Origin: a bacterium
GTDB taxonomy: Bacteria; Vulcanimicrobiota; Xenobia; Xenobiales; Xenobiaceae
Assembly: GCA_022839105.1 (NCBI GenBank)
Contig: JALHDH010000002.1
Location: 8,943 to 72,942 of the forward strand
Direction: 5' to 3'
DNA: 64,000 bases
Part shown: piece by piece, positions 1-64,000 of the stretch
How positions within the stretch are numbered: the stretch's first letter is position 1
Layout of the letters: each line of letters starts with the position of its first letter
The notes under the pieces: model-generated
Told to the model about the DNA's origin: nothing
The model's database searches: none
Seen by the model: only the letters and a program-made list of their open reading frames with translations
Made by a program: the position numbers and the translations under genes

Positions 1-383
1 AGACGCCCGAGGATGCCCTGGAACCCAATCTGCTGGTCCTGAAGATCGATCCCGAGGAGGGGATCTCGTTGCGGATCGCCACCAAGTACCCGGGCATGGT
101 CACCCGGGTCCGCTGGGTGAACATGGAATTCCAGTATGGCCGGGCCTTCGCGGCCCCGTCCCCGGCGGCCTATGAGCGTCTGCTGCTGGATTCCATGCTG
201 GGGGACGCCACCTTGTTCTCGCGCGGAGACGCGGTGGAGGCAGCCTGGGCCGTGGTGGATCCCATCCTGGAGGGCTGGAGCTCCGACTCCGGGTCGACCG
301 AGCCTTATCCGGCGGGTTCCTGGGGCCCTCGGGCCGCCGAGGCCTTCATCGAGGACGAGGGGCGCCACTGGAGGAGGATCTGA
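1..383 (+). CDS. zwf: Glucose-6-phosphate dehydrogenase, C-terminal fragment (5' end lies outside the window)
   Basis: In-frame translation from base 1 ends ...LVLKIDPEEGISLRIATKYPGMVTRVRWVNMEFQYG...SWGPRAAEAFIEDEGRHWRRI, which is a typical G6PD C-terminus. The TGA overlaps the next ATG (ATGA at 381-385). Confidence 0.8.
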   Translation, partial: TPEDALEPNLLVLKIDPEEGISLRIATKYPGMVTRVRWVNMEFQYGRAFAAPSPAAYERLLLDSMLGDATLFSRGDAVEAAWAVVDPILEGWSSDSGSTEPYPAGSWGPRAAEAFIEDEGRHWRRI

Positions 384-2155
384 TGGAACTCGAGACCCTG
401 CTGGCCGAGGTCTCGGTCGGTCACCCCCGTCCCCTGGAGATCGCCCGGATCGTGAGGGAACTCGATGCCCTGGAGCGTGAGCAGGGGATCGAGTCGGGCG
501 TTCAGTTCCGCCTGACCACCACCAACCTGGTGGTCGTCTGCACGGAACCGGACCAGGCGCGCGGCCTGGGTCTGCTCCTGAGAGAGCTCTGTGCGGAGTT
601 CCCTTGCCGCTGCCTGGTGGCCATCCTGGACCCGCAGGCCGAGCCCCAGGACATGCAGGGCTGGGCCTCCTTGACCTGCCATCCCTATCGGCGTCAGCAC
701 ATGTGCTGTGAGCAGGTGATCCTGTACTGTCCCGGGGGCCAGGGTGAGTCGATCCCCAGCCTGGTCTCGGCGACGCTGCTGCCCGAGGTCCCGACGCTTT
801 CCTGGTGGCGCGGGGATCCGCCTCTCGGAAGTCAGTTCCTCGAGCAGCTCTTGGAGCTCTCCGACCGGGTCGTCTTCGACTCTGCGGATTTCCCGGTCTC
901 CAGGCTGGAAGCCGTCCAGGCCCTGGTGACGGATCGCTATCACCAGGAGCAGGCCTTCTCGGACCTGTCCTGGGGCCGCCTGGAAGGATGGCGCGAGGAG
1001 ATCGCCTCTCTCTTCGATCCGCCTGAGGCAACCGAGTGTCTGCCGGCGCTGGAACGAGTGGAAATCCGCTTCGTCCCCGGAGCCGATCCGCTGCCCCCCC
1101 AGCCCCTGCTCCTGGCGGGCTGGCTGGCCTCCCGACTGGGTTGGAGGCGTTCCCACCTGAAGTGGGCGGGAGAGGACTTCAGGGCCCGGTTCGCCGGAGG
1201 GGGAGGGCAGGTCGAGTTGAGCCTCCGGCCTGCCTGGGTCGAGGGCCACTCGGGCCAGCCCCTCGGTTTCCTGGCCAGGACTCGAGAGGGCCGCGAATTC
1301 CGGGTGGATGTGGTCCGCCCTCGTCGGCGCGGAGGTCGGGATGCCTGGAGGAACGACCTGGAGCCCGAGACCGCGCGCTGGCTTGAGCAGATGGGGCGCG
1401 AATTGTCGACCCTGAGCCGGGACGTGGTCTATCAGGAGGCCCTGGAGAGCGCCTTGGAGATGGATTCCTTCCCTCCCGAGCCCCGCCTGGAGGTGGTCGA
1501 GGATCTGGCCGAGGCGGCGGCAGACCTTCTCGAAGCCCGCTCCCGAGCGTCCGAGGGCCCCTTCCGGGTGGCCCTGGCGGGGGGAAGCACCCCGCGTCGG
1601 CTCTACTCGCTTCTGGCTGGCCGGGACCTCCCCTGGGAGCGGATGCGCTTCTTCCTGGGAGATGAGCGGGATGTCCCGGCAGACCATCCGGACTCGAACT
1701 ACCGGATGGTCCGTGAGACCCTGCTGGAGGGCTCGCCGCTCAGACCCGAGCAGATCTTCCGATGGGAGACCGAGCGAGGTCCCGAGCAGGCCGCCCGCGC
1801 CTGTGCTCAAGCCCTGGAAGGCGAGTTTTCCGGTGCCTTCCCCAGCCTGGACCTGGTCTTGTTGGGCCTGGGCGAGGACGGCCACACGGCCTCCCTCTTC
1901 CCCGGGACTCCCGCCCTGCACGTCCATGACCGGCCTGCCGCGGCCAATCCGTTGGGGGGAGGGAGGGGATGGCGCCTGACCCTGACCTTCCCTGTGCTGA
2001 ACCTGGCCCGGATCGCCTTGTTCCTGGTCTCGGGGCGTTCCAAGTCCTCGATCCTGCGCCGGGTCCTGGCCGGTGAGCCCTTCCCGGCCGGTCGGGTGCG
2101 GGCTCGGGAAGAGACCTTGTTCCTGGCGGATCGCCAAGCCGGCCTGGGCGTCTAG
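383..2155 (+). CDS. OpcA (G6PD assembly protein) fused to 6-phosphogluconolactonase
   Basis: 590 aa. The N-terminal ~360 aa are OpcA-like. The C-terminal ~230 aa carry Pgl motifs (FRVALAGGSTPRRLY, MRFFLGDERDVPADHPDSNY, LVLLGLGEDGHTASLFPG). A GGAGGAGG RBS sits upstream, and the start is coupled to the zwf stop. Confidence 0.75.
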   Translation: MELETLLAEVSVGHPRPLEIARIVRELDALEREQGIESGVQFRLTTTNLVVVCTEPDQARGLGLLLRELCAEFPCRCLVAILDPQAEPQDMQGWASLTCHPYRRQHMCCEQVILYCPGGQGESIPSLVSATLLPEVPTLSWWRGDPPLGSQFLEQLLELSDRVVFDSADFPVSRLEAVQALVTDRYHQEQAFSDLSWGRLEGWREEIASLFDPPEATECLPALERVEIRFVPGADPLPPQPLLLAGWLASRLGWRRSHLKWAGEDFRARFAGGGGQVELSLRPAWVEGHSGQPLGFLARTREGREFRVDVVRPRRRGGRDAWRNDLEPETARWLEQMGRELSTLSRDVVYQEALESALEMDSFPPEPRLEVVEDLAEAAADLLEARSRASEGPFRVALAGGSTPRRLYSLLAGRDLPWERMRFFLGDERDVPADHPDSNYRMVRETLLEGSPLRPEQIFRWETERGPEQAARACAQALEGEFSGAFPSLDLVLLGLGEDGHTASLFPGTPALHVHDRPAAANPLGGGRGWRLTLTFPVLNLARIALFLVSGRSKSSILRRVLAGEPFPAGRVRAREETLFLADRQAGLGV

Positions 2156-2163
2156 AAGAGAAG

Positions 2164-2188
2164 GCGGCCTGCCGGAAGGGCAGGCCGC
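2164..2188. terminator. GC-rich hairpin between convergent genes (GCGGCCTGCC-GGAAG-GGCAGGCCGC), a bidirectional terminator candidate
   Basis: Perfect 10-bp stem with a 5-nt loop. It lies between the opcA-pgl stop (2155) and the stop of the minus-strand regulator (2247). There is no clear U-tract. Confidence 0.3.
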
Positions 2189-2246
2189 TCGGAACAGGTT
2201 GGTTGGGGCTTCGGGTTCTATGTGTCTTGTGTTCGTCCCGCGGGGT

Positions 2247-2696
2247 TCAACCCTGGAGGCCGACCCCTCTTCCGGAGCGGGGGACCCGGGCCGCGGTGCG
2301 GGCCTTCTTCTGGTCCTTGAGGGTCTTGACGTAGGCGGTCAGAACCTCCGAGACCTTCTTCTGCTGAGCACTGGTCAGGTCGAAGAGTTCGCGGATCGAT
2401 GCCCGGAGTTCCTTGTCAAGAACCTTCTCGGACTTGAAGGTCTCCAGCCTCTCCAGGAGATCCTTCACGGGTATCTTCTCGGGGGCGTAGCCAGCAACCA
2501 GGAGGGTGTGGTCCACGTCGGCTTCGAGCGCTCGGGCGACTTCCAGCACCTTGTCCTTGCGGGGGACGTAGCCGTCCCTCTCGATCAAGGTCACGTAACT
2601 GGGATCGATGCTGGCCAGTTCGGCCAGCTTGCGACGCGTCAGCCCACGGGCCTTTCTCTTGTCTTTCACGTAGTTGGCCCAGGCCTGATTCCTCAT
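2247..2696 (-). CDS. XRE-family helix-turn-helix transcriptional regulator
   Basis: 149 aa. The N-terminus reads KRKARGLTRRKLAELASIDPSYVTLIERDGYVP, an HTH_3-like motif. It is divergent from the GT2 gene across an AT-richer spacer. Confidence 0.65.
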   Translation of the reverse strand: MRNQAWANYVKDKRKARGLTRRKLAELASIDPSYVTLIERDGYVPRKDKVLEVARALEADVDHTLLVAGYAPEKIPVKDLLERLETFKSEKVLDKELRASIRELFDLTSAQQKKVSEVLTAYVKTLKDQKKARTAARVPRSGRGVGLQG

Positions 2697-2916
2697 CTAC
2701 ATGCCGATCCTCCTTTTCCGACTCACCCGGGAATTATACCAGAGGGAAGAATTTTCCACAATCCGAGGTTCGCAAAGCCTCCATTTCCCTCCGCCTGCCG
2801 CTCAAAACCCCTGGAATCGGGCTTTTCAGGAGGTCTGCAGATGCGAGGGCGCGGGCTTTCCCGTCGGAGTTCCAGGAAGATCCTGTTTCGAGAGGGGTCC
2901 TGGCTTCGATCCGGGA

Positions 2917-3687
2917 ATGGGCGCCCCGAGGTATGCCGTGATCCATGTCGTCTTGACCGTCCGGGACCAGCGCGAAGAGGTCATTGGCCTTCTGGAAGAC
3001 CTGGGGGCCCTGGACCCGGGAGCGCGTCTGCTGGTGATCGACGACGGGTCTTCGGATGGGACGCCGGAGGTGGTCGCGGGCCACCCTGGATTGGGGGACC
3101 GGTTGGGCCTGATTCAGCATGTGCGCAGGCACGGTTCCGGCCAGGCGCTGATGGTAGGCCTGCGTCGGGTGATTTCCGGCGCGAGCCCGGGAGACCTGGT
3201 CTTGACCCTGCCTCCCGGGAGCGCCCCTGACCTGGACTCCCTTCGAGGCGTCCTCCGACTTCTGGAACAGGGAATGGATGTGGTGGTGGGCTCGCGCCGG
3301 GGCTCGGGCGGTTCGGGCTCCGGGCGGGGAGGCTGGCAGGCCTTCTGGGAAGCTCTTTTGACAGGGGTCTTGCGCCTGCTCCTTCCCCTGCCCGGCATCC
3401 TCGATTCCACCCCAGGGCTTCGGGGGTATCGGCTTTCGGCCCTGGAACGGGCCTTCGGGTTGCATGGCCGGAACCTGGTCACCTTCTCGGGAGGGGCCGG
3501 CCAGGTCGAACTCTTGATCCGCCTGGCCCGGATGGGAGCCCGGATGGCCGAGACCCCCTGGGGCGAGGAGCCTGGAGCCAAGGCCTCTTCCGGTGAGGGC
3601 TTCTCGCTGGCGGAGCTGGCGGAGTATGCCCGGATGATCCTGGCCCTGGCCTGGCCCGGGCGGGGCTCCGCCGGGGCCCGCGGCTGA
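2917..3687 (+). CDS. Family-2 glycosyltransferase (dolichyl-phosphate mannosyltransferase-like)
   Basis: Start taken at M73 of ORF 2701. Motifs are AVIHVVLTVRDQREEV, LLVIDDGSSDGT and VVVGSRRGSGGSGSG. The 72 codons upstream are low-complexity and were not called. Confidence 0.65.
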   Translation: MGAPRYAVIHVVLTVRDQREEVIGLLEDLGALDPGARLLVIDDGSSDGTPEVVAGHPGLGDRLGLIQHVRRHGSGQALMVGLRRVISGASPGDLVLTLPPGSAPDLDSLRGVLRLLEQGMDVVVGSRRGSGGSGSGRGGWQAFWEALLTGVLRLLLPLPGILDSTPGLRGYRLSALERAFGLHGRNLVTFSGGAGQVELLIRLARMGARMAETPWGEEPGAKASSGEGFSLAELAEYARMILALAWPGRGSAGARG

Positions 3688-3736
3688 GCCTCGTCGGAAG
3701 CGGGTCGGGATCGGCCCTTCGGAGGGTGGGGGGCTC

Positions 3737-4405
3737 TCAGTCGGCCCGAGGGCTCGTGGCTTTTTCGTCCCCCGGGCAGCGGCGGATCAATCCGCGCATG
3801 ACCCCGCTGATGCGCACCTCGGAAAGGGACATCTGCTGGTCGGGATGCTCGGGATGGGCCGCCTTCAGGCAGATCTTTCCGCCCTGGGCATCCACGAAGA
3901 CCCTCTTGAGCGCTCCCCCCGAGGCTGAAGGGATGTGGACCGCGGCGATCTCGCCCGGTTGGGGATCCTGGCCGGGGCGAAGGAGGACCAGGTCTCCCGG
4001 GCAGATGCCGGCACCGACCAGGGAGTCCCCCTCCACCTCCACCAGATAGTCTCCGACCTCCCACTCCAGGAGTTCGTCCAGGCTGACCACCACCCGGCTG
4101 CTGGCCTGGGGCGCGCGTCCGATGGCGCCCGCCGGGATCCGGCCCAGGACCGGCAGACCCTCCAGCAGGTAGCGGACTCCCCTGGGCGTGAGTCGGATGA
4201 ACCTCTGTCGGCCTCGGACTCCGCCTTCGACGTGCAGGTACCCCTTGATCTGAAGGGCTCGCAGGGCGGGTGTGACGCTGGACTCGCCGGCCAGCCCCAT
4301 CTCCTGCGCCAGCACGGCTGCGGAGGGCACCATTCCATCCTTCTGGTGTCGGGCGATCAGGCGCAACAAGGCATCCTGTCTTCGCGGCAGGGCATCCTCG
4401 CTCAA
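3737..4405 (-). CDS. lexA: LexA repressor
   Basis: 222 aa from a TTG start (RBS AGAGGGGAAG upstream). It has the N-terminal winged HTH, Ser in VEGDSLVGAGICPGD and Lys in GALKRVFVD. The 545-aa ORF upstream of this start is Arg/Pro/Gly-rich and was rejected. Confidence 0.85.
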   Translation of the reverse strand: MSEDALPRRQDALLRLIARHQKDGMVPSAAVLAQEMGLAGESSVTPALRALQIKGYLHVEGGVRGRQRFIRLTPRGVRYLLEGLPVLGRIPAGAIGRAPQASSRVVVSLDELLEWEVGDYLVEVEGDSLVGAGICPGDLVLLRPGQDPQPGEIAAVHIPSASGGALKRVFVDAQGGKICLKAAHPEHPDQQMSLSEVRISGVMRGLIRRCPGDEKATSPRAD

Positions 4406-4428
4406 GGTTCTTCCCCTCTGCTTCTTGT

Positions 4429-4992
4429 TCAGTCGGGCCCGGACCGGTCGGGTTCGAGCAGTTGTCGGTAGGCCTGGGTCGATTCCGGGTCGTAGGTGCA
4501 GAACACCACCTCGGCCGGCGCCTGGTGTCTCATCAGGAATTCCTGGACCGCGTGGACGGCCAAGGGGGCGGCCTCGGAGATGGGGTAGCCATGGACCCCG
4601 GTGGAGATCCCCGGGAAGGCCACGGTCCGGCAGCCGTGCTCGAGCGCCAACTTCAGGCATTCGCAATAGCACGAAGCCAGAGCCTCGGCATCCTGTGGAC
4701 CGCGGTACACCGGGCCCACGGTGTGGAAGACCCGGCGGGCAGGCAGCCTGCCCGCCCGGGTCGCCATCGCCTGGCCCGTGGGCAGCGGACCAGAGCGGGC
4801 CACCCAGGCCTGGCATTCCGCCAGGATGGTCGGCCCACCGGCGCGATGGATGGCGCCGTCCACGCCCCCACCCCCTCTCAGGGCGGGATTGGCGGCGTTG
4901 ACCACGGCGTCCACCTCCAGGGTGGTGAGGTCCGCGCGGACCACGCACATGGCACATCCGTTCTCCAGGGTCCGTCGTGCGACTTCCTGCAT
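4429..4992 (-). CDS. Macro-domain protein (ADP-ribose / O-acetyl-ADP-ribose processing, YmdB-like)
   Basis: Start at M26 of ORF 5067. Motifs are DLTTLEVDAVVNAANPALRGGGGVDGAIHRAGG and AFPGISTGVHGYP. The gene sits 23 bp upstream of lexA on the same strand. Confidence 0.75.
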   Translation of the reverse strand: MQEVARRTLENGCAMCVVRADLTTLEVDAVVNAANPALRGGGGVDGAIHRAGGPTILAECQAWVARSGPLPTGQAMATRAGRLPARRVFHTVGPVYRGPQDAEALASCYCECLKLALEHGCRTVAFPGISTGVHGYPISEAAPLAVHAVQEFLMRHQAPAEVVFCTYDPESTQAYRQLLEPDRSGPD

Positions 4993-5129
4993 CCTTCCCT
5001 TCCACACGAGCCCTCTCTGGAAAACCTCTTCTTCGCCCGGGATTCGATTCCCTTGGCGAAATATCACGAGTCGCGGGGGCTCGCGGATCTTCGGCCAGGA
5101 ACCCGCCGGGTCGAAGAGAAGCCCCAGGC

Positions 5130-6008
5130 GTGAGCGACGAGGCCCGAATCACCTTCCTCTTCGCGGCCTGGCGGCGCTTTGTCGGCCTGGTCCGACTGGA
5201 ACAGACCGTTTTCGCCCTGCCCTTTGCCTGGATCGGGATGCTCCTGGCGGAAGGCGCCCTGCCTGATTGGAGGGTGGCCTTCTGGGTCACCATGGCGATG
5301 GTGGGCGCGAGGACTGCGGGGATGGCCCTCAATCGGCTCATCGACCGCGAGATCGATGCCCGCAATCCGCGCACCTGCCAGCGCGATCTTCCGGCCGGCC
5401 GGGTCTCGGTCCGCGGGGTCCGGCTCCTGGCAGCCTTCTCGCTTGGGCTCCTGGTGCTCTCGGCCGGGTTCCTGAACCCCCTGTGCCTGGCCCTCTCACC
5501 GGTCGCGGTCGGCCTCTTGCTGCTCTATTCCTACCTCAAGCGCTTGACCTGGGCCTGCCATGTGGGCCTGGGCCTGGTGCAGGCCTGCGCCCCCATCGGG
5601 GGCTGGCTTGCCGTGAGCGGTCGATTCGAGTTGCCTGCCCTGCTCCTGGGTCTGGGCATCCTGCTCTGGGTGGGAGGCTTCGATATCCTGTACGCCTGCC
5701 AGGACCTTGAGCATGATCGCGCCGTCGGGCTGCATTCGTTGCCTGCCCGACTGGGGGCGCGTCGCGCCTTCACGGTCGCTCGTGGCTTCCATGCCGGCTC
5801 GTTGGGGACCCTGGCGATGGCGGGTTCGCTGCTGGGACTGGGCTGGCCCTGGGCCTTGAGCCTGGGAATGGTGGGGGTCCTGCTGGTCTGGGAACACTCG
5901 CTCCTGTCCCCGGAGGATCTGTCCCGGATGCAGCAGGCCTTCTTCACCTGCAATGCCGGGATCAGCCTGACCTTGCTGGCCGGAGCCCTCCTGGAGGTCT
6001 GCTGCTGA
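5130..6008 (+). CDS. UbiA-family aromatic prenyltransferase (probable menaquinone polyprenyltransferase)
   Basis: GTG start at residue 52 of ORF 4977. Motif NRLIDREIDARNPRT (NxxxDxxxD) and 8-9 TM helices. It leads the futalosine-type cluster. Confidence 0.75.
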   Translation: MSDEARITFLFAAWRRFVGLVRLEQTVFALPFAWIGMLLAEGALPDWRVAFWVTMAMVGARTAGMALNRLIDREIDARNPRTCQRDLPAGRVSVRGVRLLAAFSLGLLVLSAGFLNPLCLALSPVAVGLLLLYSYLKRLTWACHVGLGLVQACAPIGGWLAVSGRFELPALLLGLGILLWVGGFDILYACQDLEHDRAVGLHSLPARLGARRAFTVARGFHAGSLGTLAMAGSLLGLGWPWALSLGMVGVLLVWEHSLLSPEDLSRMQQAFFTCNAGISLTLLAGALLEVCC

Positions 6009-6035
6009 ACCGGCGCGTGTCGGAACGGGCAGGAC

Positions 6036-6893
6036 TTGCCGGCAGGGACTGGAACCCAAGGGCCCGTGAGCGCCGTCCCCTTGGCCGTCGACGAGATCGA
6101 GGCCCTCCTGGAGGAGGGCTCGCTTCTGGAGTTGGGCGCTCGGGTGGGGAGCCCCCGGCTCTTCACCCGGGCCGGTTACCGCGAGGATGGGGCCGTGTTG
6201 CTGGCCGATCAGGGCCGGATCTGGAACCCCGTGCCGGGAGGGGGAATTCCTCGGGAACTGCACCTCCTGGAACCCACCGAGTCCCGGGTTCGCGATTTGA
6301 AGGCGCTCCATCCCGGTCTCTGGATCCATGCGGGCTGGCCTGGGGCCGGGGATCTTCCCGACCTGGAACGCCTGGTCCGGGTCGGGGTCGAGAGCTTCTC
6401 GATCCATTGCGGACCGTCGGGCTCGGGTGAAGACCCCCGGTGGGATCTGCTGGAGCCCGGCGCCCCCCTGGTGATCTGCGCCACCTATGGCCCGACCAGC
6501 ACGCCCCGGGAACTGGCCCGGCGCCTGGAGGGGTTCCGCACGGTTCGCGCCCTGAAGTGCCTGGCCTGGTTGCCGGAGTCTCCGGGCGAGGGGGTGCACC
6601 GGGCCGAGGCGACCGATGGCCTCCTGGATGCCCGGCTCCTGGCCGTGAGCCGACTGGTGCTTCCCGCCGGGGTGCGCGTCCGGGCCTCCTGGGCGGCCTT
6701 CGGATGGAAGATGGCCCAGTTCCTGCTGGCCTGTGGTGCCGACGAGGTGGCCGGTTGGGGCCTGGAAGAAGAGAGGGCATGGGGAGGGGCGCTGGCCTTG
6801 CCCTGCCCGGTCGGCGCGCGGGAGGCCCGGGCCGGGGTGGCCGAAGCCTCGCGCCAGCCCGTGGAGGTGCGCGGATGCGCCTGGGAGTCCTGA
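6036..6893 (+). CDS. MqnC/MqnE-family paralogue lacking the radical-SAM CxxxCxxC motif
   Basis: 285 aa. It is collinear with the intact radical-SAM protein at 7654 at both ends: DEIEALLEEGSLLELGA vs EEGVALLGEPDLFRLGA, and RLLAVSRLVLP...SWAAFGWKMAQFLLACGADEVAGWGLEE vs RVLAVARLYLD...GWVTEGARLAQVALDFGADDLGSLLMEE. It has no Cys triad. Confidence 0.6.
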   Translation: MPAGTGTQGPVSAVPLAVDEIEALLEEGSLLELGARVGSPRLFTRAGYREDGAVLLADQGRIWNPVPGGGIPRELHLLEPTESRVRDLKALHPGLWIHAGWPGAGDLPDLERLVRVGVESFSIHCGPSGSGEDPRWDLLEPGAPLVICATYGPTSTPRELARRLEGFRTVRALKCLAWLPESPGEGVHRAEATDGLLDARLLAVSRLVLPAGVRVRASWAAFGWKMAQFLLACGADEVAGWGLEEERAWGGALALPCPVGAREARAGVAEASRQPVEVRGCAWES

Positions 6894-7657
6894 AGTCCGT
6901 CAACGGGTTGCCGGTGACCCTCGGCCTGGAGTGCCGGGCCATCCCCTTTTCCGGCGAGATCCTTCCCGGCGAGCCCTCCTGGTTGAACCACCAGGCCCGT
7001 CAGGGCCTTTTGGACCTGACCCCCGTCTCGGCCGCCGAGGTGGCGGCCGCCCCTGGGGCCTATCACATCGTTCCTGGGTTCTGCGTGGCCTCCAGGGGGG
7101 TGGTCCAGAGCGTGCGCCTCTTCTCGAGGGTGCCCCCCGAGGAGCTTCGCGGCCGGCCGGTCGCCATCACCTCGGTCAGCGCCACCTCCCGGATCCTGGT
7201 CCAGGTCCTGCTGGCCGGGATCCGACCCGTCCCGCTCGAGGGGGAGCCCCGACTCGACGAGGGGCTCCCCGCCGTCCTGCTGATCGGCGACCGGGCCCTG
7301 GGTGAGGTCTCCGGAGCGCGGCACGTGACGGATCTGGGCGAACTCTGGACCAGGACCACGGGTCTCCCCATGGTCTTCGCCCTGTGGGTGGCCACGCGGG
7401 CGGAGGTGGCCCCCGTGGCTCTCGAACTGCTGGAACGCTCACGAGCCTGGGGCCAGGCCCATCGCGCCCGGCTCCTGACCGAGGCCTCCCGGCGCACCGG
7501 TCTGTCTCCTGAGAGGATGGAATCCTATTTTTCGGGGCTGCACCATCGCCTGGATGCCGAATCGGTCGCCGGGCTGCGGGAGTTCTATCGACGTGCCGGG
7601 CTTCTGGGGCTCCTGCCGCCGGGAAGCGAGGCCCTGCTGGCCGGGGTGGCGGCATGA
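6875..7657 (+). CDS. MqnA/MqnD-family menaquinone (futalosine pathway) protein
   Basis: 260 aa from M146 of ORF 6440. It is VitK2_biosynth-like (MRLGVLKSVNGLPVTLGL...GAYHIVPGF...LPMVFALWVA). It overlaps the previous gene by 19 nt and the next by 4 nt. Confidence 0.7.
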   Translation: MRLGVLKSVNGLPVTLGLECRAIPFSGEILPGEPSWLNHQARQGLLDLTPVSAAEVAAAPGAYHIVPGFCVASRGVVQSVRLFSRVPPEELRGRPVAITSVSATSRILVQVLLAGIRPVPLEGEPRLDEGLPAVLLIGDRALGEVSGARHVTDLGELWTRTTGLPMVFALWVATRAEVAPVALELLERSRAWGQAHRARLLTEASRRTGLSPERMESYFSGLHHRLDAESVAGLREFYRRAGLLGLLPPGSEALLAGVAA

Positions 7658-8733
7658 GCCGCTCGCTGGAAGGCGCCTGGGAATCCCTGGCGCAGGGGAG
7701 GCGCCTGAGGCCCGAGGAGGGGGTGGCCCTGCTGGGAGAGCCGGACCTCTTCCGCCTGGGCGCCGCCGCCGATCAGGTCCGTCGTCGCCTGCATCCGGAG
7801 GGTTACGTCACCTTCATCCGGGACCGGATCCTCAACTACACCAACGTCTGCATCACGGGCTGCAGGTTCTGCGCCTTCCATCGCCCTCCCGGGCATCCCG
7901 AGGCCTTCGTCCGCTCCCTGGAGGAGATCTTCCCCCGGATCGACGCGATGGAGAAGGTGGGCGGGACCACCCTCTTCCTGCAGGGAGGGCACAACCCGGA
8001 ACTGGGGATCGCCTTCTACGAGGACCTCTTCGCGGCGGTGAAGTCCCGCTATCCTCATCTGTACCTGCACTCCCTGGCTGCCTCCGAGGTCGACCATATC
8101 GCCACCACCTCCGGCCTCTCGCTGGAGGAGACCTTGTTGCGCCTGCGACGGGCGGGGCTGGATTCGCTTCCCGGGGGAGGCGCGGAGTTGCTGGTGGACG
8201 AGATCCGTCTTCGCGTCTCGCCCAGGAAGATCTCCTCCGAGCGCTGGTTGGAGGTCCATCAGACCGCCCATCGTCTGGGGATCGAGTCGACGGCCACCAT
8301 GGTCTTCGGTTTCGGCGAGACGCCCGAGCAGCGCATCGAGCACCTGGAGCGCCTGCGGAGCCTCCAGGACCGGACGGGAGGCTTCCGCTCCTTCACCCAT
8401 TGGAGCCTCTCGACCCGGGGGACCGGGCTGGCGGCCACCCTCCCCCCGGGGGGCGTGGAGTACCTTCGGGTCCTGGCCGTAGCCCGGCTCTATCTGGACA
8501 ATTTTCGACACCTCCACTCGGGCTGGGTCACCGAGGGCGCCCGCCTGGCCCAGGTGGCCCTGGACTTCGGGGCGGACGACCTGGGAAGCCTCCTGATGGA
8601 GGAGATGGTCCTGGCCGCCACCGGTGTGGGCTATCGTTACGATTCCGAGGAATTCGTCCGCCTGATCCGCGGAGCCGGTCGGATTCCGGCGGTGAGGAAC
8701 TCCCGTTACGAGATTCTGGAGGTCCTCGCGTGA
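7654..8733 (+). CDS. Radical-SAM menaquinone biosynthesis enzyme (MqnC or MqnE)
   Basis: 359 aa. It has CITGCRFCAF (the CxxxCxxC cluster motif) and a typical MqnC/E C-terminus. Confidence 0.75.
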   Translation: MSRSLEGAWESLAQGRRLRPEEGVALLGEPDLFRLGAAADQVRRRLHPEGYVTFIRDRILNYTNVCITGCRFCAFHRPPGHPEAFVRSLEEIFPRIDAMEKVGGTTLFLQGGHNPELGIAFYEDLFAAVKSRYPHLYLHSLAASEVDHIATTSGLSLEETLLRLRRAGLDSLPGGGAELLVDEIRLRVSPRKISSERWLEVHQTAHRLGIESTATMVFGFGETPEQRIEHLERLRSLQDRTGGFRSFTHWSLSTRGTGLAATLPPGGVEYLRVLAVARLYLDNFRHLHSGWVTEGARLAQVALDFGADDLGSLLMEEMVLAATGVGYRYDSEEFVRLIRGAGRIPAVRNSRYEILEVLA

Positions 8734-8750
8734 ACCCCTCAGACCAGGGC

Positions 8751-9458
8751 ATGCCCCCGCCTGCCGGGAAGGCCTCGCTGGTGCGCGGGATCTTTGCCCG
8801 CATCGCCGGGCGCTACGACCTGCTCAACGCCCTTCTCTCGCTCGGGCTGCACCGAACCTGGAGACGCGCCGCCGCCGCTCAACTGGATCTGGTTGCCGGC
8901 TCCACGGCCGTGGATCTGTGCTGCGGGACCGGAGAACTGACCCGGGCCCTGGCTCGCCTGGCCGGCCCCGAGAACGTGGTGGGCTTGGATTTCGTGCCCG
9001 AGATGCTGGAACGGGCCCGCTTGCGCCATCCGGGAATCCGGTTCCTGGAGGCGGATGCCCTGGCCACGGCCCTTCCCGAGGGGTCCTTCGATGGAGCCAG
9101 CGTGGCCTTCGCCCTGCGCAACGTCGAGGATGTCGAGGCCCTCTTTCGCGAGATGACCCGCCTGGTCCGTCCGGGCGGGCGGGTGGTCTCGTTGGAACTG
9201 ACCCGACCGGGCGGCCTTCTGGGATGCCTGCACGGCCTGGTCCTGCGCTGGATCGTCCCCCTGGTCGGGGGGATGCTCTCCGGCCAGGGAGGCGCCTATC
9301 GCTATCTGGCCCGATCGATCGCCGAATTCCTGCCGGTGGAGGAGGTGGCCCGCCGCATGGAGCGGGCCGGTCTGGAGGAGATCCGAATCCTGCCCCTGAC
9401 CGGGGGGATCGTGACCCTGCATGTCGGTCGCAGGCCGACCCGTCCCTCTGATGAGTGA
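8751..9458 (+). CDS. ubiE: Demethylmenaquinone/ubiquinone C-methyltransferase (UbiE/MenG)
   Basis: 235 aa. The SAM-binding block VDLCCGTGELT is present, with a UbiE-like N-terminus RYDLLNALLSLGLHRTWRR. An alternative GTG at 8730 would form a GTGA overlap with the upstream stop. Confidence 0.8.
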   Translation: MPPPAGKASLVRGIFARIAGRYDLLNALLSLGLHRTWRRAAAAQLDLVAGSTAVDLCCGTGELTRALARLAGPENVVGLDFVPEMLERARLRHPGIRFLEADALATALPEGSFDGASVAFALRNVEDVEALFREMTRLVRPGGRVVSLELTRPGGLLGCLHGLVLRWIVPLVGGMLSGQGGAYRYLARSIAEFLPVEEVARRMERAGLEEIRILPLTGGIVTLHVGRRPTRPSDE

Positions 9459-10575
9459 TCTCCTGACGCGTTACCGGGCCCTGGAGACCCCCCGGGTCGT
9501 CGGCCTGATGTCGGGAACCTCGGCCGATGCCATCGACGCCGCCCTGGTCGAGATGGGCCCCCGGCCGCGTCTGCTGGACTTCCGCTCTCACCCCCTACCT
9601 GCGGAGGTCCGTCGGAGGCTGCAGGAGGTCTTCGAGGACCGCGGTTCGCCTCGGGAGATCCTGCGCCTGCACTGGTTGCTGGGAGAGCTTTTCGCCCGGG
9701 CGGCCCTCTCGGTGATGGAACCCGGCGCCGACCTGGTCGCCTCCCATGGTCAGACCATCGCGCATCTCCCCCAGGCCGAGGACTTCTGCGGCGAGTCGGT
9801 GCGGGGGACCCTGCAGATCGGCGAGGGCGCGGTGATCGCCCGACGCACCGGGTGTCTGACGGTCTGCGACTTCCGGCCGGCCGACCTGGCAGCGGGCGGA
9901 CAGGGAGCCCCTCTGGTGCCCCATGCCGATGCCCTGCTCTTCCGCGACCCTCATGTGGATCGTCTGGCCCTGAACCTGGGAGGGATGGCCAACCTGACCT
10001 GGATTCCCTCCCACGGGGAGGTCGAGGCCTGCGATACGGGGCCGGGCAACGCTCTTCTGGATGCCCTGGCCTGGCGAGCGACCGGAAGGCCCTGCGACGA
10101 AGGGGGGGGGCTGGCGGCCCGAGGTCAGGTCCTGCCCGAGATCCTGGCGGAGTTGATGGCCCACCCCTACCTGTCGCGGCCTGCGCCCAAGTCAACCGGG
10201 CGCGAAGAGTTCGGAAGGGCCCTGGCGGACCGACTCTGGGGCCGGGGGAACCCCGAGGACCTGCTCCGGACTGCTGCCGCCTTCACGGCCGCCTCGGTCA
10301 TGTTGCATGTGCAGCGATATCTGCGGGGGGAGGCCCAGATCCTGGTGGGTGGGGGAGGGGTCGAGAATCTGGTCCTGATGGTCGAGTTGAGTCGGCGGCT
10401 GCCGGAAGGGGTCCGCCTTCTGCGGATGGAGGAGGTCGGCCTTCCCGCCCAGGCCCGGGAGGCGGTGGCCTTCGCCATCCTGGGGCACGAGACGGCCCAC
10501 TTCCGGCCAGCCAACGTCCCCCGGGCCACGGGCGCCTCCTGTCCGGTGGTCCTGGGCCGGATCCTGGTGCCCTGA
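9451..10575 (+). CDS. anmK: Anhydro-N-acetylmuramic acid kinase
   Basis: Start at M11 of ORF 9421. Motifs are VVGLMSGTSADAIDAALV and DTGPGNALLDA. It overlaps the ubiE stop by 8 nt. Confidence 0.8.
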   Translation: MSDLLTRYRALETPRVVGLMSGTSADAIDAALVEMGPRPRLLDFRSHPLPAEVRRRLQEVFEDRGSPREILRLHWLLGELFARAALSVMEPGADLVASHGQTIAHLPQAEDFCGESVRGTLQIGEGAVIARRTGCLTVCDFRPADLAAGGQGAPLVPHADALLFRDPHVDRLALNLGGMANLTWIPSHGEVEACDTGPGNALLDALAWRATGRPCDEGGGLAARGQVLPEILAELMAHPYLSRPAPKSTGREEFGRALADRLWGRGNPEDLLRTAAAFTAASVMLHVQRYLRGEAQILVGGGGVENLVLMVELSRRLPEGVRLLRMEEVGLPAQAREAVAFAILGHETAHFRPANVPRATGASCPVVLGRILVP

Positions 10576-10638
10576 GCGGGGTCGAGCGGGCGGGCCTTGC
10601 AGACCTTGCAGGGGCGATCGCCTCAACGGCCGGCTGGC

Positions 10639-10672
10639 GAAAGAAAGGCCGGGCTCCCGAGGGGACCCGGCC
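10639..10672 (-). terminator. Rho-independent terminator for the small minus-strand gene
   Basis: Stem GGCCGGG...CCCGGCC (10647-10672), followed on the minus strand by TTTCTTTC (10639-10646). It lies 22 nt after the stop at 10694. Confidence 0.45.
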
Positions 10673-10693
10673 GGGCTGGTTGGTCCGTGGCGT

Positions 10694-10909
10694 TCAGGCG
10701 GTCCGCTTCACCTGGATCTCGTTGAGCACCTCCACCTCGCCGCAATCCCGCGTGGAGCGCAGGCTGGGATCCTTGCGCCGGCGGTGCCGGCTCCGATCCC
10801 TGCCCAGCGAAACGCAGCGCCGGATGCGGACCCGCGAGGTTCCCCCTTCGTTGATTCGGACATACTCTTCGACGACGGCCATTCCGCCACAGTGGGGGCA
10901 TGATGCCAA
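10694..10909 (-). CDS. Small Cys-containing (zinc-ribbon-like) protein, 71 aa
   Basis: TTG start with a GGAGGAGGAGAGAGG RBS 4 nt upstream. Sequence M-ASCPHCGGMAVVEEYVRINEGGTSRVRIRRCVSLGRD...RDCGEVEVLNEIQVKRTA. It has its own terminator. It is the only plausible part of the 471-aa ORF 10694..12109. Confidence 0.4.
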   Translation of the reverse strand: MASCPHCGGMAVVEEYVRINEGGTSRVRIRRCVSLGRDRSRHRRRKDPSLRSTRDCGEVEVLNEIQVKRTA

Positions 10910-11197
10910 TTTGCCTCTCTCCTCCTCCGGTCGCCTCGGGTTCCTGGTTCCGGGGGGCACGACAAGCCACTGGCCGGGGTGACGAGAGTCCCTGGAAGGG
11001 CGCGACCCGGGCCTTCCGGTCCCTCGACATCCACCATGATAGACTCCGAAAGGCGTGAAAAAGTTCCCCTCTGTCCGGAAAAGGGCACGTCGGAGTGGCG
11101 CGGGGGATTCCGAAGGGTCGTCTAGAACCCCGGATCGAGCCTCGACTCCGACGATCCAAGGGCCGGAGGAACGGGGGGATGAAAGGATGCAGCACGG

Positions 11198-12076
11198 TTG
11201 TTGAGTCCCAGCCTGGACACCTGGAGCACCGTCGTGGCCATCATCGCGGCGCGGACCTCCGTGACCCTGGCGGCAGCCCTCTATACCAGGCTTTCCCGGA
11301 CCTATCCGGGATTCTCGCACTGGGTGGCGGGGATGCTCAGCGGGATCCTGGGCTTCCTGGCTTTGGTCCTGCATCCGTTCATCCCCCTCCCCAGCGTCCT
11401 GCTGGCCAATTTCTTCAATTGCCTGCTGGTCGTGTTCATGCTGGACGGAACGGTGCGCTTCGTCCACGGAGGCCGCATCCGTCGCAGGTGGTACCTTGTC
11501 CCCGTCCTGTCCCTGCTGGCGGGGGGGGCACTCTTCGTATTCCAGGACATGCTGCGGGTCCGGGTCCTGTGGAATACGGTCTTGTTGTCCTTCTTCGCGA
11601 TCCTGTGTGCCCGCATCTGGCTGCAGAACCGCAGGGAGGGGGCCCTGAGGCTCTCGCGGATCAGCGCGGGCCTGTGCCTGGCCTATGTGGTCGCCATGTC
11701 GCTCCGGGGGATCGACTGGATCATGGCCCCGCCGACCCGCAGCCTCTTCGTCCTGGGCCCCAGCGAGGCTCTCTTCTTCCTGGCCATCGGCATGATCGAC
11801 CTGGCCCTGGCTGCCATGTTCCTCGTGCACAACGGCCAGCGCCTGGATTCCGATCTGCGCGAGAGCGCGGCCCGGGTCCGCCTGCTGACGGGAATCCTGC
11901 CGATCTGCTCGCGCTGCAAGAACATCCGCGACGAGGAAGGGCACTGGACCCCCGTCGAACAGTACGTGCGCCATCACACCGACGCCGAGTTCTCGCACGG
12001 AGTGTGTCCCGGGTGCTTCCGCGAGATGTATCCCGACTTTGCGGATGAGGTCGAAGCCATGGGGGGATTCCGATGA
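11198..12076 (+). CDS. Integral-membrane sensor with a Cys-rich C-terminal module
   Basis: 292 aa with 6-7 TM helices. The C-terminus reads LPICSRCKNIRDEEGHWTPVEQYVRHHTDAEFSHGVCPGCFREMYPDF. Its stop overlaps the PilZ start (ATGA at 12073-12076). Confidence 0.6.
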   Translation: MLSPSLDTWSTVVAIIAARTSVTLAAALYTRLSRTYPGFSHWVAGMLSGILGFLALVLHPFIPLPSVLLANFFNCLLVVFMLDGTVRFVHGGRIRRRWYLVPVLSLLAGGALFVFQDMLRVRVLWNTVLLSFFAILCARIWLQNRREGALRLSRISAGLCLAYVVAMSLRGIDWIMAPPTRSLFVLGPSEALFFLAIGMIDLALAAMFLVHNGQRLDSDLRESAARVRLLTGILPICSRCKNIRDEEGHWTPVEQYVRHHTDAEFSHGVCPGCFREMYPDFADEVEAMGGFR

Positions 12077-12429
12077 ATCCGGACAGACCGCCTTCCAGGC
12101 GGACTCCATTCCGTTCCTCCGAGCCCGAGGCCGGGGACTTCCCCGTCGAGATCTCCCGGGGGGCGGATTCTCCCTTGTCCGGGATCGCCCGCCAGTTGAC
12201 CCTGCGCGGCCTGCACATCGATCTCTCTGAGCCCCTGCTCGTGGGCCAGGAGGTCGGGTTCCGCCTGAACGCCATGGGAAGCCCGCTCCAGGCCAGGGCC
12301 TCGGTCTCGCGCTGCACCGAACTGCCCGACGAGCGCTATCGGGTCGTCCTGACCTTCACCTCGGAGATGTCGGCCGCCGAGTGCGAGAGACTGGTCCGCC
12401 TCCAGGCCCTGCTCCGGACTCGTGGCTGA
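12073..12429 (+). CDS. PilZ-domain (c-di-GMP-binding) protein
   Basis: 118 aa with a PilZ-like beta-barrel pattern. It is translationally coupled to the sensor upstream and to the GTG-start gene downstream. Confidence 0.6.
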   Translation: MNPDRPPSRRTPFRSSEPEAGDFPVEISRGADSPLSGIARQLTLRGLHIDLSEPLLVGQEVGFRLNAMGSPLQARASVSRCTELPDERYRVVLTFTSEMSAAECERLVRLQALLRTRG

Positions 12430-12898
12430 GGCGAGGCAGCCTTCGGATCCGGCCTTCCGGGTCGATGAGTGGAGGAGGAGGCTGGGAAGGGGGGCTCGAG
12501 TGCGCCTGCGCATGGAAGGCTCGGACATGGCTCCCCACGTGCTTCCCGGAGACATGCTGGAGTTCGAGGAGGCCCGGTTGCTGGACCTGCGCCGGGACGA
12601 TATCGTGCTGATCCAGACCCGGGCTGGCTGCCTGCTCCGGCGGATCCTCCAGCGGGTCCTGAGCGAAGGAGGCGAGCGCTTCGAGGTCGTGGCCGACGGC
12701 CTGGAGGCCCCCCCGACCCGACACGGTTTCGACGAGATCCTGGCCCGGCTTGTCTGTCTCGGCCGGGAGGGCGAGACCCTGCGCCCCGTGGGAGATTCGG
12801 TCGGGCGCTCCCGACTGCGCCGGCGCTGGCGCGAGCGCCTGAGGCATCTCTGGATCGGCTTGTTGCTGCGCCTGGGGCGGGAATCCCGATCAGACTGA
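12422..12898 (+). CDS. S24/LexA-like peptidase-fold protein, probably non-catalytic, with an Arg-rich tail
   Basis: 158 aa from a GTG start. Motifs are MEGSDMAPHVLPGDMLEFEE and DIVLIQTRAGCLLRRILQRV. The conserved Lys (vKRl) is replaced by RR. The C-terminus is SRLRRRWRERLRHLWIGLLLRLGR. Confidence 0.45.
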   Translation: MAEARQPSDPAFRVDEWRRRLGRGARVRLRMEGSDMAPHVLPGDMLEFEEARLLDLRRDDIVLIQTRAGCLLRRILQRVLSEGGERFEVVADGLEAPPTRHGFDEILARLVCLGREGETLRPVGDSVGRSRLRRRWRERLRHLWIGLLLRLGRESRSD

Positions 12899-12965
12899 GA
12901 CCTTCCTGGAGGAGCGATCCCTCATGCCGAGAAACAGGTGGGCCAGTTTTTCTTTGGAGTTCTCC

Positions 12966-13979
12966 ATGCTTTTCGCGACCGCCCCCACCCGGATCGACCT
13001 GGCGGGAGGGACCTTGGACCTGCACCCCCTCTTCCTGTTCCTGGAACGTCCTCTGACCGTCAACGCCAGCGTGGACCTGCGTTCGCGGGCCGAAGTCCGG
13101 CCCTTGGAGGGCACTCGGGTGCGCCTGGTCTCCGAGGACCTGGGAGTGGCCCACGAGGCGCCCCATCCCCAGGACCTGCCCCCGGGTCGGGATCTGGATC
13201 TCCTGGCCCGGGCGGTCCGCTTCTACGTCCCCGAAGGGGGGCTGGAGCTGCGGACCCGGAACACGGCTCCCCGAGGGTCGGGGCTGGGGGCTTCCTCCAG
13301 CCTCCTGATGGCCATCTCCAGGGTCCTGTGCCGATTCGGCGGGAGAATGGACTCCGACGAGGATCTGATCCGCCACGGGGCCGCCCTGGAGGCCCAGAAC
13401 CTGGGCATCCCCACGGGGCTCCAGGACTACTATGGCGCCATCCTGGGGGGGATCAAGGGCCTGCATTTCGGGGTGAGGGGAACCCGCGTCGAGAGTCTTG
13501 CCCCCTCGGAGGGCTTCCGCGAGGAGCTCGACCGTTCCCTGCTGCTCTCCTTTACCGGGATCAGCCACTTTTCGGGAACCAGCAACTGGAACATGCTCAA
13601 AGGCTATGTCGAGGGTCAGGGCCAGACCGTCGAGCGGATGCACGCCATCGAAGCGACGGCGCATGAGATGTGGGAGGCCCTGAGGGCCGAGGACCTGCCC
13701 GGAGTGGGCCGGGCCCTGGCCCGGGAGTGGGAGAATCGCCGGGCCCTGGCCGAGGGGGTCACCACCCCGGGGATCGACCGGATGGTGGAATCCGCCAGGA
13801 ATGCCGGCGCCCTGGCCTCGAAGATCTGTGGCGCCGGAGGGGGCGGCTGCCTGCTGACCCTGGCCCGTCCGGATCGTCGGGAGGCGGTGCGGCAGGCCTT
13901 GGAAGAGTCGGGGGCACAGATCCTCCAGGCCCGGCTGGATGACCGGGGCCTGGAGGTCGAGGAGGCCTGTTGCGCGTGA
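12966..13979 (+). CDS. GHMP-family sugar kinase (fucokinase / heptose-7-phosphate-kinase-like)
   Basis: Start at M15 of ORF 12924. The N-terminus is MLFATAPTRIDLAGGTLDL. The ATP motif is PRGSGLGASSSLLMA. The C-terminal block is CGAGGGGCL. Confidence 0.7.
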   Translation: MLFATAPTRIDLAGGTLDLHPLFLFLERPLTVNASVDLRSRAEVRPLEGTRVRLVSEDLGVAHEAPHPQDLPPGRDLDLLARAVRFYVPEGGLELRTRNTAPRGSGLGASSSLLMAISRVLCRFGGRMDSDEDLIRHGAALEAQNLGIPTGLQDYYGAILGGIKGLHFGVRGTRVESLAPSEGFREELDRSLLLSFTGISHFSGTSNWNMLKGYVEGQGQTVERMHAIEATAHEMWEALRAEDLPGVGRALAREWENRRALAEGVTTPGIDRMVESARNAGALASKICGAGGGGCLLTLARPDRREAVRQALEESGAQILQARLDDRGLEVEEACCA

Positions 13980-14752
13980 GACCGGAACCGAGTTTCTCCA
14001 ATCTTCCCCCGGAGCTTCCCGAACCGGGCCAGCCCGAGAACCGCGAGGAGCCCGCCTGGCGTCTGCCTTTGCTCTTCGGACTCTTCGTCGTGCTGGTGCT
14101 GGGCCTGGTCCTCTCGTTCTATCTCTCGCCGCTCCAACGCGGGGAGGATTCTCTCGGCGGAGCGCCCTCCGGGACCGAGACGGTTCCCCTGGTCCCGCCG
14201 ACCCCCGTCGTCCCGCCGCCTCCGGTGGCCCCGGAGACCGTGAAGGTCTACGTGGTGGGAGCGGTCCATCAGCCCGGGGTGGTCACGCTGCCCGCCGGCA
14301 CGAGGGTGGACGATGCCATCCGGGCCGTCGGGGGCATGCTGGCGGACGCCGATCCCCTGAGCGTGAACCTGGCCAAGAAGATCCGCGACGAGGATCAGAT
14401 CGTGGTGCGCTCCAAGAGCGAGACCCGGGCGATGGTCCAGCCGCGCTCCTCCTCGGTCCGCCCGGAGGGCGGTTTCCAGGAAGGCGTTGTTTCAGAACCC
14501 CTGGGGGGCTCCTCCGAGGGGGAGGTGATCCTCGACGAGGGGAGCGCGTCGGCCTCCGGGCGGTTGAGCCTGAACCAGGCCTCGGCCGAGGAACTGGCGG
14601 CGGGGGTCAAGGGTCTGGGACCCGCGCTGTCCCGCCAGATCGTCGAGCACCGCGAGATGAAGGGGCCCTTCAACACCTACGAGGACCTTCTGGAGGTTCC
14701 GGGAATCGGACCCGCCAAGCTCGAGGAGATCCGGAGTCAGATCGATCTGTAG
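13970..14752 (+). CDS. comEA: ComEA-like DNA-binding competence protein (TM anchor, SLBB domain, helix-hairpin-helix)
   Basis: TTG start overlapping the kinase stop. It has a TM helix, a Pro-rich linker, an SLBB-like block VKVYVVGAVHQPGVVTLPAGTRVDDAIRAVGG, and HhH motifs (LNQASAEELAAGVKGLGPALSRQIVEHR...EDLLEVPGIGPAKLEEI). Confidence 0.7.
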   Translation: MRVRPEPSFSNLPPELPEPGQPENREEPAWRLPLLFGLFVVLVLGLVLSFYLSPLQRGEDSLGGAPSGTETVPLVPPTPVVPPPPVAPETVKVYVVGAVHQPGVVTLPAGTRVDDAIRAVGGMLADADPLSVNLAKKIRDEDQIVVRSKSETRAMVQPRSSSVRPEGGFQEGVVSEPLGGSSEGEVILDEGSASASGRLSLNQASAEELAAGVKGLGPALSRQIVEHREMKGPFNTYEDLLEVPGIGPAKLEEIRSQIDL

Positions 14753-14763
14753 GGAGGCCTGTC

Positions 14764-14979
14764 ATGGAGAAGCTGGTCGGAACCTTGAATCATTCGGACC
14801 TGGAAGGCGGAGTCTGGGTCCTGGCCGCCGAGAACGGTCGCCAGTACCACCTGGAGGGTCTTCCGCAGGCGCTGCATCGGGAGGGGATCCGTCTGGAGAT
14901 CCAGGGCCAGGAATCCTCCCAGATGAGCCTGGGGATGATGGGGGCCGTGTTCCAGGTCCGTTCCGCACGCTCGTTGTAG
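14764..14979 (+). CDS. Small conserved hypothetical protein, 71 aa
   Basis: GGGAGG RBS 8 nt upstream of the ATG. Sequence MEKLVGTLNHSDLEGGVWVLAAENGRQYHLEGLP...GIRLEIQG. It resembles a small beta-rich family seen in high-GC genomes. There is no domain I can name. Confidence 0.4.
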   Translation: MEKLVGTLNHSDLEGGVWVLAAENGRQYHLEGLPQALHREGIRLEIQGQESSQMSLGMMGAVFQVRSARSL

Positions 14980-14993
14980 AGCGCATTCGCATC

Positions 14994-16208
14994 GTGGAGT
15001 CCTTGAAGTTGTCGATTGAAGAACAAGTCGAGATGCAACTGGCCCGCCTGGAGCGCGGGACCGCCGAGATCATCAACCGCGAAGATCTGCGCCGGAAGCT
15101 GAGCCGCAGTCTTCAAGAGGGCAAGCCCCTGCGCATCAAGCTGGGCCTGGACCCGACCGCGCCCCACATCCACCTCGGCTTTGCGGTGGTGCTGCGCAAG
15201 CTCCGGCAGTTCCAGGACCTGGGCCATCACGTCGTGCTGCTGATCGGGGACTTCACGGCCCGGGTGGGCGACCCCTCGGGGCGTTCGGTCACCCGCAAGG
15301 TCCTCTCGCCTGAAGAGATCGAGGCCAACGCCCGGACCTATCGCGACCAGTTGTCGCGAATCCTGGACCCCGAGCGCACCGAGGTCCGCTTCAACTCCGA
15401 ATGGCTCGGGCCCATGGACTTCGCAGCGGTGATCGCCCTGGCCTCGCGCTATACGGTGGCCCGGGTCATGGAGCGCGACGACTTCGAACGGCGCTTCCGC
15501 GAAGGGGTTCCCATCGGCCTGCACGAGATCCTCTATCCCCTGATGCAGGGATACGACTCGGTGGCCCTGGGCTGCGACGTCGAGATGGGCGGCACCGACC
15601 AGAAGTTCAACATCCTGGTGGGACGCGAGCTGCAGCGGGAGTCCGGCCAGGAGCCCCAGGTGGTCTTCTTGATGCCGATCCTGGAAGGCCTGGACGGGGT
15701 CCAGAAGATGTCCAAGAGCCTGGGGAACTACGTGGGGATCACCGAGAGCCCCACCGAGATGTTCCTCAAGCTGATGCAGCTTCCCGATTCGAGGATCCGG
15801 CGATACTTCGAGTTGTGCACCGATGTGCCCCTGGAAGAGGTGGATGCCCGGCTGGGCACCGAGAATCCCAGGGATTCCAAGCGCTGGCTGGCGCGGGAGA
15901 TCCTCTCCCTGTACCACCCGCGCGAGGAAGCCGAGAAGGCGGACGAGGAGTGGCTGCGGGTGGTCAGCGCCGGGCAGGTCCCCTCCGAGATCCCCGAACT
16001 CCACCTCCAGGCGGGGCCCCTCTCGACCGTGGAGCTCCTGCTGGCCGCCGGTCTGGCCCCCTCCAGGAGGGAGGCCCGCCGTCTGGTGGAGCAGGGAGCG
16101 CTGAGCGTGGATGGGGTGGTTCTGGCCGATCCTTCCGCCCGGATCGAGCCCTGCGAGGGAACCCGGCTGAAGGTGGGGAAGCGCTGGCGTCTGGTCCGCA
16201 TCCGGTGA
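14994..16208 (+). CDS. tyrS: Tyrosyl-tRNA synthetase
   Basis: GTG start. It has PHIHLGF (HIGH), KMSKSLGNYV (KMSKS) and a C-terminal S4-like domain. Confidence 0.9.
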   Translation: MESLKLSIEEQVEMQLARLERGTAEIINREDLRRKLSRSLQEGKPLRIKLGLDPTAPHIHLGFAVVLRKLRQFQDLGHHVVLLIGDFTARVGDPSGRSVTRKVLSPEEIEANARTYRDQLSRILDPERTEVRFNSEWLGPMDFAAVIALASRYTVARVMERDDFERRFREGVPIGLHEILYPLMQGYDSVALGCDVEMGGTDQKFNILVGRELQRESGQEPQVVFLMPILEGLDGVQKMSKSLGNYVGITESPTEMFLKLMQLPDSRIRRYFELCTDVPLEEVDARLGTENPRDSKRWLAREILSLYHPREEAEKADEEWLRVVSAGQVPSEIPELHLQAGPLSTVELLLAAGLAPSRREARRLVEQGALSVDGVVLADPSARIEPCEGTRLKVGKRWRLVRIR

Positions 16209-16249
16209 GACCTGCCCGTCGCGACGCCCGCGGGTCCCTGGAGGCCTGA

Positions 16250-17674
16250 ATGGGCCCAGGACCCCTGGTCGATCTGGCCCGATACTCGGTGCCTTCGACC
16301 ATCCGCCGCCTGGGCGCCGACCCCGGGCCACTCGGACGAGGCGTCACCATCGCCTTCCTGGACTCCGGGTTCTATCCTCATGCCGATCTGGAGGGGCGCC
16401 TGCTGGCCTTCCACGACGCCAGCGGCCAGGCCGGCTCCCTGGAGCCCGAGCAGTGTCGGAACCCGTGGAACTGGCACGGAATGCAGACCTCGGTGGTGGC
16501 GGCCGGAGACGGCAGGCTCTCCAGGGGGCGTTATCGCGGGCTGGCCAGCGGGGCCCGGGTGGTGCTGGTCCAGGTCAGTCGCCAGGGGCGGATCTGCGAC
16601 GAACTGATCGTGGCCGGCCTGGAGTGGGTCCGGGCTCATCGCGAGCGTTTCGGGATCCGGATCCTGAACATCTCGGTGGGGAGCAACCAGGATGGCTCCT
16701 TCCTGGATTCAGAGATCGCCCAGGCCGCCGAGGCTGCGGTGGGGGACGGGATCCTGGTGGTGGCCGCGGCAGGGAATGATGGAGGGCTGCCCCGGGCCCC
16801 CGCCAATGCCCCCTCGGTGCTGACCGTGGGGGGCTGCGTCTCGCGCGAGGCCTGCAGTCCCGAAGAGGTCGAGCTCTATCGCAACAGCTTCGGAGTCCTC
16901 CTCGACCTGGTGGTCAAGCCGGAGGTGATCGCTCCCGCGGCCTGGGTCGCCGCACCGCTGCTCCCCGGCTCGGTCCAGGAGCGCCGGGTGGAATACCTGT
17001 ATCGCCTGGCCTCGGCTACCGGCGATGAGGCCCGCGACCTGCTGGCCCATCCCGCGCCCGAGGCGCGGTTGCCCGCCAACCTCCAGGCCCTCCCGCGGGA
17101 GACCCTGCGCAGCCTCATCGAAGCCGGGCTGCAGCGCGACAAGGTCGTCTCGCGGCATTACCAGCACGTCGACGGAACCTCCTTTGCCGCCCCCATCGTG
17201 GCCTCGGTGGCCGCCCAGATGTTGGAGGTCGAGCCCTCGCTCTCGCCGGCCGCGCTCCGTCAGATCCTCATGTCCACCGCGGACCGGGTCCGCAAGGGGG
17301 ACCTCCTCTCGCAGGGATGCGGCGTGGTCAATCCCCGGCGCGCCGTCGAGGAGGCCGGACAGACCTGGACGCCTACGCAGATCTGCGAGTTGCGCCCGCC
17401 TCTGGTGGAGGACGGACGCCTGAGCTTCGTCTACGTCCGCCCTGGGGCCCGACGCGTCGAGCTTGTGGGAGACTTCAACGGCTGGGAGACCGGGCGGCAC
17501 TTCTTCGAAGAGGTCCTGGACGGACTGTGGCGGGTCGAGATGGACGCTCCCGCTCCAGGCCGCTACCACTACAAGTTCCTGGTGGACGGGACGGACTGGC
17601 TGGAGGACCCCTCCAACCTCTTCCGCAAGCCCAACGGATACGGGGGATTCGACTCGGTGCTGAACCTGACCTGA
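16250..17674 (+). CDS. Subtilisin-like S8 serine peptidase fused to a C-terminal CBM48/AMPK-beta glycogen-binding domain; no signal peptide
   Basis: Catalytic blocks are VTIAFLDSGF (Asp), HGMQTSVVAAG (His) and GTSFAAPIVASVAAQ (Ser). The C-terminus reads YVRPGARRVELVGDFNGWE...WRVEMDAPAPGRYHYKFLVDGTDWLEDP. A GGAGG RBS lies upstream. Confidence 0.75.
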   Translation: MGPGPLVDLARYSVPSTIRRLGADPGPLGRGVTIAFLDSGFYPHADLEGRLLAFHDASGQAGSLEPEQCRNPWNWHGMQTSVVAAGDGRLSRGRYRGLASGARVVLVQVSRQGRICDELIVAGLEWVRAHRERFGIRILNISVGSNQDGSFLDSEIAQAAEAAVGDGILVVAAAGNDGGLPRAPANAPSVLTVGGCVSREACSPEEVELYRNSFGVLLDLVVKPEVIAPAAWVAAPLLPGSVQERRVEYLYRLASATGDEARDLLAHPAPEARLPANLQALPRETLRSLIEAGLQRDKVVSRHYQHVDGTSFAAPIVASVAAQMLEVEPSLSPAALRQILMSTADRVRKGDLLSQGCGVVNPRRAVEEAGQTWTPTQICELRPPLVEDGRLSFVYVRPGARRVELVGDFNGWETGRHFFEEVLDGLWRVEMDAPAPGRYHYKFLVDGTDWLEDPSNLFRKPNGYGGFDSVLNLT

Positions 17675-17704
17675 GCGCCCGGGCGACCCTCCGGGAGGGC
17701 AGGC

Positions 17705-18703
17705 CTACATCTCGGCCTTGGGGGCCCGGGCCAGCAGGTTCCGCACGGCCTCGGCAACCGAGTGCTCTCCCTGCAGGATCCGATGGGTCTCCTCGATCAG
17801 CGGGACCTCGATTTCATGGCGCCGGGCCAGCTCCAGGCCGCTTCGGGCCGTCAGGACCCCCTCGGCCACCTGGCCCAGGTCGGCCAGGATCTGCTCCAGG
17901 TCCTCTCCACGCCCCAGGCGCAGGCCGACCTGACGGTTGCGACTGAGGTCTCCGGTGGCCGTCAGGAGCAGATCCCCCAGGCCGCTCAGTCCCGTGACGG
18001 TGGCCGCCTGCCCTCCCAGGGCCACGACCAGCCTTCGGATCTCGGCCAGGCCTCGGGTCAGGAGGGCCGCGCGGGCGTTCTGACCCATGCCGAAGCCGTC
18101 GGTCACGCCGGCGGCCAGGGCGATCAGGTTTTTGAGCACGCCTCCGAGTTCGACTCCCACCATGTCCGTCGAGGTGTAGATCCTCATCGCGCCGTGGTGA
18201 TAGAGGCGGCTGGCGCGCTGGGCGGCCGGGAGGGTGGGAGCGGCCGCGGTCACGGCCGTGGGCAGGCCTCGGAGCACCTCCAGGGCAAAGGAGGGGCCGG
18301 AGAGGACCGAAATCCGCTCCAGCCGACCCCACTCCTCGGCCAGGACCTCCGACATGCGCAGCAGGGTCTGGAGTTCCAGGCCCTTGGTGGTGCTGACCAC
18401 CAGGGCTTCCTGAGGAATGGCCTCCCGGGCAGCCCGAGCCACCGGGCGCACGGCCGTGGAGGGCAAGGCAACCACCACCGCGTTCTTGCCGGCCACGGCG
18501 CGTTCCAGGTCGGGCTCGCCCCGGATTCCCGCAGCCAGGCGGAACTCGCCGAAGAAGCGGGGGTGGAAGCCCGCCTGGACGGCCTCCAGGGCGCGGGGAT
18601 CCCGGCCCCAGAGGGTCACCTCCAGGCCAGCCCGGCGCAGGTGGTGGGCCTGGGCGGTTCCCCAACTTCCCGAGCCCAGGACGACGACGGGCCCGGTCAG
18701 CAT
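17705..18703 (-). CDS. gpsA: NAD(P)H-dependent glycerol-3-phosphate dehydrogenase
   Basis: 332 aa. Motifs are VVLGSGSWGTAQAHHL, LSGPSFA and GVLKNLIALAAG. Confidence 0.9.
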   Translation of the reverse strand: MLTGPVVVLGSGSWGTAQAHHLRRAGLEVTLWGRDPRALEAVQAGFHPRFFGEFRLAAGIRGEPDLERAVAGKNAVVVALPSTAVRPVARAAREAIPQEALVVSTTKGLELQTLLRMSEVLAEEWGRLERISVLSGPSFALEVLRGLPTAVTAAAPTLPAAQRASRLYHHGAMRIYTSTDMVGVELGGVLKNLIALAAGVTDGFGMGQNARAALLTRGLAEIRRLVVALGGQAATVTGLSGLGDLLLTATGDLSRNRQVGLRLGRGEDLEQILADLGQVAEGVLTARSGLELARRHEIEVPLIEETHRILQGEHSVAEAVRNLLARAPKAEM

Positions 18704-18778
18704 CGGAGTCTCATCAGCACTCGCGGCACGCAGCGCGATTTCCCTCCCCGAGCCGTCGCCTCCTCTCGCCGGGTCCGT

Positions 18779-19939
18779 CTAAAGGGCCCGGCTTCGGGGC
18801 CTGGTTGCGGCAGGTCTTGTTTCGCGCGCCCTCCAGGCCTGACGGGGGATGCGCACGGAGAGGTCGCGCTCGAACTGGCGCCAGCGATCCCGGTCGGTCT
18901 CGGTGAGCAGGGTCACCGCCCGTCCGGCCCGGCCCATGCGGCCCGTCCGGCCCACGCGGTGGGTCAGGAGCTCGGCGGTCTCGGGCAACTCGTAGTTCAC
19001 CACGACCTCGACGCCGTCCACGTCCAGGCCTCGGGCCGCCACGTTGGTGGCCACCAGGATCGGAGCCTGCCCGCTGCGGAAGGAGGCCATCTCGCGATCG
19101 CGAGCGTTCTGGCTCATGTTCCCCTGCAGGATGGCCACCCGATAGCCCAGCCCGGAGAGTTGGCGGCCCAGCTTGCGGACCCCGTGCTTGGTGCGGCCGA
19201 AGACGATGGCGGGACCCTCCTGGTGATCGAGGATCTCGCGGAGGGCTTCCATCCGGCGGGTCGAGTCCACCTCCAGGGCCACGTGTTCGATCTTCGGGCG
19301 ATCCTCGGGCCGGGTGTCCACGGCCACCTGGACGGGCTGGTAGAGGTGCTTGCTGGCCACCGACTGGACCCAGGCCGGGAGGGTGGCGCTGAACATGGCG
19401 GTCTGGCGCTCCTTGGGAGCCGGAGTGCCGGCCAGGATGCGCCCGACATCGGGTGCAAAGCCCCGATCCAGCATCTCGTCGGCCTCATCCAGGACCATGT
19501 AGACCAGGCGATCCAGCTTCAAGGTCCCCTTCCGCATCAGGTCCAGGACCCGGCCGGGAGCTCCGACCACCACCTGGGCTCCTCGCCTCAGGGCTTGCTC
19601 TTGAGGGCCGGCTGAGACTCCACCCACGACCCGGACCACCCTCACGCCGTCCGCACGGCCCAGATGCTCGAGGACTTCGGCCACCTGGGCGGCCAGTTCG
19701 CGGGTGGGGACCAGGACCAGGGCCTGGACCCAGTGGTTCTCGGGTTCGATCATCTCCAGCAGGGGGATGCCGAAGGCCAGGGTCTTGCCGGAGCCGGTCC
19801 GAGCCTGACCGACCACGTCGCGACCTTCCAGCAGCGGCGGGATGGCGCGCTCCTGGATCGGGGTCGGGGCGTGGATCCCCATCTCGCGCAGTGCGCGGCA
19901 GGTGCCCGGGAGCAGATCGAAGGGGGAAAAGGAACTCAA
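18779..19939 (-). CDS. DEAD-box ATP-dependent RNA helicase (RhlE/DeaD-like)
   Basis: Q-motif PTPIQ, Walker A ARTGSGKT, PTRELA, VLDEADEMLD (DEAD), SAT and HRVGRTGR. Confidence 0.85.
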   Translation of the reverse strand: MSSFSPFDLLPGTCRALREMGIHAPTPIQERAIPPLLEGRDVVGQARTGSGKTLAFGIPLLEMIEPENHWVQALVLVPTRELAAQVAEVLEHLGRADGVRVVRVVGGVSAGPQEQALRRGAQVVVGAPGRVLDLMRKGTLKLDRLVYMVLDEADEMLDRGFAPDVGRILAGTPAPKERQTAMFSATLPAWVQSVASKHLYQPVQVAVDTRPEDRPKIEHVALEVDSTRRMEALREILDHQEGPAIVFGRTKHGVRKLGRQLSGLGYRVAILQGNMSQNARDREMASFRSGQAPILVATNVAARGLDVDGVEVVVNYELPETAELLTHRVGRTGRMGRAGRAVTLLTETDRDRWRQFERDLSVRIPRQAWRARETRPAATRPRSRAL

Positions 19940-20164
19940 GGTGTTGATGCCTCCGCGATCCGGGAGGTCGCCAGGGGAAGCGGGCCGGGACTGAAGGTCT
20001 CCGCGTGGGCGGGGGCCCGGAAGTCTCTCTCCGAAGGAATCCGGCGCCCCGAGGGGGCGCCTGGCGAGGTCAGGATCGAACGTCTGTTGGAATGACTCAG
20101 TCTAGCACAGGCGTCAAGCCGGCCTTTGAGACCTGTCTTGAGGGGCCGGAGCCAGGGATGGGGC

Positions 20165-21685
20165 TCAGGAATCGGAGGGACGGCCCAGCGCGAAGTCGAC
20201 CAGGCTCAGCAGCCCGTTGACGTCGAAGGGCTTGGAGAGGAAGGCCACGGCCCCGTGTTCGAGCATGTTGGCGCTGCGCTCGTCTGCCCCGTAGCCGCTC
20301 ATCACGACCACCCGCAGGTCGGGGTTCAGCTCGCGCATCTTCTCGAAGGCCTCCTGTCCCCCCATCACGGGCATGGTCAGATCCAGGAAGACCATCTTGA
20401 TTTCCCGGCCGTGGGTCTTGAGCAGTTCGACCGCCTCCAGGCCGTTGCGGGCCGTCAGGGCCCGATAGCCGCGTCGGCGCAGGGCGGCCCCGGCGAAGAG
20501 GCGGATGGCCTCCTCGTCGTCCGCGAAGAGGACCAGCTCGTTGGCCGACCGATCCAACAGGGAGGTCTCCGGGGGCTGGGCGCCGGGTGGCTCGTGAGCC
20601 GGGAGGGCGGGCTCGCGGGGGGCGGCGGGAGTGAAGGGCAGGAGCACCATGAACCGGGTTCCTAGGCCCTCTTCGCTGACGAAGCTGACCAGGCCCCCGT
20701 GGCTGCGGATGATCCCGTAGGTGGTGGCCAGGCCCAGTCCGCTCCGGGAGTCCTCGCGGGTGGTGAAGAAGGGGCGGAAGATGCGGGCCTGGATCTCCTT
20801 GGGGATGCCTCGGCCGGTGTCCCCCACCTCGAAGAGGAGGTAGCGGCCCGGGGCCGCTCCGGGGAAGTGCTGGCGGTGGTCTTCGTTCATCTCCACCAGG
20901 GAGCTGCGGAACACGATCACCCCCGGGTTGTCGGCCAGGGCATCGCGGGCGTTCAGGGCCAGGTTCACGAAGGCCTGTCGCAACTGCTCAGGGTCGGACT
21001 CGATCTGGCAAGGGTCGGCCTGAAGATCGACTCCGATCTCGATGTTCCGGGGGAAGGTCTGGCGGACCAGCTCGACGACGCCCTGGAAGACCTCGGAGGG
21101 GTCGCAGGATTCCTCCCGGCGCACGTGGCGCCTTCCAAAGGTGAGAAGCTGACCGGCCAGGTTCAGGCCTCGCCGGGCTGCGCTCTGCACCTGGCCGAGC
21201 AGGACCCGCGACGGGGTATCCTTGGCGTCCAGGACCAGCAGATCGGTCAACCCCAGGATCGCAGTGCCCACGTTGTTGAATTCATGTGCCAGTTCCCCGG
21301 AGAGCTCCGAGAGGGCCTCGACCCTTTGGGCCCGGTTGGTGTGTTCTTCGCGCTGCCTGCGTCGGGCCACGTCCTGCAAAACGGCATAGACGGGCCCCTC
21401 GGGCTGGACGGGATCCCCGTGGACCAGGACCTCCAGGAGCACTCCGTCGGGCATGGACACCAGGCTGCTCCAGGAATCGGCGCCCTCGCGCACGGTCCGG
21501 GCTGCCAGGGTCAGGGCCTCGGCCAGGATGGCGAGCTCGCCGTCCTGGGGGAGAGGGCGGCCGGCCCCTTCCTTCAACTCAAGAATGCGGGCAGCCTCTC
21601 GGTCGGGAAGGAATTGCCCGTCGGCCTCGATCCGGATCGTGCCGAAGGGGATCTCCGAGCCGGTGAAGGGAGTCGAGTTGCTCAT
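20165..21685 (-). CDS. Hybrid sensor histidine kinase (PAS-like sensor, HisKA, HATPase, C-terminal receiver)
   Basis: H-box LAHEFNNVGTAILG. The ATPase has N (ALNARDA), G1 (DTGRGIP) and G2 (GLGL) blocks. The receiver is VLFADDEEAI...VFLDLTMPVMGG...VVVMSGY. Confidence 0.8.
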   Translation of the reverse strand: MSNSTPFTGSEIPFGTIRIEADGQFLPDREAARILELKEGAGRPLPQDGELAILAEALTLAARTVREGADSWSSLVSMPDGVLLEVLVHGDPVQPEGPVYAVLQDVARRRQREEHTNRAQRVEALSELSGELAHEFNNVGTAILGLTDLLVLDAKDTPSRVLLGQVQSAARRGLNLAGQLLTFGRRHVRREESCDPSEVFQGVVELVRQTFPRNIEIGVDLQADPCQIESDPEQLRQAFVNLALNARDALADNPGVIVFRSSLVEMNEDHRQHFPGAAPGRYLLFEVGDTGRGIPKEIQARIFRPFFTTREDSRSGLGLATTYGIIRSHGGLVSFVSEEGLGTRFMVLLPFTPAAPREPALPAHEPPGAQPPETSLLDRSANELVLFADDEEAIRLFAGAALRRRGYRALTARNGLEAVELLKTHGREIKMVFLDLTMPVMGGQEAFEKMRELNPDLRVVVMSGYGADERSANMLEHGAVAFLSKPFDVNGLLSLVDFALGRPSDS

Positions 21686-21851
21686 GGTGGGGAGGCTTTC
21701 GGCGAAGCAGGGAAGCTGCCCTTTCCATCAGGCGAATCTGATCCGGCCTTTCCCCGCCTCGTCTCCTCCGAAAGGCCAGGAAACTCCGTTTCTTGGAAAA
21801 CCGAGGCCCGTCGGGTAGGGCTTCGAGTCGATCTTGCGAATAGGCGGACCC

Positions 21852-22064
21852 ATGAATCCTCAGAGCCATTGGGAGCGTTGGAAGGCGCTGGCGGCCCGGG
21901 CTGCCACCTTTCAGGCCAGGGTCCTGCTGGTGGCCTTCTATTGGGTGGTGGTGACTCCCTTCGCCCTGCTCTTGCAGGCCTTTGCGGACCCCCTGGAGCT
22001 TCGGAACCCCGAGGGCGGACGCTGGTCCCGACCCGCGGCCGGCGACCCCCGGCGGCAGCACTGA
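21852..22064 (+). CDS. Small single-TM protein upstream of the carbamoyltransferase (SxtJ-like candidate)
   Basis: 70 aa (MNPQSHWERWKALAARAATFQARVLLVAFYWVVVTPFALLL...). Its TGA overlaps the carbamoyltransferase ATG (TGATG at 22062-22066). An alternative TTG lies at 21834. Confidence 0.45.
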   Translation: MNPQSHWERWKALAARAATFQARVLLVAFYWVVVTPFALLLQAFADPLELRNPEGGRWSRPAAGDPRRQH

Positions 22065-25000
22065 TGAGGGTCCTGGGGATTTCCTGCTTCTATCACGACG
22101 CTGCGGCGGCTTTGCTGGTGGATGGGCACCTCGTCGCCGCGGCCGAGGAGGAGCGCTTCTCGCGGGTCAAGCACGACTGGGAGTTCCCTTCCCACGCGGT
22201 CCGGTTCTGCCTGGACCGGGCCGGGATCACCGGGGCCGACCTGGACCTGGTCGTCTTCTACGAGAAGCCCTTCTGGAAGTTCGACCGGATCCTGATGTCC
22301 ACCCTGGCCACCTGGCCCCGTTCGATGGTGGCCTTTCGGGAGGCCATGTTGGTCTGGCTCCTGGATAAGTTGTGGGCCCGGGATCTGCTCCAGGAGCGGA
22401 TCGGCTGCCAGCGGGATCGGATCGTCTTCTGTCCCCACCACATGTCCCACGCCGCCAGCGCCTTCTATCCTTCGGGGCTTGAGAAGTCCGCGATCCTGAC
22501 CGTGGACGGGGTGGGCGAGTGGGCCACCGGAACCCGGGGGACCGCCTGGGACCAGGAGATCCTCCTGGACGAGGAGATGCGCTACCCCCACTCATTGGGG
22601 TTGTTGTACAGCGCCTTCACGGCCTTCCTGGGCTTCCAGGTCAACGAGGGCGAATACAAGGTCATGGGCATGGCGCCCTACGGGCAGCCCCGCTTCGCGG
22701 ATCTGATCCTGGACAAGATGGTCCATCTGCGTCCGGACGGCTCCTTCCGCCTGGACATGGACTGCTTCGCCTACCACCACTCGGCCTTCCATTCCTTCAG
22801 CGAGCGCTTCGTCGAGTTGCTGGGGCCGGCTCGGACCCGGGAAGAGGCGAACCTCCTGGACCCCCACTATGCCGACGTGGCGGCCAGCATCCAGAAGGTT
22901 GCCGAGGAGATCCTGGTCCGACAGGCTTCCTGGCTGCACCGACGGACAGGGCACGAGGCCCTGTGCATGGCCGGAGGAGTCGCCCTGAACTCGGTGGCCA
23001 ACTCCCGGATCCTGCGCGAGTCGGGCTTCAAGAAGCTGTACATCCAACCCGCCGCCGGCGACGGGGGAGGTGCCCTGGGAGCCGCCCTCTGGGGCTACCA
23101 TCAGGTCCTGGGCGGGCGCGAACGTTTCCGGATGGATCACTGCTATTGGGGACAGGAACATTCCGACCAGGCCATCGCCGATTTCCTGCGCTCGGAAGGC
23201 CACGCCTACCAGGAATTCTCCGACCTGGAAGCGGTCCATTCGGAGGTGGCCGAACGCCTGGCCTGTGGACAGGTGGTGGGCTGGATGCAGGGGCGCTTCG
23301 AGTGGGGCCCTCGGGCCCTGGGCGCGCGCAGCATCCTGGCCGACCCCCGGGCGGCCCACATGAAGGACGTCGTCAACGCCCGGATCAAGTTCCGGGAGCC
23401 CTTCCGCCCCTTCGCACCCTCCGTTCTGGCCGAGCGGGTGGAGGATTACTTCGATCTTCCCGACGCGCCGGGGGTGGACCCGGCCCGCTTCATGCTGATG
23501 GTGGTCCCGGTCCGGCCCGATCGCCGGGACGAGATCCCCGCCGTGACCCACGTGGACGGCACCGCCCGCATCCAGGCCGTGCACCGGGAACAGAGTCCCG
23601 AATACCACGGGGTGATCTCGAGTTTCTGCCAGCTCACCGGGGTTCCGGTGGTCCTGAACACTTCGTTCAACCTGCGCGGCGAGCCCATCGTCAATACTCC
23701 TGCCGAGGCCTACTCGACCTTTGCCCGCTCGGACATGGATGCCCTGGTCATGGGCCGCTTCCTGGTCAGCCGCCGGGCGGCGGGTGAGGGGCGGCTGGTC
23801 CCAGGAGCGGAGCTGGAGAAGTGGGCCCACGCCCCCCAGAGGGTCTCTGGGACCGAGAACCGTCCAGAGTCCCGTCCGGCTCTTGCCGAGTCCGGTCACG
23901 GTCTTTTCGGAGTGCGCCCGGAAGAGTCGCCAGCCTCCGGCCCGAACGGCGTCTCACCGGCTTCGCTCCTGGGGAAGGTGGCGCTGGTCCTGCTGGCCAG
24001 CCTGGTCCTCCTGGAGATCCTGGTCCGCTTCCTGGTGCCCAATCCCAACATGCAGCTTCGCGGCATGTACCTCGAGGACGAGGAGGGAATCCGGCTTCGG
24101 CCGGGCTGGCAGGGCAGGATCCACAACGCGGAGTTCGACACCCGGGTCGAGATCGGTCCGGACGGCCGGCGGGATCTCCCCGAGCCCCCGCCGGACCCGA
24201 CGGCGACGGTCCTGGCCCTGGGGGATTCCTTCACCTTCGGCTGCTGGTCGGACTCCGACTCGACCTGGCTTGCCCGCCTGCAGCGAGCCGGCGGGGTCCG
24301 GGTCCTCAACGCCGGGGTTCCCAACGCGGGAACCGACGCCGAGGCGGCCTGGCTGCGCGGCCCGGGGGCCGGGATCCCGGCGGATCTGCTCCTGGTGGCC
24401 TTCTATACGGGCAACGACTTCCACGACAACCTGGTGGGACGGGACGCCTTCACCCTGGATTCCGGCTTCCTGGTGCTCAAGCCCGCCGCCGAGGCCCGTT
24501 GGAGCGGGTACGATTGTCTGGGGCGGACCCCTCCGCCCCGGACCGACCTGCCTCCAGATGCCCGCCGCCCCTGGTATCGCGGGGCTTTGATGCGCAGTCA
24601 CCTGTATCAGTATGTGCGTTCGCGGGTGTATGGGGGCACGCGTTCGGCCCTGCGCCCCTCCTTGCCCCAGGCCTGGTTCCTGCGCCGCTACACCCCCGAG
24701 ATGGAGCAGGCCCTGTTCAAGACCAACCAGCACCTCGACGACCTGCTGGCCCAGGCCAGATCGCGGGGGATTCCAATGGCCCTGGTTGTCATCCCCTCCT
24801 CCCAGGAGGTCTACGACGAGGAATGGCAGGCCTGGCTGGCGGCCTGGGAGCTGGAGGATGGGCTCTTCGATCGCTCCAGGCCGCGCCGCTTCCTGCTGGA
24901 CTGGGCCCGCCAGAGGAATGTGCCGGCCCTGGACCTGCTTCCATCGCTTCGGGGGCGGGAGCGTCTGTACTATCGGGCGGACATGCACTGGAATGACCTG

Positions 25001-25075
25001 GGCCACTTCCAGGCGGGTGAGAAGGTCGCGGAGTTCCTGCGCGAGCAGGGTCTTTCCGGAGAGGTGGGACGATGA
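22064..25075 (+). CDS. NodU/CmcH-family carbamoyltransferase fused via a TM helix to an AlgX/AlgJ-like SGNH (DHHW-type) domain
   Basis: 1003 aa. The N-domain starts MRVLGISCFYHDAAAALLVDGHLVAAAEEERFSRVKHD. The C-domain has HVDGTARIQAV and VVLNTSFNLRGEPIV. A TM segment is VALVLLASLVLLEILVRFLV. The SGNH blocks are LALGDSFTFGC, NAG, TGND and YYRADMHWNDLGH. The 455 codons upstream in the same ORF are antisense to the histidine kinase and were rejected. Confidence 0.8.
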   Translation: MRVLGISCFYHDAAAALLVDGHLVAAAEEERFSRVKHDWEFPSHAVRFCLDRAGITGADLDLVVFYEKPFWKFDRILMSTLATWPRSMVAFREAMLVWLLDKLWARDLLQERIGCQRDRIVFCPHHMSHAASAFYPSGLEKSAILTVDGVGEWATGTRGTAWDQEILLDEEMRYPHSLGLLYSAFTAFLGFQVNEGEYKVMGMAPYGQPRFADLILDKMVHLRPDGSFRLDMDCFAYHHSAFHSFSERFVELLGPARTREEANLLDPHYADVAASIQKVAEEILVRQASWLHRRTGHEALCMAGGVALNSVANSRILRESGFKKLYIQPAAGDGGGALGAALWGYHQVLGGRERFRMDHCYWGQEHSDQAIADFLRSEGHAYQEFSDLEAVHSEVAERLACGQVVGWMQGRFEWGPRALGARSILADPRAAHMKDVVNARIKFREPFRPFAPSVLAERVEDYFDLPDAPGVDPARFMLMVVPVRPDRRDEIPAVTHVDGTARIQAVHREQSPEYHGVISSFCQLTGVPVVLNTSFNLRGEPIVNTPAEAYSTFARSDMDALVMGRFLVSRRAAGEGRLVPGAELEKWAHAPQRVSGTENRPESRPALAESGHGLFGVRPEESPASGPNGVSPASLLGKVALVLLASLVLLEILVRFLVPNPNMQLRGMYLEDEEGIRLRPGWQGRIHNAEFDTRVEIGPDGRRDLPEPPPDPTATVLALGDSFTFGCWSDSDSTWLARLQRAGGVRVLNAGVPNAGTDAEAAWLRGPGAGIPADLLLVAFYTGNDFHDNLVGRDAFTLDSGFLVLKPAAEARWSGYDCLGRTPPPRTDLPPDARRPWYRGALMRSHLYQYVRSRVYGGTRSALRPSLPQAWFLRRYTPEMEQALFKTNQHLDDLLAQARSRGIPMALVVIPSSQEVYDEEWQAWLAAWELEDGLFDRSRPRRFLLDWARQRNVPALDLLPSLRGRERLYYRADMHWNDLGHFQAGEKVAEFLREQGLSGEVGR

Positions 25076-25251
25076 GGGAAGCCTTCCGCAAACTGGGTCG
25101 GCGAGTCGAGACGGCCCGGGACTTCCTGGGCTGGATGGCCCGCACCCGCCCCTGGCTGATGCCGGTCCTGCTGGGGCTGATGCTCCTGGCCGGGTTGGTC
25201 TCGTTGGCCCAGGCCACCCACGTGGCCCCGTTCATCTACACGCTCTTCTGA
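25072..25251 (+). CDS. Small single-TM protein downstream of the carbamoyltransferase (DUF5989/SxtK-like candidate), 59 aa
   Basis: ATGA overlap with the upstream stop. Sequence MREAFRKLGRRVETARDFLGWMARTRPWLMPVLLGLMLLAGLVSLAQATHVAPFIYTLF. It is below the ORF-track size cutoff. Confidence 0.5.
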   Translation: MREAFRKLGRRVETARDFLGWMARTRPWLMPVLLGLMLLAGLVSLAQATHVAPFIYTLF

Positions 25252-25378
25252 GTCCCCGGCGAAGGAGCCGGACTCCGGATCAGGCCTCCCATCCCCTGCA
25301 TCCGCCAGGAAAAGGGTGACGCCGCGAACCCGGTGGATTCCACCGGATCGCGGCGTCCTGCTTCGGGCTCGACCGGCC

Positions 25379-26926
25379 CTACTGGTCTTCGGATTCCTCG
25401 CGGACGGCCGCCTCGGCGCTGGAGGCCTCTTCGGCATCGTCATCCCGGCCCGCCTCCTTGACCTGGATCCAGGGGCGCAGCAGGAAGAGCCCGATCGGGG
25501 TGACCATCGCCATCAGCGCGATGATCAGCCACATCATCTCGGAGTTGCGCGGACCGGTCTCGGGGCAGTAGGTCACCAGCAGCCAGCCGGAAAGCGGGCC
25601 GACGAAGAACTTGGCCACGAAGTAGGGCAGCATGGACAAGGACATGTAGGAGGCCTCCTGCCCCTTGGGGGCAATGGCCGCCGGATACTCATACAGCCTC
25701 GGCGAGAAGAAGGCCTCACCCACCGAGAGCATGATCACCGAGAAGAAGATCGACACGAAGAGCGGGTTGACCGCGTCGGTCTGGACCCCCAGCCACTTGC
25801 GCGCGATCAGGTCGCCCAGGAAGCCGTCGGCCAGCCCCTGGAACCACTCCGGCGGCATGGCCATGAAGAAGATCGACAGCGCTCCGATCAGGCTTCCGAA
25901 GATCACGACGCGGTAGGCGGAGATTTTCTGGGTCAAAGCTCCCACCAGCGGCACCAGGATCACGATCAGGACCGGGTTGAGCACTCCGAAGAGCTGACCG
26001 ATCGGGGCCCCTTCGCCCAGTTCGCGGATGCCGTACTTCGGGAAGGTGTAGTGGAAGTGGTAGAAGATCATCCGGACGAAGACGACCAGGGTCAGGAAGG
26101 CCAGGAAGCGATAGAAGGCCGGCTGATGCCACAGGCCCGTGAAGATGCGCTTCCATTCGCCCAGGGCATCCAGGGCGGACTTCAAGGCCGCCGTCATGAC
26201 CGGATGCTCGGCGTACTTGGATTCCTGCTTGTGGATCCGGACCTTGCCGTCCTCGCCGACCTCGATCCCCTCACGGATGCCGATCCAGACCAGGATCAGG
26301 TTGGGCACGGTGAAGAGGAATCCCAGCAGGATCAGGGTCTGGTAGGTCGTCAGGGTGAAATCGGACCCGGGAAGGGTCAGGTGGCCGTACTCACCCAGGC
26401 CGGTTCGCACCTTGTCGAAGAGGAATCCCGAGATCGCGAATCCCACGTTCATCATGGCGTAGAACATCGAGAAGGCCATGGAGCGCTGGGCCGTGGTGGC
26501 GAACTTCTTGATGGCGGCCACCATGACCGGGATCATCAGGGCCTCCCCCAGGGCCAGCGGGAGCAGGCCGGCCGGGACCACGAACCAGGGGGCGGTGACG
26601 AAGCTCATCACCAGCCGGGCCACCAGGCAGATGCCAAAGCCGATCAACAAGGAGAGGCGGATCCCGATCGCATCCACCAGCGAGCCGACCATGACCGTGA
26701 ACAGGGTCATCAGGGCGGACCAGACGGCCACCATGACGCCGGCGGGGACGTCGCCGTAGCCCAGGTCCTTGGAGAGCCACAGGACCAGGGTCGAGTTGAC
26801 CAGGCCATAGGCCACGATGGACAGGATCTTGGTGCCGAAGATGATCCACAGCTCGCGCAGCGCGCCCTTCAAGACCATGAACCTGCCCAGGAAGCTGGTG
26901 CCTTTCGGGGTCTGGACCTTTTCCAT
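25379..26926 (-). CDS. MFS-type transporter (12-14 TM)
   Basis: Start at M10 of ORF 26953. It is hydrophobic throughout with an acidic C-terminal tail. It is divergent from the acyltransferase gene. Confidence 0.7.
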   Translation of the reverse strand: MEKVQTPKGTSFLGRFMVLKGALRELWIIFGTKILSIVAYGLVNSTLVLWLSKDLGYGDVPAGVMVAVWSALMTLFTVMVGSLVDAIGIRLSLLIGFGICLVARLVMSFVTAPWFVVPAGLLPLALGEALMIPVMVAAIKKFATTAQRSMAFSMFYAMMNVGFAISGFLFDKVRTGLGEYGHLTLPGSDFTLTTYQTLILLGFLFTVPNLILVWIGIREGIEVGEDGKVRIHKQESKYAEHPVMTAALKSALDALGEWKRIFTGLWHQPAFYRFLAFLTLVVFVRMIFYHFHYTFPKYGIRELGEGAPIGQLFGVLNPVLIVILVPLVGALTQKISAYRVVIFGSLIGALSIFFMAMPPEWFQGLADGFLGDLIARKWLGVQTDAVNPLFVSIFFSVIMLSVGEAFFSPRLYEYPAAIAPKGQEASYMSLSMLPYFVAKFFVGPLSGWLLVTYCPETGPRNSEMMWLIIALMAMVTPIGLFLLRPWIQVKEAGRDDDAEEASSAEAAVREESEDQ

Positions 26927-27116
26927 GCGAAGACCTCGGAGGAAGGGATTCACCGGGGAACGGGCGGGCCACCAGGCGCATTCGCTGGGACGCTGGCCCC
27001 GGCGGGGGGGAGGCCCCTTTCTGGGTCAGTCCCAGAATTCCCGCTGCCGGGGAGGAACTTCGAGGAATCGCCCGGAACGGGGCTTGAGGATTGCCAGGAA
27101 GAGGGAGGGAAAACCC

Positions 27117-27875
27117 GTGCGACCCGTGGATCTTCTCGCCACCGTCGGGGCTTGGGGCTGGTTTGGATTGACCCTGGTGGTCTTCGACCCCGTGCTGCGC
27201 CTGGCCCGAATCCTGGGCGAGGAGCCCATGGATCGGGCCGTCGGGTTGATGTGCCGGGCCCTGGGATGCAGCATCCGGGCCGGCCTGGGGCGTCTGGAGA
27301 TCGAGGGGCTCGAGAATATTCCCGCCCAGGGCCGCTACATCGTGGTCTGCAATCATCAATCCCTGGTCGAGAGCTTCCTGCCCTTCTGGCTCCTGCAGCA
27401 CCTGCGTCCCCGCTACATCGCCAAGAGGGCGTTGGGGCGCTGGATCCCTGCCATCAGCTTCAATCTGCGTCGGGGAGGGCATTGCCTGATTGACCGCGAG
27501 GACCGCGAGCGGGCCCTGGAGGCCATCGCCGAACTGGGGCGGCGCGTGGATTCCGGCGAGGTCTCGGCCTTCATCTTCCCGGAGGGCACCCGCAGCGCGG
27601 ACGGCCGGATGAACCCCTTCAAGCCGGCGGGCCTGGCCACGCTCCTGCGCACGGCCCCTCAGGCCGCGATCCTGCCCATGGTCGTGCACGGAGGCAACCG
27701 GGTCTTCCCCCGCGGGCTTCCTCGGGTTCAGGCCGGCTCGACGGTCCGGGTTCAGGTCCTGCCGCTGCTGGCGCGAGAGGGGCGGGATGTCGAGGCCACC
27801 ATCGAGCGGATCCGGGAGGTCCTGGCCGGACGGTTCGCGGAACTCGAGGAGCGCTTCGGGTCGCCCCGGGGCTGA
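27117..27875 (+). CDS. 1-acyl-sn-glycerol-3-phosphate (lysophospholipid) acyltransferase, PlsC family
   Basis: GTG start with a GAGGGAGGGA RBS. Motifs are VCNHQSLVESF (HX4D-type) and FIFPEGTRS. Confidence 0.75.
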   Translation: MRPVDLLATVGAWGWFGLTLVVFDPVLRLARILGEEPMDRAVGLMCRALGCSIRAGLGRLEIEGLENIPAQGRYIVVCNHQSLVESFLPFWLLQHLRPRYIAKRALGRWIPAISFNLRRGGHCLIDREDRERALEAIAELGRRVDSGEVSAFIFPEGTRSADGRMNPFKPAGLATLLRTAPQAAILPMVVHGGNRVFPRGLPRVQAGSTVRVQVLPLLAREGRDVEATIERIREVLAGRFAELEERFGSPRG

Positions 27876-27904
27876 GGCGGCCCGAAGCGACTGGCGGACA
27901 CTTC

Positions 27905-28222
27905 TCAGGAGGGTCGCGGAGCCGGCGCCTTGACGACGATCAACTCCAGGACCTCCGGGTGGAGGTTCCTGACGTTCATCCGGGTGTTGAAGGGGATCTT
28001 CAACACCGTGCCTCCGGGGTATTCGTGGACTTCCTGCTCGTCGAGTCCGATCGAGAGGGTTCCTCTCAGGACCGTCATGTAGACCGTCGAGTTGGAGAAG
28101 TGCTCGGGCATTCCCTGGCTCTGGGGAAAGACCATGTGGATGTAGTGGACGTTCTCGTCCTGGATCACCTTCTCGACAACCCGGGTGTCTGCGGTGGAAA
28201 TCTTGTGGATCTGCTCGATCAT
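27905..28222 (-). CDS. Cupin-fold small protein
   Basis: 105 aa from M38 of ORF 28333 (MIEQIHKISTADTRVVEKVIQDENVHYIHMVFP...TVLKIPFNTRMNVRNL). The 37 codons upstream are low-complexity. Confidence 0.5.
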   Translation of the reverse strand: MIEQIHKISTADTRVVEKVIQDENVHYIHMVFPQSQGMPEHFSNSTVYMTVLRGTLSIGLDEQEVHEYPGGTVLKIPFNTRMNVRNLHPEVLELIVVKAPAPRPS

Positions 28223-28388
28223 GGGGGCCTCCTCCCGGGCACGGCCCGGAGAATTCCGGAAGGCGCCCGTTCCGACGCCCTCCACATGATCATGAGAATC
28301 GATTCCGGGGCCCGCCTTCTTGCGCTGACGCAAGGAGGCCCCCCTCCCGGCCAGGGACCCGAAAAGGCCCCGGCCGGGGTGGAAGCCG

Positions 28389-30440
28389 CTACCAGATCCG
28401 GTTGCGCTGCTCGGCGGGCCGGGCCATGGGGTCCCCTTGGCTCACGCCGAAGGCCTCGAAGAACTCAGGGCTGTTCGAGAGGGGGCCGTTCACGCGCCAG
28501 CGGGCGTGGGGGTGGGGGTCGGTGTTGACCTGCAGCTTCTCCATCTCGGGGCGCATGTTGATGGCCCAGACCCGGGCATAGCCCAGGAAGAAGCGCTGGG
28601 CCGGGGTGAAGCCGTCCAGGACCTGGGGTTCCCGGCCTTGCAAGGAGCGCTGGTAGGCCTTCCAGGACAGGTTCAGTCCCCCGAGATCCGCGATGGCTTC
28701 GCCCAGCACCAGCTTGCCGTTCAGTTTCAGTCCTGCCACCTCATAGGCGGCGAACTGCTTCTCGACGCCTTCGGCCAGGGTCTTGAAGTTCGCCAGATCC
28801 TCGGGGGTCCACCAGTCGCGCAGGTTCCCGTGCCCGTCGTACTTGCAGCCCTGGTCGTCGAAGCCGTGGGTGATCTCGTGCCCGATCACCATTCCGATGC
28901 CCCCGTAGTTCACGGCGTCCTCCGCCTTCATGTCGAAGAAGGGCGGCTGGAGGATCCCGGCGGGGAAGACGATCTCGTTCATCGAGGGGTTGTAGTAGGC
29001 GTTGACCATCTGGGGGGTCATGTGCCACTCGTCGCGATCCACGGGCTTGCCGATCTTGGCCAGGTCGCGGTGCACCTCGTAGATCCGGACGCGGCGCAGG
29101 TTCCCCACGTAGTCGCCAGGGCGGATCTCCAGGCTGGAGTAGTCCTGCCAGCGATCCGGGTACCCGATCTTGGCCTGGAAGAGTGCCAGCTTCTCCAGGG
29201 CCGCCTTCTGGGTGGTCGGGCTCATCCACTCCAGGGTGGGGATGGTGGCGGCCATGGCGGCCTTGAGGTTGGTCACCATCTCCTGGACCCGGGCCTTGGC
29301 CTCGGGCGGGAAGGCGCGCCGGACATACTGCTCGCCCAAGGCCATGCCCATCCCGGCGTTCACGGTCTCGACCACCCTCTTCCAACGGGGCTTCATCTCC
29401 TGGACGCCGCGCAGGACCGTCGAGAAGAAGTGGAAGCTCTCGCGCTCCATCTCCTGGGTCAGGTGCGACCCGAAGCCGCGCAGCACCATCCAGCGCAGAT
29501 AGCTCTTGTGGTCCTCCAGGGAAGTGGAGGCCAGCTCGTGGTTCACGGCCTCCATGAAGCCCGGGATGGCCACGTTGAGTTCACTCAGGGCGGGAAGCCC
29601 CAAGCCCTCGAAGTAGTCAGGCCAGGAGAAGTCCGGCGTCAGGGCCGCGAAGGCCTCGGCGTCCATCAGGTGGTAGACCTTCTCGGCCTCCCGCAACTCG
29701 GCGGCGGGAAGCGAAGCCCGGGCCAGGCGCGTCTCCAGAGCCATCACGGCCTGAGCCTGCCGGGCCGCCTTCTCGGGCGGATCGCCCAGCAGGGTGAACA
29801 TCTTCGTGACGTGGGCCAGATAGGCCTCACGCAGCTTGCGCGAGTCCTCGTCTTCGCGCAGGTAGTAGTCGCGCTCGGGAAGCCCCAGGCCTCCCTGCCA
29901 CAGCACGCCGATCATCCGGGTGCTGTCCTTGTCGTCCTGGCTGGCGAAGAGGTTGAAGTAGGCGTTGAGGCCTTCCCGGTGCATCCGGGCGATCGCGGCC
30001 TGCAGGGCCTTGCGGTCCTGGATCGCCTCCACGGCCTCGAGATCCTCGCGGATGGGGGTCAGCCCCTGCTTCTCACGGGTCGATTCGTCCATGCCGCTGG
30101 CGTAGAAGTCCCCCAGCTTGCGCTCCAGGGTGCCTGCTTCGGCCCCCTGGGCCTCGCGCAGGATCTCGTGCAGCAGGTGGGTGTTCTGGTCATCCAGCAC
30201 GTTGAAGGTGCCCCAGCGGGCCTGGTCCCCGGGGATGGGGTTGCGCTTGCGCCAGCCCCCGGTGGCGTGGTCGAAGAAGTCCTGGGTCGGACTGACGCCG
30301 GGGTCCAGATCGGCGCGGTCGATGCCGCTGCCGGGCGCCGGGGCGTTCGTGCGGGGAGGGATCTCGGTTCGGGCGGGCAGGCACAAGGCCAGACCCAGGA
30401 TCAACATCATCGAGGCAACCTTCCAGGGCTTGAAGTTCAT
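28389..30440 (-). CDS. Secreted M13-family zinc metallopeptidase (neprilysin/PepO-like)
   Basis: Start at M28 gives the signal peptide MNFKPWKVASMMLILGLALCLPA. Motifs are VIGHEITHGFDDQG (HExxH) and EAIADLGG (ExxxD). Confidence 0.85.
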   Translation of the reverse strand: MNFKPWKVASMMLILGLALCLPARTEIPPRTNAPAPGSGIDRADLDPGVSPTQDFFDHATGGWRKRNPIPGDQARWGTFNVLDDQNTHLLHEILREAQGAEAGTLERKLGDFYASGMDESTREKQGLTPIREDLEAVEAIQDRKALQAAIARMHREGLNAYFNLFASQDDKDSTRMIGVLWQGGLGLPERDYYLREDEDSRKLREAYLAHVTKMFTLLGDPPEKAARQAQAVMALETRLARASLPAAELREAEKVYHLMDAEAFAALTPDFSWPDYFEGLGLPALSELNVAIPGFMEAVNHELASTSLEDHKSYLRWMVLRGFGSHLTQEMERESFHFFSTVLRGVQEMKPRWKRVVETVNAGMGMALGEQYVRRAFPPEAKARVQEMVTNLKAAMAATIPTLEWMSPTTQKAALEKLALFQAKIGYPDRWQDYSSLEIRPGDYVGNLRRVRIYEVHRDLAKIGKPVDRDEWHMTPQMVNAYYNPSMNEIVFPAGILQPPFFDMKAEDAVNYGGIGMVIGHEITHGFDDQGCKYDGHGNLRDWWTPEDLANFKTLAEGVEKQFAAYEVAGLKLNGKLVLGEAIADLGGLNLSWKAYQRSLQGREPQVLDGFTPAQRFFLGYARVWAINMRPEMEKLQVNTDPHPHARWRVNGPLSNSPEFFEAFGVSQGDPMARPAEQRNRIW

Positions 30441-30605
30441 CAGGGGACTCCTGTCTGAGGGACGCTCCCAGGCGCCCGCGTCTCGGGCCCCATGATCATG
30501 CCGAAGGCCGCGCGATGTCAACCATCTCGAGGGGAATGGATCGGGTGACTCGAGGAACTGCGGGGCGCCGGCAAGCCCCCGGCGATCCGGGCCCGCCAGA
30601 GGGCC

Positions 30606-31973
30606 TCAGGCCTGGAGTTGAGGGGCGGCCACCCAGCGGAAGCTGGCGTAGAACTGGGCCAGGGGCATTCGGAAAAGTCCGGATTCACCGGACTCGGCGG
30701 CCATCAGCCAGGGCCCGGAGCCCCAGGGGTTCCGCAGGCCGACCGTGTCGCTTTGGGGATCATAGTCCAGCAAGGTGTAGCAGTGGCTGTTCTGCAGCCC
30801 GTTGTGGAGGGTCTCCACGTCGAAGGCGCGTTCCTCCTTCAGGAGGGGCCTGGGCCGGGTGCCGCAGATGCGGGGGCCGGGCTGGCTGCACATCTCGGCG
30901 ACCAGGTCGCGGGTGGCCAGCAGGCTCAGGTCATCGAGGGATTCCAGGCGGGCCTCGCGGCCGGTCAGGGCCAGGATCGCCTCCTGAGGGGGAACTCCGT
31001 CGGCGGCCTGGCGGACCGAACCGGCCGACCGCTGCTTGCGGGCCAGGCGTTGCCCCATGGCCACCTCCAGAAGGCCCGGCCAGCGCTCACCTGAGGTTCC
31101 CCTGGCGTGGAAGAGCCGCTCGGCGGGGGTCAACTCGAAGACCGTCTCGTCCTCGCCGTCCCGGAAGTTGACCCGGATCTCGCCGGCGGGGCCTGTCTGG
31201 AAGAGGCCCTCGACCTGATCGGGGGCCAGGCCCGCAGCCGTGGACAAAAGCACGCACGAGCCCAGGCGGTTCTGCCGGGTGGCCAGGGGATCCATGTCCT
31301 CGGATTCCAGGGGCGCGGCCGGGCCCAGGGCCTCAGCCTCGGGCTCGAGTCGCCGGAACTCGGCCTCCAGGCTGCGCGTCGCTTCCGGGGCGCCTGCGAA
31401 ACCCTGTCGGGAAAAAAGGCCCAGATCGGCACGGGTGATCCCCGGCCCGTCGTGGGGCTGGCAGGAACCCAGGGCTTCGGGATTGGAGCGCAGCAGGACC
31501 AGGGCGGCGGACTCGGCGGGCGTGGAATCGGTCGCTTCCATCGCTCGATCGATCTCGGCCACTTCCAGGCGGGTGTCCTGGTTGCGGTCCCACTGATCGA
31601 ACCTGCCGTCGACGGTCCGCACGAAGTCGGCCCTGGCCGGACCGGGAGCCTCCTCGCCAGATCCCTGGTTTTCGATGGCGGGGACCTCGCTCGGGTCGAA
31701 GCCCGGGCTCGACATGCGTCGGAACAGGGCCCGCTCGTAGGGCGTCCACACCTTGGCGGGATCCAGGCCGGCGAATTCCTGGTCCAGGCCCAGCTCCTCC
31801 AAGGCTTCCGCCAGCCGCGGCGGGTCGATGGGATCACGCAGGTCGGTGGCGGGATCCAGCAGGTCCTGGAAGACTTCGTCCGCCCGGTCGCCCGAGCGGA
31901 CCACGCGGACCAGCTCCGCCTGATTCAGGCGGTGGGCCAGGAAGGCTTCGCGGATCTGCTGGTTGGGGATCAT
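30606..31973 (-). CDS. Calpain-like (peptidase C2) cysteine protease with an N-terminal EF-hand-like loop; cytoplasmic
   Basis: 455 aa from M413 of the 867-aa ORF. It has Cys in NRLGSCVLLSTAAG, His in NSHCYTLLDY and Asn in LRNPWGSG. The EF loop is DRNQDTRLEVAE (31554-31589). The upstream 412 codons are low-complexity and were rejected. Confidence 0.6.
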   Translation of the reverse strand: MIPNQQIREAFLAHRLNQAELVRVVRSGDRADEVFQDLLDPATDLRDPIDPPRLAEALEELGLDQEFAGLDPAKVWTPYERALFRRMSSPGFDPSEVPAIENQGSGEEAPGPARADFVRTVDGRFDQWDRNQDTRLEVAEIDRAMEATDSTPAESAALVLLRSNPEALGSCQPHDGPGITRADLGLFSRQGFAGAPEATRSLEAEFRRLEPEAEALGPAAPLESEDMDPLATRQNRLGSCVLLSTAAGLAPDQVEGLFQTGPAGEIRVNFRDGEDETVFELTPAERLFHARGTSGERWPGLLEVAMGQRLARKQRSAGSVRQAADGVPPQEAILALTGREARLESLDDLSLLATRDLVAEMCSQPGPRICGTRPRPLLKEERAFDVETLHNGLQNSHCYTLLDYDPQSDTVGLRNPWGSGPWLMAAESGESGLFRMPLAQFYASFRWVAAPQLQA

Positions 31974-32032
31974 CTCGCTTGCATGGAAGCCCAGGACCCT
32001 GAAAGAGACCTGAAGCCCGCTGGGGCAGGCAT

Positions 32033-32752
32033 CTAGGGCTTGCGGCTCCGGGCCCAGGGGATCATGCCGGCCAGCCAGTCGGCCGCTTCCTTGTAGGCTG
32101 CGGGCGGGGCGATGGTGTGACCGCCCTGGAACTCGATCCACCTGGTTTCCCAGCCCAGAGCCTTCAGACGCTTCTCGTCGGCCTTCATCTCCTGGTAGCG
32201 GAAGTCGCTGGGGCTGGCCAGGAAGACCGCGACCCGGTTGCGCGGGGCGGGCAGACGCGATTGCGGGTGGGACATCCCGGTGTTGACGACGATGGCCACC
32301 ACGGCGTCGGGCTCCATGGCGCTCATGTCGTGCGAGAACATCCCACCGCCGGAGAACCCGGTGGCGATCAGGCACCTGCCGTCGATGGGGTAGGTTGCCT
32401 GGACCTCTTTGAGGATGGCGCGCAGGTCGGCCACCATGGGCGTCGCGTCCTCCCCGTTCCGAAAGCCGTTGAAGCCCAGGACGAACCACTTGTATTTCGC
32501 GGCGTGGGGCCGCCACAGTTGCACCAGGTGGCGGGTTTCGCCGTTCGGCGAGAAGACCATCACCAGAGGCCTCTTGTCGCTGGCCTTCAGGCCGCCGGGG
32601 ACGAAGAGCGTGTAGTTCGGCCCCTGGATCGTGGCGTCCGCGGGCGCCGCCTGCGCGGCCAGCGGGAACACAAGGACGCACGCCAGGGCCAGGATGAGGA
32701 GCAGACCGGTGAGGATGCGCACGGGAAGGCCTCCTGAGGAAGAGTCGCCCAT
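32033..32752 (-). CDS. Secreted alpha/beta-hydrolase (esterase/depolymerase-like)
   Basis: Start at M11 gives a signal peptide (...LLLILALACVLVFPLAAQAA). The nucleophile elbow is GFSGGG. Confidence 0.6.
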   Translation of the reverse strand: MGDSSSGGLPVRILTGLLLILALACVLVFPLAAQAAPADATIQGPNYTLFVPGGLKASDKRPLVMVFSPNGETRHLVQLWRPHAAKYKWFVLGFNGFRNGEDATPMVADLRAILKEVQATYPIDGRCLIATGFSGGGMFSHDMSAMEPDAVVAIVVNTGMSHPQSRLPAPRNRVAVFLASPSDFRYQEMKADEKRLKALGWETRWIEFQGGHTIAPPAAYKEAADWLAGMIPWARSRKP

Positions 32753-32922
32753 GAGTCTGCCACTCCCCCGCCCGGGCGCCATGACGCAGCGCAGGAGGTG
32801 CGGCGTGTCTGCGTCCAGGGCGGCCTCCTGGAGGAACGGTTCTCGTCATGATCCTGAGGAAATGCCGCAGATTCATGCTGGAATCATGGCTTGGAGCAGA
32901 TCCCAGGGATTCCCCGTGCCAT

Positions 32923-33843
32923 TCACTTCCGTTCCGCGCGCTGGAGGAAGTCCCGGACCAGACCGAGGTAGCGTTCGGGTTGCTCCAAGTGGTGCTCGTG
33001 GGAAGCGTCGGGCAGGACGGCCACCTCGGAACCCGGCATCCTCTGGTGGTAGAAGGCCGTGGTGGAGGGGGGGGCCTCGTCGGATTCGCCGCAGGTGAAG
33101 AGGGTCGGCGTCGCGATCTCGGGCAGCCGTTCCACCCGTTCGAAATCCCGGAGGCTCCCCGTGACGACGAACTCGCTGGGCCCCCACATCTGGAGGTAGA
33201 CCGGCGCACCGAGACCGGCCATGCTCCGCTCGAGGCTCTCAGGCCAGGGGGCGAGGCGACACACGTGCTCCCGGTAGTAGGCCTGGACCGCCTCCTGGAA
33301 AGCCGGGCCCTCGAAGTCGCGCGATCGGGCTCCCTCCTGCACTCTTGCAGGCATCCGGGCCAGCCAGGCGGCCTGGTCAGCCTCCCATCGGCGGGCGCTC
33401 AGGCAAGGCCCGGACAGGACGAGGCTTTGAACACCCGTCGGGCGCTTCGTGAGCATGTATTCGACGGCCAGCATGGTGCCCCACGACTGGCCCAGCAGGT
33501 GGACCTGGTCGAGGCGCAGGGCTGCACGGACCGCGGCCAGTTCCTCCACGAAGCGCTCCAGCGTCCAGAGGGAGGGATCCTCGGGGCGGTCCGATCGCCC
33601 GCACCCCAACTGGTCGTAGAAGACGACTCGACGCTGATCCCCGAGGGCGGCCAGGCCCTCCAGGTAGTCGTGGGGGAACCCCGGGCCGCCGTGGAGGACC
33701 AGGAGTGGCGTCCCAGGCCCGCCTCCCACCGCGCGATACCAGATTCGCCCGCCAGGGACCTGGAGGAAGCCCTCCTCTGCCGAAGCGGGCACGCAGCAGC
33801 CGAGAACAATGCCGAAGACCACGGCGGACATCCAGAAGTTCAT
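32923..33843 (-). CDS. Secreted alpha/beta-hydrolase, S33 (proline-iminopeptidase-like) family
   Basis: Start at M48 gives the signal peptide MNFWMSAVVFGIVLGCCVPASA. Motifs are LVLHGGPGF and GQSWGTMLA (GxSxG). Confidence 0.65.
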   Translation of the reverse strand: MNFWMSAVVFGIVLGCCVPASAEEGFLQVPGGRIWYRAVGGGPGTPLLVLHGGPGFPHDYLEGLAALGDQRRVVFYDQLGCGRSDRPEDPSLWTLERFVEELAAVRAALRLDQVHLLGQSWGTMLAVEYMLTKRPTGVQSLVLSGPCLSARRWEADQAAWLARMPARVQEGARSRDFEGPAFQEAVQAYYREHVCRLAPWPESLERSMAGLGAPVYLQMWGPSEFVVTGSLRDFERVERLPEIATPTLFTCGESDEAPPSTTAFYHQRMPGSEVAVLPDASHEHHLEQPERYLGLVRDFLQRAERK

Positions 33844-34388
33844 CCTGCTGGTTTCCTGCCAGCAGGGGAGTTCCCTTTGCCGCATTGGATTGGTCCTGGT
33901 TTCCCGGGTGTCTGAGATGGATCCAGGCCGCGGCGGCCTCACCCGGAATCGCTCGGGGGCCATCGCGGCTCTCATTGGAGGCATGTTTGCAGGAGAATGG
34001 GACCTCTCCCCCCGCCTGAATCCGGGCAGGACTTCGCCAAGAGAATCGAGAAGCGGATTCAGCCCCAGCTCGAGCCACCAGGGCTGTGCCCAATGGCATG
34101 GATTCGGGTCTTGTGTTGGATGCGGGGTGTCGGCAGGGTTCTGCGCTCAGTCTTGGTGCGCGCTCGGCGCATGGTTTCGTGTCCGCCTTTTCGGAACGCC
34201 GTGAATTCGGATGATCCGGATGGCGTCTGCAGGTCGTCTTGTGGGAGACAGGCAGGCCGGGCTGCTCCATTCATCTGGGACTCTCGGCTCAAGCTCTTGT
34301 TCACCGTGCGGAGGTGCCGGGTCTCCCGACGGGTCGAGCCCTTCTGCTCAGTTCAGTCCTTCGGGGTGATAAGAGGCCTGAGACCAGC

Positions 34389-35780
34389 GTGCTTTTCAAC
34401 TCTCTGGAATTCCTGGTCTTCCTGGTGGTGGTCTACGGCCTGTTCCTCGCAGTGCCCCGGAGGGGGAGAAGCTGGCTTCTGCTGGCCGCTTCCTGGTTCT
34501 TCTATGGTTATTGGAGCCTGAAGTTCCTCGGCCTCCTGGTGGCGACCACGGCCATCGACTGGTGGATCGGGTTGGCCCTGGAACACGCCCGGCCACCCCG
34601 CCGTCGCTTCCTGGTGTTTCTCAGCGTGGCGTTCAATCTGGGCCTGCTGGCGACGCTTAAATACTTCAACTTCTTCGCCGGTGAGTTCAGCCGGTTCCTG
34701 GCCCTGCTGGGGGTGGAAGTGCCCCTGCCCGTCCTGGAGTGTGTCCTGCCGGTCGGATTGTCCTTCTACGTTTTTCAGTCGATGGGATACACGATCGATG
34801 TTTATCGCGGGGCCCTGAAACCTACCAGGGATTTCTTCGTTTTTGCCTTGTTCGTCTCGTTCTTCCCACAATTGGTGGCCGGGCCTATCGAGCGGGCAGG
34901 AAATATGTTGGGTCAATTCGCCGCGAGTCCCGATTCGACCTCGGAACAGCGATCGCGGGGGTTCTACCTGATTCTGTGGGGCTATTTCAAGAAGGTCGTG
35001 GTCGCCGACAACCTGGCGCTCGTGGTTCAGGGGGTCTTTGACTCCCCGACGACAGCGGGTGGCTTCATGGTCTTGATGGCCACCTACGCCTTCACCCTTC
35101 AGATCTATTGCGACTTCTCCGGATATTCGGATATCGCCAGGGGCCTTGCGCGCTACTTCGGAATCGAGCTGATGGAGAACTTCAGGCTCCCCTTCTTCGC
35201 TGCTAATCCCCGAGATTTCTGGCACCGTTGGCATATCAGCCTCTCAACCTGGTTGCGCGATTATTTGTATTTCCCGTTGGGGGGAAGTCGGCTTGGAGCC
35301 ATCCGCACCGGTTTGAACCTCATGGTCACGACGCTGCTCTGCGGACTGTGGCACGGAGCCAATTGGACCTACGTGGCCTGGGGGGGATATCACGGCCTGG
35401 GATTGCTGGTCCACAGGCTGGTGCCGCCGCTGCGCCTGGGCTTCCTGGGGAAGCCATTCGCCTGGTTGGGCACCTTCCTCTTCGTCAGTCTTGGATTCCT
35501 GGTCTTCCGGGCGCACTCGCTGACGCAGGCGGGCGATCTGCTCGCCAGCGCGCTGAATTCGCCTTCACCTTGCCCCGGAGATTTCGGCGTCCTGCAACGA
35601 ATCGTGTTGCTGACCCTGCCGGTCTGGGCTCTCGAGACCCTTCAACTCCTGACTGGGGACCGGGAAGTCTTGCTGCGCCTGTGGCCACCGCTTCAATGTC
35701 TTCTGACGGCTGGTTTGCTGCTCGCAATCCTCATCCTGGGAGCGCCTGATGGCCGACCTTTCATCTATTTCCAATTCTAG
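34389..35780 (+). CDS. MBOAT-family membrane O-acyltransferase (AlgI/DltB-like)
   Basis: GTG start at residue 51 of ORF 34239. Motifs are VLFNSLEFLVFL, WHISLSTWLRDYLYFPLGGSR and WHGANWTYVAWGGYHG (the conserved His). The region has markedly lower GC. Confidence 0.75.
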   Translation: MLFNSLEFLVFLVVVYGLFLAVPRRGRSWLLLAASWFFYGYWSLKFLGLLVATTAIDWWIGLALEHARPPRRRFLVFLSVAFNLGLLATLKYFNFFAGEFSRFLALLGVEVPLPVLECVLPVGLSFYVFQSMGYTIDVYRGALKPTRDFFVFALFVSFFPQLVAGPIERAGNMLGQFAASPDSTSEQRSRGFYLILWGYFKKVVVADNLALVVQGVFDSPTTAGGFMVLMATYAFTLQIYCDFSGYSDIARGLARYFGIELMENFRLPFFAANPRDFWHRWHISLSTWLRDYLYFPLGGSRLGAIRTGLNLMVTTLLCGLWHGANWTYVAWGGYHGLGLLVHRLVPPLRLGFLGKPFAWLGTFLFVSLGFLVFRAHSLTQAGDLLASALNSPSPCPGDFGVLQRIVLLTLPVWALETLQLLTGDREVLLRLWPPLQCLLTAGLLLAILILGAPDGRPFIYFQF

Positions 35781-36711
35781 ATTCTTTCGATATCGCTGCA
35801 TGCGGGCTCGCAGGTTGTTCATGAGCTCGCTGCTGGCGCTGCTCGTCCTGGAATCGGCCGTCGTGCATCTTGGTTTCAGGTGGGACGATTTTCCTGCTCG
35901 TCTGGAGGACTTCAACTGGCGTCGGGCAAGCGAGGCGCCTGAGGTTGTCGTCCTCGGAACCTGCCTGTCGGTTGGCCTGCACCCGCGATTCCTGGAGTCG
36001 GAGTTGGGGGGAACGGCAAAGGTCTACAACCTGTCTCGCGGGGATACCTATGCCCTGAACTGGTATCTCCTGGCGATCAACCACGTGCTGAAGCGTCCGG
36101 GGGACCGGACGATTCTCATGGTGCATCATCCTTCGGAGCTTCTGACTCCCGTCGGCGCAAGCGAGGGGGAGGCGGTTGTCTTGGACCTGGCCTCCTGGTC
36201 GGACATGCCCCTTGTGCTCCGGATGGCCTCGGAGCCTGGGCGAAGCCCTCTCCATCTCCTGTTGGCGAAGATCTGGCGGACCTATCGATATCGACACTTC
36301 ATGGCTTCGGCCCTGTGGCAGGGCCTGGGCATCCAGGGCGCATTGCCCGACGAGGCTTCCCTCGAATTGCGCCCGGAGGCTCCCGCCACCAGGGCTGAGA
36401 GGCAGGCCCGGGCCCTGAATTGCCTCAAGCTCCTGCTGGATGCAGCCCACGAACAACAGACTCAGGTCTTCTTCGTTCCTTTGCCTGAGCGGAATTCTCC
36501 GAAAGCAGCGGGCGAGGACCGGGTGTGGCAGGCTGTCGCGCCTTTGGGCGCGAGCTTCCTGGATGTTCGGGAACAGGTTCCGGTGGCTCCCGGCGATTTC
36601 TGGACCAGCAGGCACATGACCGATCAGGGGAGCCAGAAGTTCTGTCGCGTCCTGGCCAGCGCTTTGAAACGCCACCTCAGCCTTGGGGCGGATGCCGCAT
36701 CCCGGCCATGA
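35749..36711 (+). CDS. Membrane-anchored periplasmic partner of the MBOAT (divergent AlgJ/DltD-like)
   Basis: 320 aa. A GGAG RBS precedes the ATG at 35749, which overlaps the MBOAT end by 32 nt (alternative ATG at 35800). It has one TM (MSSLLALLVLESAVV). The C-terminal FWTSRHMTDQG weakly resembles the DxxHW motif of AlgX/AlgJ. Confidence 0.45.
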   Translation: MADLSSISNSRFFRYRCMRARRLFMSSLLALLVLESAVVHLGFRWDDFPARLEDFNWRRASEAPEVVVLGTCLSVGLHPRFLESELGGTAKVYNLSRGDTYALNWYLLAINHVLKRPGDRTILMVHHPSELLTPVGASEGEAVVLDLASWSDMPLVLRMASEPGRSPLHLLLAKIWRTYRYRHFMASALWQGLGIQGALPDEASLELRPEAPATRAERQARALNCLKLLLDAAHEQQTQVFFVPLPERNSPKAAGEDRVWQAVAPLGASFLDVREQVPVAPGDFWTSRHMTDQGSQKFCRVLASALKRHLSLGADAASRP

Positions 36712-36887
36712 AGACGCATGAGTGCATCTGCATTCGGTTGGGCACGGCAGAGCTCCAGACTACGAAGTCTTGAACGATTCAGGCCCACGAACTCGTGCTT
36801 CAGCAGATAGGATTGATGCCCACGCTTGACGGCCGATCCTGCGAGGAACGGATGGGTCGCGCAGTCGTACCGCGCAGGACCCGGGCG

Positions 36888-36931
36888 GAACCAAGAAAGC
36901 CGGGTCTGGGGCCCGGAGGCTCCAGACCCGG
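36888..36931 (-). terminator. Rho-independent terminator after the PLP-enzyme gene
   Basis: Perfect 10-bp stem CCGGGTCTGG/CCAGACCCGG (36900-36931) with a 12-nt loop. On the minus strand it is followed by CTTTCTTGG (36888-36899). It lies 25 nt below the stop at 36956. Confidence 0.45.
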
Positions 36932-36955
36932 CTCTTCATCCGGGAATCGGGAGGG

Positions 36956-38407
36956 TCAGTTCAGGCCGGTGGCCTGGTTGAACTCCTCGATCAGCTTGTC
37001 CAGCGGGTCGAGGCTCTCCTGCAACTGGCTCCAGTACCCGGCATCGTACCACTGGGCCTGGATCTCCTCGTAGGTCTTTCCCTGCTGCTCGACCCAGGTA
37101 TAGTACTTCAGGTTGTGGACGCGCTTGCGGTCCGCGTAGGTCAGCTCCTGCATCCAGTCCGTCGTGGTCCCCAGCATGTAGCGGTGGAAGGCCACGGCGG
37201 CGTCGGTGGCGGTGAAGGGGCCCCGGGCCTGGTTCATCTCGCGCAGGCGGCTGGTGTACATCTCGGCTGAGTCGGTGAACATGGTCATCACCACGTCGTC
37301 CGAGGTCAGCTCGTAGTACTTCGCCATCTTGATGGCCGAGAGCACGTTGGAGACCGAGCTGATGCCCAGCCACGACAACTTCTCGATCAGTTCCGGCTTG
37401 AGACCCTGGCTGGCCAGGTAGCAATGCCCTTCGGGCTCGTTGAGCAGTCGCATCAGGGTCATGGTCGCCTCGTCGTCGATGGCCACGACCATGTCGGTGT
37501 TCTTGACGTTGTGCACCCAGGGGACGTGCTTGTCCCCGATCCCCTCGATGCGGTGTCCGCCGAAGCCGTTGGTCAGCAGGGTCGGGCACTGGATGGCCTC
37601 GGAGGCGGCGATCTTCGAGGTGGGGAAGAGGTTCTTCATGTAGTCGCCGGCGGCGATGGTCCCCGCCGAGCCGGTGGCCGAGACCAGGCCGCGATAGGTG
37701 CCGCCCACCTGCCGGAGGGCCTCCTCCATGGCTGGTCCGGTCACGTGGTAGTGCCACAGGTAGTTGCCGAACTCGTCAAACTGGTTGAAGATCACCAGGT
37801 CCTGGCCGGACTTGCGCAGCTCCCAGCACTTGTCGAAGATCTCCTTGACGTTGCTCTCGCAGCCCGGGGTGGCGATGATCTCACCGGCCACGCTCTTGAG
37901 CCAGTCGAAGCGCTCCTGGCTCATCTCCTCGGGCAGGATGGCGATCGACTCGCAGCCCAGCAGGACCGAGTCGTAGGCCCCGCCCCGGCAATAGTTGCCG
38001 GTCGAGGGCCAGACCGCCTTCTGGCGGGTGGGGTCGAACTGACCGGTTACCAGGCGCGGGACCAGGCACCCGAAAGCGGCTCCGACCTTGTGGGCGCCCG
38101 TGGGGAACCACTTGCCGGCCAGACCCACGATCCTTGCCGGAACCCCGGTGAGCTCGGAGGGCAACTCCACGTAGTTGACCGGCCCGAAACCGCCACCGTG
38201 GGCCACAGGCTCGTTGTGCCAGGTGATCCGGAACAGGTTCAGGGGGTTGATGTCCCACAGCCCGATGTTCTTCAGGCCCTCCACCACATCCGCCGGGATC
38301 AGCTCGGGGTGGCGCATCTGCTTGAAGGTGGGGATTCGGATCTTGCGCTCGCGGGCGCGTTCCACGACGCGCTTCAGGGCCTCAGGGTTTACGGTCAGGT
38401 CAATCAT
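36956..38407 (-). CDS. PLP-dependent enzyme of the Trp-synthase-beta/cysteine-synthase (PALP) fold with N- and C-terminal extensions
   Basis: 483 aa. The PALP core FPTGAHKVGAAF...WPSTGNYCRGGAYDSVLLG...ILPEEMSQERFDWLKSVAGEIIATPG aligns to CysK NPSGSIKDR...TSGNTG...PE.MS.ER. Specific function is unknown. GC is lower than in flanking genes. Confidence 0.6.
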   Translation of the reverse strand: MIDLTVNPEALKRVVERARERKIRIPTFKQMRHPELIPADVVEGLKNIGLWDINPLNLFRITWHNEPVAHGGGFGPVNYVELPSELTGVPARIVGLAGKWFPTGAHKVGAAFGCLVPRLVTGQFDPTRQKAVWPSTGNYCRGGAYDSVLLGCESIAILPEEMSQERFDWLKSVAGEIIATPGCESNVKEIFDKCWELRKSGQDLVIFNQFDEFGNYLWHYHVTGPAMEEALRQVGGTYRGLVSATGSAGTIAAGDYMKNLFPTSKIAASEAIQCPTLLTNGFGGHRIEGIGDKHVPWVHNVKNTDMVVAIDDEATMTLMRLLNEPEGHCYLASQGLKPELIEKLSWLGISSVSNVLSAIKMAKYYELTSDDVVMTMFTDSAEMYTSRLREMNQARGPFTATDAAVAFHRYMLGTTTDWMQELTYADRKRVHNLKYYTWVEQQGKTYEEIQAQWYDAGYWSQLQESLDPLDKLIEEFNQATGLN

Positions 38408-38502
38408 CGCGGTACCTCGGTCGGATCGTTTGCCCCGGATTCTGTGATTTCACCGGGTCTCTGGAAGGAGGGGGGCTGCACCCGGTCGGGAAGGCCCAAG
38501 CC

Positions 38503-39192
38503 ATGAGAGCCTTCCGACTGCTGAGCGCGCTTCTCCTCCTTGGAGTTTTCTCCTCCATCTCGCTGCAGGCGCGGCCGCTGCCCGCATCCGAGGTCCTCCC
38601 GGGGGTTCTGCCCGCGGGTCGCGAACTGGCTCGCCGGCTGGACTCCCTGAGGGTCGAGTCCCTGTGGCTGCGCGGCAGGCATCCCGTGGACTGGAGGACG
38701 GGTCGGGCGACCGGTCCGGATCGCTTCGAGAATCCCCGGACCCGATGCAGTCAGTTCGCCGCCGCAGCCTGCATGCGGCTCGGGGTCTACCTCCTGCGTC
38801 CGCCCCGGCACTCGCCCTATCTGCTGGCCAACGCCCAGTCCACCTGGCTTCACTCCCCGGAGGCCAGGCAGGAGGGCTGGGAGCCGCTCTCCGACGGGAT
38901 CGAGGCCCAGGCCCGCGCCAACCAGGGTTGGCTGGTGGTGGCCACCTGGCGGAATCCCGATCCCGGTCGCCCGGGGCACATCGCCCTGATCCGTCCGGAG
39001 ATCCGGACCGTGGAAGAGATTCAGGCCGCTGGGCCGGCGATCACGCAGGCCGGGCGGGAGAACTTCCGGCGGACCAGCCTGGTCCGGGGTTTCCGCAATC
39101 ACCCGGGGGCCTTCGAAAACGACGAGATCCGCTTCTTCGGCCATCCGATGGAGCAACCCGGGAACCTCCAGAGCCCGAATCCTGGTCCCTGA
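38503..39192 (+). CDS. Secreted hypothetical protein, possible CHAP-like Cys/His hydrolase
   Basis: Signal peptide MRAFRLLSALLLLGVFSSISLQARP. Candidate Cys is in TRCSQFAAAACMRLG and His in PGHIALIRPE. Confidence 0.45.
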   Translation: MRAFRLLSALLLLGVFSSISLQARPLPASEVLPGVLPAGRELARRLDSLRVESLWLRGRHPVDWRTGRATGPDRFENPRTRCSQFAAAACMRLGVYLLRPPRHSPYLLANAQSTWLHSPEARQEGWEPLSDGIEAQARANQGWLVVATWRNPDPGRPGHIALIRPEIRTVEEIQAAGPAITQAGRENFRRTSLVRGFRNHPGAFENDEIRFFGHPMEQPGNLQSPNPGP

Positions 39193-39217
39193 GCCTTGCT
39201 CGGAGCTCAGATCGGAC

Positions 39218-40027
39218 TCAGCCTTCCCGGGGAATGTCCAGGATCACCTGGGAGGTATAGGCCCTGGGCGAGGTGCTCGGGGCAGGCGAGAAGAGGCCCT
39301 TGCGATCCAGGCGATAGCGCAGGCAGACCGAGAGGATCTCCAGGCTCTGCTGGAGGAAGCGGACATTGCTGAGCTGGTCGGACTCTCGCCAGGAGATCGG
39401 GAAGAAATCGAAGCGGGCCCGGGCAGCCACCAGGTACATCAGCATGTAGACGTTGTAGTTCAGGTTGTCGGGGAAGGGGAGGTCGAAGCGGTCGGCCAGC
39501 AGCGCCGTCCGGAAGAGGTTCAGGCCGGAGCCCAGATCGGTCAAGCGGCGGCCGGCCACCAGCGAGACCAGGGCGTTGAAGACCAGGTTGCCCAGGATTC
39601 GGAACCGGGAGTAGCCCAAAAAGCGGCTGCCTCGGGTGAAGCGGCTTCCCAGGAAGGCGTCGAGTTCCAGGACCCGGCCTTCCTCGAGCCAGGGCAGCAG
39701 GTCCCGGACATCGGCCTGGTCATCTCCGTGCAGCACCGCGACGTGGGTGTACCCGTGTCGCAGCGCGTAGGAGAAGGCCACCTTGTGGCTGCCGCCCAGG
39801 CTATAGTTTGCGTCGTTGCGGAGCAGGACCAGGGGAAAGCCCGGGTGGAGCCGCGCCCAGGCCAGGACGGCCTCCTCGGTGCCATCGGTGCTGCGGTTGT
39901 CGACCAGGAGCACCCTGTGCACCTGCGCCATCACCCGGGGGTCGAGCTGGTCGAGAACCCGCACCACCTGCCGGGCGCAGTTGAAGGCGGGGATGAAGAG
40001 CAGCAGCCGGTTGGATGGAGTCTTCAA
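39218..40027 (-). CDS. Family-2 glycosyltransferase
   Basis: TTG start at L39 of ORF 40141 (G-rich RBS) gives M-KTPSNRLLLFIPAFNCARQV...LLVDNRSTDGTEE...VAVLHGDDQADV. The ATG at 40141 would add a 38-aa low-complexity N-terminus. Confidence 0.6.
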   Translation of the reverse strand: MKTPSNRLLLFIPAFNCARQVVRVLDQLDPRVMAQVHRVLLVDNRSTDGTEEAVLAWARLHPGFPLVLLRNDANYSLGGSHKVAFSYALRHGYTHVAVLHGDDQADVRDLLPWLEEGRVLELDAFLGSRFTRGSRFLGYSRFRILGNLVFNALVSLVAGRRLTDLGSGLNLFRTALLADRFDLPFPDNLNYNVYMLMYLVAARARFDFFPISWRESDQLSNVRFLQQSLEILSVCLRYRLDRKGLFSPAPSTSPRAYTSQVILDIPREG

Positions 40028-40186
40028 GATTCTCGAACCCCCTGGGGAATCGGGCTGGGAGGCTCCGGGTCCCGGGTCCGGTCGGGAGGACTCGAGGCCC
40101 TGCCCGCTCTCGGATTCCGCACCCGGATTTCTCCGGAACATGCGCAGTTTTGCACCAGGGTCGGGAAACCTGCCTTTTTGGGAGGC

Positions 40187-40954
40187 TCAGGGAGGGTCCA
40201 ACAGGACCCCCACCGGGCAATGGTCCGAGCCCTGGACCTGGGGCTGATGGAAGGACTCGAGCACCCGGGGATCCAGATCCTGATCTGCCACCACGTAGTC
40301 GATCCGCCAGCCGATATTCCTCTCGCGGACCCCCTTGCGGTGGCTCCACCAGGTATAGTGCCCTGGCTCGGGGCAGCGCATGCGGAAGGTGTCCACGAAG
40401 CCGGAGTCCAGGAGCCGGTCCATCCAGGCCCGCTCCTGGGGCAGGAAGCCCGCGTTGTCCTGGTTTTCCCGGGGATTGCGCAGGTCGATCTCGCGGTGGG
40501 CGATGTTGTAGTCGCCGCAGAGCAGCACGTGTCGGCCGCGCGAGCGAAGCCCCTCCAGCCACTTCAGGATGGCCTCGCAGAAGGCCAGCTTGAAGGGGAG
40601 CCGGGCGTGAGTGCGCTGGCTGTTGGGGAAGTAGGCGTTCACCACCGCCAGTCTGCCGAATTCCAGGGTCAGGACCCGCCCCTCCTCATCGAACTCGGGC
40701 TGGCCCAGTCCGTAGTGCACGACTTCAGGTGGTCTTCTCGAGAAGGTGGCCACCCCCGAGTAGCCGGGACGGCGGGCCGGGTTCCAGAAGGCGTGGTAGC
40801 CCGCGAAGGAATCGAGCTCCTCTTCAACCTGCTCGCGACGAGCCCGGATCTCCTGCAGGCAGACCACCTCGGCGGCCTGGGCCCGCACCCAGGAGAGCAG
40901 GCCCTTGCGAAAGCAGGATCGAATGCCGTTGACGTTCCAGGAGAGCAGTTTCAT
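40187..40954 (-). CDS. xthA: Exodeoxyribonuclease III (AP endonuclease)
   Basis: N-terminus MKLLSWNVNGIRS...VVCLQE. Also LLCGDYNIAH and WRIDYVVA. Confidence 0.85.
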   Translation of the reverse strand: MKLLSWNVNGIRSCFRKGLLSWVRAQAAEVVCLQEIRARREQVEEELDSFAGYHAFWNPARRPGYSGVATFSRRPPEVVHYGLGQPEFDEEGRVLTLEFGRLAVVNAYFPNSQRTHARLPFKLAFCEAILKWLEGLRSRGRHVLLCGDYNIAHREIDLRNPRENQDNAGFLPQERAWMDRLLDSGFVDTFRMRCPEPGHYTWWSHRKGVRERNIGWRIDYVVADQDLDPRVLESFHQPQVQGSDHCPVGVLLDPP

Positions 40955-41044
40955 CGGCCCGGAGCTTGGTCACTGGGGCCCGGGTTCCTCCGCCCGATGG
41001 AGCGTTTCCTTGAGGCTCATCCGAAGCCCTGAGAGGTCACACCC

Positions 41045-42883
41045 ATGTATTCTGGAGCCCTGCAGGCGGCCATCGAGGCCGCACGTCTCGCCGGAGACCT
41101 CCTCCTGGCCGAGTTCTGCCGCCCGGGAGGCCCCCGAGGCAGCTCCGGGCACGCCCCCGCAGACGGCCAGGCCGAGGGGCTGATCGCCGAATTGCTGCTG
41201 GGTCGCTTCCCCGAGTGGGGTTTCCGTGGGGAGGAAAGGCCGGAGCTTCGTCGGGGCGGCGAGCACGTCTGGGTGGTGGACCCCAACGACGGAACCAGCG
41301 CCTGGCTCGAGGGCTGGCGAGGCAGCGCGGTCTCGATCGCCCTGGTGCATCGGGGGCGTCCGGTGCTGGGTGTGGTGCATGCCTTCGCGGTGGGGGAGGG
41401 CGACCTCTTCGCCTGGGCTGAAGGCTGCGGTCCCGTGCTCCGCAATGGCGTCCCCCTGATCGCTCGGAGCTGGCCCGAGACCCTCTCGAATCGGGATGTG
41501 GTCCTGGTCTCCCAGCACGCCGACCATCGAGCCGGGTTCAACGCCCGGGCCGTCGCTCCGGCCCGCTTCCGGGCCGTTCCGGGAATCGCCTGGAGGCTGG
41601 CCCTGGTGGCGGCCGGGGAAGGGGCGGCGGCGGTCTCGCTCTCGGGTCCGGGCGACTGGGACTATGCGGCCGGGCACGCCCTGCTGCGCGGAGCGGGGGG
41701 AGACCTCTACGACGAGGCGGCCAGGCCCGTCGGTTACGATTCCCAGGGGCGCAGTTCCCTTGCGCGCTGCTTCGGAGGCTCCCAGCCCCTGGCCCGCGAG
41801 CTGGCTGGCCGGGACTGGAGCCTGGGTCCACCCCGGCCCTCCTCCCTGTGCTGGCCCTCACGAGGGCGCATCCTGACCGATCGGGGCCTCCTGGCCCGAG
41901 CCCAGGGGGTCCTGCTGGGGCAGGTCGCGGGAGATTCGCTGGGCAGCCTGGTGGAATTCTTGGACCCGGAGCAGATCCGGCGCCGTCATCCGGAAGGAGT
42001 CCGGGAACTGGCCGACGGGGGGACCTGGAACACGCTGGCAGGACAGCCGACCGACGATTCAGAGATGGCCCTGGCCCTGGCCCGGTCGATCCTGGCTTCG
42101 GGAGGGTGGTCTTCGAGTGCGTCGGCCTGGGCCTACGGGGCCTGGCTCCGCTCCGGGCCCTTCGATGTCGGGAACACGACCCGGACGGTCCTGGGCGGCC
42201 TCGGTGAGGACCATTCTCCCGAAGAGGCCGAGGGGATCTGCCGGGAGGCAGCGCTGCGGGTGGCCCGGCAGGGGGGGCAGGCCAATGGTTCGCTGATGCG
42301 GATCAGTTCGCTGGGGATCTTCGGGCATGCCCTGGAAACCGAGGTGCTGGTGGAGATGGCCCGCCGGGAGAGCGCCCTGACCCACGCCCATCCCGTCTGC
42401 GCGGATGCCTGCGCGGCCTTCGTGCTGGCCATCGCCTTCGCCTTGCGCACCGGCGGGGCGCCTCGGGAGGTCTGGGAGGTGGCCCGGGACTGGGCCCGCG
42501 AGCACGCCCACCCCGACGTGCTGGAGACGCTCGAGGCCGCCGACCAGGGGCCGCCGGCCCGCTTCACCACGCAGCAGGGCTGGGTCCGGACCGCCTTGCA
42601 GAACGCCTTCTATCGGTTGCTTCACGCCGGGAGCCTGGAGCAGGGCGTGGTGGAGACGGTGGCATGCGGGGGGGATACCGACACCAACGCGGCCATCGCG
42701 GGGGCCTTGCTGGGCGCCGTGCACGGACGCCAGGCGATCCCGAAAGGGTGGGAGGAGGCCGTCCTGACCTGCCGGGCGCTTCCTCCGGCTCCTCATCCGC
42801 GTCCCCAGGAGTACTGGCCGGTGGACGGGCTCATCCTGGCCGAGAACCTGGCGGTCCTGGGCCAGGAGGCGGCTTCGGACTGA
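41045..42883 (+). CDS. Fusion of an inositol-monophosphatase/CysQ-fold phosphatase with an ADP-ribosylglycohydrolase (ARH/DraG-like)
   Basis: 612 aa. The N-part has WVVDPNDGTSAW (DPxDGT) and WDYAAGHALL (WDxAAG). The C-part has GQVAGDSLGSLVEF, LMRISSLGIF and GGDTDTNAAIAGALLGA. Confidence 0.7.
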   Translation: MYSGALQAAIEAARLAGDLLLAEFCRPGGPRGSSGHAPADGQAEGLIAELLLGRFPEWGFRGEERPELRRGGEHVWVVDPNDGTSAWLEGWRGSAVSIALVHRGRPVLGVVHAFAVGEGDLFAWAEGCGPVLRNGVPLIARSWPETLSNRDVVLVSQHADHRAGFNARAVAPARFRAVPGIAWRLALVAAGEGAAAVSLSGPGDWDYAAGHALLRGAGGDLYDEAARPVGYDSQGRSSLARCFGGSQPLARELAGRDWSLGPPRPSSLCWPSRGRILTDRGLLARAQGVLLGQVAGDSLGSLVEFLDPEQIRRRHPEGVRELADGGTWNTLAGQPTDDSEMALALARSILASGGWSSSASAWAYGAWLRSGPFDVGNTTRTVLGGLGEDHSPEEAEGICREAALRVARQGGQANGSLMRISSLGIFGHALETEVLVEMARRESALTHAHPVCADACAAFVLAIAFALRTGGAPREVWEVARDWAREHAHPDVLETLEAADQGPPARFTTQQGWVRTALQNAFYRLLHAGSLEQGVVETVACGGDTDTNAAIAGALLGAVHGRQAIPKGWEEAVLTCRALPPAPHPRPQEYWPVDGLILAENLAVLGQEAASD

Positions 42884-42953
42884 GAGGCAGGGGCCCGGCC
42901 GGGGTGTCTCGCGGACAGCCCCGCCGGGCCGGGAGGGAGCTTCGGGTGGACGC

Positions 42954-43463
42954 TCAGAGGTCCTTGAGGAGATCCCGCCCCTTCTCGCTGACCGTGGCCA
43001 CCCAGTTGATGTGCCAGGCCAGTGCTTCGGGGGTCAGCCCGGCCAGGTCCAGCTCGGTCTGGCAATCCAGATCCCCGTGCTCGGGATCCAGCACGAACTT
43101 GGCGAAGGGGTGGCCATTGTTCAGTTCCATGGCCTTGCGCAGGAGCGCGGGGCTGAAGTCCTCGCCCGGCTCCCGGTCGACCAGGGTGCTGAAGATCAGG
43201 GCGTGCTTCTTCGATTCGTCCCAATAGACGACCAGTACATCCACGTCGGCCGCCGAGTCGCTCTGGAAGCGGACCAGGTAGCCCTCCCGGCCCAGGGAGT
43301 GGAAGTTCAGGCCCGTCTTCTCAATGAGCTCTCCCAGGTTTGGGGAGCCGCCCTGGGGTCGGGTGGAGTCTTCGGCCTGCGCCGGGGCCGAGAAGGTGAG
43401 CACGAGCATGAGGGCCAGGAGGCTCGCAAGCCTCCCCGCCAGGCGTCGATGGGATGGGTGCAT
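42954..43463 (-). CDS. Secreted YbjN-like (putative sensory-transduction regulator fold) protein
   Basis: Signal peptide ...LALMLVLTFSAPAQA. The remainder has a YbjN-like pattern. Confidence 0.45.
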   Translation of the reverse strand: MHPSHRRLAGRLASLLALMLVLTFSAPAQAEDSTRPQGGSPNLGELIEKTGLNFHSLGREGYLVRFQSDSAADVDVLVVYWDESKKHALIFSTLVDREPGEDFSPALLRKAMELNNGHPFAKFVLDPEHGDLDCQTELDLAGLTPEALAWHINWVATVSEKGRDLLKDL

Positions 43464-43575
43464 GAGGCCTCCTGGTGTGGTGGATGGATCCTGAGGCCTT
43501 CATTCAATGCCCGTCGGGCCACTCCTGGGGACGGCGGGATGGGGGAGCCGGGAGACCGGACGGATTGCCGGGAGG

Positions 43576-44922
43576 CTACTTCACGGCGCGAGACGCGGGC
43601 CGCTCGGGGGCGGCGGGGATCTCGCCCGAGGTCCGGTGCCTTGCCATGACCTCCAGGATCGTCTCGGCCAGGGTGACCGGGTCGTGGCGCACCAGCGAGT
43701 CCTCGTTCATCAGGTTGGCGGGGATCGGCTCGACTCCCAGTTCCCGGATTCGCGGCAGGTCCGGCTTGACGGGATGGGCCCCCTCCCTCTCATACTTGCT
43801 GAGCAGCCGGTTTGGGGGGGCCACGTTGACCACGGCATAGTCGACCAGCGGGCCTCCGACGTGGCGGTGAAGCGCTTCAAGGTGGTCGGCCGCGCTGTAT
43901 CCGTCGGTCTCTCCGGGCTGGGTCATCACGTTGCAGACATAGACCTTGGGAGCAGGACAGGCCCGCACCGCTTCGGCCACACCTTCCACCAGCAGGTTGG
44001 GGATCACGCTGGTGTACAGGCTTCCTGGCCCCAGGACCACCAGATCCGCTTCGGCGATCACCTTGAGGACCTCGGCTGGAGGGTGACAGCGCCGGGGCTC
44101 CAGATACACCTCCGAGACTGCTCCCTGGGCCTTGGGGATGTCGCTCTCGCCTCGGACGCAGCGGCCCTCCTTGAGGCGGGCGCACAGGGTGACCGGGGTC
44201 AGGGTGGCCGGCAGGACCCGGCCTCGGGTGGCCAGGATCTGGCTGGCGCGCTTCAAGGCCACCTCGAAGTCGCCGGAGAGCTCGGTCAGGGCCGCCAGGA
44301 AGAGATTGCCGAAGGAGTGCCCCTCCAGCCCCTGCCCGTCGCGGAAGCGGTATTGGAAGAGCTCGGAGAGGAGGCTCTCGTCGTCGGCCATGGCCACCAG
44401 GCAGTTGCGCAGGTCTCCAGGGGGAAGCATGCCCAGTTCCTTGGAAAGCCGTCCGGAGCTGCCTCCGTCATCCGAGACCGTCACGATGGCCACCAGGTTG
44501 GAGGTGTGGCTCTTGAGACCGCGCAGCAGGGTGGAAAGGCCAGTCCCTCCCCCCAGGGCCACGATCTTCAGTCCGTGTCCGAGTTGGCGTCGCTCGTACA
44601 GCAGTTCCACCAACCTCTTCTGATGGTGGGGGACGGCGGCGTGGTAGACCGAGAGGAACCATCGGTGCATCGACCAGAGCATGACGGCCAGGCCCGTCCC
44701 CACCAGGCACCAGTCGACCAGGGCGCTGGAGGGCCTCCAGCCCGTCCACGAGCCGACCAGCTCGATCAGCGCCAGTTCCAGGAGCAGGGCCGGCTTGTTG
44801 GTGGTCAGGAGCATCAGGCCCGTCGAGAAGGTGACCAGGCCGAGCAGGGAGAGGAAGAGCCAGCGCTTGATCCGCATGCCTGGCAACAGCCACTTCAGCG
44901 GAGCCAGGAGCCTGGTCTTCAC
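43576..44922 (-). CDS. yvcK: YvcK/UPF0052 gluconeogenesis-factor family protein (CofD-like) with an N-terminal TM extension
   Basis: Motifs KIVALGGGTGLSTLLRGLK and VSDDGGSSGRL. It overlaps rapZ by 4 nt. Confidence 0.8.
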   Translation of the reverse strand: MKTRLLAPLKWLLPGMRIKRWLFLSLLGLVTFSTGLMLLTTNKPALLLELALIELVGSWTGWRPSSALVDWCLVGTGLAVMLWSMHRWFLSVYHAAVPHHQKRLVELLYERRQLGHGLKIVALGGGTGLSTLLRGLKSHTSNLVAIVTVSDDGGSSGRLSKELGMLPPGDLRNCLVAMADDESLLSELFQYRFRDGQGLEGHSFGNLFLAALTELSGDFEVALKRASQILATRGRVLPATLTPVTLCARLKEGRCVRGESDIPKAQGAVSEVYLEPRRCHPPAEVLKVIAEADLVVLGPGSLYTSVIPNLLVEGVAEAVRACPAPKVYVCNVMTQPGETDGYSAADHLEALHRHVGGPLVDYAVVNVAPPNRLLSKYEREGAHPVKPDLPRIRELGVEPIPANLMNEDSLVRHDPVTLAETILEVMARHRTSGEIPAAPERPASRAVK

Positions 44923-45821
44923 GAGGACGGGGGAGGCTCGGCACGCTGGATGTCCCGATGTTCGACCGAGACCGGGTGCCCCTTCTCTTGCAGCGCGCTC
45001 GCCACCGCGGCGGCCATGGCGGTCGAGCGGTGGCGGCCTCCGGTGCAGCCGAAGGCCAGGGTCAGATGGCGCTTGCGCTCGCGGACGAACTGGGGCAGCA
45101 GGAAGTCCAGGAGGTCCAGGACCCGATGGAGGAACTCGCGGGCCGCCTCCCGGGCGAAAAGGTAGTCCCGGACGGGCTCGTCCAACCCGGAGAGCGGGTT
45201 CAGTTCGGGGATATAGTAGGGGTTCGGCAGGAAGCGGCAGTCCAGGATCATGTCGACATCCATGGGGACTCCGTACTTGAATCCGAAGCTCACCACATGG
45301 AGGCTGGCCTTCCCGGGGGACTCCGAGCCCGAGAAGCGCTGGAGGATGGCCGTGCGCAGCCGGTGCGCCGAGAGATGAGAGGTGTCCAGGTTCCAGTCGG
45401 CCCGGTTGCGCAGGCCCTTGAGCAGGCGCCGCTCCTCCTGGATGCCTTGCAGGACCCGGCCGTTCGAGGCCAGGGGATGTTGGCGGCGGGTCTCGGAGTA
45501 GCGCCGGACCAGGACCTCGTCGGCTGCCTCCAGGTACAGGATGAAGGGCTCGAAGCCCAGGCGCGGCAACTCGGCGATGGCGCCCTGGAGCTCGGGAAAG
45601 AACTCACGACCCCGGATGTCGATCACCATGGCCAGCCGGGCCACGCTGGAAGACCCGCAGAGTTGGGCGAACTTCGGGATCAGGGCCGGAGGCAGGTTGT
45701 CCACGCAGAAGTAGCCGAGGTCCTCGAAGCACTTCATGGCGAGGCTCTTGCCGGCGCCGGACATCCCGGTGATGATGACGAATTCTCGCTGATCCACGGA
45801 GAAGTCTTCGTTCACTCCCAC
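44919..45821 (-). CDS. rapZ: RNase adapter protein RapZ (YvcJ)
   Basis: Motifs IITGMSGAGKSLA and LAFGCTGGRHRS. Confidence 0.85.
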   Translation of the reverse strand: MGVNEDFSVDQREFVIITGMSGAGKSLAMKCFEDLGYFCVDNLPPALIPKFAQLCGSSSVARLAMVIDIRGREFFPELQGAIAELPRLGFEPFILYLEAADEVLVRRYSETRRQHPLASNGRVLQGIQEERRLLKGLRNRADWNLDTSHLSAHRLRTAILQRFSGSESPGKASLHVVSFGFKYGVPMDVDMILDCRFLPNPYYIPELNPLSGLDEPVRDYLFAREAAREFLHRVLDLLDFLLPQFVRERKRHLTLAFGCTGGRHRSTAMAAAVASALQEKGHPVSVEHRDIQRAEPPPSS

Positions 45822-45865
45822 TCCACCTCCTCGCCGTCCCGCCTCGCCGGATGGACAGGTTCTCT

Positions 45866-45895
45866 GCCCGCCCCCCGGGGCTCCGGGGGGCGGGC
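45866..45895. other. Perfect 13-bp GC hairpin (GCCCGCCCCCCGG-GGCT-CCGGGGGGCGGGC) between glnA and rapZ
   Basis: Seen directly. It lies 9 nt below the glnA stop and has no U-tract. It is a candidate U-less terminator or processing site. Confidence 0.35.
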
Positions 45896-45903
45896 AGGCG
45901 GGC

Positions 45904-47241
45904 TCAGTAGGTCGAAAGGTAGCGCTCCAGCTCCCAGGGATGGACCTGGCAGCGGTAGGTGTCCCACTCCAGCTTCTTGGCGGTGTGGAAGTGCTTCCAG
46001 ATATGGGGGCCGACCGCTTCCTTGAGCACCTCGTCGCGTTCGAACTCCTCCAGTGCGTCGATCAGGTTCCCCGGCAGGGTGGGGATCCCCATCTGGTTGC
46101 GTTCCTCTTCGCTCAGATCGTAGAGGTTGCAGCTCATCGGAGGACCCGGGTCCATGCGCTTCTCCATCCCGTCGAGTCCGGCGCAGAGCATCAGGCCGAT
46201 GGCCAGATAGGGGTTGCAGGAAGGATCCGGCGAGCGAACCTCGACCCGGGTGCCCTTTCCCCTGGAGGCCGGGATCCGGATCATCGGACTGCGGTTCTTC
46301 TCGGCCCATGACACATACACGGGGGCCTCATACCCTGGAACCAGTCTTTTGTAGGAGTTGACCAGCGGATTCGTGAAGGCCGTGAAGGCCTTGGCGTGCC
46401 GCATCAGGCCCCCGATATAGTGCAGGCAGTCCTGCGAAAGCTGGTAGGGGGCCTGCGGATCGAAGAAGAGGTTCGTCCCGTTGCGGAAAAGAGACTGGTT
46501 CACGTGCATGCCGGAGCCGTTGATGCCGAAGACCGGCTTGGGCATGAAGGTGGCGTGCAGGCCGTGCTTCAGGGCGATGGTCTTGACCACCATCCGGAAG
46601 GTGACCACCTGGTCAGCCGTCTTGAGCGCATCGGCATAGCGGAAGTCGATCTCATGCTGGCCGTAGGCCACCTCGTGGTGGGAAGCCTCGACCTCGAAGC
46701 CCATGGCCTCCAGGGTCATGACCATGTCGCGTCGGGCTTCTTCCCCGCGGTCCACAGGGGTCAGGTCGAAGTAGCCCGCCTGGTCGTGAGTGCGGGTGGT
46801 CAGTTCCCCGTTGGCCTCCCGCTCGAAGAGGAAGAATTCCGCTTCGGGTCCGGCGGCCAAGCGAACCCCCATCTTCTCGGCGCGCGCGATCATCTGACGG
46901 AGGAAGCCGCGAGGGTCGCCTTCGAAGGGAGTCCGATCGGGCTGCAGGATGTCGCAGAGCAGCCGGGCTTCCTTGTGGTCGGCTGGCTTCCACGGTAGAA
47001 CCGCGAAGGTGGCCGGGTCTGGCATCAAGAGCATGTCGGATTCCTCGATCCGGACGAAGCCCTCGATCGAGGAGCCGTCGAACATGATCCCTTCGTCCAG
47101 GGCCGTCTCGATATAGCGGCCCGGGATCCCGATGTTCTTCAGGCCCCCCAGGATATCCGTGAACTGGAGCCGGAGGATCTTGATGTCCAGCTCCTTGACC
47201 AGTTTGACGACGTCGTTGCGATCCAGTTTGCGGCTGTCCAA
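45904..47241 (-). CDS. glnA: Glutamine synthetase type I
   Basis: TTG start at L21 of ORF 47301 with a GGGAGG RBS gives M-DSRKLDRNDVVKLVKELDIKILRLQFTD. Motifs are PKPVFGINGSGMHVNQS and NPYLAI. Confidence 0.85.
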   Translation of the reverse strand: MDSRKLDRNDVVKLVKELDIKILRLQFTDILGGLKNIGIPGRYIETALDEGIMFDGSSIEGFVRIEESDMLLMPDPATFAVLPWKPADHKEARLLCDILQPDRTPFEGDPRGFLRQMIARAEKMGVRLAAGPEAEFFLFEREANGELTTRTHDQAGYFDLTPVDRGEEARRDMVMTLEAMGFEVEASHHEVAYGQHEIDFRYADALKTADQVVTFRMVVKTIALKHGLHATFMPKPVFGINGSGMHVNQSLFRNGTNLFFDPQAPYQLSQDCLHYIGGLMRHAKAFTAFTNPLVNSYKRLVPGYEAPVYVSWAEKNRSPMIRIPASRGKGTRVEVRSPDPSCNPYLAIGLMLCAGLDGMEKRMDPGPPMSCNLYDLSEEERNQMGIPTLPGNLIDALEEFERDEVLKEAVGPHIWKHFHTAKKLEWDTYRCQVHPWELERYLSTY

Positions 47242-47319
47242 AGGTCTGCCTCCCTGACCCTCCCCCGAGATGGGGCGGGGCATTCTGTGGACGGCCCTCA
47301 TCTCCTCCGCTGGATTCCA

Positions 47320-47345
47320 CGAAAAGGCCCGCGCGTCGGCGGGCC
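47320..47345 (-). terminator. Rho-independent terminator after the DUF350 gene
   Basis: Stem GGCCCGC/GCGGGCC with a 6-nt loop. On the minus strand it is followed by TTTTCG. Confidence 0.45.
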
Positions 47346-47393
47346 GGTCCGGCAGGCGGGTCCCGGGCTGCCCGGGACGGATTCATCGGGATA

Positions 47394-47654
47394 TCAGGGT
47401 GTCCCGGGGGGCACGGGCACGATCGAGGTCCCCTGGTGCAGGACGGAGGCGACCACGATTCCGAAGGCCAGGATCACCGCAGCCATCACGATGGCCACGG
47501 CCACGTTCCCCTTCTTGAGTTCCTCCCATTCGTCCACGCGGGGGGTCATCTTGTCCCAGACGAACATCAGGATGCCCATGGACAGGCTCATGGCCACGGA
47601 GGCCACCAGGGCCCAGACCAGGGTTTTGAGGATGTCGACCCACTCACCAGTCAT
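47394..47654 (-). CDS. DUF350-family small membrane protein, 86 aa
   Basis: GAGGAAGG RBS. Sequence MTGEWVDILKTLVWALVASVAMSLSMGILMFVWDKMTPRVDEWEELKKGNVAVAIVMAAVILAFGIVV. The remainder of the 647-aa ORF was rejected. Confidence 0.6.
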   Translation of the reverse strand: MTGEWVDILKTLVWALVASVAMSLSMGILMFVWDKMTPRVDEWEELKKGNVAVAIVMAAVILAFGIVVASVLHQGTSIVPVPPGTP

Positions 47655-47800
47655 CAGCGTCTTCACCTTCCTCGCAGGCCCGTATTCCGGGCGTTCTGGA
47701 GTCCTCGGCCTCAGGCAGGCCGGACCCGCGCTCCTGGCGCCATTTTCGTGCCCGCCCCCCTGGTCCCTGGCAGTCGGGTCGAAATCGGGCGACTCCCGCG

Positions 47801-49420
47801 CTACAGGGAGGAATCGAAGGGCAGATTCCGGGCCGCGAGCACCTCCTGTGCGGCTCGGACTCCCTGGTATTGGGCCTCCTCGAAGATCGACAGGCCCGAG
47901 AGGTCGGAGTGGGCGAAGTGGATCCGGCCTTGGGGGAGGGCCGCCAGAGGGCGCTCGGATCCCCAGATCAGTCCGGGAACCGGACGGACCATCGCGTGTC
48001 CCAGGACCATCATGTCCAGGCGTCGGAGCCGTTCGGGCAGATCCGGGTGGACCGGGGCCAGGTCCGCTAGAACCTCGTCCCGGAAGCTCTCCCAACTCCT
48101 CCCCAGCAGTCCCCAGCGGACCTGTGAGGGTTCCTCGGTGAAGGAGCGATACCAGGTCAAGACCGTCGGCCCCCCGGGCCGGGCGGCCAGACCCTGGTGC
48201 GTGGCCACCACGTAACCCAGCGACTTCGAGTCGTGGATCACGTTGTCCCAGCTCAGGGGGAAGCCATGCCCCGGGTCTGGAGCCCGGTCCATGACCAGGT
48301 TGGCCACCACCCAGGGACAGGCGGTGAACGAGCGGAAGGCCGGACTCCCCGGCAGGACCCGGGGGCGCAGGAAGGCGGGCAGCGCGCAGATCACCCGATC
48401 GGCCTTCAGGCGGACCGGCTCTTCCCGGGCCAGATCCAGGTAGTCCACCTCGACCCCGTCGCTCGCTTCGGCGATCCGGTAGACCAGCGCTCCGGTGGTC
48501 AACCTCGGCCCCACGCGATCCAGAAGGGCGCGGGCCAGCCAGCCGTTCCCCTCGGGCCAGGTGAAGAGGGCCCCGGCTGGTCCGGCCCGGTCCGGCGAGC
48601 GGCTGGCGAAGTAGTGCAGCCCGGCCCAGGCCGAGGTGGTCTCCAGGCAGGTGCCGTAGTCGTCGCGGCAACCGTATTCCACGTGCCAGCGAAGCCGTTC
48701 GGAGGTCCAACCCTGCATCGCCAGGTACCGGGACATGGAGATCCGATCCAACTCCCGGGCCTCGGTCGAGGAGCGATCCACCGGGATGGCAAAGGCCCGG
48801 CGGCCCTGACGATCCCGGCGGGACTGCCAGCGCTCGATCTCGGCGTAGAAGGCCCGGGTCTGGCGCAGGTCGTCGGGGCTCGCGCCCAGGTGGGGATAGA
48901 GCCCCTCCTCCCAGCGTCCGAGCTGGTAGAGCCGCTCTTCGGGGGCGTGGCACAGGTGGCGCTCGTCGTAGATCGGCTCGCCGGAGGGGTTCCAGCCTCG
49001 CACCAGGCCCAGGTCCTCGAGCAGTTCCAGGGTGGCTCGGGCCTCGCGGGTGGGCACGGGCAGGTAGTGGGCGGCCCAGGGGGCCCTGGATTCCGGATAC
49101 TCGGCGAATCGGCAGTTGCCGCCGGCCTGGTCCTCCATCTCCAGGATTCGGAAATCCTCCAGGCCTTCCCGAGCCAGCTTCCAGGCCGCGCCGAGACCGG
49201 CCACCCCGCTCCCCAGGATCGCCACGTCGACGCGTTCCCGGCGGGTGGGGGAGGTTCGAGGCGGGGCGAAGACTCCGTGCCCCCGGCGCTCGGCGCTGCC
49301 GATCAGCCGGCCGGGCAGATCGCGGCGCCGGCTGCATCCCGAGGCAGCCAGCAGGGCGCCTCCAACCCCCAGTCCGGCCAGGAAGCCGCGTCGGCCGATC
49401 ACTCGATCACAGCCCGCCAT
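47801..49420 (-). CDS. Tat-exported FAD-dependent amine-oxidase-family oxidoreductase (possible lipoprotein)
   Basis: 539 aa. The signal is RRGFLAGLGVGGALLAASGC (twin-Arg plus lipobox-like). The FAD fold is VAILGSGVAGLGAAWKLAREG...LEMEDQAGGNCR. An alternative GTG at 49402 would give a GTGA overlap with the spermidine-synthase stop. Confidence 0.65.
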   Translation of the reverse strand: MAGCDRVIGRRGFLAGLGVGGALLAASGCSRRRDLPGRLIGSAERRGHGVFAPPRTSPTRRERVDVAILGSGVAGLGAAWKLAREGLEDFRILEMEDQAGGNCRFAEYPESRAPWAAHYLPVPTREARATLELLEDLGLVRGWNPSGEPIYDERHLCHAPEERLYQLGRWEEGLYPHLGASPDDLRQTRAFYAEIERWQSRRDRQGRRAFAIPVDRSSTEARELDRISMSRYLAMQGWTSERLRWHVEYGCRDDYGTCLETTSAWAGLHYFASRSPDRAGPAGALFTWPEGNGWLARALLDRVGPRLTTGALVYRIAEASDGVEVDYLDLAREEPVRLKADRVICALPAFLRPRVLPGSPAFRSFTACPWVVANLVMDRAPDPGHGFPLSWDNVIHDSKSLGYVVATHQGLAARPGGPTVLTWYRSFTEEPSQVRWGLLGRSWESFRDEVLADLAPVHPDLPERLRRLDMMVLGHAMVRPVPGLIWGSERPLAALPQGRIHFAHSDLSGLSIFEEAQYQGVRAAQEVLAARNLPFDSSL

Positions 49421-50895
49421 TCGGAGTCGTAGTAGCGGACCAGGACCTGGTTGAAAAGGTGGTTGACCTCGACGGGCAGGGGTTGGAGATCCGCCGGAAA
49501 CTCGAACATCGCCGCGCAGGTCGAAGGCGTCAGGAAGCGTTCCCCTCGGGCCTGGGGGATGGGGACCTCGCTCAAGGTCACCAGGCAGAAGCCCCACTCT
49601 CCGAAGGATGGCACGTAGGCGTGGTAGGGGCGGACCTGGAAACCCACGTCGGCCAGGGTTTCGATGATGCACCAGAAGGAACGCCGGGCAAACATCGGGG
49701 AGGTGCACTGGATCGCGCAGGCCCCGTCGGGGGTCAGGTGGGCTCGCAGCCTGCGAAAGAAGGTCGTGGTGTAGAGCTTTCCGACCGAGAAGTTGCTGGG
49801 GTCGGGGAAGTCCACCAGGATCAGGTCGTACAGGCCCGGGTTCTCCTCCAGCCAGATGAAGGCATCCTGGTTGACCACCTTCACGCGGGGGGAATTCAGG
49901 GAGCCCTCGTTGAGACGCGTCAGGAGCGGGTGGGTGGCGAAGGCCCGGGTCATCTCGGGGTCCAGATCGACCAGGGTGATCGACTCCACCCGGGCGTCGC
50001 GCAGGACTTCGCGGGCGGCCAGGCCGTCGCCTCCGCCCAGGATCAGGACCCGACGGGGATTCGCCGCGCTGGCCAGGGCGGGCTGGACCAGGGCCTCGTG
50101 GTAGCGGTACTCGTCCTCGGAGGAGAACTGCAGGTTGTTGTTCAGATACAGGCGGAAATCGTCCCGATGGCGCGTCAGGACCATCCTCTGGTAGGGGCTG
50201 TCTCGGGTCAGGATGATCTCGTCGGAATACAGCGCCTCTTCCGAGAGTCGGGTGATGTGCTCGGAGGCGGCGAAGCACCCGGTCAGGGCCAGCGCCGCCA
50301 GGACGGCCTGGACCCGCAAGGACCCCCGGGAGGGCAGACCGGTCCTCATGACATGCAGGAAGACCAGGGCCACGCCCACGTTGATCAGGCCGAAGAAGCA
50401 GGCGGTCCGGATCAGGCCCAGATAGGGGACCAGGATCAGCGGGAAGAGGACCGAGGCCAGCAGCGCGCCGATATAGTCCAGGGCCAGCACCTGCGAGACC
50501 AGGTCGCGGAACTCCAGCCGATCCTTGAGGATCCTCAGGATCAGGGGGATCTCCAGCCCTACCAGCATCCCGATCAGGAAGACCATGAGATACAGGAGCA
50601 CCCGGAAGGCTCCCGCCGAGGCGTAGCTGAAGGTCAGGAAGAGCAGGGGGGCCGAGAACCCGCCCAGCAGGCCGACCAGGATCTGGAGTTGGATGAATCG
50701 GGCCACCAGACCCCGGACCACGAACTTTGAGAGCCACGAACCCACCCCCATGGCGAAGAGGTAGGTCCCGATGATCGTCGAGAACTGCAGGACCGAGTCT
50801 CCCAGCAGATAGCTGGCCAGGGTTCCGGCCAGCAATTCGTAGACCAGCCCGCATGTCGCGATGACGAAGACCGACAGCAGGATCAACTGCGGCAT
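49399..50895 (-). CDS. Membrane-anchored spermidine-synthase-family aminopropyltransferase (multi-TM N-domain)
   Basis: 7-8 TM helices, then VLILGGGDGLAAREV and LYDLILVDFPDPSN. Confidence 0.75.
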   Translation of the reverse strand: MPQLILLSVFVIATCGLVYELLAGTLASYLLGDSVLQFSTIIGTYLFAMGVGSWLSKFVVRGLVARFIQLQILVGLLGGFSAPLLFLTFSYASAGAFRVLLYLMVFLIGMLVGLEIPLILRILKDRLEFRDLVSQVLALDYIGALLASVLFPLILVPYLGLIRTACFFGLINVGVALVFLHVMRTGLPSRGSLRVQAVLAALALTGCFAASEHITRLSEEALYSDEIILTRDSPYQRMVLTRHRDDFRLYLNNNLQFSSEDEYRYHEALVQPALASAANPRRVLILGGGDGLAAREVLRDARVESITLVDLDPEMTRAFATHPLLTRLNEGSLNSPRVKVVNQDAFIWLEENPGLYDLILVDFPDPSNFSVGKLYTTTFFRRLRAHLTPDGACAIQCTSPMFARRSFWCIIETLADVGFQVRPYHAYVPSFGEWGFCLVTLSEVPIPQARGERFLTPSTCAAMFEFPADLQPLPVEVNHLFNQVLVRYYDSEWRAVIE

Positions 50896-50907
50896 GGGCG
50901 TTCGGGC

Positions 50908-51081
50908 CTATTTGCCGCGGAAGCCGACGGCGTAGAAGCTCCGGTAGGCAGCCGGGTTGTTGCGGATGTTCGCGGGGGCGTTGGGCAACTGGTCGACCGG
51001 GGTGGGCGACCAGCCGACGAACTGGATCCAGAAGAGCCCTGCCAGGGCGCCGGTTCCCAGGATTCCGTAGAGGAGGTTCAT
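50908..51081 (-). CDS. Unlisted 57-aa membrane mini-protein upstream of the spermidine-synthase gene
   Basis: GGAG RBS 6 nt upstream of the ATG. Sequence MNLLYGILGTGALAGLFWIQFVGWSPTPVDQLPNAPANIRNNPAAYRSFYAVGFRGK. The stop lies 12 nt before the next start. Confidence 0.4.
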   Translation of the reverse strand: MNLLYGILGTGALAGLFWIQFVGWSPTPVDQLPNAPANIRNNPAAYRSFYAVGFRGK

Positions 51082-51103
51082 CTTCGTCTCCGTGCCAGAC
51101 TGA

Positions 51104-53074
51104 TCAGGAGTCCTCAGGGGCGTGATCGCTTTCCAACCAGCGCTTCTGTTCGAAAGAAGCGGAGCGGATCCACACCAGGATCGGATGGAGCACCAGGATG
51201 GCCATCAAGAACCAGAAGTAGCTCCAGGAGGGGACGTCCCGGGTCAGGCGGACACCGTACTTCAGGACCGGCCTGCCCGCCGTGGGGCCCTTGGCCGAGA
51301 GGTTCTCGGGGTTGTTCCCCGTGCCGGTCTGGGGTTCGAGCCTCAGGACATAGGTGCCTGAGGGCACCGAGGGGATTGTGATCTCTTCGCTCCTGCTGCC
51401 TTCCCTCCAGCTCTCGCCTCCCGAGGTTCCGTGGTAGAAGCTGACGGCCTTCGAGAAGACCCGGGCCTCCCGGGTCTCCTCGTGGATCAGGGCCATGTCG
51501 AAGAAGGCCCAACGGTTGTCCACGTCGGTCTGGAGGCGGACCACCAGGTTCGCGGTCCGCCCTTCCAGCTTGAAGGGCCGGGTCACCACGCTGGGTTCCT
51601 CTCCCTGCACGGCCACGAAGTCCTGGGTGTAGACCGGGGCCTGGGCCGAGAAGAGCGAGAAGCCGATCATCATCAGGAAGCCGACCAGGAAGAAGACCGC
51701 ATACTGCATCCAGGCATTCTTCAGCATGCCGGCCAGGGGCGAGGGCTGATTGGCTCCCACCCCGGTGCGCTCGGGCGGCCTTCCGGGCAGGCCGAAGGCG
51801 CTCCAGACCTCTTCGGGTTCCAGGTAGCGGCCCAGGGACCAGGTCATCCCGTCGGAGGTGACCTCGGCCGAGAGGATCCCGGGCGGACAGACGTAGTCGT
51901 GCAGGCCCGCCGAGTCCTCGACCTGGACCTTCCAGGGGAACTCGCCCACGACGTAGGCGACCTTTCCGGTGGCGGACTGGAAGTGCTTGAACTTGCGACC
52001 GCCCAGCATCAGGAAGTCCTGGGGAGGCCAGCCGTGGACGGGTCGCCCGTCCGAGGCCGTGGGCAATTCGTGCAGGGGGGCCACCCAGGTCCAGTGGCCG
52101 GAGGACTCCACCAGGTAGCGATAGCCCCGTTCCCGGTTGTGGCAGACGTACTCGCTCCAGTAGTAGTCGACACCTTCGATCCGGACGAAGCGGCGCTGGA
52201 AGCCCAGGCATTCCCAGGTTGCCCCGTCCAGCTTCCCCTTGGTGCCCAGGGGGATTCCGGGTTCCTCCTTGCGGGCCTTCTGGGACTTCCACAGCAGGCC
52301 ATAGGTGGGGTCGGTCAGGTCGATGCCGGCGTCGCAGAAGGAGCAGACCAGGGTCTGGCTGCGCGGGCCTCCGGCTAGTTCGTGGGGGGCTCCGCAACTG
52401 GGGCAGCGCAGGACCCGGGTCGCGGCGGCCGAGCGGCTCTCGATCGCCTCCTCAGGATCGCGCAGTCCCTTGAGCTGCAACTCTTCGAAGTCGCGGAAGG
52501 CGCCCACGAAGAGCAGGGGCTGGTCCTCGGAGTAGTCCAGGGTGGCCGCGGTCCTCCCCGACGAGCGCAGATCCGCGTAGGGCAGATCGTACTCCGTGCT
52601 CATCACGAAGGGGAGCTCTCCCTGGAAGGAGACGACCCGGGCCTGGGCCAGGTTGGTGACCACCAGTTCGCGGGAGCCGACGCGCAGCGCCTTGCCCACG
52701 TGCAGGTCGGCGAAGCCCGGCAGGGATTGGGGATCGGTCTGGGCCAGGGAGGAGACGAAGTACTCGCCCATCGCTTCGCCCAGCCAGCCCTGTCGGCCGT
52801 CCTGGAATTCCAGGAACCATTCGTTCCAGTAGCCTTCCGGGTGGTGGATCTGGATCCGGCCCAGGACCTCGAAGGCCGCCCCGTCAAAGACCCCGGTGGT
52901 GCCGACCCGGATGGGGGTTCCATCGGGTTGGACATCGGCCACCTTGCCCAGAAGCTCGATGTCCACGTCGTGGCGGACCAGCAGGGAAAGACACGAGGAA
53001 CACGTGGAGTAGACCGAGCTCTCGGAGCGGAAGCGGACGGCGTCGCCGCATGAGGGGCAAGCGATTTCGAGCAC
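51104..53074 (-). CDS. Duplicated zinc-ribbon + DUF4178-like protein with two C-terminal TM helices
   Basis: 656 aa. It has two CPSCG...CS(S/F)C pairs, then DGATWECLGFQRRFVRIEGVDYYWSEYVCHNRERGYRYLVESSGHWTWV. TM helices are at WMQYAVFFLVGFLMMIGFSLF and WSYFWFLMAILVLHPILVWI. Confidence 0.6.
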   Translation of the reverse strand: MLEIACPSCGDAVRFRSESSVYSTCSSCLSLLVRHDVDIELLGKVADVQPDGTPIRVGTTGVFDGAAFEVLGRIQIHHPEGYWNEWFLEFQDGRQGWLGEAMGEYFVSSLAQTDPQSLPGFADLHVGKALRVGSRELVVTNLAQARVVSFQGELPFVMSTEYDLPYADLRSSGRTAATLDYSEDQPLLFVGAFRDFEELQLKGLRDPEEAIESRSAAATRVLRCPSCGAPHELAGGPRSQTLVCSFCDAGIDLTDPTYGLLWKSQKARKEEPGIPLGTKGKLDGATWECLGFQRRFVRIEGVDYYWSEYVCHNRERGYRYLVESSGHWTWVAPLHELPTASDGRPVHGWPPQDFLMLGGRKFKHFQSATGKVAYVVGEFPWKVQVEDSAGLHDYVCPPGILSAEVTSDGMTWSLGRYLEPEEVWSAFGLPGRPPERTGVGANQPSPLAGMLKNAWMQYAVFFLVGFLMMIGFSLFSAQAPVYTQDFVAVQGEEPSVVTRPFKLEGRTANLVVRLQTDVDNRWAFFDMALIHEETREARVFSKAVSFYHGTSGGESWREGSRSEEITIPSVPSGTYVLRLEPQTGTGNNPENLSAKGPTAGRPVLKYGVRLTRDVPSWSYFWFLMAILVLHPILVWIRSASFEQKRWLESDHAPEDS

Positions 53075-53212
53075 GGCGCCATGCCCATTCCCTCATTCCG
53101 ACGGGATTCCCTCCTGGCCTGAACCGAGGACTCGGCGGACGGAGCGCGAATCTGGGGGGGGAGTGCGAGTCGGACGGGTTCGCATCCCGGCAGCGGAGAG
53201 GCGGTCGAAGGC

Positions 53213-53512
53213 ATGGTTGCGGTTCATTTCCTGGTTCCGGTGGTCATGCTCGCCTTGTGGATGCTGTTGGGCATGGCCGAGGAACGGGTCCATTCGACCC
53301 ATCTCGGCTTCTGGATTCGGGGGCTGCGGGGAGGGACCCTGGGCCTGGTCTTCTGTGCCTTGGGGGCGGTGGGTCTGGCCCATGTCCAGACGGCCATCCC
53401 CGCCGAATCACGAACCTTCGTCTTCATCGCCTTGCTCCTGGCGCTGGGCATGATCGGCTTCCCGATCGGCTTTCTGGGCGCCATGGCCAGGGGAAGGCGC
53501 TCCGAGGACTGA
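53213..53512 (+). CDS. Hypothetical 3-TM membrane protein
   Basis: 99 aa and hydrophobic. It lies in the gap between the DUF4178 gene and dapA. The RBS is weak. Confidence 0.35.
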   Translation: MVAVHFLVPVVMLALWMLLGMAEERVHSTHLGFWIRGLRGGTLGLVFCALGAVGLAHVQTAIPAESRTFVFIALLLALGMIGFPIGFLGAMARGRRSED

Positions 53513-53558
53513 ATCGGGTCGCTCGGCGAAGACCCCCGGGGGATCACAGGAGGTTTCT

Positions 53559-54485
53559 ATGAAGAGTTCTGGTTTCGGCCGCTTGATGACCGCCATGGTG
53601 ACTCCCATGGGCCCGGAGGGGGAGGTCGATTTCGAACGGGCCGGCGAGCTGGCCTGTCGACTGGTCGCTCAGGGGACCGACAGCGTCGTGGTGTGCGGGA
53701 CCACCGGAGAGTCTCCGACCCTGTCGCACGACGAGAAACTCCGCCTTTTCCAGGTGGTCCGCCAGGCCATCCCGGGAACCCCCCTGGTGGCCGGAACCGG
53801 TTCGAACTGCACCCGCTCGACGGTGGAGTTCTCGAAGAAGGCTCAGGATTGCGGCGTGGACGCCCTGCTGGTGGTGGCTCCCTACTACAACAAGCCTCCC
53901 CAGGAAGGGCTGTATGCCCACTTCAAGGCCGTGGCCGAGGCGGTGGACCTGCCGATCGTCGTCTACAACATCCCCGGTCGGACCGGGGTCGAGATCTCTC
54001 CGGGGGTCCTGGCCCGGCTGGCGGAGATCCCGAACGTGGTGGCGGTCAAGCAATCCCTGCCCGGACTCGACCCCGTCAGCGTGCTCTCGGCCCGGTTGAA
54101 GGAGGTCCCGGCCCAGGTCAGCGGGCCCTGGACTCGTTCCGGTCGGGCCATGGAGATCTTCAGCGGGGATGATTCGGCCACCTTGCCGATGATGGCCGTC
54201 GGCGGGGTCGGCGTGGTCAGCGTCGCCTCCCACGTGGCCGGTCCGGCCATCCAGCAGATGATGCAGGCCTTCGTCGCGGGACGCGTGGAGGAGGCCACGG
54301 GCCTGCACCTCCGCCTGCTTCCGCTCTTCACCGCCCTCTTTGCCACCACCAACCCCATCCTGGTCAAGGCGGCCCTGGGCCTGCAGGGTTTCCCGGTCGG
54401 AGGAGTCCGCCTCCCCCTCCTGGAGGCCACCCCCGAGCAGCGGGAAACCCTGAGCCGGGTCATGGAGCAGGTGGGGGTCCTTTAA
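53559..54485 (+). CDS. dapA: 4-hydroxy-tetrahydrodipicolinate synthase
   Basis: Motifs are AMVTPMGPEGEVDF, VVVCGTTGESPTLS and the active-site K in VVAVKQS. Confidence 0.85.
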   Translation: MKSSGFGRLMTAMVTPMGPEGEVDFERAGELACRLVAQGTDSVVVCGTTGESPTLSHDEKLRLFQVVRQAIPGTPLVAGTGSNCTRSTVEFSKKAQDCGVDALLVVAPYYNKPPQEGLYAHFKAVAEAVDLPIVVYNIPGRTGVEISPGVLARLAEIPNVVAVKQSLPGLDPVSVLSARLKEVPAQVSGPWTRSGRAMEIFSGDDSATLPMMAVGGVGVVSVASHVAGPAIQQMMQAFVAGRVEEATGLHLRLLPLFTALFATTNPILVKAALGLQGFPVGGVRLPLLEATPEQRETLSRVMEQVGVL

Positions 54486-54489
54486 AAAC

Positions 54490-55773
54490 TTGCAGGTCCT
54501 GGTCCACCCCGAAGCCTCGCCCTGGCAGCTCCGGCTCTCGGTCCCCGGCGACAAGTCCCTGAGCCACCGGGCCCTGATCCTGGCGGCCATGGCCCGAGGG
54601 GAGAGCTTTCTTGGAGGCCTCTCCGAATCCCGGGACGTCCGCACCACCCTTCGGTGCCTCCAGGCCCTGGGGGCGCGGATCCGCCCTCAGGCCGACGGCC
54701 GGGTCGTCTCGGGTTGGGGGCCGGCCGGTCCGCTCGAGCCGGGGAAGGTGCTGGACTGCGGAGGCTCGGGAACCACCCTTCGGCTGCTGGCCGGGGTTCT
54801 CGCGGCCGGACGGGGCCTGGCCGTCCTGAGCGGGGATTCCTCCTTGCGCCGGCGGCCCATGGCCCGCATCGTGGATCCCCTGGTCCGCATGGGAGCCAGG
54901 ATCTGGGGGAGGGCCGGTGGACGGCTGGCTCCGCTGGCGCTGCAGGGAGGTCCGCTGGGCGACTTGTCCTGGCAGCTCCCGGTGGCCAGTGCACAGGTGA
55001 AGTCCTGCCTCCTGCTGGCGGGCCTCCAGGCCGGGGTCCGGGTTGAATTGCGCGAGCCGCTGCCCAGCCGGGACCACACCGAGAGGATGCTGAAGGCCCT
55101 GGGGGTGCCCCTGGAGTGTTCCGGCGGGACCCTCCGCCTGGTCGGGGTGGCCGAGTTGCCGGGCTTTCGCCTTTCCGTTCCCGGCGACCCTTCCTCGGCC
55201 GCCTTCCTGGTTGCGGCGGCGGTGATGAACCCCGGTGCCAGGGTCCGGATCGAAGGGGTCTGCCTGAATCCCGGCCGCCTGGGCTTCTTTGAGATCCTGC
55301 GGCGGATGGGGGGGCGGGTGCGCTGGGAGGTGACCGGTTCGGAACTCGGCGAGCCGGTGGGATGGATCGAGGCCGCGGGATCCGAGTTGCGGGGCCTGGA
55401 GGTCGGCGCCGGCGAGGTGCCCGCCGCCCTGGACGAGCTTCCCCTGCTGGCCGTGGTGGCCACCCGGGGCGCCGGCCGGACCCGGGTCTCGGGTGCTGGT
55501 GAGCTGCGCCGCAAGGAGAGCGATCGGATTGGCTGCCTGGTGGGCGAGCTGCAGCGGATGGGGGCTCGAATCCGCGAGCAGGAAGAGGGTTTCGAGGTGG
55601 AAGGGCCCGTCCGGCTGGCCGGGGGGACGGTGCGCTGCCACCGGGACCATCGCCTGGAGATGAGCCTGGCCGTGGCCGCGCTGAGCGCCTCCGGCCCCAC
55701 CCGGCTTCTGGGGGCCGGTTTCAGCGAGGTCTCCTTCCCGGGGTTCTGGGACCTGCTTCCGGGGCACCGTTGA
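54490..55773 (+). CDS. aroA: 3-phosphoshikimate 1-carboxyvinyltransferase (EPSP synthase)
   Basis: TTG start. Motifs are VPGDKSLSHRALILAA, DCGGSGTTLRLL and RRKESDRI. Confidence 0.9.
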   Translation: MQVLVHPEASPWQLRLSVPGDKSLSHRALILAAMARGESFLGGLSESRDVRTTLRCLQALGARIRPQADGRVVSGWGPAGPLEPGKVLDCGGSGTTLRLLAGVLAAGRGLAVLSGDSSLRRRPMARIVDPLVRMGARIWGRAGGRLAPLALQGGPLGDLSWQLPVASAQVKSCLLLAGLQAGVRVELREPLPSRDHTERMLKALGVPLECSGGTLRLVGVAELPGFRLSVPGDPSSAAFLVAAAVMNPGARVRIEGVCLNPGRLGFFEILRRMGGRVRWEVTGSELGEPVGWIEAAGSELRGLEVGAGEVPAALDELPLLAVVATRGAGRTRVSGAGELRRKESDRIGCLVGELQRMGARIREQEEGFEVEGPVRLAGGTVRCHRDHRLEMSLAVAALSASGPTRLLGAGFSEVSFPGFWDLLPGHR

Positions 55774-56609
55774 TCGGCCCGGGAACCCGCAGCGCATGGA
55801 TCCTGGGGTCGCCGCTGGGGCAGACCCTCTCCCCGGCGATGCACAACGCGGCCTATCGCGCGCTGGGGCTGGATCTGGTCTATCTCCCCGCCCCGCTGGA
55901 CCCCGGGGCCCTGCGGCCCGCCCTGGAAGCCCTCCCTCTGCTGGGCGCGGTGGGTTGCAACCTGACCTTGCCCTTCAAGCAGGAGGCCATGGGCCTGATG
56001 ACCCGCCTGGACCCTTCGGCCGCCGAGGTGGGGGCGATCAACACCGTCCGCTTCGAGGGGCGGGAGCGGGTGGGCTACAACACCGACGTCCTGGGCTGGC
56101 TCCGTTCCTGGGACGAGGAGGTGGGCGAACCCCTGGAGGGGCGCAGCGTCCTGCTCCTGGGGGCGGGCGGGGCGGCCCGGGCCGTCTTCCGGGCCCTGTG
56201 CTCGCGTCGGGTTTCCCGGATCCGGGTCTTGAATCGCGACCCGGAGAGGGCGCGTCGTCTGGTGGAGAGCCTGGGCACGTCCGAGGTGCCCGCCTCGATC
56301 GGCCCGGCCGAGCTCGAGCCGGGGATGGTGGTCGTCCAGGCCACTCCACTGGGCATGGTTCCGGGGATCGGAGAGACCCGCCTGGACTGGCCCGAACGGA
56401 TTCCCCCCGGAGTGGTCGCCTGCGACCTGGTCTACCGACCCCGGCAGACCCGATTCCTGCGGGAGGCCAGCGAGAGGGGGATCCGCACCCTGGGAGGCCT
56501 GGGCATGCTGGTCCATCAGGCCGTCGCGGCCATCGAGATCTTCACGGGGAAAAGCCCGTGCCCGGATCTGCTGCGCCGGGTCGCCGAGGAGGAACTGGAC
56601 CGGGATTGA
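55770..56609 (+). CDS. aroE: Shikimate dehydrogenase
   Basis: TTGA overlap with the aroA stop. Motifs are ILGSPLGQTLSPAMHNAAYRALGLD, NLTLPFK, GAINT and LLGAGGAARAV. Confidence 0.8.
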   Translation: MIGPGTRSAWILGSPLGQTLSPAMHNAAYRALGLDLVYLPAPLDPGALRPALEALPLLGAVGCNLTLPFKQEAMGLMTRLDPSAAEVGAINTVRFEGRERVGYNTDVLGWLRSWDEEVGEPLEGRSVLLLGAGGAARAVFRALCSRRVSRIRVLNRDPERARRLVESLGTSEVPASIGPAELEPGMVVVQATPLGMVPGIGETRLDWPERIPPGVVACDLVYRPRQTRFLREASERGIRTLGGLGMLVHQAVAAIEIFTGKSPCPDLLRRVAEEELDRD

Positions 56610-56635
56610 GCCGTCCGGTTCCTTTCCGGACACGC

Positions 56636-57193
56636 TCAGCTCAGATCGATGTACTGCTCCTGGAGTCGATCCAGGATGCGTTGACGGGTCTTGAGCAGAT
56701 CGCCGATCTTGCGGGCCGTCTCCATGGGGGTCAGTTCGGTGGTGTCGATGCGGATCTTGATGCGGTCGAAGACGGCCGTGCGCTCGGCCAGGATGCGGTC
56801 CACCTTGGCGGGCACGTCGCCGCCTTGCAGCAGGGGACGCCGGTCGCTGCGCTCCAGGCGCTGGATCAGGTCTTCCCGGCGGGTGTACAGGCAGACCAGC
56901 AGTCCGGTGGACTGGAAGGCCGCAAAGACCTCGGGGTCCATCAGGGTTCCGCCGCCCGTGGCCACCACCCGATTGGCCGTCTGGGCCATCTCCAGGGCCA
57001 GCTCCCTCTCCTGCTCGCGAAACCAGGCCTCGCCATGCTCTTCGAAGATCCGCGGGATGGGCATGCCCAGGCGGAACTCCAGCTCCAGGTCCAGGTCGAC
57101 GAACTTGCGCCCCATGACCCGGGCCAGTTCCCGACCCACGGTGCTCTTGCCGGTCCCCATGAACCCCGCCAGGTAGATGTTGCGTTGCCCCAT
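56636..57193 (-). CDS. aroK: Shikimate kinase
   Basis: Motifs IYLAGFMGTGKSTVGRELA and VVATGGG. Confidence 0.85.
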   Translation of the reverse strand: MGQRNIYLAGFMGTGKSTVGRELARVMGRKFVDLDLELEFRLGMPIPRIFEEHGEAWFREQERELALEMAQTANRVVATGGGTLMDPEVFAAFQSTGLLVCLYTRREDLIQRLERSDRRPLLQGGDVPAKVDRILAERTAVFDRIKIRIDTTELTPMETARKIGDLLKTRQRILDRLQEQYIDLS

Positions 57194-57324
57194 GGGCCTT
57201 GAGGTTTGGGGTCCAAAGGCCCACTCCTCCCGGCCTCGCGCCTGGAATTCTCCCCGAAGCCTCCTTCAGTCCGAGGATGCATCCCGCCTGTTACATGCAT
57301 TTAAAGGATGGTTCCTCGGTTTCG

Positions 57325-57333
57325 TGCTAGAAT
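57325..57333 (+). promoter_or_regulatory. Extended -10 promoter element (TGcTAGAAT) in an AT-rich spacer upstream of the response-regulator gene
   Basis: Seen directly. It is the only AT-rich stretch for several kb. A matching -35 is not evident. Confidence 0.3.
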
Positions 57334-57355
57334 CAGGCCGAGTCTTTCTTTGTTT

Positions 57356-58399
57356 ATGTCCATGTTGCGAGCCGATGATCTGATGTTCGAGAATCGGGAC
57401 GGGGGCGCGGCCCTGGTCCTGGTCGCCGACGACGAGCCCTACAATCTCGACCTCCTGGATCGGATCCTCAAGCGGGCCGGCTATCGCGTGGTCACCGCCG
57501 CGACCGGGGCCGAGGCCCTCGAGAAGGCCCATCAGACCCATCCCGACATCGTGCTCCTGGACATCATGATGCCCCGGATGACGGGCTATGACGTCTGCAA
57601 GGAGATCAAGGCCGATCCGGCCACGATCTTCACGCCGGTCGTCCTCTTGACGGCCGTGGCCGACACCGAGGACAAGATCAAGAGTCTGGACGTCGGGGCG
57701 GACGATCTCCTTTCCAAGCCGATCAGCCGGGTCGAGCTCCTGGCGCGGGTGCGCTCGCTGCTGCGCATGAAGGACCTGATCGAGGAGAAGCGTCGCGAAG
57801 ACCTCGAGAGGGCCCGCCTGGAGAACGAGCTCGAGATGGAACGTTTCCGTCGCGAGGAGGAGGTTCGCCGGCGGGCCTTCTACAAGGAGGTCATCTTCGC
57901 GGTCACCAGCGGGCGCCTGCTTCTGACCGAGAAGGACGAGATGGACCAGATTCTCGAGCAGCGCTTCAAGCCTTCCCAGACCGTCGAGCTGCTCAACGCC
58001 CGCTCGGTCAGCGCCGCGCGCAAGGTCGCCGAGCATGCGGGCGCGGCCTTCGGCCTGTCTGAAGACAACCTCCACGATGTCGTCCTGTGCGTCTCCGAGG
58101 CGGCCACCAATGCGATCAAGCACGCTTCCTATGGCACCATGCAGGTGGGCACCGAGAAGGATCGCCTGCTGATCCTCTTCCAGGACAACGGGCCGGGAAT
58201 CGATGCCTCCACCCTTCCTCGGGCCACCTTGATGAAGGGTTACTCCACCAAGGTCTCGCTGGGCTTCGGTTTCACCATCCTGATGGAGCTTCTCGACCGG
58301 GTCACCCTGCAGACCTGTCCCGAGGGGACCCGTCTGCTGCTGGAGAAGAGCCTCGTCGATGCCGACGCCGACATGGAGGACGTCCTGGCGCGCCTGTGA
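57356..58399 (+). CDS. Response regulator with receiver domain, coiled coil and an RsbW/SpoIIAB-like GHKL (HATPase_c_2) output domain
   Basis: Receiver blocks are ALVLVADDEPYN, VLLDIMMPRMTGYDV, LLTAVAD and the K in LSKP. The GHKL output is VVLCVSEAATNAIKHAS...LFQDNGPGID...GFGFTIL. Confidence 0.7.
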   Translation: MSMLRADDLMFENRDGGAALVLVADDEPYNLDLLDRILKRAGYRVVTAATGAEALEKAHQTHPDIVLLDIMMPRMTGYDVCKEIKADPATIFTPVVLLTAVADTEDKIKSLDVGADDLLSKPISRVELLARVRSLLRMKDLIEEKRREDLERARLENELEMERFRREEEVRRRAFYKEVIFAVTSGRLLLTEKDEMDQILEQRFKPSQTVELLNARSVSAARKVAEHAGAAFGLSEDNLHDVVLCVSEAATNAIKHASYGTMQVGTEKDRLLILFQDNGPGIDASTLPRATLMKGYSTKVSLGFGFTILMELLDRVTLQTCPEGTRLLLEKSLVDADADMEDVLARL

Positions 58400-59496
58400 A
58401 CCCGGCCTGCCCTGAGCTTTCCCCCTTCCTCCTGGAGGCCGGCCTTCTGGACCGGGCCGGTGCCTTGCTGAGCCGCGAGGGGTTCGGGCGCTGCGTGCTG
58501 CTGACCGATCAGAACGTGGCCCAGGCCTGGAGGCCCACCCTTCAGGCCGGGCTCTCGCCCCTGCGCCAGGACTGGATCGTGTTGCCGGCAGGCGAGGAAT
58601 CCAAGACCCTGGACCGCGTGCGCGAAGTCTACGGTCGGTTGCTCGGGCTCGAGGTGGATCGTCAGACTCCGATCCTGGCCCTTGGCGGCGGGGTGGTGGG
58701 GGACCTGGCGGGTTTCGTGGCGGCAACCTGGCTTCGGGGGGTTCCCTTCTTCCAGTTGCCCACCACCCTGGTGGCGATGATCGACTCGGCGCATGGGGGC
58801 AAGACCGGAGTCGACCTTCCCGAGGGCAAGAACCTGGTCGGCGCCTGGCATCCGGCCCGAGCCATCTGGGCTGATCTGCGGACGCTGCGAACCCTGCCTC
58901 GGCGCGAGTGGGCTGGCGGGATGGTGGAGGCCCTCAAGGTGGCCCTCCTGGCGTCGGGGGATCTCCTGGCTCACCTCGAGATTCTCGGGCAGGCTCCCGA
59001 TCCGGGGCTCTTCCCGGAACCGGCGATCCGGGAGCTGGTCCTGCGGGCCGCCGGGATCAAGCGCGCGATCGTCGGACGCGATCCCCGGGAATCCGGCGAG
59101 CGGGCCCTGCTGAACCTGGGGCACACCCTGGGGCACGCCCTGGAGAGCGCCGGAGGCTACCGGGGATTCACCCACGGCGAGGCCGTCGGCCTGGGTCTGC
59201 TGGCCGCCCTTCGCCTGTCCGGGAACCGGGGCCTCCTCGCCGAGGCCTCGGACCTGCCGGGTCGGGTCGAAGCGCTGCTGGCGGCATGGGATCTGCCCCG
59301 GGTCCTCCCCGGGTCCTTGCGATGGGAGGTCGTGGCTGCGGGGCTGCGCCGGGACAAGAAGAGACGGGCGGGACGGCTGGTCTTCGTGTTGCCTGTCGGG
59401 TTGGGCCGCGCGGAGATCCTCGAGGTGGAGGAGGCCGAAGTCCGCCAGGTCTTCGAAGAACTCAGGGCATCCGAAGGGAGTCTCGAACTTGGCTGA
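58396..59496 (+). CDS. aroB: 3-dehydroquinate synthase
   Basis: GTGA overlap with the upstream stop. Motifs are ALGGGVVGDLAGFVAATWLRGVPFFQLPTTLVAMIDSAHGGKTGVD, HTLGHALE and GEAVGLG. Confidence 0.85.
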   Translation: MNPACPELSPFLLEAGLLDRAGALLSREGFGRCVLLTDQNVAQAWRPTLQAGLSPLRQDWIVLPAGEESKTLDRVREVYGRLLGLEVDRQTPILALGGGVVGDLAGFVAATWLRGVPFFQLPTTLVAMIDSAHGGKTGVDLPEGKNLVGAWHPARAIWADLRTLRTLPRREWAGGMVEALKVALLASGDLLAHLEILGQAPDPGLFPEPAIRELVLRAAGIKRAIVGRDPRESGERALLNLGHTLGHALESAGGYRGFTHGEAVGLGLLAALRLSGNRGLLAEASDLPGRVEALLAAWDLPRVLPGSLRWEVVAAGLRRDKKRRAGRLVFVLPVGLGRAEILEVEEAEVRQVFEELRASEGSLELG

Positions 59497-60046
59497 ACGC
59501 TTGCGGGTCCTGGTCCTGCAGGGGCCCAACATGAACCTTCTGGGGCAACGCGAACCCCAGGTCTACGGTGCTTTCTCCAGCGGCGAACTGGATGGGCAGA
59601 TCCGGGCCTGGGCCGAGGAGCTGAACCTGGAAGCGACGCTGGTTCAGACCAATTCGGAAGGGGAACTCCTGGACCTGGTGCACTCGGCTCCGGGTCGCTA
59701 CGAGTTTCTCGTGCTCAACCCCGGCGCGCTGACCCACACATCGCTTGCGCTCCGGGATGCCCTGGCCGGAATCCCGGTGCCCGCCCTGGAGGTCCATCTC
59801 TCGAACATCCACGCCCGGGAGGAGTGGAGGCGCCACTCCTGGATCAGTCCCGTCTGCCGCGGGATCCTGGTCGGTTTGGGGCCGCTGGGGTACCGCCTGG
59901 CCATGGAGGCCGGCCTGGTCATGGCAGGGGGGCGAAACCCGGCCCTTCCATCCGGGTCCAACCCCTCACCGGAGTCGATCCCTTGTCCTGGTGCTCGGGG
60001 ACTAGTCCGACAGACCCTCGACAGGCAGCCTGGAGAAGTGGGATGA
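59489..60046 (+). CDS. aroQ: Type II 3-dehydroquinate dehydratase with a ~35-aa C-terminal extension
   Basis: TTG start (alternative at 59501). Motifs are VLVLQGPNMNLLGQREPQVYG and HLSNIHAREEWRRHSWIS. Confidence 0.75.
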   Translation: MAERLRVLVLQGPNMNLLGQREPQVYGAFSSGELDGQIRAWAEELNLEATLVQTNSEGELLDLVHSAPGRYEFLVLNPGALTHTSLALRDALAGIPVPALEVHLSNIHAREEWRRHSWISPVCRGILVGLGPLGYRLAMEAGLVMAGGRNPALPSGSNPSPESIPCPGARGLVRQTLDRQPGEVG

Positions 60047-60084
60047 TGGGTCGAATCCGGCCAAGTCTTCCTGGAGGTCCCGTC

Positions 60085-60648
60085 TTGACTCATCTTCCCC
60101 GTCCCTGTCGTCTTCTGCTGGTTTTCGCCCTGGCCTGGCTGATGGCCCTGCCCGCCCTGGCGGCACCCGGACAGCCCGGCGCCAGGCCGTCTCCCGCTCC
60201 AGCCGCGGACCACCCTGCCTCCGGCTTGAAGATCGGCCAGGACGTGATCCGCCCGGGCGAGGTCCTGCCCATGGTCTTCGGGATTGTCGGCCCTCCGGAT
60301 CAGGTCCGCGCCATGCGCTCCAAGAAGGAGGCCGATGACTACGTCATGTTCTCCTACTTCACGCAGGGGTTCTCGCTGGACATCAACCAGAAGAACGTGG
60401 TGCAGGGGATCCTGGTCGAGAACCGCGAGGTCGACGTCTCGGGCGTCCCCTTCCACGTGGGCGACTCCAAGGAGGCCGTCCTCAAGGCCTGGGGCGAGCC
60501 CGACCGCACCCAGAGCAAGGTGATGGCCTATTGGCATCGGGGGGTCTACGTCAGTTGCGACGAGTCCGGCAGGGTGATCAACCTCTTCCTGACGGCCCCC
60601 GGCCGCGTCGAGAAGCCGGATGAGGGGCGCGCTCCTGTCGGCGGGTAG
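60085..60648 (+). CDS. Secreted hypothetical protein (BamE/SmpA-like fold possible)
   Basis: TTG start with GGAGG 7 nt upstream gives the signal peptide M-THLPRPCRLLLVFALAWLMALPALAAPG. ATG alternatives lie at 60043 and 60046. Confidence 0.45.
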   Translation: MTHLPRPCRLLLVFALAWLMALPALAAPGQPGARPSPAPAADHPASGLKIGQDVIRPGEVLPMVFGIVGPPDQVRAMRSKKEADDYVMFSYFTQGFSLDINQKNVVQGILVENREVDVSGVPFHVGDSKEAVLKAWGEPDRTQSKVMAYWHRGVYVSCDESGRVINLFLTAPGRVEKPDEGRAPVGG

Positions 60649-61555
60649 AGCTCCTGCGGGGTTCCTGAACCTCCTCAAGCCTCCCGGAATGACCTCCCAC
60701 GACGTGGTGGCCTTCGTGCGCCGTCAGGTCGCAGGAGCCAAGGTCGGACACCTGGGGACCCTGGATCCTGGGGCCGCCGGGGTCCTGCCCCTGGCCCTGG
60801 GAGCCGCCACGCGCACCCTGGAGTTCCTGCCCGCGGCTCGGAAGGCCTACCGGGCCGAGCTGACCTTCGGGGTCGAGACCGAAACCCTGGACGCCGCCGG
60901 CAGGGTCCTGGCCCGCCGCGATCCGGGGAACCTCGAGGTGGCCGACCTCGAGGCGGCCTGCGCTGCCTGGCGGGGCGTGGTGATGCAGGTGCCTCCGCGG
61001 GTCTCGGCCATCCGTCAGGCAGGCCGGCGCGGTTACGACCGCGTCCGTCAGGGTGAGGACTTCGAGTTGCCGCCCCGCCCGGCGGAGTATCATTCCGTGC
61101 GCCTGGTCCACCTGGAGGGAGCGGTGGCCCTGCTGGACGTGGAGTGCGGGCCGGGGACCTATATCCGGGCCCTGGCTCGAGACCTGGGGCAGGAACTGGG
61201 GTGCGGGGCGATGCTCTCCTTCTTGTTGCGCACCCGGAGCGGCCCCTTCCTGCTCGAGCACGCCCGGACCCTCGAGGAACTCCGCGCCGACGGGGTCCCG
61301 GCGCACCTGATCCCGGTCGGACAGGTGCTGGAGGCCTGCGGGATGCCTGCCCTGAGGGTGGAGGGCGTGGAATTGGGACGGGGGATGGAACTCCTGGCCT
61401 GGCGGGATGAGGAAACCCACCCCCCGGAGCCGGGAACCGTGGTCCGCCTCGTCGAAGGGGAGGGAAGGACCCTGGGGCTGGGCCGGGTTCTGGAGGAGCC
61501 GGCCCCCTTGCGCGTCCGGGTCCTGAGGCCCGTCTCGGAAGGAGGCGCCCCATGA
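60620..61555 (+). CDS. truB: tRNA pseudouridine(55) synthase
   Basis: Motifs FLNLLKPPGMTSHDVV, KVGHLGTLDPGAAGVLPLALGAATR and GTYIRALARD. Confidence 0.85.
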   Translation: MRGALLSAGRAPAGFLNLLKPPGMTSHDVVAFVRRQVAGAKVGHLGTLDPGAAGVLPLALGAATRTLEFLPAARKAYRAELTFGVETETLDAAGRVLARRDPGNLEVADLEAACAAWRGVVMQVPPRVSAIRQAGRRGYDRVRQGEDFELPPRPAEYHSVRLVHLEGAVALLDVECGPGTYIRALARDLGQELGCGAMLSFLLRTRSGPFLLEHARTLEELRADGVPAHLIPVGQVLEACGMPALRVEGVELGRGMELLAWRDEETHPPEPGTVVRLVEGEGRTLGLGRVLEEPAPLRVRVLRPVSEGGAP

Positions 61556-62406
61556 GCACCGTGATCTGGGCTTTGAGCCCGCACCCGCCGCTGCTGATCC
61601 CCGAGGTCGGCGGAGAGGCCCTCGAGCAGGTCCGCCAGACCCGCCAGAGCCTGGAAGAGGTCTGCCGGGCCGTGGCCCGGAGCCGCCCCGATCGGCTGGT
61701 CCTGATCACCCCCCACGGCCCGGTCCATCCCCAGGCCATCCCCCTCTTCATGGTGGATCGCCTTTCGGGAAACCTCGGCCGCTTCGGACACCCCGAGGTG
61801 ACCCTGGAGCTGGAGGTGGATCGCGAACTGTCTGCGGCCCTGCTCCAGGCGGCCGAGGCTCGCGGGGTCCGAATCTTGCCGCTGGACGAGTCCCTGGCCA
61901 CGAGCCGGCGACTCGTGCTGGAACTCGACCACGCCCTGATGGTGCCCCTGTACTACCTGAGGCGGGCCGGGGTCCGCGTTCCGGCGGTGGTCCTGAGCAT
62001 CTCCTGGTTGCCCGAGGAGGATCATGTCCGCCTGGGCGAGGCCCTGCGCGAGGTCCTGCGGGAGTCTCCCCACCGGGTGGCCGTGATGGCCTCGGGAGAC
62101 CTCTCCCACCGTCTCCTGGAAAGCGGCCCCTACGGCTTCGACGAGATGGGCCCCGTCTTCGATCGCCGGGTCCTGGAACTGCTTGAGAAGGCCGATGCTC
62201 CGGGAATCCTGGGGCTGCCGGAGGAACTGGTGGAGAGGGCCGGCCAGTGCGGGGTCCGTCCCATCCTGACCCTGCTGGGTTCGATCGAGCCCGGGGTCCG
62301 GGGGCGGGTCCATTCCTACGAGGGCCCCTTCGGAGTGGGCTATGCCGTGGTCGAATTCGCCCTTCCCGAAGAGTCCGGCGGGACCTCGACCCACACAGAC
62401 TCCTAG
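61552..62406 (+). CDS. Class III extradiol-dioxygenase-fold protein (MEMO1/LigB-like; AmmeMemoRadiSam component B candidate)
   Basis: ATGA overlap with truB. Motifs LITPHGP and VMASGDLSHRL. Confidence 0.55.
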   Translation: MSTVIWALSPHPPLLIPEVGGEALEQVRQTRQSLEEVCRAVARSRPDRLVLITPHGPVHPQAIPLFMVDRLSGNLGRFGHPEVTLELEVDRELSAALLQAAEARGVRILPLDESLATSRRLVLELDHALMVPLYYLRRAGVRVPAVVLSISWLPEEDHVRLGEALREVLRESPHRVAVMASGDLSHRLLESGPYGFDEMGPVFDRRVLELLEKADAPGILGLPEELVERAGQCGVRPILTLLGSIEPGVRGRVHSYEGPFGVGYAVVEFALPEESGGTSTHTDS

Positions 62407-62419
62407 AGGAGCCCGAACC

Positions 62420-62974
62420 ATGTCCCAAGAGCCCTCCCTGTCCGGAAGCACTCATCCCCTGGTGGACCTGGCGCGCCGCGCCGTGGAGGAGTTCGTGCGG
62501 CATGGCCGCCTCCTTGAGGCCCCCCGGTCCATCCCTGCCGAATTCCAGGCTCCCGCGGCAGCCTTCGTGACCCTCAAGAAGCACGAGCAGTTGCGCGGCT
62601 GCATCGGGACCCTGTCCCCCACGTGCTCCAATCCGTTCCAGGAGGTGATCCAGAACGCCGTCTCGGCCTGTTCCCGGGATCCGCGCTTCCCCCCGGTCGA
62701 GCCCCAGGAATTGCCGCATCTGCGCTACCAGGTCTATCTGCTCAAGCCGTCCGAGCCGGTGGCCGGCCTGGGGGATCTCGACCCGCAGCGCTACGGGGTC
62801 ATCGTGCACAAGTCCGGCCGCAGGGGGGTGCTTCTGCCGGCGCTGGAGGGCATCGAGACGGCGGAGGTCCAGGTGGCCATCGCCTGCCGCAAGGCCGGGA
62901 TCGACCCGGCAGAGGGGCCTGAACTGGAGCGCTTCGAGGTCCTGACCTTCCAGGAGCCAGGCCAAGAACCTTGA
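62420..62974 (+). CDS. AMMECR1-domain protein (AmmeMemoRadiSam component A candidate)
   Basis: Motif LRGCIGT, conserved C in VSACSRDPRF, and GVLLP. Confidence 0.75.
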   Translation: MSQEPSLSGSTHPLVDLARRAVEEFVRHGRLLEAPRSIPAEFQAPAAAFVTLKKHEQLRGCIGTLSPTCSNPFQEVIQNAVSACSRDPRFPPVEPQELPHLRYQVYLLKPSEPVAGLGDLDPQRYGVIVHKSGRRGVLLPALEGIETAEVQVAIACRKAGIDPAEGPELERFEVLTFQEPGQEP

Positions 62975-63012
62975 GAAGCAGGTGGGCGTTGGGGCTGCGC
63001 CTCCGCTCCCAG

Positions 63013-64000
63013 ATGGCCTTCTTCCTGTTCACCCTCTTCGGTTCCACCATCCTCCTGATCACCTACTTCAACGTGGCCCTCCTGGCCCAGACCCTGGAGA
63101 AGCAGGCCGAGCAGGAAGCCCTGGGCGGGGCCGCGCAGGTGATCCCCTTCCTGCGGGAGATCCTGCCCGAGCATGGGGACCCGGCCCAAGCCCTGGCCTC
63201 GACGGAGAGAGCCCGACGCCTGAACCGCTACCTGGCCCGCGTCCCCCGCTTTCACGGCTTCCATCTTCTCACCCCGGAGGGCGTTCCGTTCTACCGGTTC
63301 AGCCAGACCACCCAGGCCGAGCCCATCCTGGGCGAGATGTCCCGCCGCGCGGCAGGGACGGGAACCCCCGTCTGGAGGCTCTGGAGCTTTGAGCCTCAGA
63401 GTCCGGGGACCGGCCACCCCTTTCCGGGACTGGGACCCTTCTATCGCGGGATCGTCACCCTGGAGTATTTCGCCCCGCTGCCGGCCCGGGATGAGGCCGG
63501 AGGCGAGGTCGGCCCGACCCGGATGGTGGCCCACGTCTCGTTGGAGACCACCCCGATGGTCCGTCGCCTTCAACTGATCGTGGTCTTCAACACCGTGCTC
63601 GCCCTGCTCTTCGTGATCACCGGCTTCATTGCCGTCAATCTCTGGGGGGAGCACGCCGTCAACCGCCCCATGACGCTCCTGCTGGCGGCCCAGGAGCGCC
63701 TCGGCCGGGGCGACTATACCACCCACGTCGATCTGGAGATCCCCTCGGTCAACGAGATGGTCGTCCTGACCAACTCCTTCAATCGGATGGCCCGGGACCT
63801 GCAGCAGTACCAGGGGGCGCTCGAAGAGAAGACCCGGCGCCTGGAAGAGGTCAACCGGCAATACCGTCAGCTCAACGAGGGCCTGGAGCAGCAGGTGGAG
63901 GAGAAGACCCGTGAGTTGCGGGAGTACTTCTCGATGTTGACCCACGACCTGCGGATCCCCCTGGCGGCCATCCAGGGATACGCGGACCTTCTGGGCAGGG
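63013..64000 (+). CDS. Sensor histidine kinase (two TM, periplasmic domain, HAMP, HisKA), 3' end outside the window
   Basis: TM1 MAFFLFTLFGSTILLITYF. TM2 LQLIVVFNTVLALLFVITGFIAV. The HAMP region is followed by the H-box FSMLTHDLRIPLAAIQGY. Alternative TTG starts at 62971 or 62989. Confidence 0.7.
   Translation, partial: MAFFLFTLFGSTILLITYFNVALLAQTLEKQAEQEALGGAAQVIPFLREILPEHGDPAQALASTERARRLNRYLARVPRFHGFHLLTPEGVPFYRFSQTTQAEPILGEMSRRAAGTGTPVWRLWSFEPQSPGTGHPFPGLGPFYRGIVTLEYFAPLPARDEAGGEVGPTRMVAHVSLETTPMVRRLQLIVVFNTVLALLFVITGFIAVNLWGEHAVNRPMTLLLAAQERLGRGDYTTHVDLEIPSVNEMVVLTNSFNRMARDLQQYQGALEEKTRRLEEVNRQYRQLNEGLEQQVEEKTRELREYFSMLTHDLRIPLAAIQGYADLLGR

What the first reader, a model, noticed from the sequence alone, without database searches (positions are those of the whole stretch)
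33844..36711. Lower-GC island with an MBOAT (AlgI/DltB-like) gene and a periplasmic partner behind a 545-bp non-coding leader; a second glycan O-modification machine 9 kb from the carbamoyltransferase fusion
GC falls to roughly 50-60% across 34.4-36.7 kb, against about 70% elsewhere. The codon style differs visibly, for example TTT, AAA and TAT codons appear. A 545-bp region (33844-34388) holds no credible ORF; it lies divergent from the S33 hydrolase gene and upstream of the MBOAT. The MBOAT carries the canonical AlgI/DltB histidine block. The gene that follows is a single-TM periplasmic protein with only a degenerate AlgJ-like motif (FWTSRHMTDQG instead of DTHW). A strong terminator hairpin closes the region at 36900-36931. 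This suggests a horizontally acquired polysaccharide or teichoic-acid-like O-acylation pair. The long leader may encode a regulatory RNA or riboswitch.
Basis: partly seen in the sequence, partly recalled or inferred. Interest (0 to 1): 0.55.

Follow-up and report, generated by a model that had tools for sequence, protein, structure and literature searches.

The report
MBOAT acyltransferase pair with cysteine-type partner
This is a two-gene membrane machine of a known kind that moves an acyl group from the cytoplasm onto something outside the cell, but its outer enzyme belongs to an unnamed protein clade that carries a cysteine where all characterised partners carry the catalytic serine; the "foreign island" and "riboswitch" ideas are not supported.

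Summary
The sequence features are largely real, but several were overstated or assigned to the wrong thing. GC across 33844-36711 is 61.2% against 67.8% for the window, not 50-60%. GC3 is 0.76 and 0.73 against 0.86 for neighbouring genes.

Gene 1 (34389-35780) is an MBOAT. It has the catalytic His282 and ends in FIYFQF, the FXYXXF acyl-tyrosine shuttle motif shown for PatA. Gene 2 (35749-36711) overlaps gene 1 by 32 nt. It has one N-terminal membrane helix and no Pfam, NCBIfam or PDB sequence match. A confident model (pLDDT 89.5) matches DltD and PatB best.

The profile search found 56 Cys-type and 79 Ser-type clusters. In the former, SGNH block I reads G-T-C; the latter keep G-N/D-S. Both types sit beside FIYFQF-ended MBOATs.

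The pair occupies the same syntenic place in four related genomes (UBP9, Eremiobacterota). Its synonymous divergence is only slightly above its neighbours', so recent acquisition is unlikely.

The 545-bp leader has no ORF, no Rfam match, no conservation and no excess folding, and it coincides with a synteny breakpoint. The hairpin is the conserved terminator of the convergent PALP gene.

Verdict: a new variant of a known kind. The acceptor is unknown.

The parts
33844..34388 (.). Non-coding divergent intergenic region between the S33 hydrolase gene and the MBOAT gene. It coincides with a synteny breakpoint relative to relatives.
   Evidence: GC 62.8%, flat across codon phases, and no conserved ORF or nucleotide match in relatives. 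No Rfam match. No sigma-70-like promoter match. Folding z = +0.27 for 34089-34388. Homology with L014 ends at about 34354. Alignments A2 and A6 show conservation only in the last ~45 nt.
34389..35780 (+). MBOAT-family membrane acyltransferase, 463 aa, GTG start
   Evidence: PF03062 E = 8e-23, 81.7 bits against a cut-off of 27. DltB structures 6bug and 8jem match at E = 7e-27. Orthologues in relatives are also 463 aa and start at the same GTG. Independent gene calls give 463 aa.
35232..35234 (+). Codon of His282, in the motif WHRWH(282)ISL. This is the universally conserved MBOAT histidine.
   Evidence: It aligns with the FWNRWHMSL histidine of DltB. Coordinates. This histidine is required in PatA and DltB according to PMC12148441.
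35760..35777 (+). C-terminal hexapeptide FIYFQF (Tyr460), the FXYXXF acyl-shuttle motif
   Evidence: Coordinates. An F[IV]YFQF* terminus is present in all 11 partner-associated MBOATs examined. The motif and the acetyl-Tyr intermediate were shown for PatA (PMC12148441).
35749..36711 (+). Partner gene, 320 aa: a membrane-anchored SGNH-fold (DltD/PatB-like) protein of an unnamed family. Its ATG lies 32 nt inside the MBOAT gene.
   Evidence: No Pfam, NCBIfam or PDB sequence match. Model pLDDT 89.5, pTM 0.86. Foldseek top hits are DltD at 2e-6 and PatB at 2e-5. The same 32-nt overlap occurs in L001 and L004; the distant loci L007 and L009 also overlap by 32 nt, and L008 by 26 nt. Relatives lack the internal Met codons, so the upstream ATG is the conserved start.
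35815..35877 (+). Single transmembrane helix of the partner (aa 23-43). Six Arg residues precede it, which implies N-terminus in and catalytic domain out.
   Evidence: Hydropathy scan. The model has a helix at 12-41. Topology follows from the positive-inside rule and is an inference.
35956..35964 (+). SGNH block I, reading G70-T71-C72. Cys (TGC) occupies the position of the nucleophilic Ser.
   Evidence: G and C are invariant in the 51-sequence alignment. All 56 Cys-type representatives have G[TSAG]C, and the 79 weaker hits have G-x-S, mostly G[NSD]S. hhalign of the Cys clade against the Ser relatives gives 99.95% probability, E = 1e-37, with GTCL aligned to GNS. The motif aligns with GDSL of PAF acetylhydrolase. 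It lies directly after strand 65-70 in the model.
36604..36615 (+). SGNH block V, reading T286-S-R-H289. The His is kept and the usual Asp at -3 is lost.
   Evidence: His is present in 91% of the Cys clade and 99% of the Ser relatives. Asp at -3 is present in 43 of 51 against 75 of 78, Fisher p = 0.025. The five closest relatives read DDRH. The block aligns to block V of PAF-AH and a lysophospholipase L1-like esterase.
36898..36933 (-). Intrinsic-terminator hairpin (16-bp stem, 4-nt loop, T-rich tail on the minus strand) belonging to the convergent PALP gene. It may also stop the partner transcript.
   Evidence: It is conserved in position, with base changes that keep the stem, downstream of PALP in L014, L001 and L005, where the partner gene is 3.6 kb away.
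36956..38407 (-). Context: PLP-dependent enzyme (cysteine-synthase-like, 483 aa), the syntenic anchor gene
   Evidence: PF00291. Below the cut-offs for CysK and CysM. 94% identical to L014 and 90% to L001.
32923..33843 (-). Context: proline-iminopeptidase-family (S33) alpha/beta hydrolase, 306 aa, divergent from the MBOAT. It is not syntenic in relatives.
   Evidence: TIGR01250 293.5 bits against a cut-off of 167.65. Pfam Abhydrolase_1. No match in L001, L004, L005 or L014.

Best explanation
Genes 34389-35780 and 35749-36711 form a self-contained, translationally coupled two-gene module that carries an acyl group across the membrane. It is of the bacterial MBOAT-SGNH type. The likely mechanism, with each step marked as shown here or inferred:
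1. The MBOAT takes an acyl group, most likely acetyl from acyl-CoA, at its cytoplasmic face. This is inferred by analogy with PatA.
2. His282 catalyses transfer to Tyr460 in the C-terminal FIYFQF shuttle peptide. The motif is shown here. The chemistry is inferred from PatA and DltX.
3. The acyl-Tyr peptide swings to the active site of the partner. The partner is anchored by one N-terminal helix, with a DltD/PatB-like SGNH domain outside the membrane. The fold is shown by modelling. The topology is inferred.
4. Cys72, activated by His289, takes the acyl group as a thioester, and the partner passes it to an unknown extracytoplasmic acceptor. The residue positions are shown by alignment. Catalysis is inferred.

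The partner belongs to a Pfam-less family with two forms: a Ser form and a discrete Cys form (G-T-C). The Asp of block V is more often missing in the Cys form, as it is in this protein. This fits a Cys-His dyad like the one reported for TviD.

The pair is inherited vertically in this UBP9 (Eremiobacterota) lineage. Its lower GC3 is a local feature specific to this lineage. The long upstream region is ordinary non-conserved intergenic DNA at a rearrangement junction.
For: MBOAT identity and catalytic His.

Shuttle motif: FIYFQF lies at the exact C-terminus here and in all 11 associated MBOATs. The experimental basis for the Tyr shuttle in PatA is PMC12148441.

Partner fold: pLDDT 89.5. DltD, PatB and PAF-AH are the top Foldseek hits at probability 1.00. 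Even the poor first model hit SGNH hydrolases.

SGNH superfamily membership by sequence: 9 of 51 Cys-type and 15 of 50 Ser-type members hit Lipase_GDSL_2. Some Ser-type members also hit DUF1574, ALGX and DUF459.

Cys at the nucleophile position.

Gene pairing:
- In the close relatives the MBOAT is directly upstream: L001, L004, L005, L006 and L014.
- In Cys-clade members only 24-32% identical, L009, L010 and L011 have a Pfam-confirmed MBOAT directly upstream.
- L007 and L012 have a truncated upstream ORF ending in FIYFQF.
- A Ser-type member (L008) also has an MBOAT directly upstream.

Purifying selection on both genes: omega is 0.18 for the MBOAT and 0.37-0.50 for the partner in all pairs.

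The same gene arrangement appears in three independent assemblies.

Precedent: TviD has Gly-Ser-Cys in block I, Cys and His are required, and Asp is dispensable (PMC8760489).
Against: - No biochemical data exist for any member of this family.
- The acyl group, the donor and the acceptor are unknown, and the neighbourhood is not a glycan-synthesis cluster.
- I could not inspect the model coordinates, so the Cys72-His289 geometry is unverified.
- This copy has lost the block V Asp and about 21 residues present in its closest relatives.
- The partner evolves faster than any flanking gene (53% identity against 70-94%). Reduced or altered function in this genome cannot be excluded.
- Foldseek TM-scores are moderate (0.37-0.61).
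Confidence: 0.7

Rival explanations
1. The MBOAT-partner pair is a recently acquired horizontal island.
For: - It is the lowest-GC stretch in the window.
- GC3 is 3-4 SD below other genes, and four A/T-ending codons are enriched.
- The window's MBOAT GC3 (0.76) is lower than every orthologue (0.82-0.88).
- dS to L014 (0.71-0.75) is the highest among the ten syntenic genes.
- The region borders a synteny breakpoint on one side and a 3.6-kb deletion on the other.
Against: - The pair lies at the same place, in the same orientation relative to PALP, in L001, L005 and L014.
- Its dS is only slightly above the 229-aa gene (0.63) and EEP/ARH (0.59). The excess is what the GC3 shift itself would produce.
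- The partner has lower GC3 than its neighbours in relatives too (0.77-0.81), so part of the signal is a trait of the family.
- There is no tRNA, no flanking repeat, and no integrase or transposase.
- Caveat: most relatives were found through the partner itself. Only L014 was found independently, through PALP.
Confidence: 0.15
2. The partner in this genome is a decaying or non-catalytic protein, for example a scaffold or pseudoenzyme, and only the MBOAT is functional.
For: Loss of the block V Asp (TSRH against DDRH in relatives) and a deletion of about 21 residues. Lowest identity to the closest relative among syntenic genes and the highest omega, 0.44-0.46. Low GC3.
Against: - Cys72, His289, R180, R182, W105 and P246 are all retained.
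- Omega is well below 1 and similar in every other pair of orthologues (0.37-0.50), so fast evolution is a trait of the family.
- The ORF is intact in three independent assemblies.
- Asp is absent in 16% of the Cys clade and is dispensable in TviD.
- The overlapping start and a GGGAG Shine-Dalgarno-like site are kept.
Confidence: 0.1
3. The pair is simply an orthologue of a characterised system (AlgI/AlgJ alginate, DltB/DltD teichoic acid, or PatA/PatB peptidoglycan O-acetylation) that has diverged beyond recognition by sequence.
For: The partner's best structural matches are DltD and PatB. The MBOAT's best solved relative is DltB. The FIYFQF motif closely resembles PatA's FIYANF. Peptidoglycan is an acceptor every bacterium has, and the module travels without a dedicated polysaccharide cluster.
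Against: - DltB TIGR04091 scores 141 against a cut-off of 375.
- There are no DltA, DltC or DltX genes nearby, and the shuttle motif is built into the MBOAT, unlike in DltB.
- The partner gives no hit to DltD, ALGX, DHHW or DUF459 models.
- The motif order is nucleophile first and His last. AlgJ/AlgX has the reverse order, which I state from my own knowledge of that family.
- The nucleophile is Cys, not Ser.
- Functional equivalence to PatB, that is peptidoglycan as the acceptor, is not excluded.
Confidence: 0.1
4. The 545-bp leader encodes a riboswitch or another cis-regulatory RNA.
For: Its length is unusual. Relatives also have long upstream gaps (436 bp in L001). The ~45 nt before the start codon are weakly conserved, with a small hairpin (CAGCCC-TTCG-GGGCTG in L014).
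Against: No Rfam match at E <= 1 with permissive filters. The MFE of 34089-34388 is no better than shuffles, z = +0.27. There is no sequence conservation with four relatives beyond the ribosome-binding region. The region is a synteny breakpoint with a different upstream gene in every relative.
Confidence: 0.05

Closest known systems
PatA/PatB peptidoglycan O-acetyltransferase pair of Gram-negative bacteria (MBOAT plus DUF459 SGNH protein; PMC12148441)
   Same: A two-gene MBOAT plus single-pass, extracytoplasmic SGNH-fold partner. The MBOAT is about 460 aa with the conserved His and a C-terminal FXYXXF shuttle peptide (FIYFQF here, FIYANF in N. gonorrhoeae PatA). The partner model matches PatB structures 7tlv, 7tjb and 8tlb at E = 2e-5 to 7e-4.
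   Different: The partner gives no DUF459 (PF04311) hit. It has Cys instead of the catalytic Ser, and this copy lacks the block V Asp. It also carries a helical insertion of about 100 residues (aa ~130-235) between strands 3 and 4. The acceptor is unknown.
DltB/DltD (with DltA, DltC and DltX) teichoic acid D-alanylation
   Same: The best solved relatives of both proteins come from this system: DltB 6bug and 8jem at E = 7e-27, and DltD 7dxm, 3bma, 6o93 and 6pfx at E = 2e-6 to 1e-4. The partner has an N-terminal membrane anchor, as DltD does.
   Different: The MBOAT is far below the DltB equivalog cut-off (141 against 375 bits). The shuttle Tyr motif is on the MBOAT itself rather than on a DltX microprotein. 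There is no DltA or DltC nearby. There is no PF04914 hit. The nucleophile is Cys, not Ser.
TviD, the Vi-antigen O-acetyltransferase (SGNH-like domain with Gly-Ser-Cys in block I; PMC8760489)
   Same: An SGNH-like fold in which block I has a Cys at the nucleophile position. Cys and the block V His are required and the block V Asp is dispensable. This parallels G-T-C plus His here, and the frequent loss of Asp in the Cys clade.
   Different: As far as I know TviD works without an MBOAT partner, and it carries a C-terminal TPR domain. It has no membrane anchor of this type. Sequence homology between TviD and this family was not tested here, because I had no TviD sequence.
AlgI/AlgJ/AlgX alginate O-acetylation
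   Same: An MBOAT with an adjacent periplasmic acyltransferase partner of the SGNH-like superfamily.
   Different: The window partner gives no ALGX (PF16822) hit. The order of catalytic motifs follows classic SGNH. There are no alginate genes nearby. 'FWTSRH' is block V of SGNH, not a degenerate DTHW.

Membership tests
MBOAT (PF03062) | Pfam model above the gathering threshold | tested here: met
   81.7 bits against a cut-off of 27, E = 8e-23
MBOAT (PF03062) | Universally conserved catalytic histidine | tested here: met
   His282 in WHRWHISL aligns with the DltB histidine
Bacterial MBOAT-SGNH acyl-shuttle systems (PatAB type) | C-terminal FXYXXF hexapeptide with an invariant Tyr on the MBOAT | tested here: met
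   FIYFQF at residues 458-463, followed by the stop. Present in all 11 associated MBOATs. Motif definition from PMC12148441.
Bacterial MBOAT-SGNH acyl-shuttle systems (PatAB type) | Adjacent extracytoplasmic SGNH-fold partner | tested here: met
   32-nt overlapping gene. The model matches DltD and PatB. One TM helix with Arg-rich N-terminus.
Bacterial MBOAT-SGNH acyl-shuttle systems (PatAB type) | Catalytic Ser in block I of the partner (covalent acyl-Ser intermediate) | tested here: not met
   The position is Cys72, and Cys is invariant in all 56 representatives of this clade
Bacterial MBOAT-SGNH acyl-shuttle systems (PatAB type) | Auto-acylation of the Tyr and transfer to the partner | not testable with these tools
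   Needs biochemistry
DltB (TIGR04091 equivalog) | Score above the curated cut-off | tested here: not met
   141.3 bits against 375
Dlt system | DltA ligase, DltC carrier and DltX microprotein in the locus | tested here: not met
   Neighbouring genes are an S33 hydrolase, a PALP enzyme, GT2, EEP, an M13 peptidase and an MFS transporter
DltD (PF04914) | Pfam model match | tested here: not met
   No hit at E <= 10 for the six close members. Fold similarity only.
AlgJ/AlgX (PF16822) | Pfam model match | tested here: not met
   No hit for the window protein. 3 of 51 clade members hit weakly, E >= 0.02.
PatB / DUF459 (PF04311) | Pfam model match | tested here: not met
   No hit for the window protein. 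1 of 51 clade members hits at E = 0.0035.
SGNH hydrolase superfamily | Flavodoxin-like alpha/beta/alpha fold with parallel strands | tested here: met
   Model pLDDT 89.5. 30 PDB hits at E <= 1e-3, all listed being SGNH proteins or design scaffolds on that fold.
SGNH hydrolase superfamily | Block I GDS with nucleophilic Ser | tested here: not met
   G-T-C here
SGNH hydrolase superfamily | Block V DxxH | tested here: inconclusive
   His289 is present. Asp at -3 is replaced by Thr in this protein, but is present in the five closest relatives and in 84% of the clade.
SGNH hydrolase superfamily | Block II Gly and block III Asn forming the oxyanion hole | tested here: inconclusive
   Gly98 after strand 2 is invariant in the close set. 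There is no conserved Asn after strand 3, and position 130 is Asp or Glu.
Genomic island | Deviant composition | tested here: met
Genomic island | Absent from the orthologous site in relatives | tested here: not met
   Present at the syntenic site in L001, L005 and L014
Genomic island | tRNA, direct repeats or mobility genes at the borders | tested here: not met
Riboswitch / known cis-regulatory RNA | Match to an Rfam covariance model | tested here: not met
   0 matches at E <= 1 over 33600-37200, both strands

The most novel reading that the evidence does not exclude
The partner represents a clade of MBOAT partners that, as far as I could find, has not been described. It comprises 56 clusters at 50% identity and has no Pfam or NCBIfam model. 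In this clade the extracytoplasmic acyl relay would run from Tyr O-ester (on the MBOAT C-terminus) to Cys thioester (on an SGNH-fold enzyme) to the acceptor, instead of Tyr to Ser. A thioester intermediate could change the acceptor chemistry, for example by favouring amine acceptors. It might also be favoured in anaerobes such as UBP9, where an exposed thiol would survive. Neither of these two points was tested.
Probability: 0.45. Interest if true: 0.6.

Novelty: new variant of a known kind. Interest (0 to 1): 0.45.

Why it matters
MBOAT-SGNH pairs decorate peptidoglycan, alginate, cellulose, teichoic acids and secondary wall polymers. These decorations govern lysozyme resistance, biofilm properties and susceptibility to antimicrobials.

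The mechanism proposed in 2025 (acyl-CoA to Tyr on a C-terminal shuttle peptide, to Ser on the SGNH partner, to the polymer) was offered as general. This locus shows that the shuttle motif does extend to an unnamed, uncultured-lineage family.

It also shows that a whole clade has replaced the Ser with Cys, and that the block V Asp is missing more often in that clade than among the Ser-type relatives. This is a natural experiment on the relay's chemistry. It is directly testable with the peptide-donor assays already published for PatB.

It also gives roughly 135 orphan 'hypothetical protein' clusters a fold, a partner and a probable role.

The practical lesson for the scan is that the compositional dip and the long leader, which drew attention, are the ordinary part of this finding.

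Tried and rejected
- Rfam scan of 33600-37200 with permissive thresholds found nothing.
- The promoter consensus scan found no sigma-70-like site. This is uninformative for this phylum.
- A search for a conserved element in the leader by aligning four relatives and then the closest relative, and by blastn and tblastn, found only the last ~45 nt similar.
- Sequence searches with the partner against Pfam, NCBIfam and PDB gave nothing significant.
- The first structure model, from six sequences, was poor (pLDDT 54.6). It was replaced by a 51-sequence model.
- The second word-indexed homologue search, using the 51-sequence profile, added only two proteins.
- I suspected the long hits of 800-1100 aa to be MBOAT fusions, and P0064 (831 aa, which I recalled as TviD's length) to be TviD. 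Pfam found nothing in them, and their block I is Ser-type at residue ~65-70, so they are neither.
- I first read the PALP, MBOAT and partner identity matrices as evidence that the pair had been exchanged between lineages. dS for more genes showed the outlier is the PALP gene of L005 (GC3 0.71), not the pair, so I dropped that argument.
- The partner GC3 was computed out of frame and is discarded.
- The stop-to-stop ORF 20666-25075 is not all coding. The carbamoyltransferase starts near 22064.

Full report

The stretch 33844-36711 is 61.2% GC in a window of 67.8%. It is the lowest stretch of that length in the window, with only 1.2% of sliding positions lower, which puts it about 3.3 SD below the mean. 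In 400-nt windows the values run from 56.8 to 64.2%, so '50-60%' overstates the dip.

Amino-acid composition of a membrane protein does not explain all of it. GC3 is 0.76 for the first gene and 0.73 for the second. Twenty-six other genes of the window average 0.858 +/- 0.032, with a minimum of 0.80. The partner figure printed was out of frame and is ignored.

A/T-ending codons are enriched for four amino acids:

| Amino acid | Pair | Other genes | p |
|---|---|---|---|
| Tyr (TAT) | 15/24 | 71/240 | 0.002 |
| Asp (GAT) | 16/28 | 174/586 | 0.005 |
| Lys (AAA) | 4/13 | 17/255 | 0.013 |
| Asn (AAT) | 7/16 | 43/245 | 0.018 |
| Phe (TTT) | 6/59 | 38/486 | 0.46 |

The 545-bp gap is real. GC is flat across the three codon phases (0.59-0.66), no ORF in it has a relative, and gene callers on three independent assemblies of the same organism call nothing there.

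**2. The first gene**

34389-35780 (GTG start, 463 aa) matches Pfam MBOAT at E = 8e-23. It matches the solved DltB structures at E = 7e-27, with its WHRWH(282)ISL aligned on the catalytic-histidine block.

It is not DltB: the equivalog model scores 141 bits against a cut-off of 375.

A 2025 study of PatA/PatB showed that bacterial MBOATs other than DltB carry a C-terminal FXYXXF hexapeptide. PatA auto-acetylates the invariant Tyr of this peptide from acetyl-CoA, and the acetylated peptide (FIYANF in Neisseria) serves as donor for the SGNH partner PatB. In the Dlt system the same motif sits on the microprotein DltX (PMC12148441). Every MBOAT I found next to a relative of the second gene ends in F[IV]YFQF (11 of 11).

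**3. The second gene**

35749-36711 (320 aa) starts 32 nt inside the first gene, in the DNA that encodes the shuttle peptide. The same overlap is found in L001 and L004, and again in the distant loci L007 and L009; L008 overlaps by 26 nt. The relatives lack the internal Met codons of the window protein, so the upstream ATG is the conserved start and the two genes are probably translationally coupled.

The protein has six Arg residues, then one hydrophobic helix (aa 23-43), then an acidic stretch. By the positive-inside rule the bulk of the protein lies outside the membrane, which is an inference.

It matches nothing in Pfam, NCBIfam or PDB by sequence. It has only six word-index homologues among 5.8 billion proteins.

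**4. The family behind the second gene**

An exhaustive profile search of 1.84 billion representatives found 159 proteins at E <= 1e-3 and 49 at E <= 1e-10.

Aligned to the family profile, the strongest hits (E below about 1e-8) almost all read h-h-h-h-G-[T/S/A]-C, 56 representatives in total. The weaker hits read G-[N/D/S]-S, 79 representatives in total.

A profile-profile comparison of the two groups gives 99.95% probability, E = 1e-37, over 299 columns. GTCL lies on GNS, and F-x-D-D-x-H-x-x-x-G lies on F-x-D-x-x-H-L-N-x-x-G.

Some members reach Pfam models:
- Lipase_GDSL_2 is hit by 9 of 51 Cys-type and 15 of 50 Ser-type members.
- Some Ser-type members also hit DUF1574, ALGX, DUF459 and SGNH.

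Weak PDB sequence alignments place the Cys on the GDSL serine of PAF acetylhydrolase, and His289 on its block V histidine.

**5. Structure of the second protein**

With six sequences the model was poor (pLDDT 54.6), although it already hit SGNH hydrolases. With the 51-sequence alignment it became confident (pLDDT 89.5, pTM 0.86).

The best Foldseek matches in the PDB, all at probability 1.00, are:

| Match | E-value |
|---|---|
| DltD (7dxm, 3bma, 6o93, 6pfx) | 2e-6 to 1e-4 |
| PatB (7tlv, 7trr, 7tjb, 8tlb) | 2e-5 to 7e-4 |
| PAF acetylhydrolase and other GDSL esterases | 1e-4 and weaker |

G70-T71-C72 follows strand 65-70, and His289 precedes the last helix. These are the classic positions of SGNH blocks I and V.

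**6. The Cys variant**

Cys72 is invariant and His289 nearly so, across proteins only 20-30% identical. This argues for catalysis rather than decoration.

The block V Asp is missing in 8 of 51 Cys-type proteins and in 3 of 78 Ser-type proteins (Fisher p = 0.025). The window protein is one of the eight, while its five closest relatives read DDRH.

The only precedent I found for Cys at this position in an SGNH-like enzyme is TviD, the Vi-antigen O-acetyltransferase. It has Gly-Ser-Cys in block I, Cys18 and His253 are required, and Asp250 is dispensable, so its authors proposed a Cys-His dyad (PMC8760489).

Full-text searches combining MBOAT, SGNH and cysteine terms found no paper describing a Cys-type MBOAT partner. 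This is absence from an open-access library, not proof of novelty.

Most Cys-clade proteins also have a C-x4-C pair at window positions 161 and 166, which the UBP9 subgroup has replaced by Ser.

**7. Pairing with an MBOAT is the rule**
- Close relatives L001, L004, L005, L006 and L014 all have the MBOAT directly upstream.
- So do Cys-clade members only 24-32% identical. L009, L010 and L011 have a Pfam-confirmed MBOAT. L007 and L012 have a truncated upstream ORF ending in FIYFQF.
- A Ser-type member, L008, has one too.
- Neighbours outside the pair differ in every locus, and the window neighbourhood is not a glycan cluster. It holds an S33 hydrolase, M13 peptidase, MFS transporter, PALP enzyme, GT2, EEP and ADP-ribosylglycohydrolase.

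So the module is self-contained and its acceptor cannot be read from context.

**8. Island or not?**

The relatives come from MAGs labelled UBP9. UBP9 is treated as a basal, apparently anaerobic class of Candidatus Eremiobacterota (PMC6664022).

A scan for the neighbouring PALP gene, which does not depend on the pair, found L014 with 94% identity. L014 is collinear with window 48313-36911, and again with 36329-34354.

In L014, L001 and L005 the pair lies on the same side of PALP in the same orientation. About 3.6 kb separates them there (a 72-aa ORF, a B12-binding radical SAM gene, Fpg and a 249-aa ORF), and the window lacks this block. The window arrangement recurs in three independent assemblies.

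Against L014, dS for the pair is 0.71-0.75. For eight flanking genes it is 0.25-0.63. That is a small excess, of the size expected from the GC3 shift itself (0.76 against 0.88).

The partner has lower GC3 than its neighbours in relatives as well (0.77-0.81).

Omega is 0.18 for the MBOAT and 0.37-0.50 for the partner in every pair of orthologues. The partner's fast evolution is therefore a trait of the family, not decay in this genome.

No tRNA, flanking repeat or mobility gene is present.

I conclude that inheritance is vertical, with a synonymous drift towards A/T specific to this lineage. Import from an unsampled lower-GC relative remains possible, at about 15%.

**9. Leader and terminator**

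For the leader:
- Rfam finds nothing at E <= 1.
- The 300 nt before the start fold no better than shuffles, z = +0.27.
- Alignments with four relatives and with L014 show similarity only in the last ~45 nt. These include an AAGAGG Shine-Dalgarno-like site and a small hairpin.
- Homology with L014 stops at about 34354 and the upstream gene differs in every relative. The 'leader' is a rearrangement junction.

For the hairpin at 36898-36933:
- It has a 16-bp stem.
- Its T-tail is on the minus strand.
- It begins 23 nt after the PALP stop.
- It is conserved, with stem-preserving changes, downstream of PALP in L014, L001 and L005.

It is PALP's terminator. It may act in both directions, but it was not built for the pair.

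**10. Verdict**

The locus is an MBOAT-SGNH type acyl relay with the Tyr shuttle built into the MBOAT. It is closest in organisation to PatA/PatB and closest in partner fold to DltD.

It fails the membership tests for DltB, DltD, AlgJ/AlgX and PatB by sequence models. It departs from all characterised pairs in having Cys for Ser.

That makes it a new variant of a known kind, in an unnamed family of roughly 135 clusters at 50% identity.

Noticed in passing
window 22064-25075 (+), inside the stop-to-stop ORF 20666-25075: A carbamoyltransferase (PF02543 plus PF16861) is followed by one transmembrane helix and a C-terminal SGNH/AlgX-like domain with a canonical LALGDSFTFG block I. This would be a cytoplasmic carbamoyltransferase fused through the membrane to an external SGNH domain. 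The first ~466 codons of the long ORF look non-coding.
   Followed up: partly
L013 5653-9221 (Logan SRR10367862): An MBOAT ending in FIYFQF is followed directly by an AMP-binding plus PP-binding protein (DltA/DltC-like). It lies 1.4 kb from a 1089-aa Ser-type relative of the partner. This could be a Dlt-like aminoacyl or acyl relay that uses a built-in shuttle motif.
   Followed up: no
window 36712-36955, compared with L014 11447-15078, L001 11036-14879 and L005 10976-14598: The window lacks a block of about 3.6 kb (a 72-aa ORF, a B12-binding radical SAM gene, Fpg and a 249-aa ORF) that separates the partner from PALP in three relatives. No copy of these genes was found elsewhere in the 64-kb window.
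   Followed up: yes
L005 14599-16065 (UBA6111): The PALP gene of this MAG has GC3 0.71 and dS ~0.95 to L014. The adjacent MBOAT-to-p249 block has dS 0.21-0.31 and GC3 ~0.84. Either the PALP gene was replaced in that lineage or the contig is chimeric.
   Followed up: partly
partner residues 161 and 166 (window 36229-36231 and 36244-36246): 82% of Cys-clade proteins have Cys at both positions (a C-x4-C pair, possibly a disulfide). The window protein and its UBP9 relatives have Ser or other residues there.
   Followed up: no
window 34340-34388; L014 17462-17505 (minus strand): The ~45 nt before the MBOAT start codon are the only conserved part of the leader. They contain a small hairpin, perfect in L014 (CAGCCC-TTCG-GGGCTG) and imperfect in the window, just upstream of the AAGAGG ribosome-binding site.
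   Followed up: partly
window 30606-32030 (-) and 32033-32782 (-): Two neighbouring genes have good coding GC3 but no Pfam match: a ~474-aa protein and a 249-aa protein with a signal-like N-terminus. Neither is syntenic in relatives.
   Followed up: no

Follow-up and report, generated by a model that had tools for sequence, protein, structure and literature searches.

Why is an enzyme of the spermidine-synthase type with a membrane domain of its own encoded directly beside a flavin amine oxidase with an export signal, and do the small membrane proteins encoded around them belong to the same system? This question was addressed for a gene cluster in a window of 64,000 nucleotides (the whole stretch of DNA analysed) from contig JALHDH010000002.1 of a member of the Xenobiaceae (assembly GCA_022839105.1). 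The five minus-strand ORFs of the original prediction were all present in the ORF listing, confirming the cluster, which with its flanking elements comprises the following features.

53075..53212, no strand assigned: divergent intergenic region of 138 nt, bounded by the DUF4178 gene and, on the plus strand, a 99-aa membrane ORF
51104..53074, minus strand: 656-aa membrane protein with two tandem modules, each a CxxC..CxxC Zn-ribbon plus DUF4178 (ORF, Pfam, hydropathy); GTG start at 53074, stop at 51104
50908..51081, minus strand: 57-aa single-pass microprotein (ORF, alignments)
49399..50895, minus strand: 498-aa membrane aminopropyltransferase, "synthase" below (NCBIfam PRK03612, Pfam PF01564, AlphaFold2 model)
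47801..49420, minus strand: 539-aa FAD protein with amine-oxidase fold, twin-arginine signal and lipobox, "oxidase" below (Pfam, AlphaFold2, Foldseek)
47655..47800, minus strand: intergenic spacer of 146 nt between oxidase and DUF350 genes (sequence, comparison with the close relative L081)
47394..47654, minus strand: 86-aa two-TM DUF350 protein, a YjfL-type half unit (Pfam PF03994)
47326..47345, minus strand: intrinsic-terminator-like hairpin, GGCCCGCCGACGCGCGGGCC then TTTTCGTGGA, with seven G-C pairs followed by TTTTCG, closing the cluster before glnA

Gaps of −22 to +22 nt had been claimed throughout. The measured spacings are 22 nt (DUF4178 gene to mini ORF), 12 nt (mini ORF to synthase), −22 nt (overlap of synthase and oxidase) and 146 nt (oxidase to DUF350), so that the claim holds for three junctions and fails for the last only. 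A terminator proposed at 47320-47345 was recovered as the hairpin listed above. The divergent region at the other end is, from its position, presumed to be the promoter region of the cluster; no sigma-70 consensus was found in it. The small divergent ORF beyond it is also present in L081.

The gene order was compared in 65 loci of GTDB species representatives with enough flanking sequence, for which partner counts are lower bounds. The 7-TM synthase has the DUF4178 gene directly upstream and the oxidase gene directly downstream in at least 36 of them. Only the DUF4178 gene accompanies it in nine and only the oxidase in five; 15 loci, mostly Betaproteobacteria, have neither. The 36 full-order loci span Acidobacteriota, Gemmatimonadota, Verrucomicrobiota, Elusimicrobiota, Actinomycetota and Proteobacteria; the co-occurrence on which the original prediction had been staked is conserved in other lineages, in the same order and in many phyla. 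Synthase and oxidase genes overlap in 25 of 37 loci, by 1-32 nt, and in four more are no further than 6 nt apart. No conserved gene follows the oxidase and the module therefore ends there. Independent gene calls with Pfam gave the same order in Elusimicrobiota, a metagenome contig and a Xenobium relative (the oxidase of the metagenome contig carries the name Nitrosotenuis in one source). Because dozens of unrelated genomes carry these genes in this order, the cluster is more than chance, and this comparison of sequences supports the view that the five genes form a unit, with co-occurrence conserved across phyla. The module is widespread in bacteria and was probably spread horizontally.

The synthase scored 652.6 bits against NCBIfam PRK03612 (cut-off 472) and 111 bits against Pfam Spermine_synth PF01564. 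Seven or eight TM helices had been expected; hydropathy and the AlphaFold2 model (pLDDT 88.6) gave seven (residues 2-31, 34-58, 63-91, 94-124, 129-159, 161-182 and 190-209), with a catalytic domain of the spermidine/thermospermine-synthase type C-terminal to them (~213-498). The predicted motifs GGGDG (287-291) and DFPDP (362-366) are both present and invariant in the family, and DLD and D344 are kept as well, so the motifs for catalysis and for decarboxylated AdoMet (dcAdoMet) are intact. The acid residue of GGGDG argues for the use of dcAdoMet and says nothing on the acceptor. Among solved structures, thermospermine synthase (6bq2) and T. thermophilus SpeE (1uir) are the nearest, each at E 1e-42. 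Identity is 55-64% across phyla, the TM domain being conserved as strongly as the catalytic domain, and because invariant polar residues (E20, D33, Q37, E115, D140, Y141, N172) lie inside it, the TM domain is more than a mere anchor.

Mean K+R counts in loops 2-3, 4-5 and 6-7 were 2.8, 3.5 and 2.5, as opposed to 0, 0 and 1.4 in the other loops, and the positive-inside rule would accordingly place the catalytic domain outside the cytoplasm (predicted N-in/C-out). Decarboxylated AdoMet is not known to exist there, which makes the predicted location a puzzle. A precedent is the fungal 7-TM methyltransferase NHMT, which shares the 7TM plus SpdS-fold architecture, acts on the non-cytoplasmic side, where it modifies a protein N-terminus, and needs its TM domain for activity (PMC10349129), although this TM domain has no detectable homology with that of the synthase (hhalign E 0.022, catalytic core only).

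The N-terminus of the oxidase, MAGCDRVIGRRGFLAGLGVGGALLAASGC, contains a twin-arginine motif, a hydrophobic region and a lipobox (RRGFLAG...LAASGC), in agreement with the export signal predicted before (RRGFLAG...ASGC). The RR motif was found in 31 of 36 homologues and the lipobox in only 11; acidobacterial hydrophobic regions are short. In Pfam the protein reaches only NAD_binding_8 and stays below the threshold of Amino_oxidase PF01593, which relatives at 74-84% identity do match; weak partial matches to PigB, HpnE and CrtD/CrtI were also seen (Pfam/NCBIfam). With the AlphaFold2 model (pLDDT 88.3), the best Foldseek matches were 8p84/9h5p (putrescine-binding MAO), 2yg3 (putrescine oxidase), MAO-A/B and the spermidine dehydrogenase SpdH 7d9i, at E 1e-25 to 1e-22. 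Amine oxidases or dehydrogenases account for all of the best 47 fold matches, two of which bind putrescine or spermidine, with protoporphyrinogen oxidase (PPO) about four orders of E-value behind at 1e-21. The fold is nearest to putrescine and monoamine oxidases and spermidine dehydrogenase and not to desaturases, the identity that had been named as fatal to the predicted link with amines. In the oxidase family the position of the MAO aromatic-cage Tyr435 aligns to Ile/Leu and many acidic residues are invariant. The predicted core of the module is an aminopropyltransferase with seven TM helices whose translation is coupled to that of a lipid-anchored flavin amine oxidase exported by the Tat route.

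Three membrane proteins accompany this core: the Zn-ribbon/DUF4178 protein, a microprotein of ~60 aa and DUF350. The microprotein, foreseen as a mini membrane ORF, has a single predicted TM helix at its N-terminus and a tail of the form P-x-x-x-R-x-N-P...Y-R-S-x-Y with an invariant C-terminal Lys (G23, P36, R40 and K57 are invariant in alignments). A profile search retrieved 3,139 clusters at E≤1e-3, all of 60-63 aa and all labelled 'hypothetical', and no Pfam family was found for the microprotein or for these clusters. All of the 120 best clusters end in GGK; the copy in the window ends in RGK. The net charge of the helix flanks is +0.9 on both sides, leaving the orientation ambiguous, and that of the whole tail is +3.3, which favours a cytoplasmic tail. 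The microprotein was undetected in verrucomicrobial and several proteobacterial loci that keep the other four genes.

For the 656-aa protein, the two tandem modules and two TM helices of the original prediction were found again. DUF4178 matched in two stretches with 97 bits in Pfam, CxxC pairs occur at residues 6/25 and 224/244, and hydropathy indicated TM segments at ~454-481 and ~616-641. Both modules are presumed cytoplasmic; a segment of ~135 aa between the helices is extracytoplasmic and a short acidic tail ends the protein. Zn-ribbons were found in 98 of 99 homologous ORFs, and in many genomes the gene is split into genes of ~210 and ~430 aa. A sequence search for a relative of solved structure returned none.

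In the hands of Li and colleagues, related membrane fusions of SpdSyn reportedly failed to produce spermidine in E. coli; the same group reportedly had already flagged the core of such gene clusters bioinformatically. Membrane-stress neighbourhoods with a link to polyamines do repeatedly contain DUF350 and DUF4178 (Ravi et al. 2024, PMC11237479), as the original prediction had suggested; for its B. subtilis ydj parallel to DUF4178 the same authors give Zn-ribbons and an NTF2-like domain instead. The claim of a cluster with no assigned function and no known pathway was half right, the core having been flagged bioinformatically by Ravi et al., and that of a synthase making a polyamine is not supported; for 'aminopropylation of other substrates' these authors point to Li et al. 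2019. Operons of a related type, wired to PspA or to AdoMet decarboxylase, were noted by Ravi et al. 2024 (PMC11237479) and reportedly also by Li et al. 2019. A scan of ~40 window ORFs turned up neither an AdoMet decarboxylase nor PspA, nor any other polyamine gene. The wider kind of operon is already known; new here is its PspA-less, oxidase-containing form. In two large genomes the same synthase-oxidase pair adjoins a PspA-CesT/Tir-K+ channel-DUF350-DUF4178 operon.

The earlier interpretation as a whole is partly supported. The reading we prefer, with a probability of about one half, is an envelope module in which aminopropyltransferase and exported oxidase make and then oxidise an amine product at the outer face of the membrane. 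The membrane enzyme would transfer an aminopropyl group from dcAdoMet to an amine acceptor that its conserved, acid-lined TM domain either holds or lets through. The product, a polyamine resembling spermidine or thermospermine or else an aminopropylated amine of the envelope, would arise on the outer side of the cytoplasmic membrane. There the oxidase may oxidise it, to remove or remodel it, and the local steady state would tune membrane charge and stability. The accessory proteins would scaffold or sense, the same genes elsewhere being wired to PspA-CesT/Tir membrane-stress systems.

The same core could instead write and erase a mark, the 7-TM enzyme aminopropylating a protein or lipid amine (the C-terminal Lys of the microprotein or phosphatidylethanolamine) and the flavin oxidase removing it by N-C oxidation. 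LSD1 removes methyl-lysine marks in this way, and LSD1/KDM1 chains are among the sequence-profile matches of the oxidase family. The constant adjacency of the microprotein family and its invariant Lys, the substrates alluded to by Ravi et al. (PMC11237479), the NHMT precedent (PMC10349129) and a predicted topology with the catalytic domain on the side of the Tat oxidase fit this proposal. We nevertheless regard it as rather unlikely: the microprotein's tail charge, with ambiguous orientation, favours the cytoplasmic side, some loci with the other four genes lack a detectable copy, the NHMT TM domain is not detectably homologous and GGGDG is silent on the acceptor. A plainer arrangement, a membrane-tethered spermidine (or thermospermine) synthase with an oxidase for catabolism or back-conversion (homeostasis or nitrogen scavenging) and unrelated neighbours, agrees with the NCBIfam equivalog 'polyamine aminopropyltransferase' scoring above its cut-off, the intact catalytic motifs and glnA as the next gene downstream, here as in L081. 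It is unlikely, as synteny of the accessory genes, with tiny gaps or overlaps, extends across phyla, glnA is a lineage-specific neighbour that is absent from other loci examined, the TM domain holds invariant polar residues and predicted export separates the oxidase from cytoplasmic polyamine pools.

That the flavoprotein is a desaturase, a PPO-like or another GR2-family enzyme, and the cluster product unrelated to amines, seems very improbable. The Pfam/NCBIfam match to the dinucleotide-binding module only, the weak partial matches and the PPO hit point that way, but the leading fold matches, the PF01593 matches of close relatives and the constant coupling to an aminopropyltransferase gene speak against it, as does the Tat signal, which is atypical of carotenoid or haem-pathway desaturases. 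Long spurious ORFs are common at 68% GC, yet the real frames have a GC3 of 0.79-0.89 and every gene has same-order homologues in dozens of genomes, low-GC ones included. Chance juxtaposition or mis-calling of ORFs is therefore a virtually negligible explanation, already refuted by the conserved gene order.

DUF350 (56.5 bits against PF03994, cut-off 26, profile positions 3-72 of 133) lies between mini ORF and synthase in canonical loci. In the window and in L081 it has been relocated to the 3' end, behind the long gap, and its tight packing was not borne out. The 146-nt spacer has no Rfam match. It shares 76% identity with its 129-nt counterpart in L081; blocks of sequence and a ribosome-binding site, GAGGAAGG, are conserved between the two. 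The spacer may hold an internal promoter or processing site.

Five co-directional genes were found on the minus strand of the window at 47394-53074, confirming from the ORF list what the original prediction had described. They are given below from 5' to 3' on their own strand, with the hairpin that follows them.

Features of the five-gene cluster in the window
53074 to 51104, minus strand, GTG start: DUF4178 protein, from the ORF list and DNA reading
51081 to 50908, minus strand: microprotein ORF, from the ORF list and DNA reading, nothing in Pfam or NCBIfam
50895 to 49399, minus strand: membrane aminopropyltransferase (synthase), with Spermine_synth (PF01564) and PRK03612
49420 to 47801, minus strand, ATG start: flavoprotein (oxidase), with an N-terminal dinucleotide-binding module in Pfam and NCBIfam
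47654 to 47394, minus strand, ATG start: DUF350 protein, Pfam PF03994
47345-47326, minus strand: hairpin of seven G-C pairs followed by TTTTCG, ending the unit ahead of glnA

The hairpin corresponds to the terminator that had been proposed for the cluster. Spacings of -22 to +22 nt had also been proposed; these hold for the first three junctions (+22, +12 and an overlap of 22 nt), but the oxidase and DUF350 genes are 146 nt apart. The GC3 of the five frames (0.79-0.89) matches that of other real genes in the window, of which the overall GC content is 68%. The best database matches were with ‘Candidatus Xenobium’ at 88% identity, a genus of the Vulcanimicrobiota, formerly Eremiobacterota; a look-up of gene context for the exact sequence of the window synthase gave no record. 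Housekeeping genes flank the cluster, with glnA, rapZ and a CofD-like gene downstream and dapA, aroA, aroE and aroK upstream, past a divergent ORF of 99 aa. This hydrophobic ORF (53213-53512, plus strand), for which no Pfam family was found, may share a promoter region with the cluster; at L081, the homologous locus of a close relative, an ORF of 105 aa (7369-7686) occupies the same place.

Among about 40 further ORFs scanned in the window, none encoded an AdoMet decarboxylase, PspA, CesT/Tir, arginine decarboxylase or other polyamine protein. No promoter was found with the sigma-70 consensus, which is uninformative for the host phylum. The Rfam scan of the whole 64-kb window (1-64000) returned zero families at gathering score, and a regulatory RNA in the 146-nt spacer, which is moderately conserved relative to L081, or elsewhere in the window was rejected. 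A role in anti-phage defence was also rejected, as PADLOC returned just generic partial matches.

The synthase scored 652.6 bits against PRK03612 (‘polyamine aminopropyltransferase’, cut-off 472) and 111.1 bits against PF01564 (cut-off 22.9). Both motifs on which a spermidine-synthase domain had been proposed, GGGDG and DFPDP, were present and conserved: G287-G-G-D290-G291 is invariant in 30 homologues, and D362-F-P-D365-P366, D310/D312 (DLD) and D344 are fully or almost fully conserved, in colinear alignment with 6bq2 and 1uir. The acidic residue of GxG(D/E)G selects decarboxylated AdoMet (dcAdoMet) (PMC10349129). By its whole-protein score and its dcAdoMet and catalytic motifs, the synthase is assigned at sequence level to the aminopropyltransferase family. 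Its closest solved relatives are thermospermine synthase ACL5 (6bq2) and Thermus thermophilus SpeE (1uir), both with an E-value of 1e-42. About 225-250 residues of the catalytic domain align with the soluble aminopropyltransferases, with every dcAdoMet and catalytic motif kept. Whereas ACL5, SpeE and the spermidine synthases are cytoplasmic and soluble, the window domain is fused to a conserved seven-helix membrane domain and encoded together with an oxidase predicted to be exported.

In the AlphaFold2 model of the synthase (pLDDT 88.6), seven long helices (2-31 through 190-209) precede the catalytic domain. Helix 7 is poorly conserved in sequence yet consistently hydrophobic (median KD19 1.92), a pattern that would suit a lipid-facing transmembrane helix. 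Seven residues of the membrane domain are invariant (E20, D33, Q37, E115, D140, Y141 and N172), which suggests that this domain is more than an anchor.

For the oxidase, a flavin amine oxidase had been predicted, of which the fold was borne out while a match to PF01593 was not obtained for the window protein, even at E≤10. At that same threshold, the Pfam matches were limited to NAD_binding_8, DAO and FAD_binding_2 at the N-terminus, although relatives at 74-84% identity carry a precomputed PF01593 match. Over 5,000 clusters belong to the family at E≤1e-5, none with a functional name. An AlphaFold2 model was obtained with a pLDDT of 88.3, low at the N-terminus, and the first 47 Foldseek matches in the PDB were all amine oxidases or dehydrogenases (E 4e-25 to 8e-22). 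The best matches were the Thermoanaerobacterales MAO with putrescine (8p84/9h5p), putrescine oxidase PuO (2yg3), MAO-A/B and SpdH of Pseudomonas aeruginosa (7d9i). The two-domain FAD fold is shared with these enzymes at TM-scores of 0.60-0.65 by query and 0.58-0.77 by target and E-values of 1e-25 to 1e-22, but the identity to known amine-oxidase structures is just 14-21%. The family differs from MAO, PuO and SpdH by invariant motifs of its own (GH..R, RDDYG, WPEGN, WDNV, HQ and FEEA) and by a Tat/lipoprotein signal. The position of MAO-B Tyr435 is taken by Ile or Leu in the HMM alignment, beside an invariant F513.

The twin-arginine signal and lipobox ascribed to the oxidase were both recognized in its N-terminus, which reads GRRGFLAG, a hydrophobic region of 15 residues and AASGC, and would direct the protein to the outer face of the membrane; that of L081 reads RRQFLA..LLAGC. 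Of 36 homologues, 31 carry the motif (S/T/N/D)RRxF(L/I), and 11 have a lipobox, including those of the window (AASGC) and of L081 (LLAGC).

The microprotein has an N-terminal transmembrane helix followed by a tail N-V-P-K-S-V-R-D-N-P-G-A-Y-R-S-x-Y...G-G-K, in which P36, R40 and the C-terminal lysine are invariant, as is G23. A profile search gave 3,139 clusters, all of 60-63 aa, without Pfam family and labelled ‘hypothetical’; the best 120 of these all end in GGK. No description of the family was found in the literature searched. The DUF350 protein (PF03994, YjfL family) scored 56.5 bits (cut-off 26) over profile positions 3-72 of 133, and represents a half unit with two transmembrane segments. 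In the DUF4178 protein, PF13785 scored 97 bits (cut-off 25) in two stretches, the better of which (residues 276-420) spans positions 2-136 of the 136 in the profile. The protein has CxxC pairs at 6/25 and 224/244 and hydrophobic segments at about 454-481 and 616-641, and 98 of 99 homologous ORFs encode zinc ribbons. No relative with a solved structure was found by sequence search.

The conservation of the cluster was assessed by a pattern scan in which each GTDB species was represented by a single genome. At least 594 synthase relatives were confirmed, placing the module in hundreds of species of at least eight phyla. The enzymes are unusually conserved, the synthase being 55-64% identical to proteins of Competibacteraceae, Bryobacteraceae, Armatimonadota, Elusimicrobiota, Wallbacteria and others. 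Eighty loci were kept, and their neighbours were sought by tblastn and with iterated HMMs derived from the window proteins; 65 loci had enough flank to be scored, and the neighbour counts are lower bounds. DUF4178 upstream and the oxidase downstream of the synthase were found in at least 36 of the 65 loci, across phyla; the expectation that these families also co-occur in other lineages thus held. DUF4178 was the sole partner in nine loci and the oxidase in five, while 15, mostly from Betaproteobacteria, had neither. The canonical order is DUF4178 (either one gene for about 650 aa or two for about 210 and 430 aa), microprotein, DUF350, seven-helix synthase and oxidase. It was found in Acidobacteriota, Gemmatimonadota, Verrucomicrobiota, Elusimicrobiota, Acidimicrobiia and several Proteobacteria, and was also seen in independent gene calls with precomputed Pfam matches. 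At the window and the 82%-identical L081, DUF350 has been relocated to the 3' end, behind a spacer of 129-146 nt.

Among 37 loci that could be evaluated, the synthase stop and the oxidase start overlap by 1-32 nt in 25 and are no more than 6 nt apart in four others; the 22-nt overlap of the window recurs in eight of these loci. This arrangement points to conserved translational coupling. No conserved gene was found after the oxidase across 51 loci, and a cytochrome c acceptor as general partner was rejected since a CxxCH-rich or other conserved follower is absent from them. At the Bryobacteraceae locus L082, a Cytochrom_C552-like multihaem gene (12999-14060) overlaps the end of the oxidase gene, which hints at an electron acceptor of the dehydrogenase type.

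In two large genomes, the synthase-oxidase pair adjoins a divergent operon of PspA, CesT_Tir, a K+ channel (RCK), DUF350 (280 aa), a protein of unknown family (264 aa) and a short DUF4178 protein of about 180 aa (L085, 8916-13645; L086, 8987-13677). This ties the module to membrane-stress systems of the PSP type. At L085, synthase and oxidase are separated by three inserted genes, two for DNA methyltransferases and one without annotation. A betaproteobacterial variant with a full-length DUF350 of 133 aa, a Band_7/SPFH-SHOCT protein and a DUF4178 protein of 643 aa was observed at L013 (Dechloromonas, 171-3546), L030, L037, L040 and L073. At L013 and L073, a stretch of about 6 kb containing several unannotated ORFs separates these genes from the synthase downstream, and at L030, L037 and L040 the DUF4178 gene immediately precedes the synthase. 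L001, from a low-GC relative in the Eremiobacterota, has a divergent microprotein (9743-9925, …VRNNRSSHHGFYYYHFTGK) missed by the HMM and a more divergent oxidase, and an adjacent DUF350 is absent.

Fusions of a membrane (MFS-like) domain with a spermidine synthase were reportedly described in 2019 by Li, Kurihara, Kim, Liang and Michael as co-occurring with functional class 1b AdoMet decarboxylase and DUF350. These fusions are said not to make spermidine, and an acceptor other than putrescine was reportedly proposed; coupling to an oxidase is reportedly not part of that description. The window synthase resembles them in its membrane domain, its spermidine-synthase-like domain and its DUF350 neighbour, and it matches NCBIfam NF037959 (‘fused MFS/spermidine synthase’) colinearly with 62 bits. 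Its best model, however, is PRK03612 (652 bits) rather than NF037959, and unlike in those fusions an AdoMet decarboxylase was not found nearby.

The core of the module is already present in the literature. The SO_3765 operon of Shewanella oneidensis consists of the Ctha_1186 lipoprotein, YjfL, 7TM-Spermine_synth, CesT/Tir, PspA, DUF4178 and RHH (group two of Ravi et al. 2024, mSystems, PMC11237479), and DUF4178 appears in that study alone in the literature searched. The seven-helix spermidine-synthase protein, DUF350 and DUF4178 are thus found in one operon both there and in the window. The Shewanella operon differs by its dyad of PspA and CesT/Tir (DUF2170) and its RHH regulator, none of which were found among the window ORFs scanned. 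The lone lipoprotein-like gene of the window cluster is the oxidase, with no further ORF at 47394-53074 to correspond to Ctha_1186. The window adds the Tat-signal amine oxidase and the microprotein of about 60 aa, and has a doubled, zinc-ribbon-bearing DUF4178 protein with two transmembrane helices and a DUF350 half unit.

[quoted passage not shown] 2024, PMC11237479). Those of the Escherichia coli yjfIJKLMC type (group three of Ravi et al.) contain the PspA homologue YjfJ, the DUF350 protein YjfL and the glutathionylspermidine-synthetase-like ATP-grasp protein YjfC. Like the window, they combine DUF350 with polyamine-modifying enzymes in a membrane-stress context, but the polyamine enzyme is a ligase instead of an aminopropyltransferase, and DUF2491, DUF1190, DUF4247 and DUF2617 occur where the window has DUF4178 and the microprotein. 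The PspA systems were proposed to monitor polyamines or ‘aminopropylation of other substrates’ (PMC11237479). What is new here is a compact, PspA-free and oxidase-containing form of this polyamine-linked envelope module, a minimal unit of five genes in which an oxidase predicted to be exported is a constant and apparently translationally coupled partner of the synthase.

The orientation of the synthase was predicted from the charges of its loops. In 30 homologues, the mean number of K+R was 2.8, 3.5 and 2.5 for loops 2-3, 4-5 and 6-7, against 0, 0 and 1.4 for loops 1-2, 3-4 and 5-6, and the 20 residues past helix 7 are acidic. With seven helices, the positive-inside rule thus predicts the N-terminus inside and the catalytic domain outside, probably on the same side as the Tat-exported oxidase. 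As dcAdoMet originates in the cytoplasm, such a position would pose a concrete topology paradox. A precedent is offered by the fungal ER protein NHMT (Aspergillus nidulans AN4663), in which a seven-helix domain of about 215 aa is followed by a Rossmann domain of the spermidine synthase family (Batth et al. 2023, PMC10349129). NHMT requires its membrane domain for activity and methylates the N-terminal histidine of secreted LPMOs, a substrate found solely on the non-cytoplasmic side (PMC10349129). The two proteins have the same architecture and resemble each other in charge pattern, both the N-terminus and loop 2-3 being positive. NHMT, however, has Ile in place of the GxG(D/E)G acid and uses AdoMet, whereas the window synthase has Asp in GGGDG. 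In hhalign, the synthase matched AN4663, rebuilt from supplementary DNA with masked blocks, in the catalytic core alone (E 0.022, probability 2%). On these two grounds an NHMT-type protein methyltransferase was rejected, and NHMT is regarded as an analogue rather than as an established homologue.

The genes and their order, the conservation, the intact motifs, the fold and the export signal are established, whereas all that concerns substrates and physiology is inferred. At roughly one chance in two, the module would combine membrane-bound aminopropyl transfer with extracytoplasmic amine oxidation and thereby control how much of a polyamine-like or aminopropylated envelope amine is present on the outer side of the membrane. 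The accessory proteins would serve as scaffolds or sensors, and PspA is connected to the module in other genomes. The original prediction, in which an enzyme making a polyamine and an enzyme oxidizing amines are co-expressed at or beyond the membrane, is supported in part. Membrane-tethered but ordinary polyamine housekeeping would agree with the intact aminopropyltransferase motifs; it appears rather unlikely, given the predicted export of the oxidase and the synteny of the accessory genes across phyla. That the flavoprotein is something other than an amine oxidase would agree with the missing PF01593 match, but is improbable with protoporphyrinogen oxidase first appearing at rank 48 of the Foldseek matches. 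A chance juxtaposition of the genes is hardly credible beside the gene order retained between phyla.

A system that writes and erases a mark on a protein or lipid, perhaps on the terminal lysine of the microprotein, is conceivable but doubtful; the invariant lysine speaks for it. In its most specific form, which we consider unlikely, a periplasmic catalytic domain, predicted from the positive-inside rule and the seven confident helices, would be supplied with dcAdoMet through the membrane, the conserved acid-lined transmembrane domain carrying this cationic donor across. Synthase and oxidase would then be an extracytoplasmic pair for aminopropylation and de-aminopropylation of a protein or lipid amine, with the ...GGK lysine as prime candidate. 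If true, NHMT would have its bacterial counterpart in this pair, which would represent a novel type of post-translational modification in the envelope. The unnamed microprotein family, with its invariant terminal lysine, is a candidate partner or substrate. The module bears on a problem put forward by Li et al. 2019 and by Ravi et al. 2024, namely what membrane-bound spermidine-synthase-like enzymes aminopropylate and how polyamine chemistry connects to membrane-stress (PSP) systems.

Several other genes were observed. Four genes downstream of the cluster, L081 encodes a fusion of AA_kinase, ACT and Orn/DAP/Arg-decarboxylase domains (17351-19921, 856 aa), absent at the corresponding place of the window, which could be a LysC-LysA fusion or a relative of the aspartate-semialdehyde polyamine route. 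On the plus strand of the window, a carbamoyltransferase of 1,115 aa fused to SGNH/AlgX-like domains (21728-25075) was found, as well as an ORF at 34239-35780 that, from reading of the WHISLSTWLRDYLYFPLGG stretch, appears to resemble an MBOAT/AlgI-type acyltransferase. The latter and the ORF beside it (35749-36711, plus strand) are located in the part of the window with the lowest GC content and strongest AT skew, and all three may be polysaccharide-modification genes. An inositol-monophosphatase/ADP-ribosylglycohydrolase fusion (41033-42883, plus strand) and a separate Macro-domain protein (4429-5148, minus strand) suggest ADP-ribose handling, unrelated to the module.
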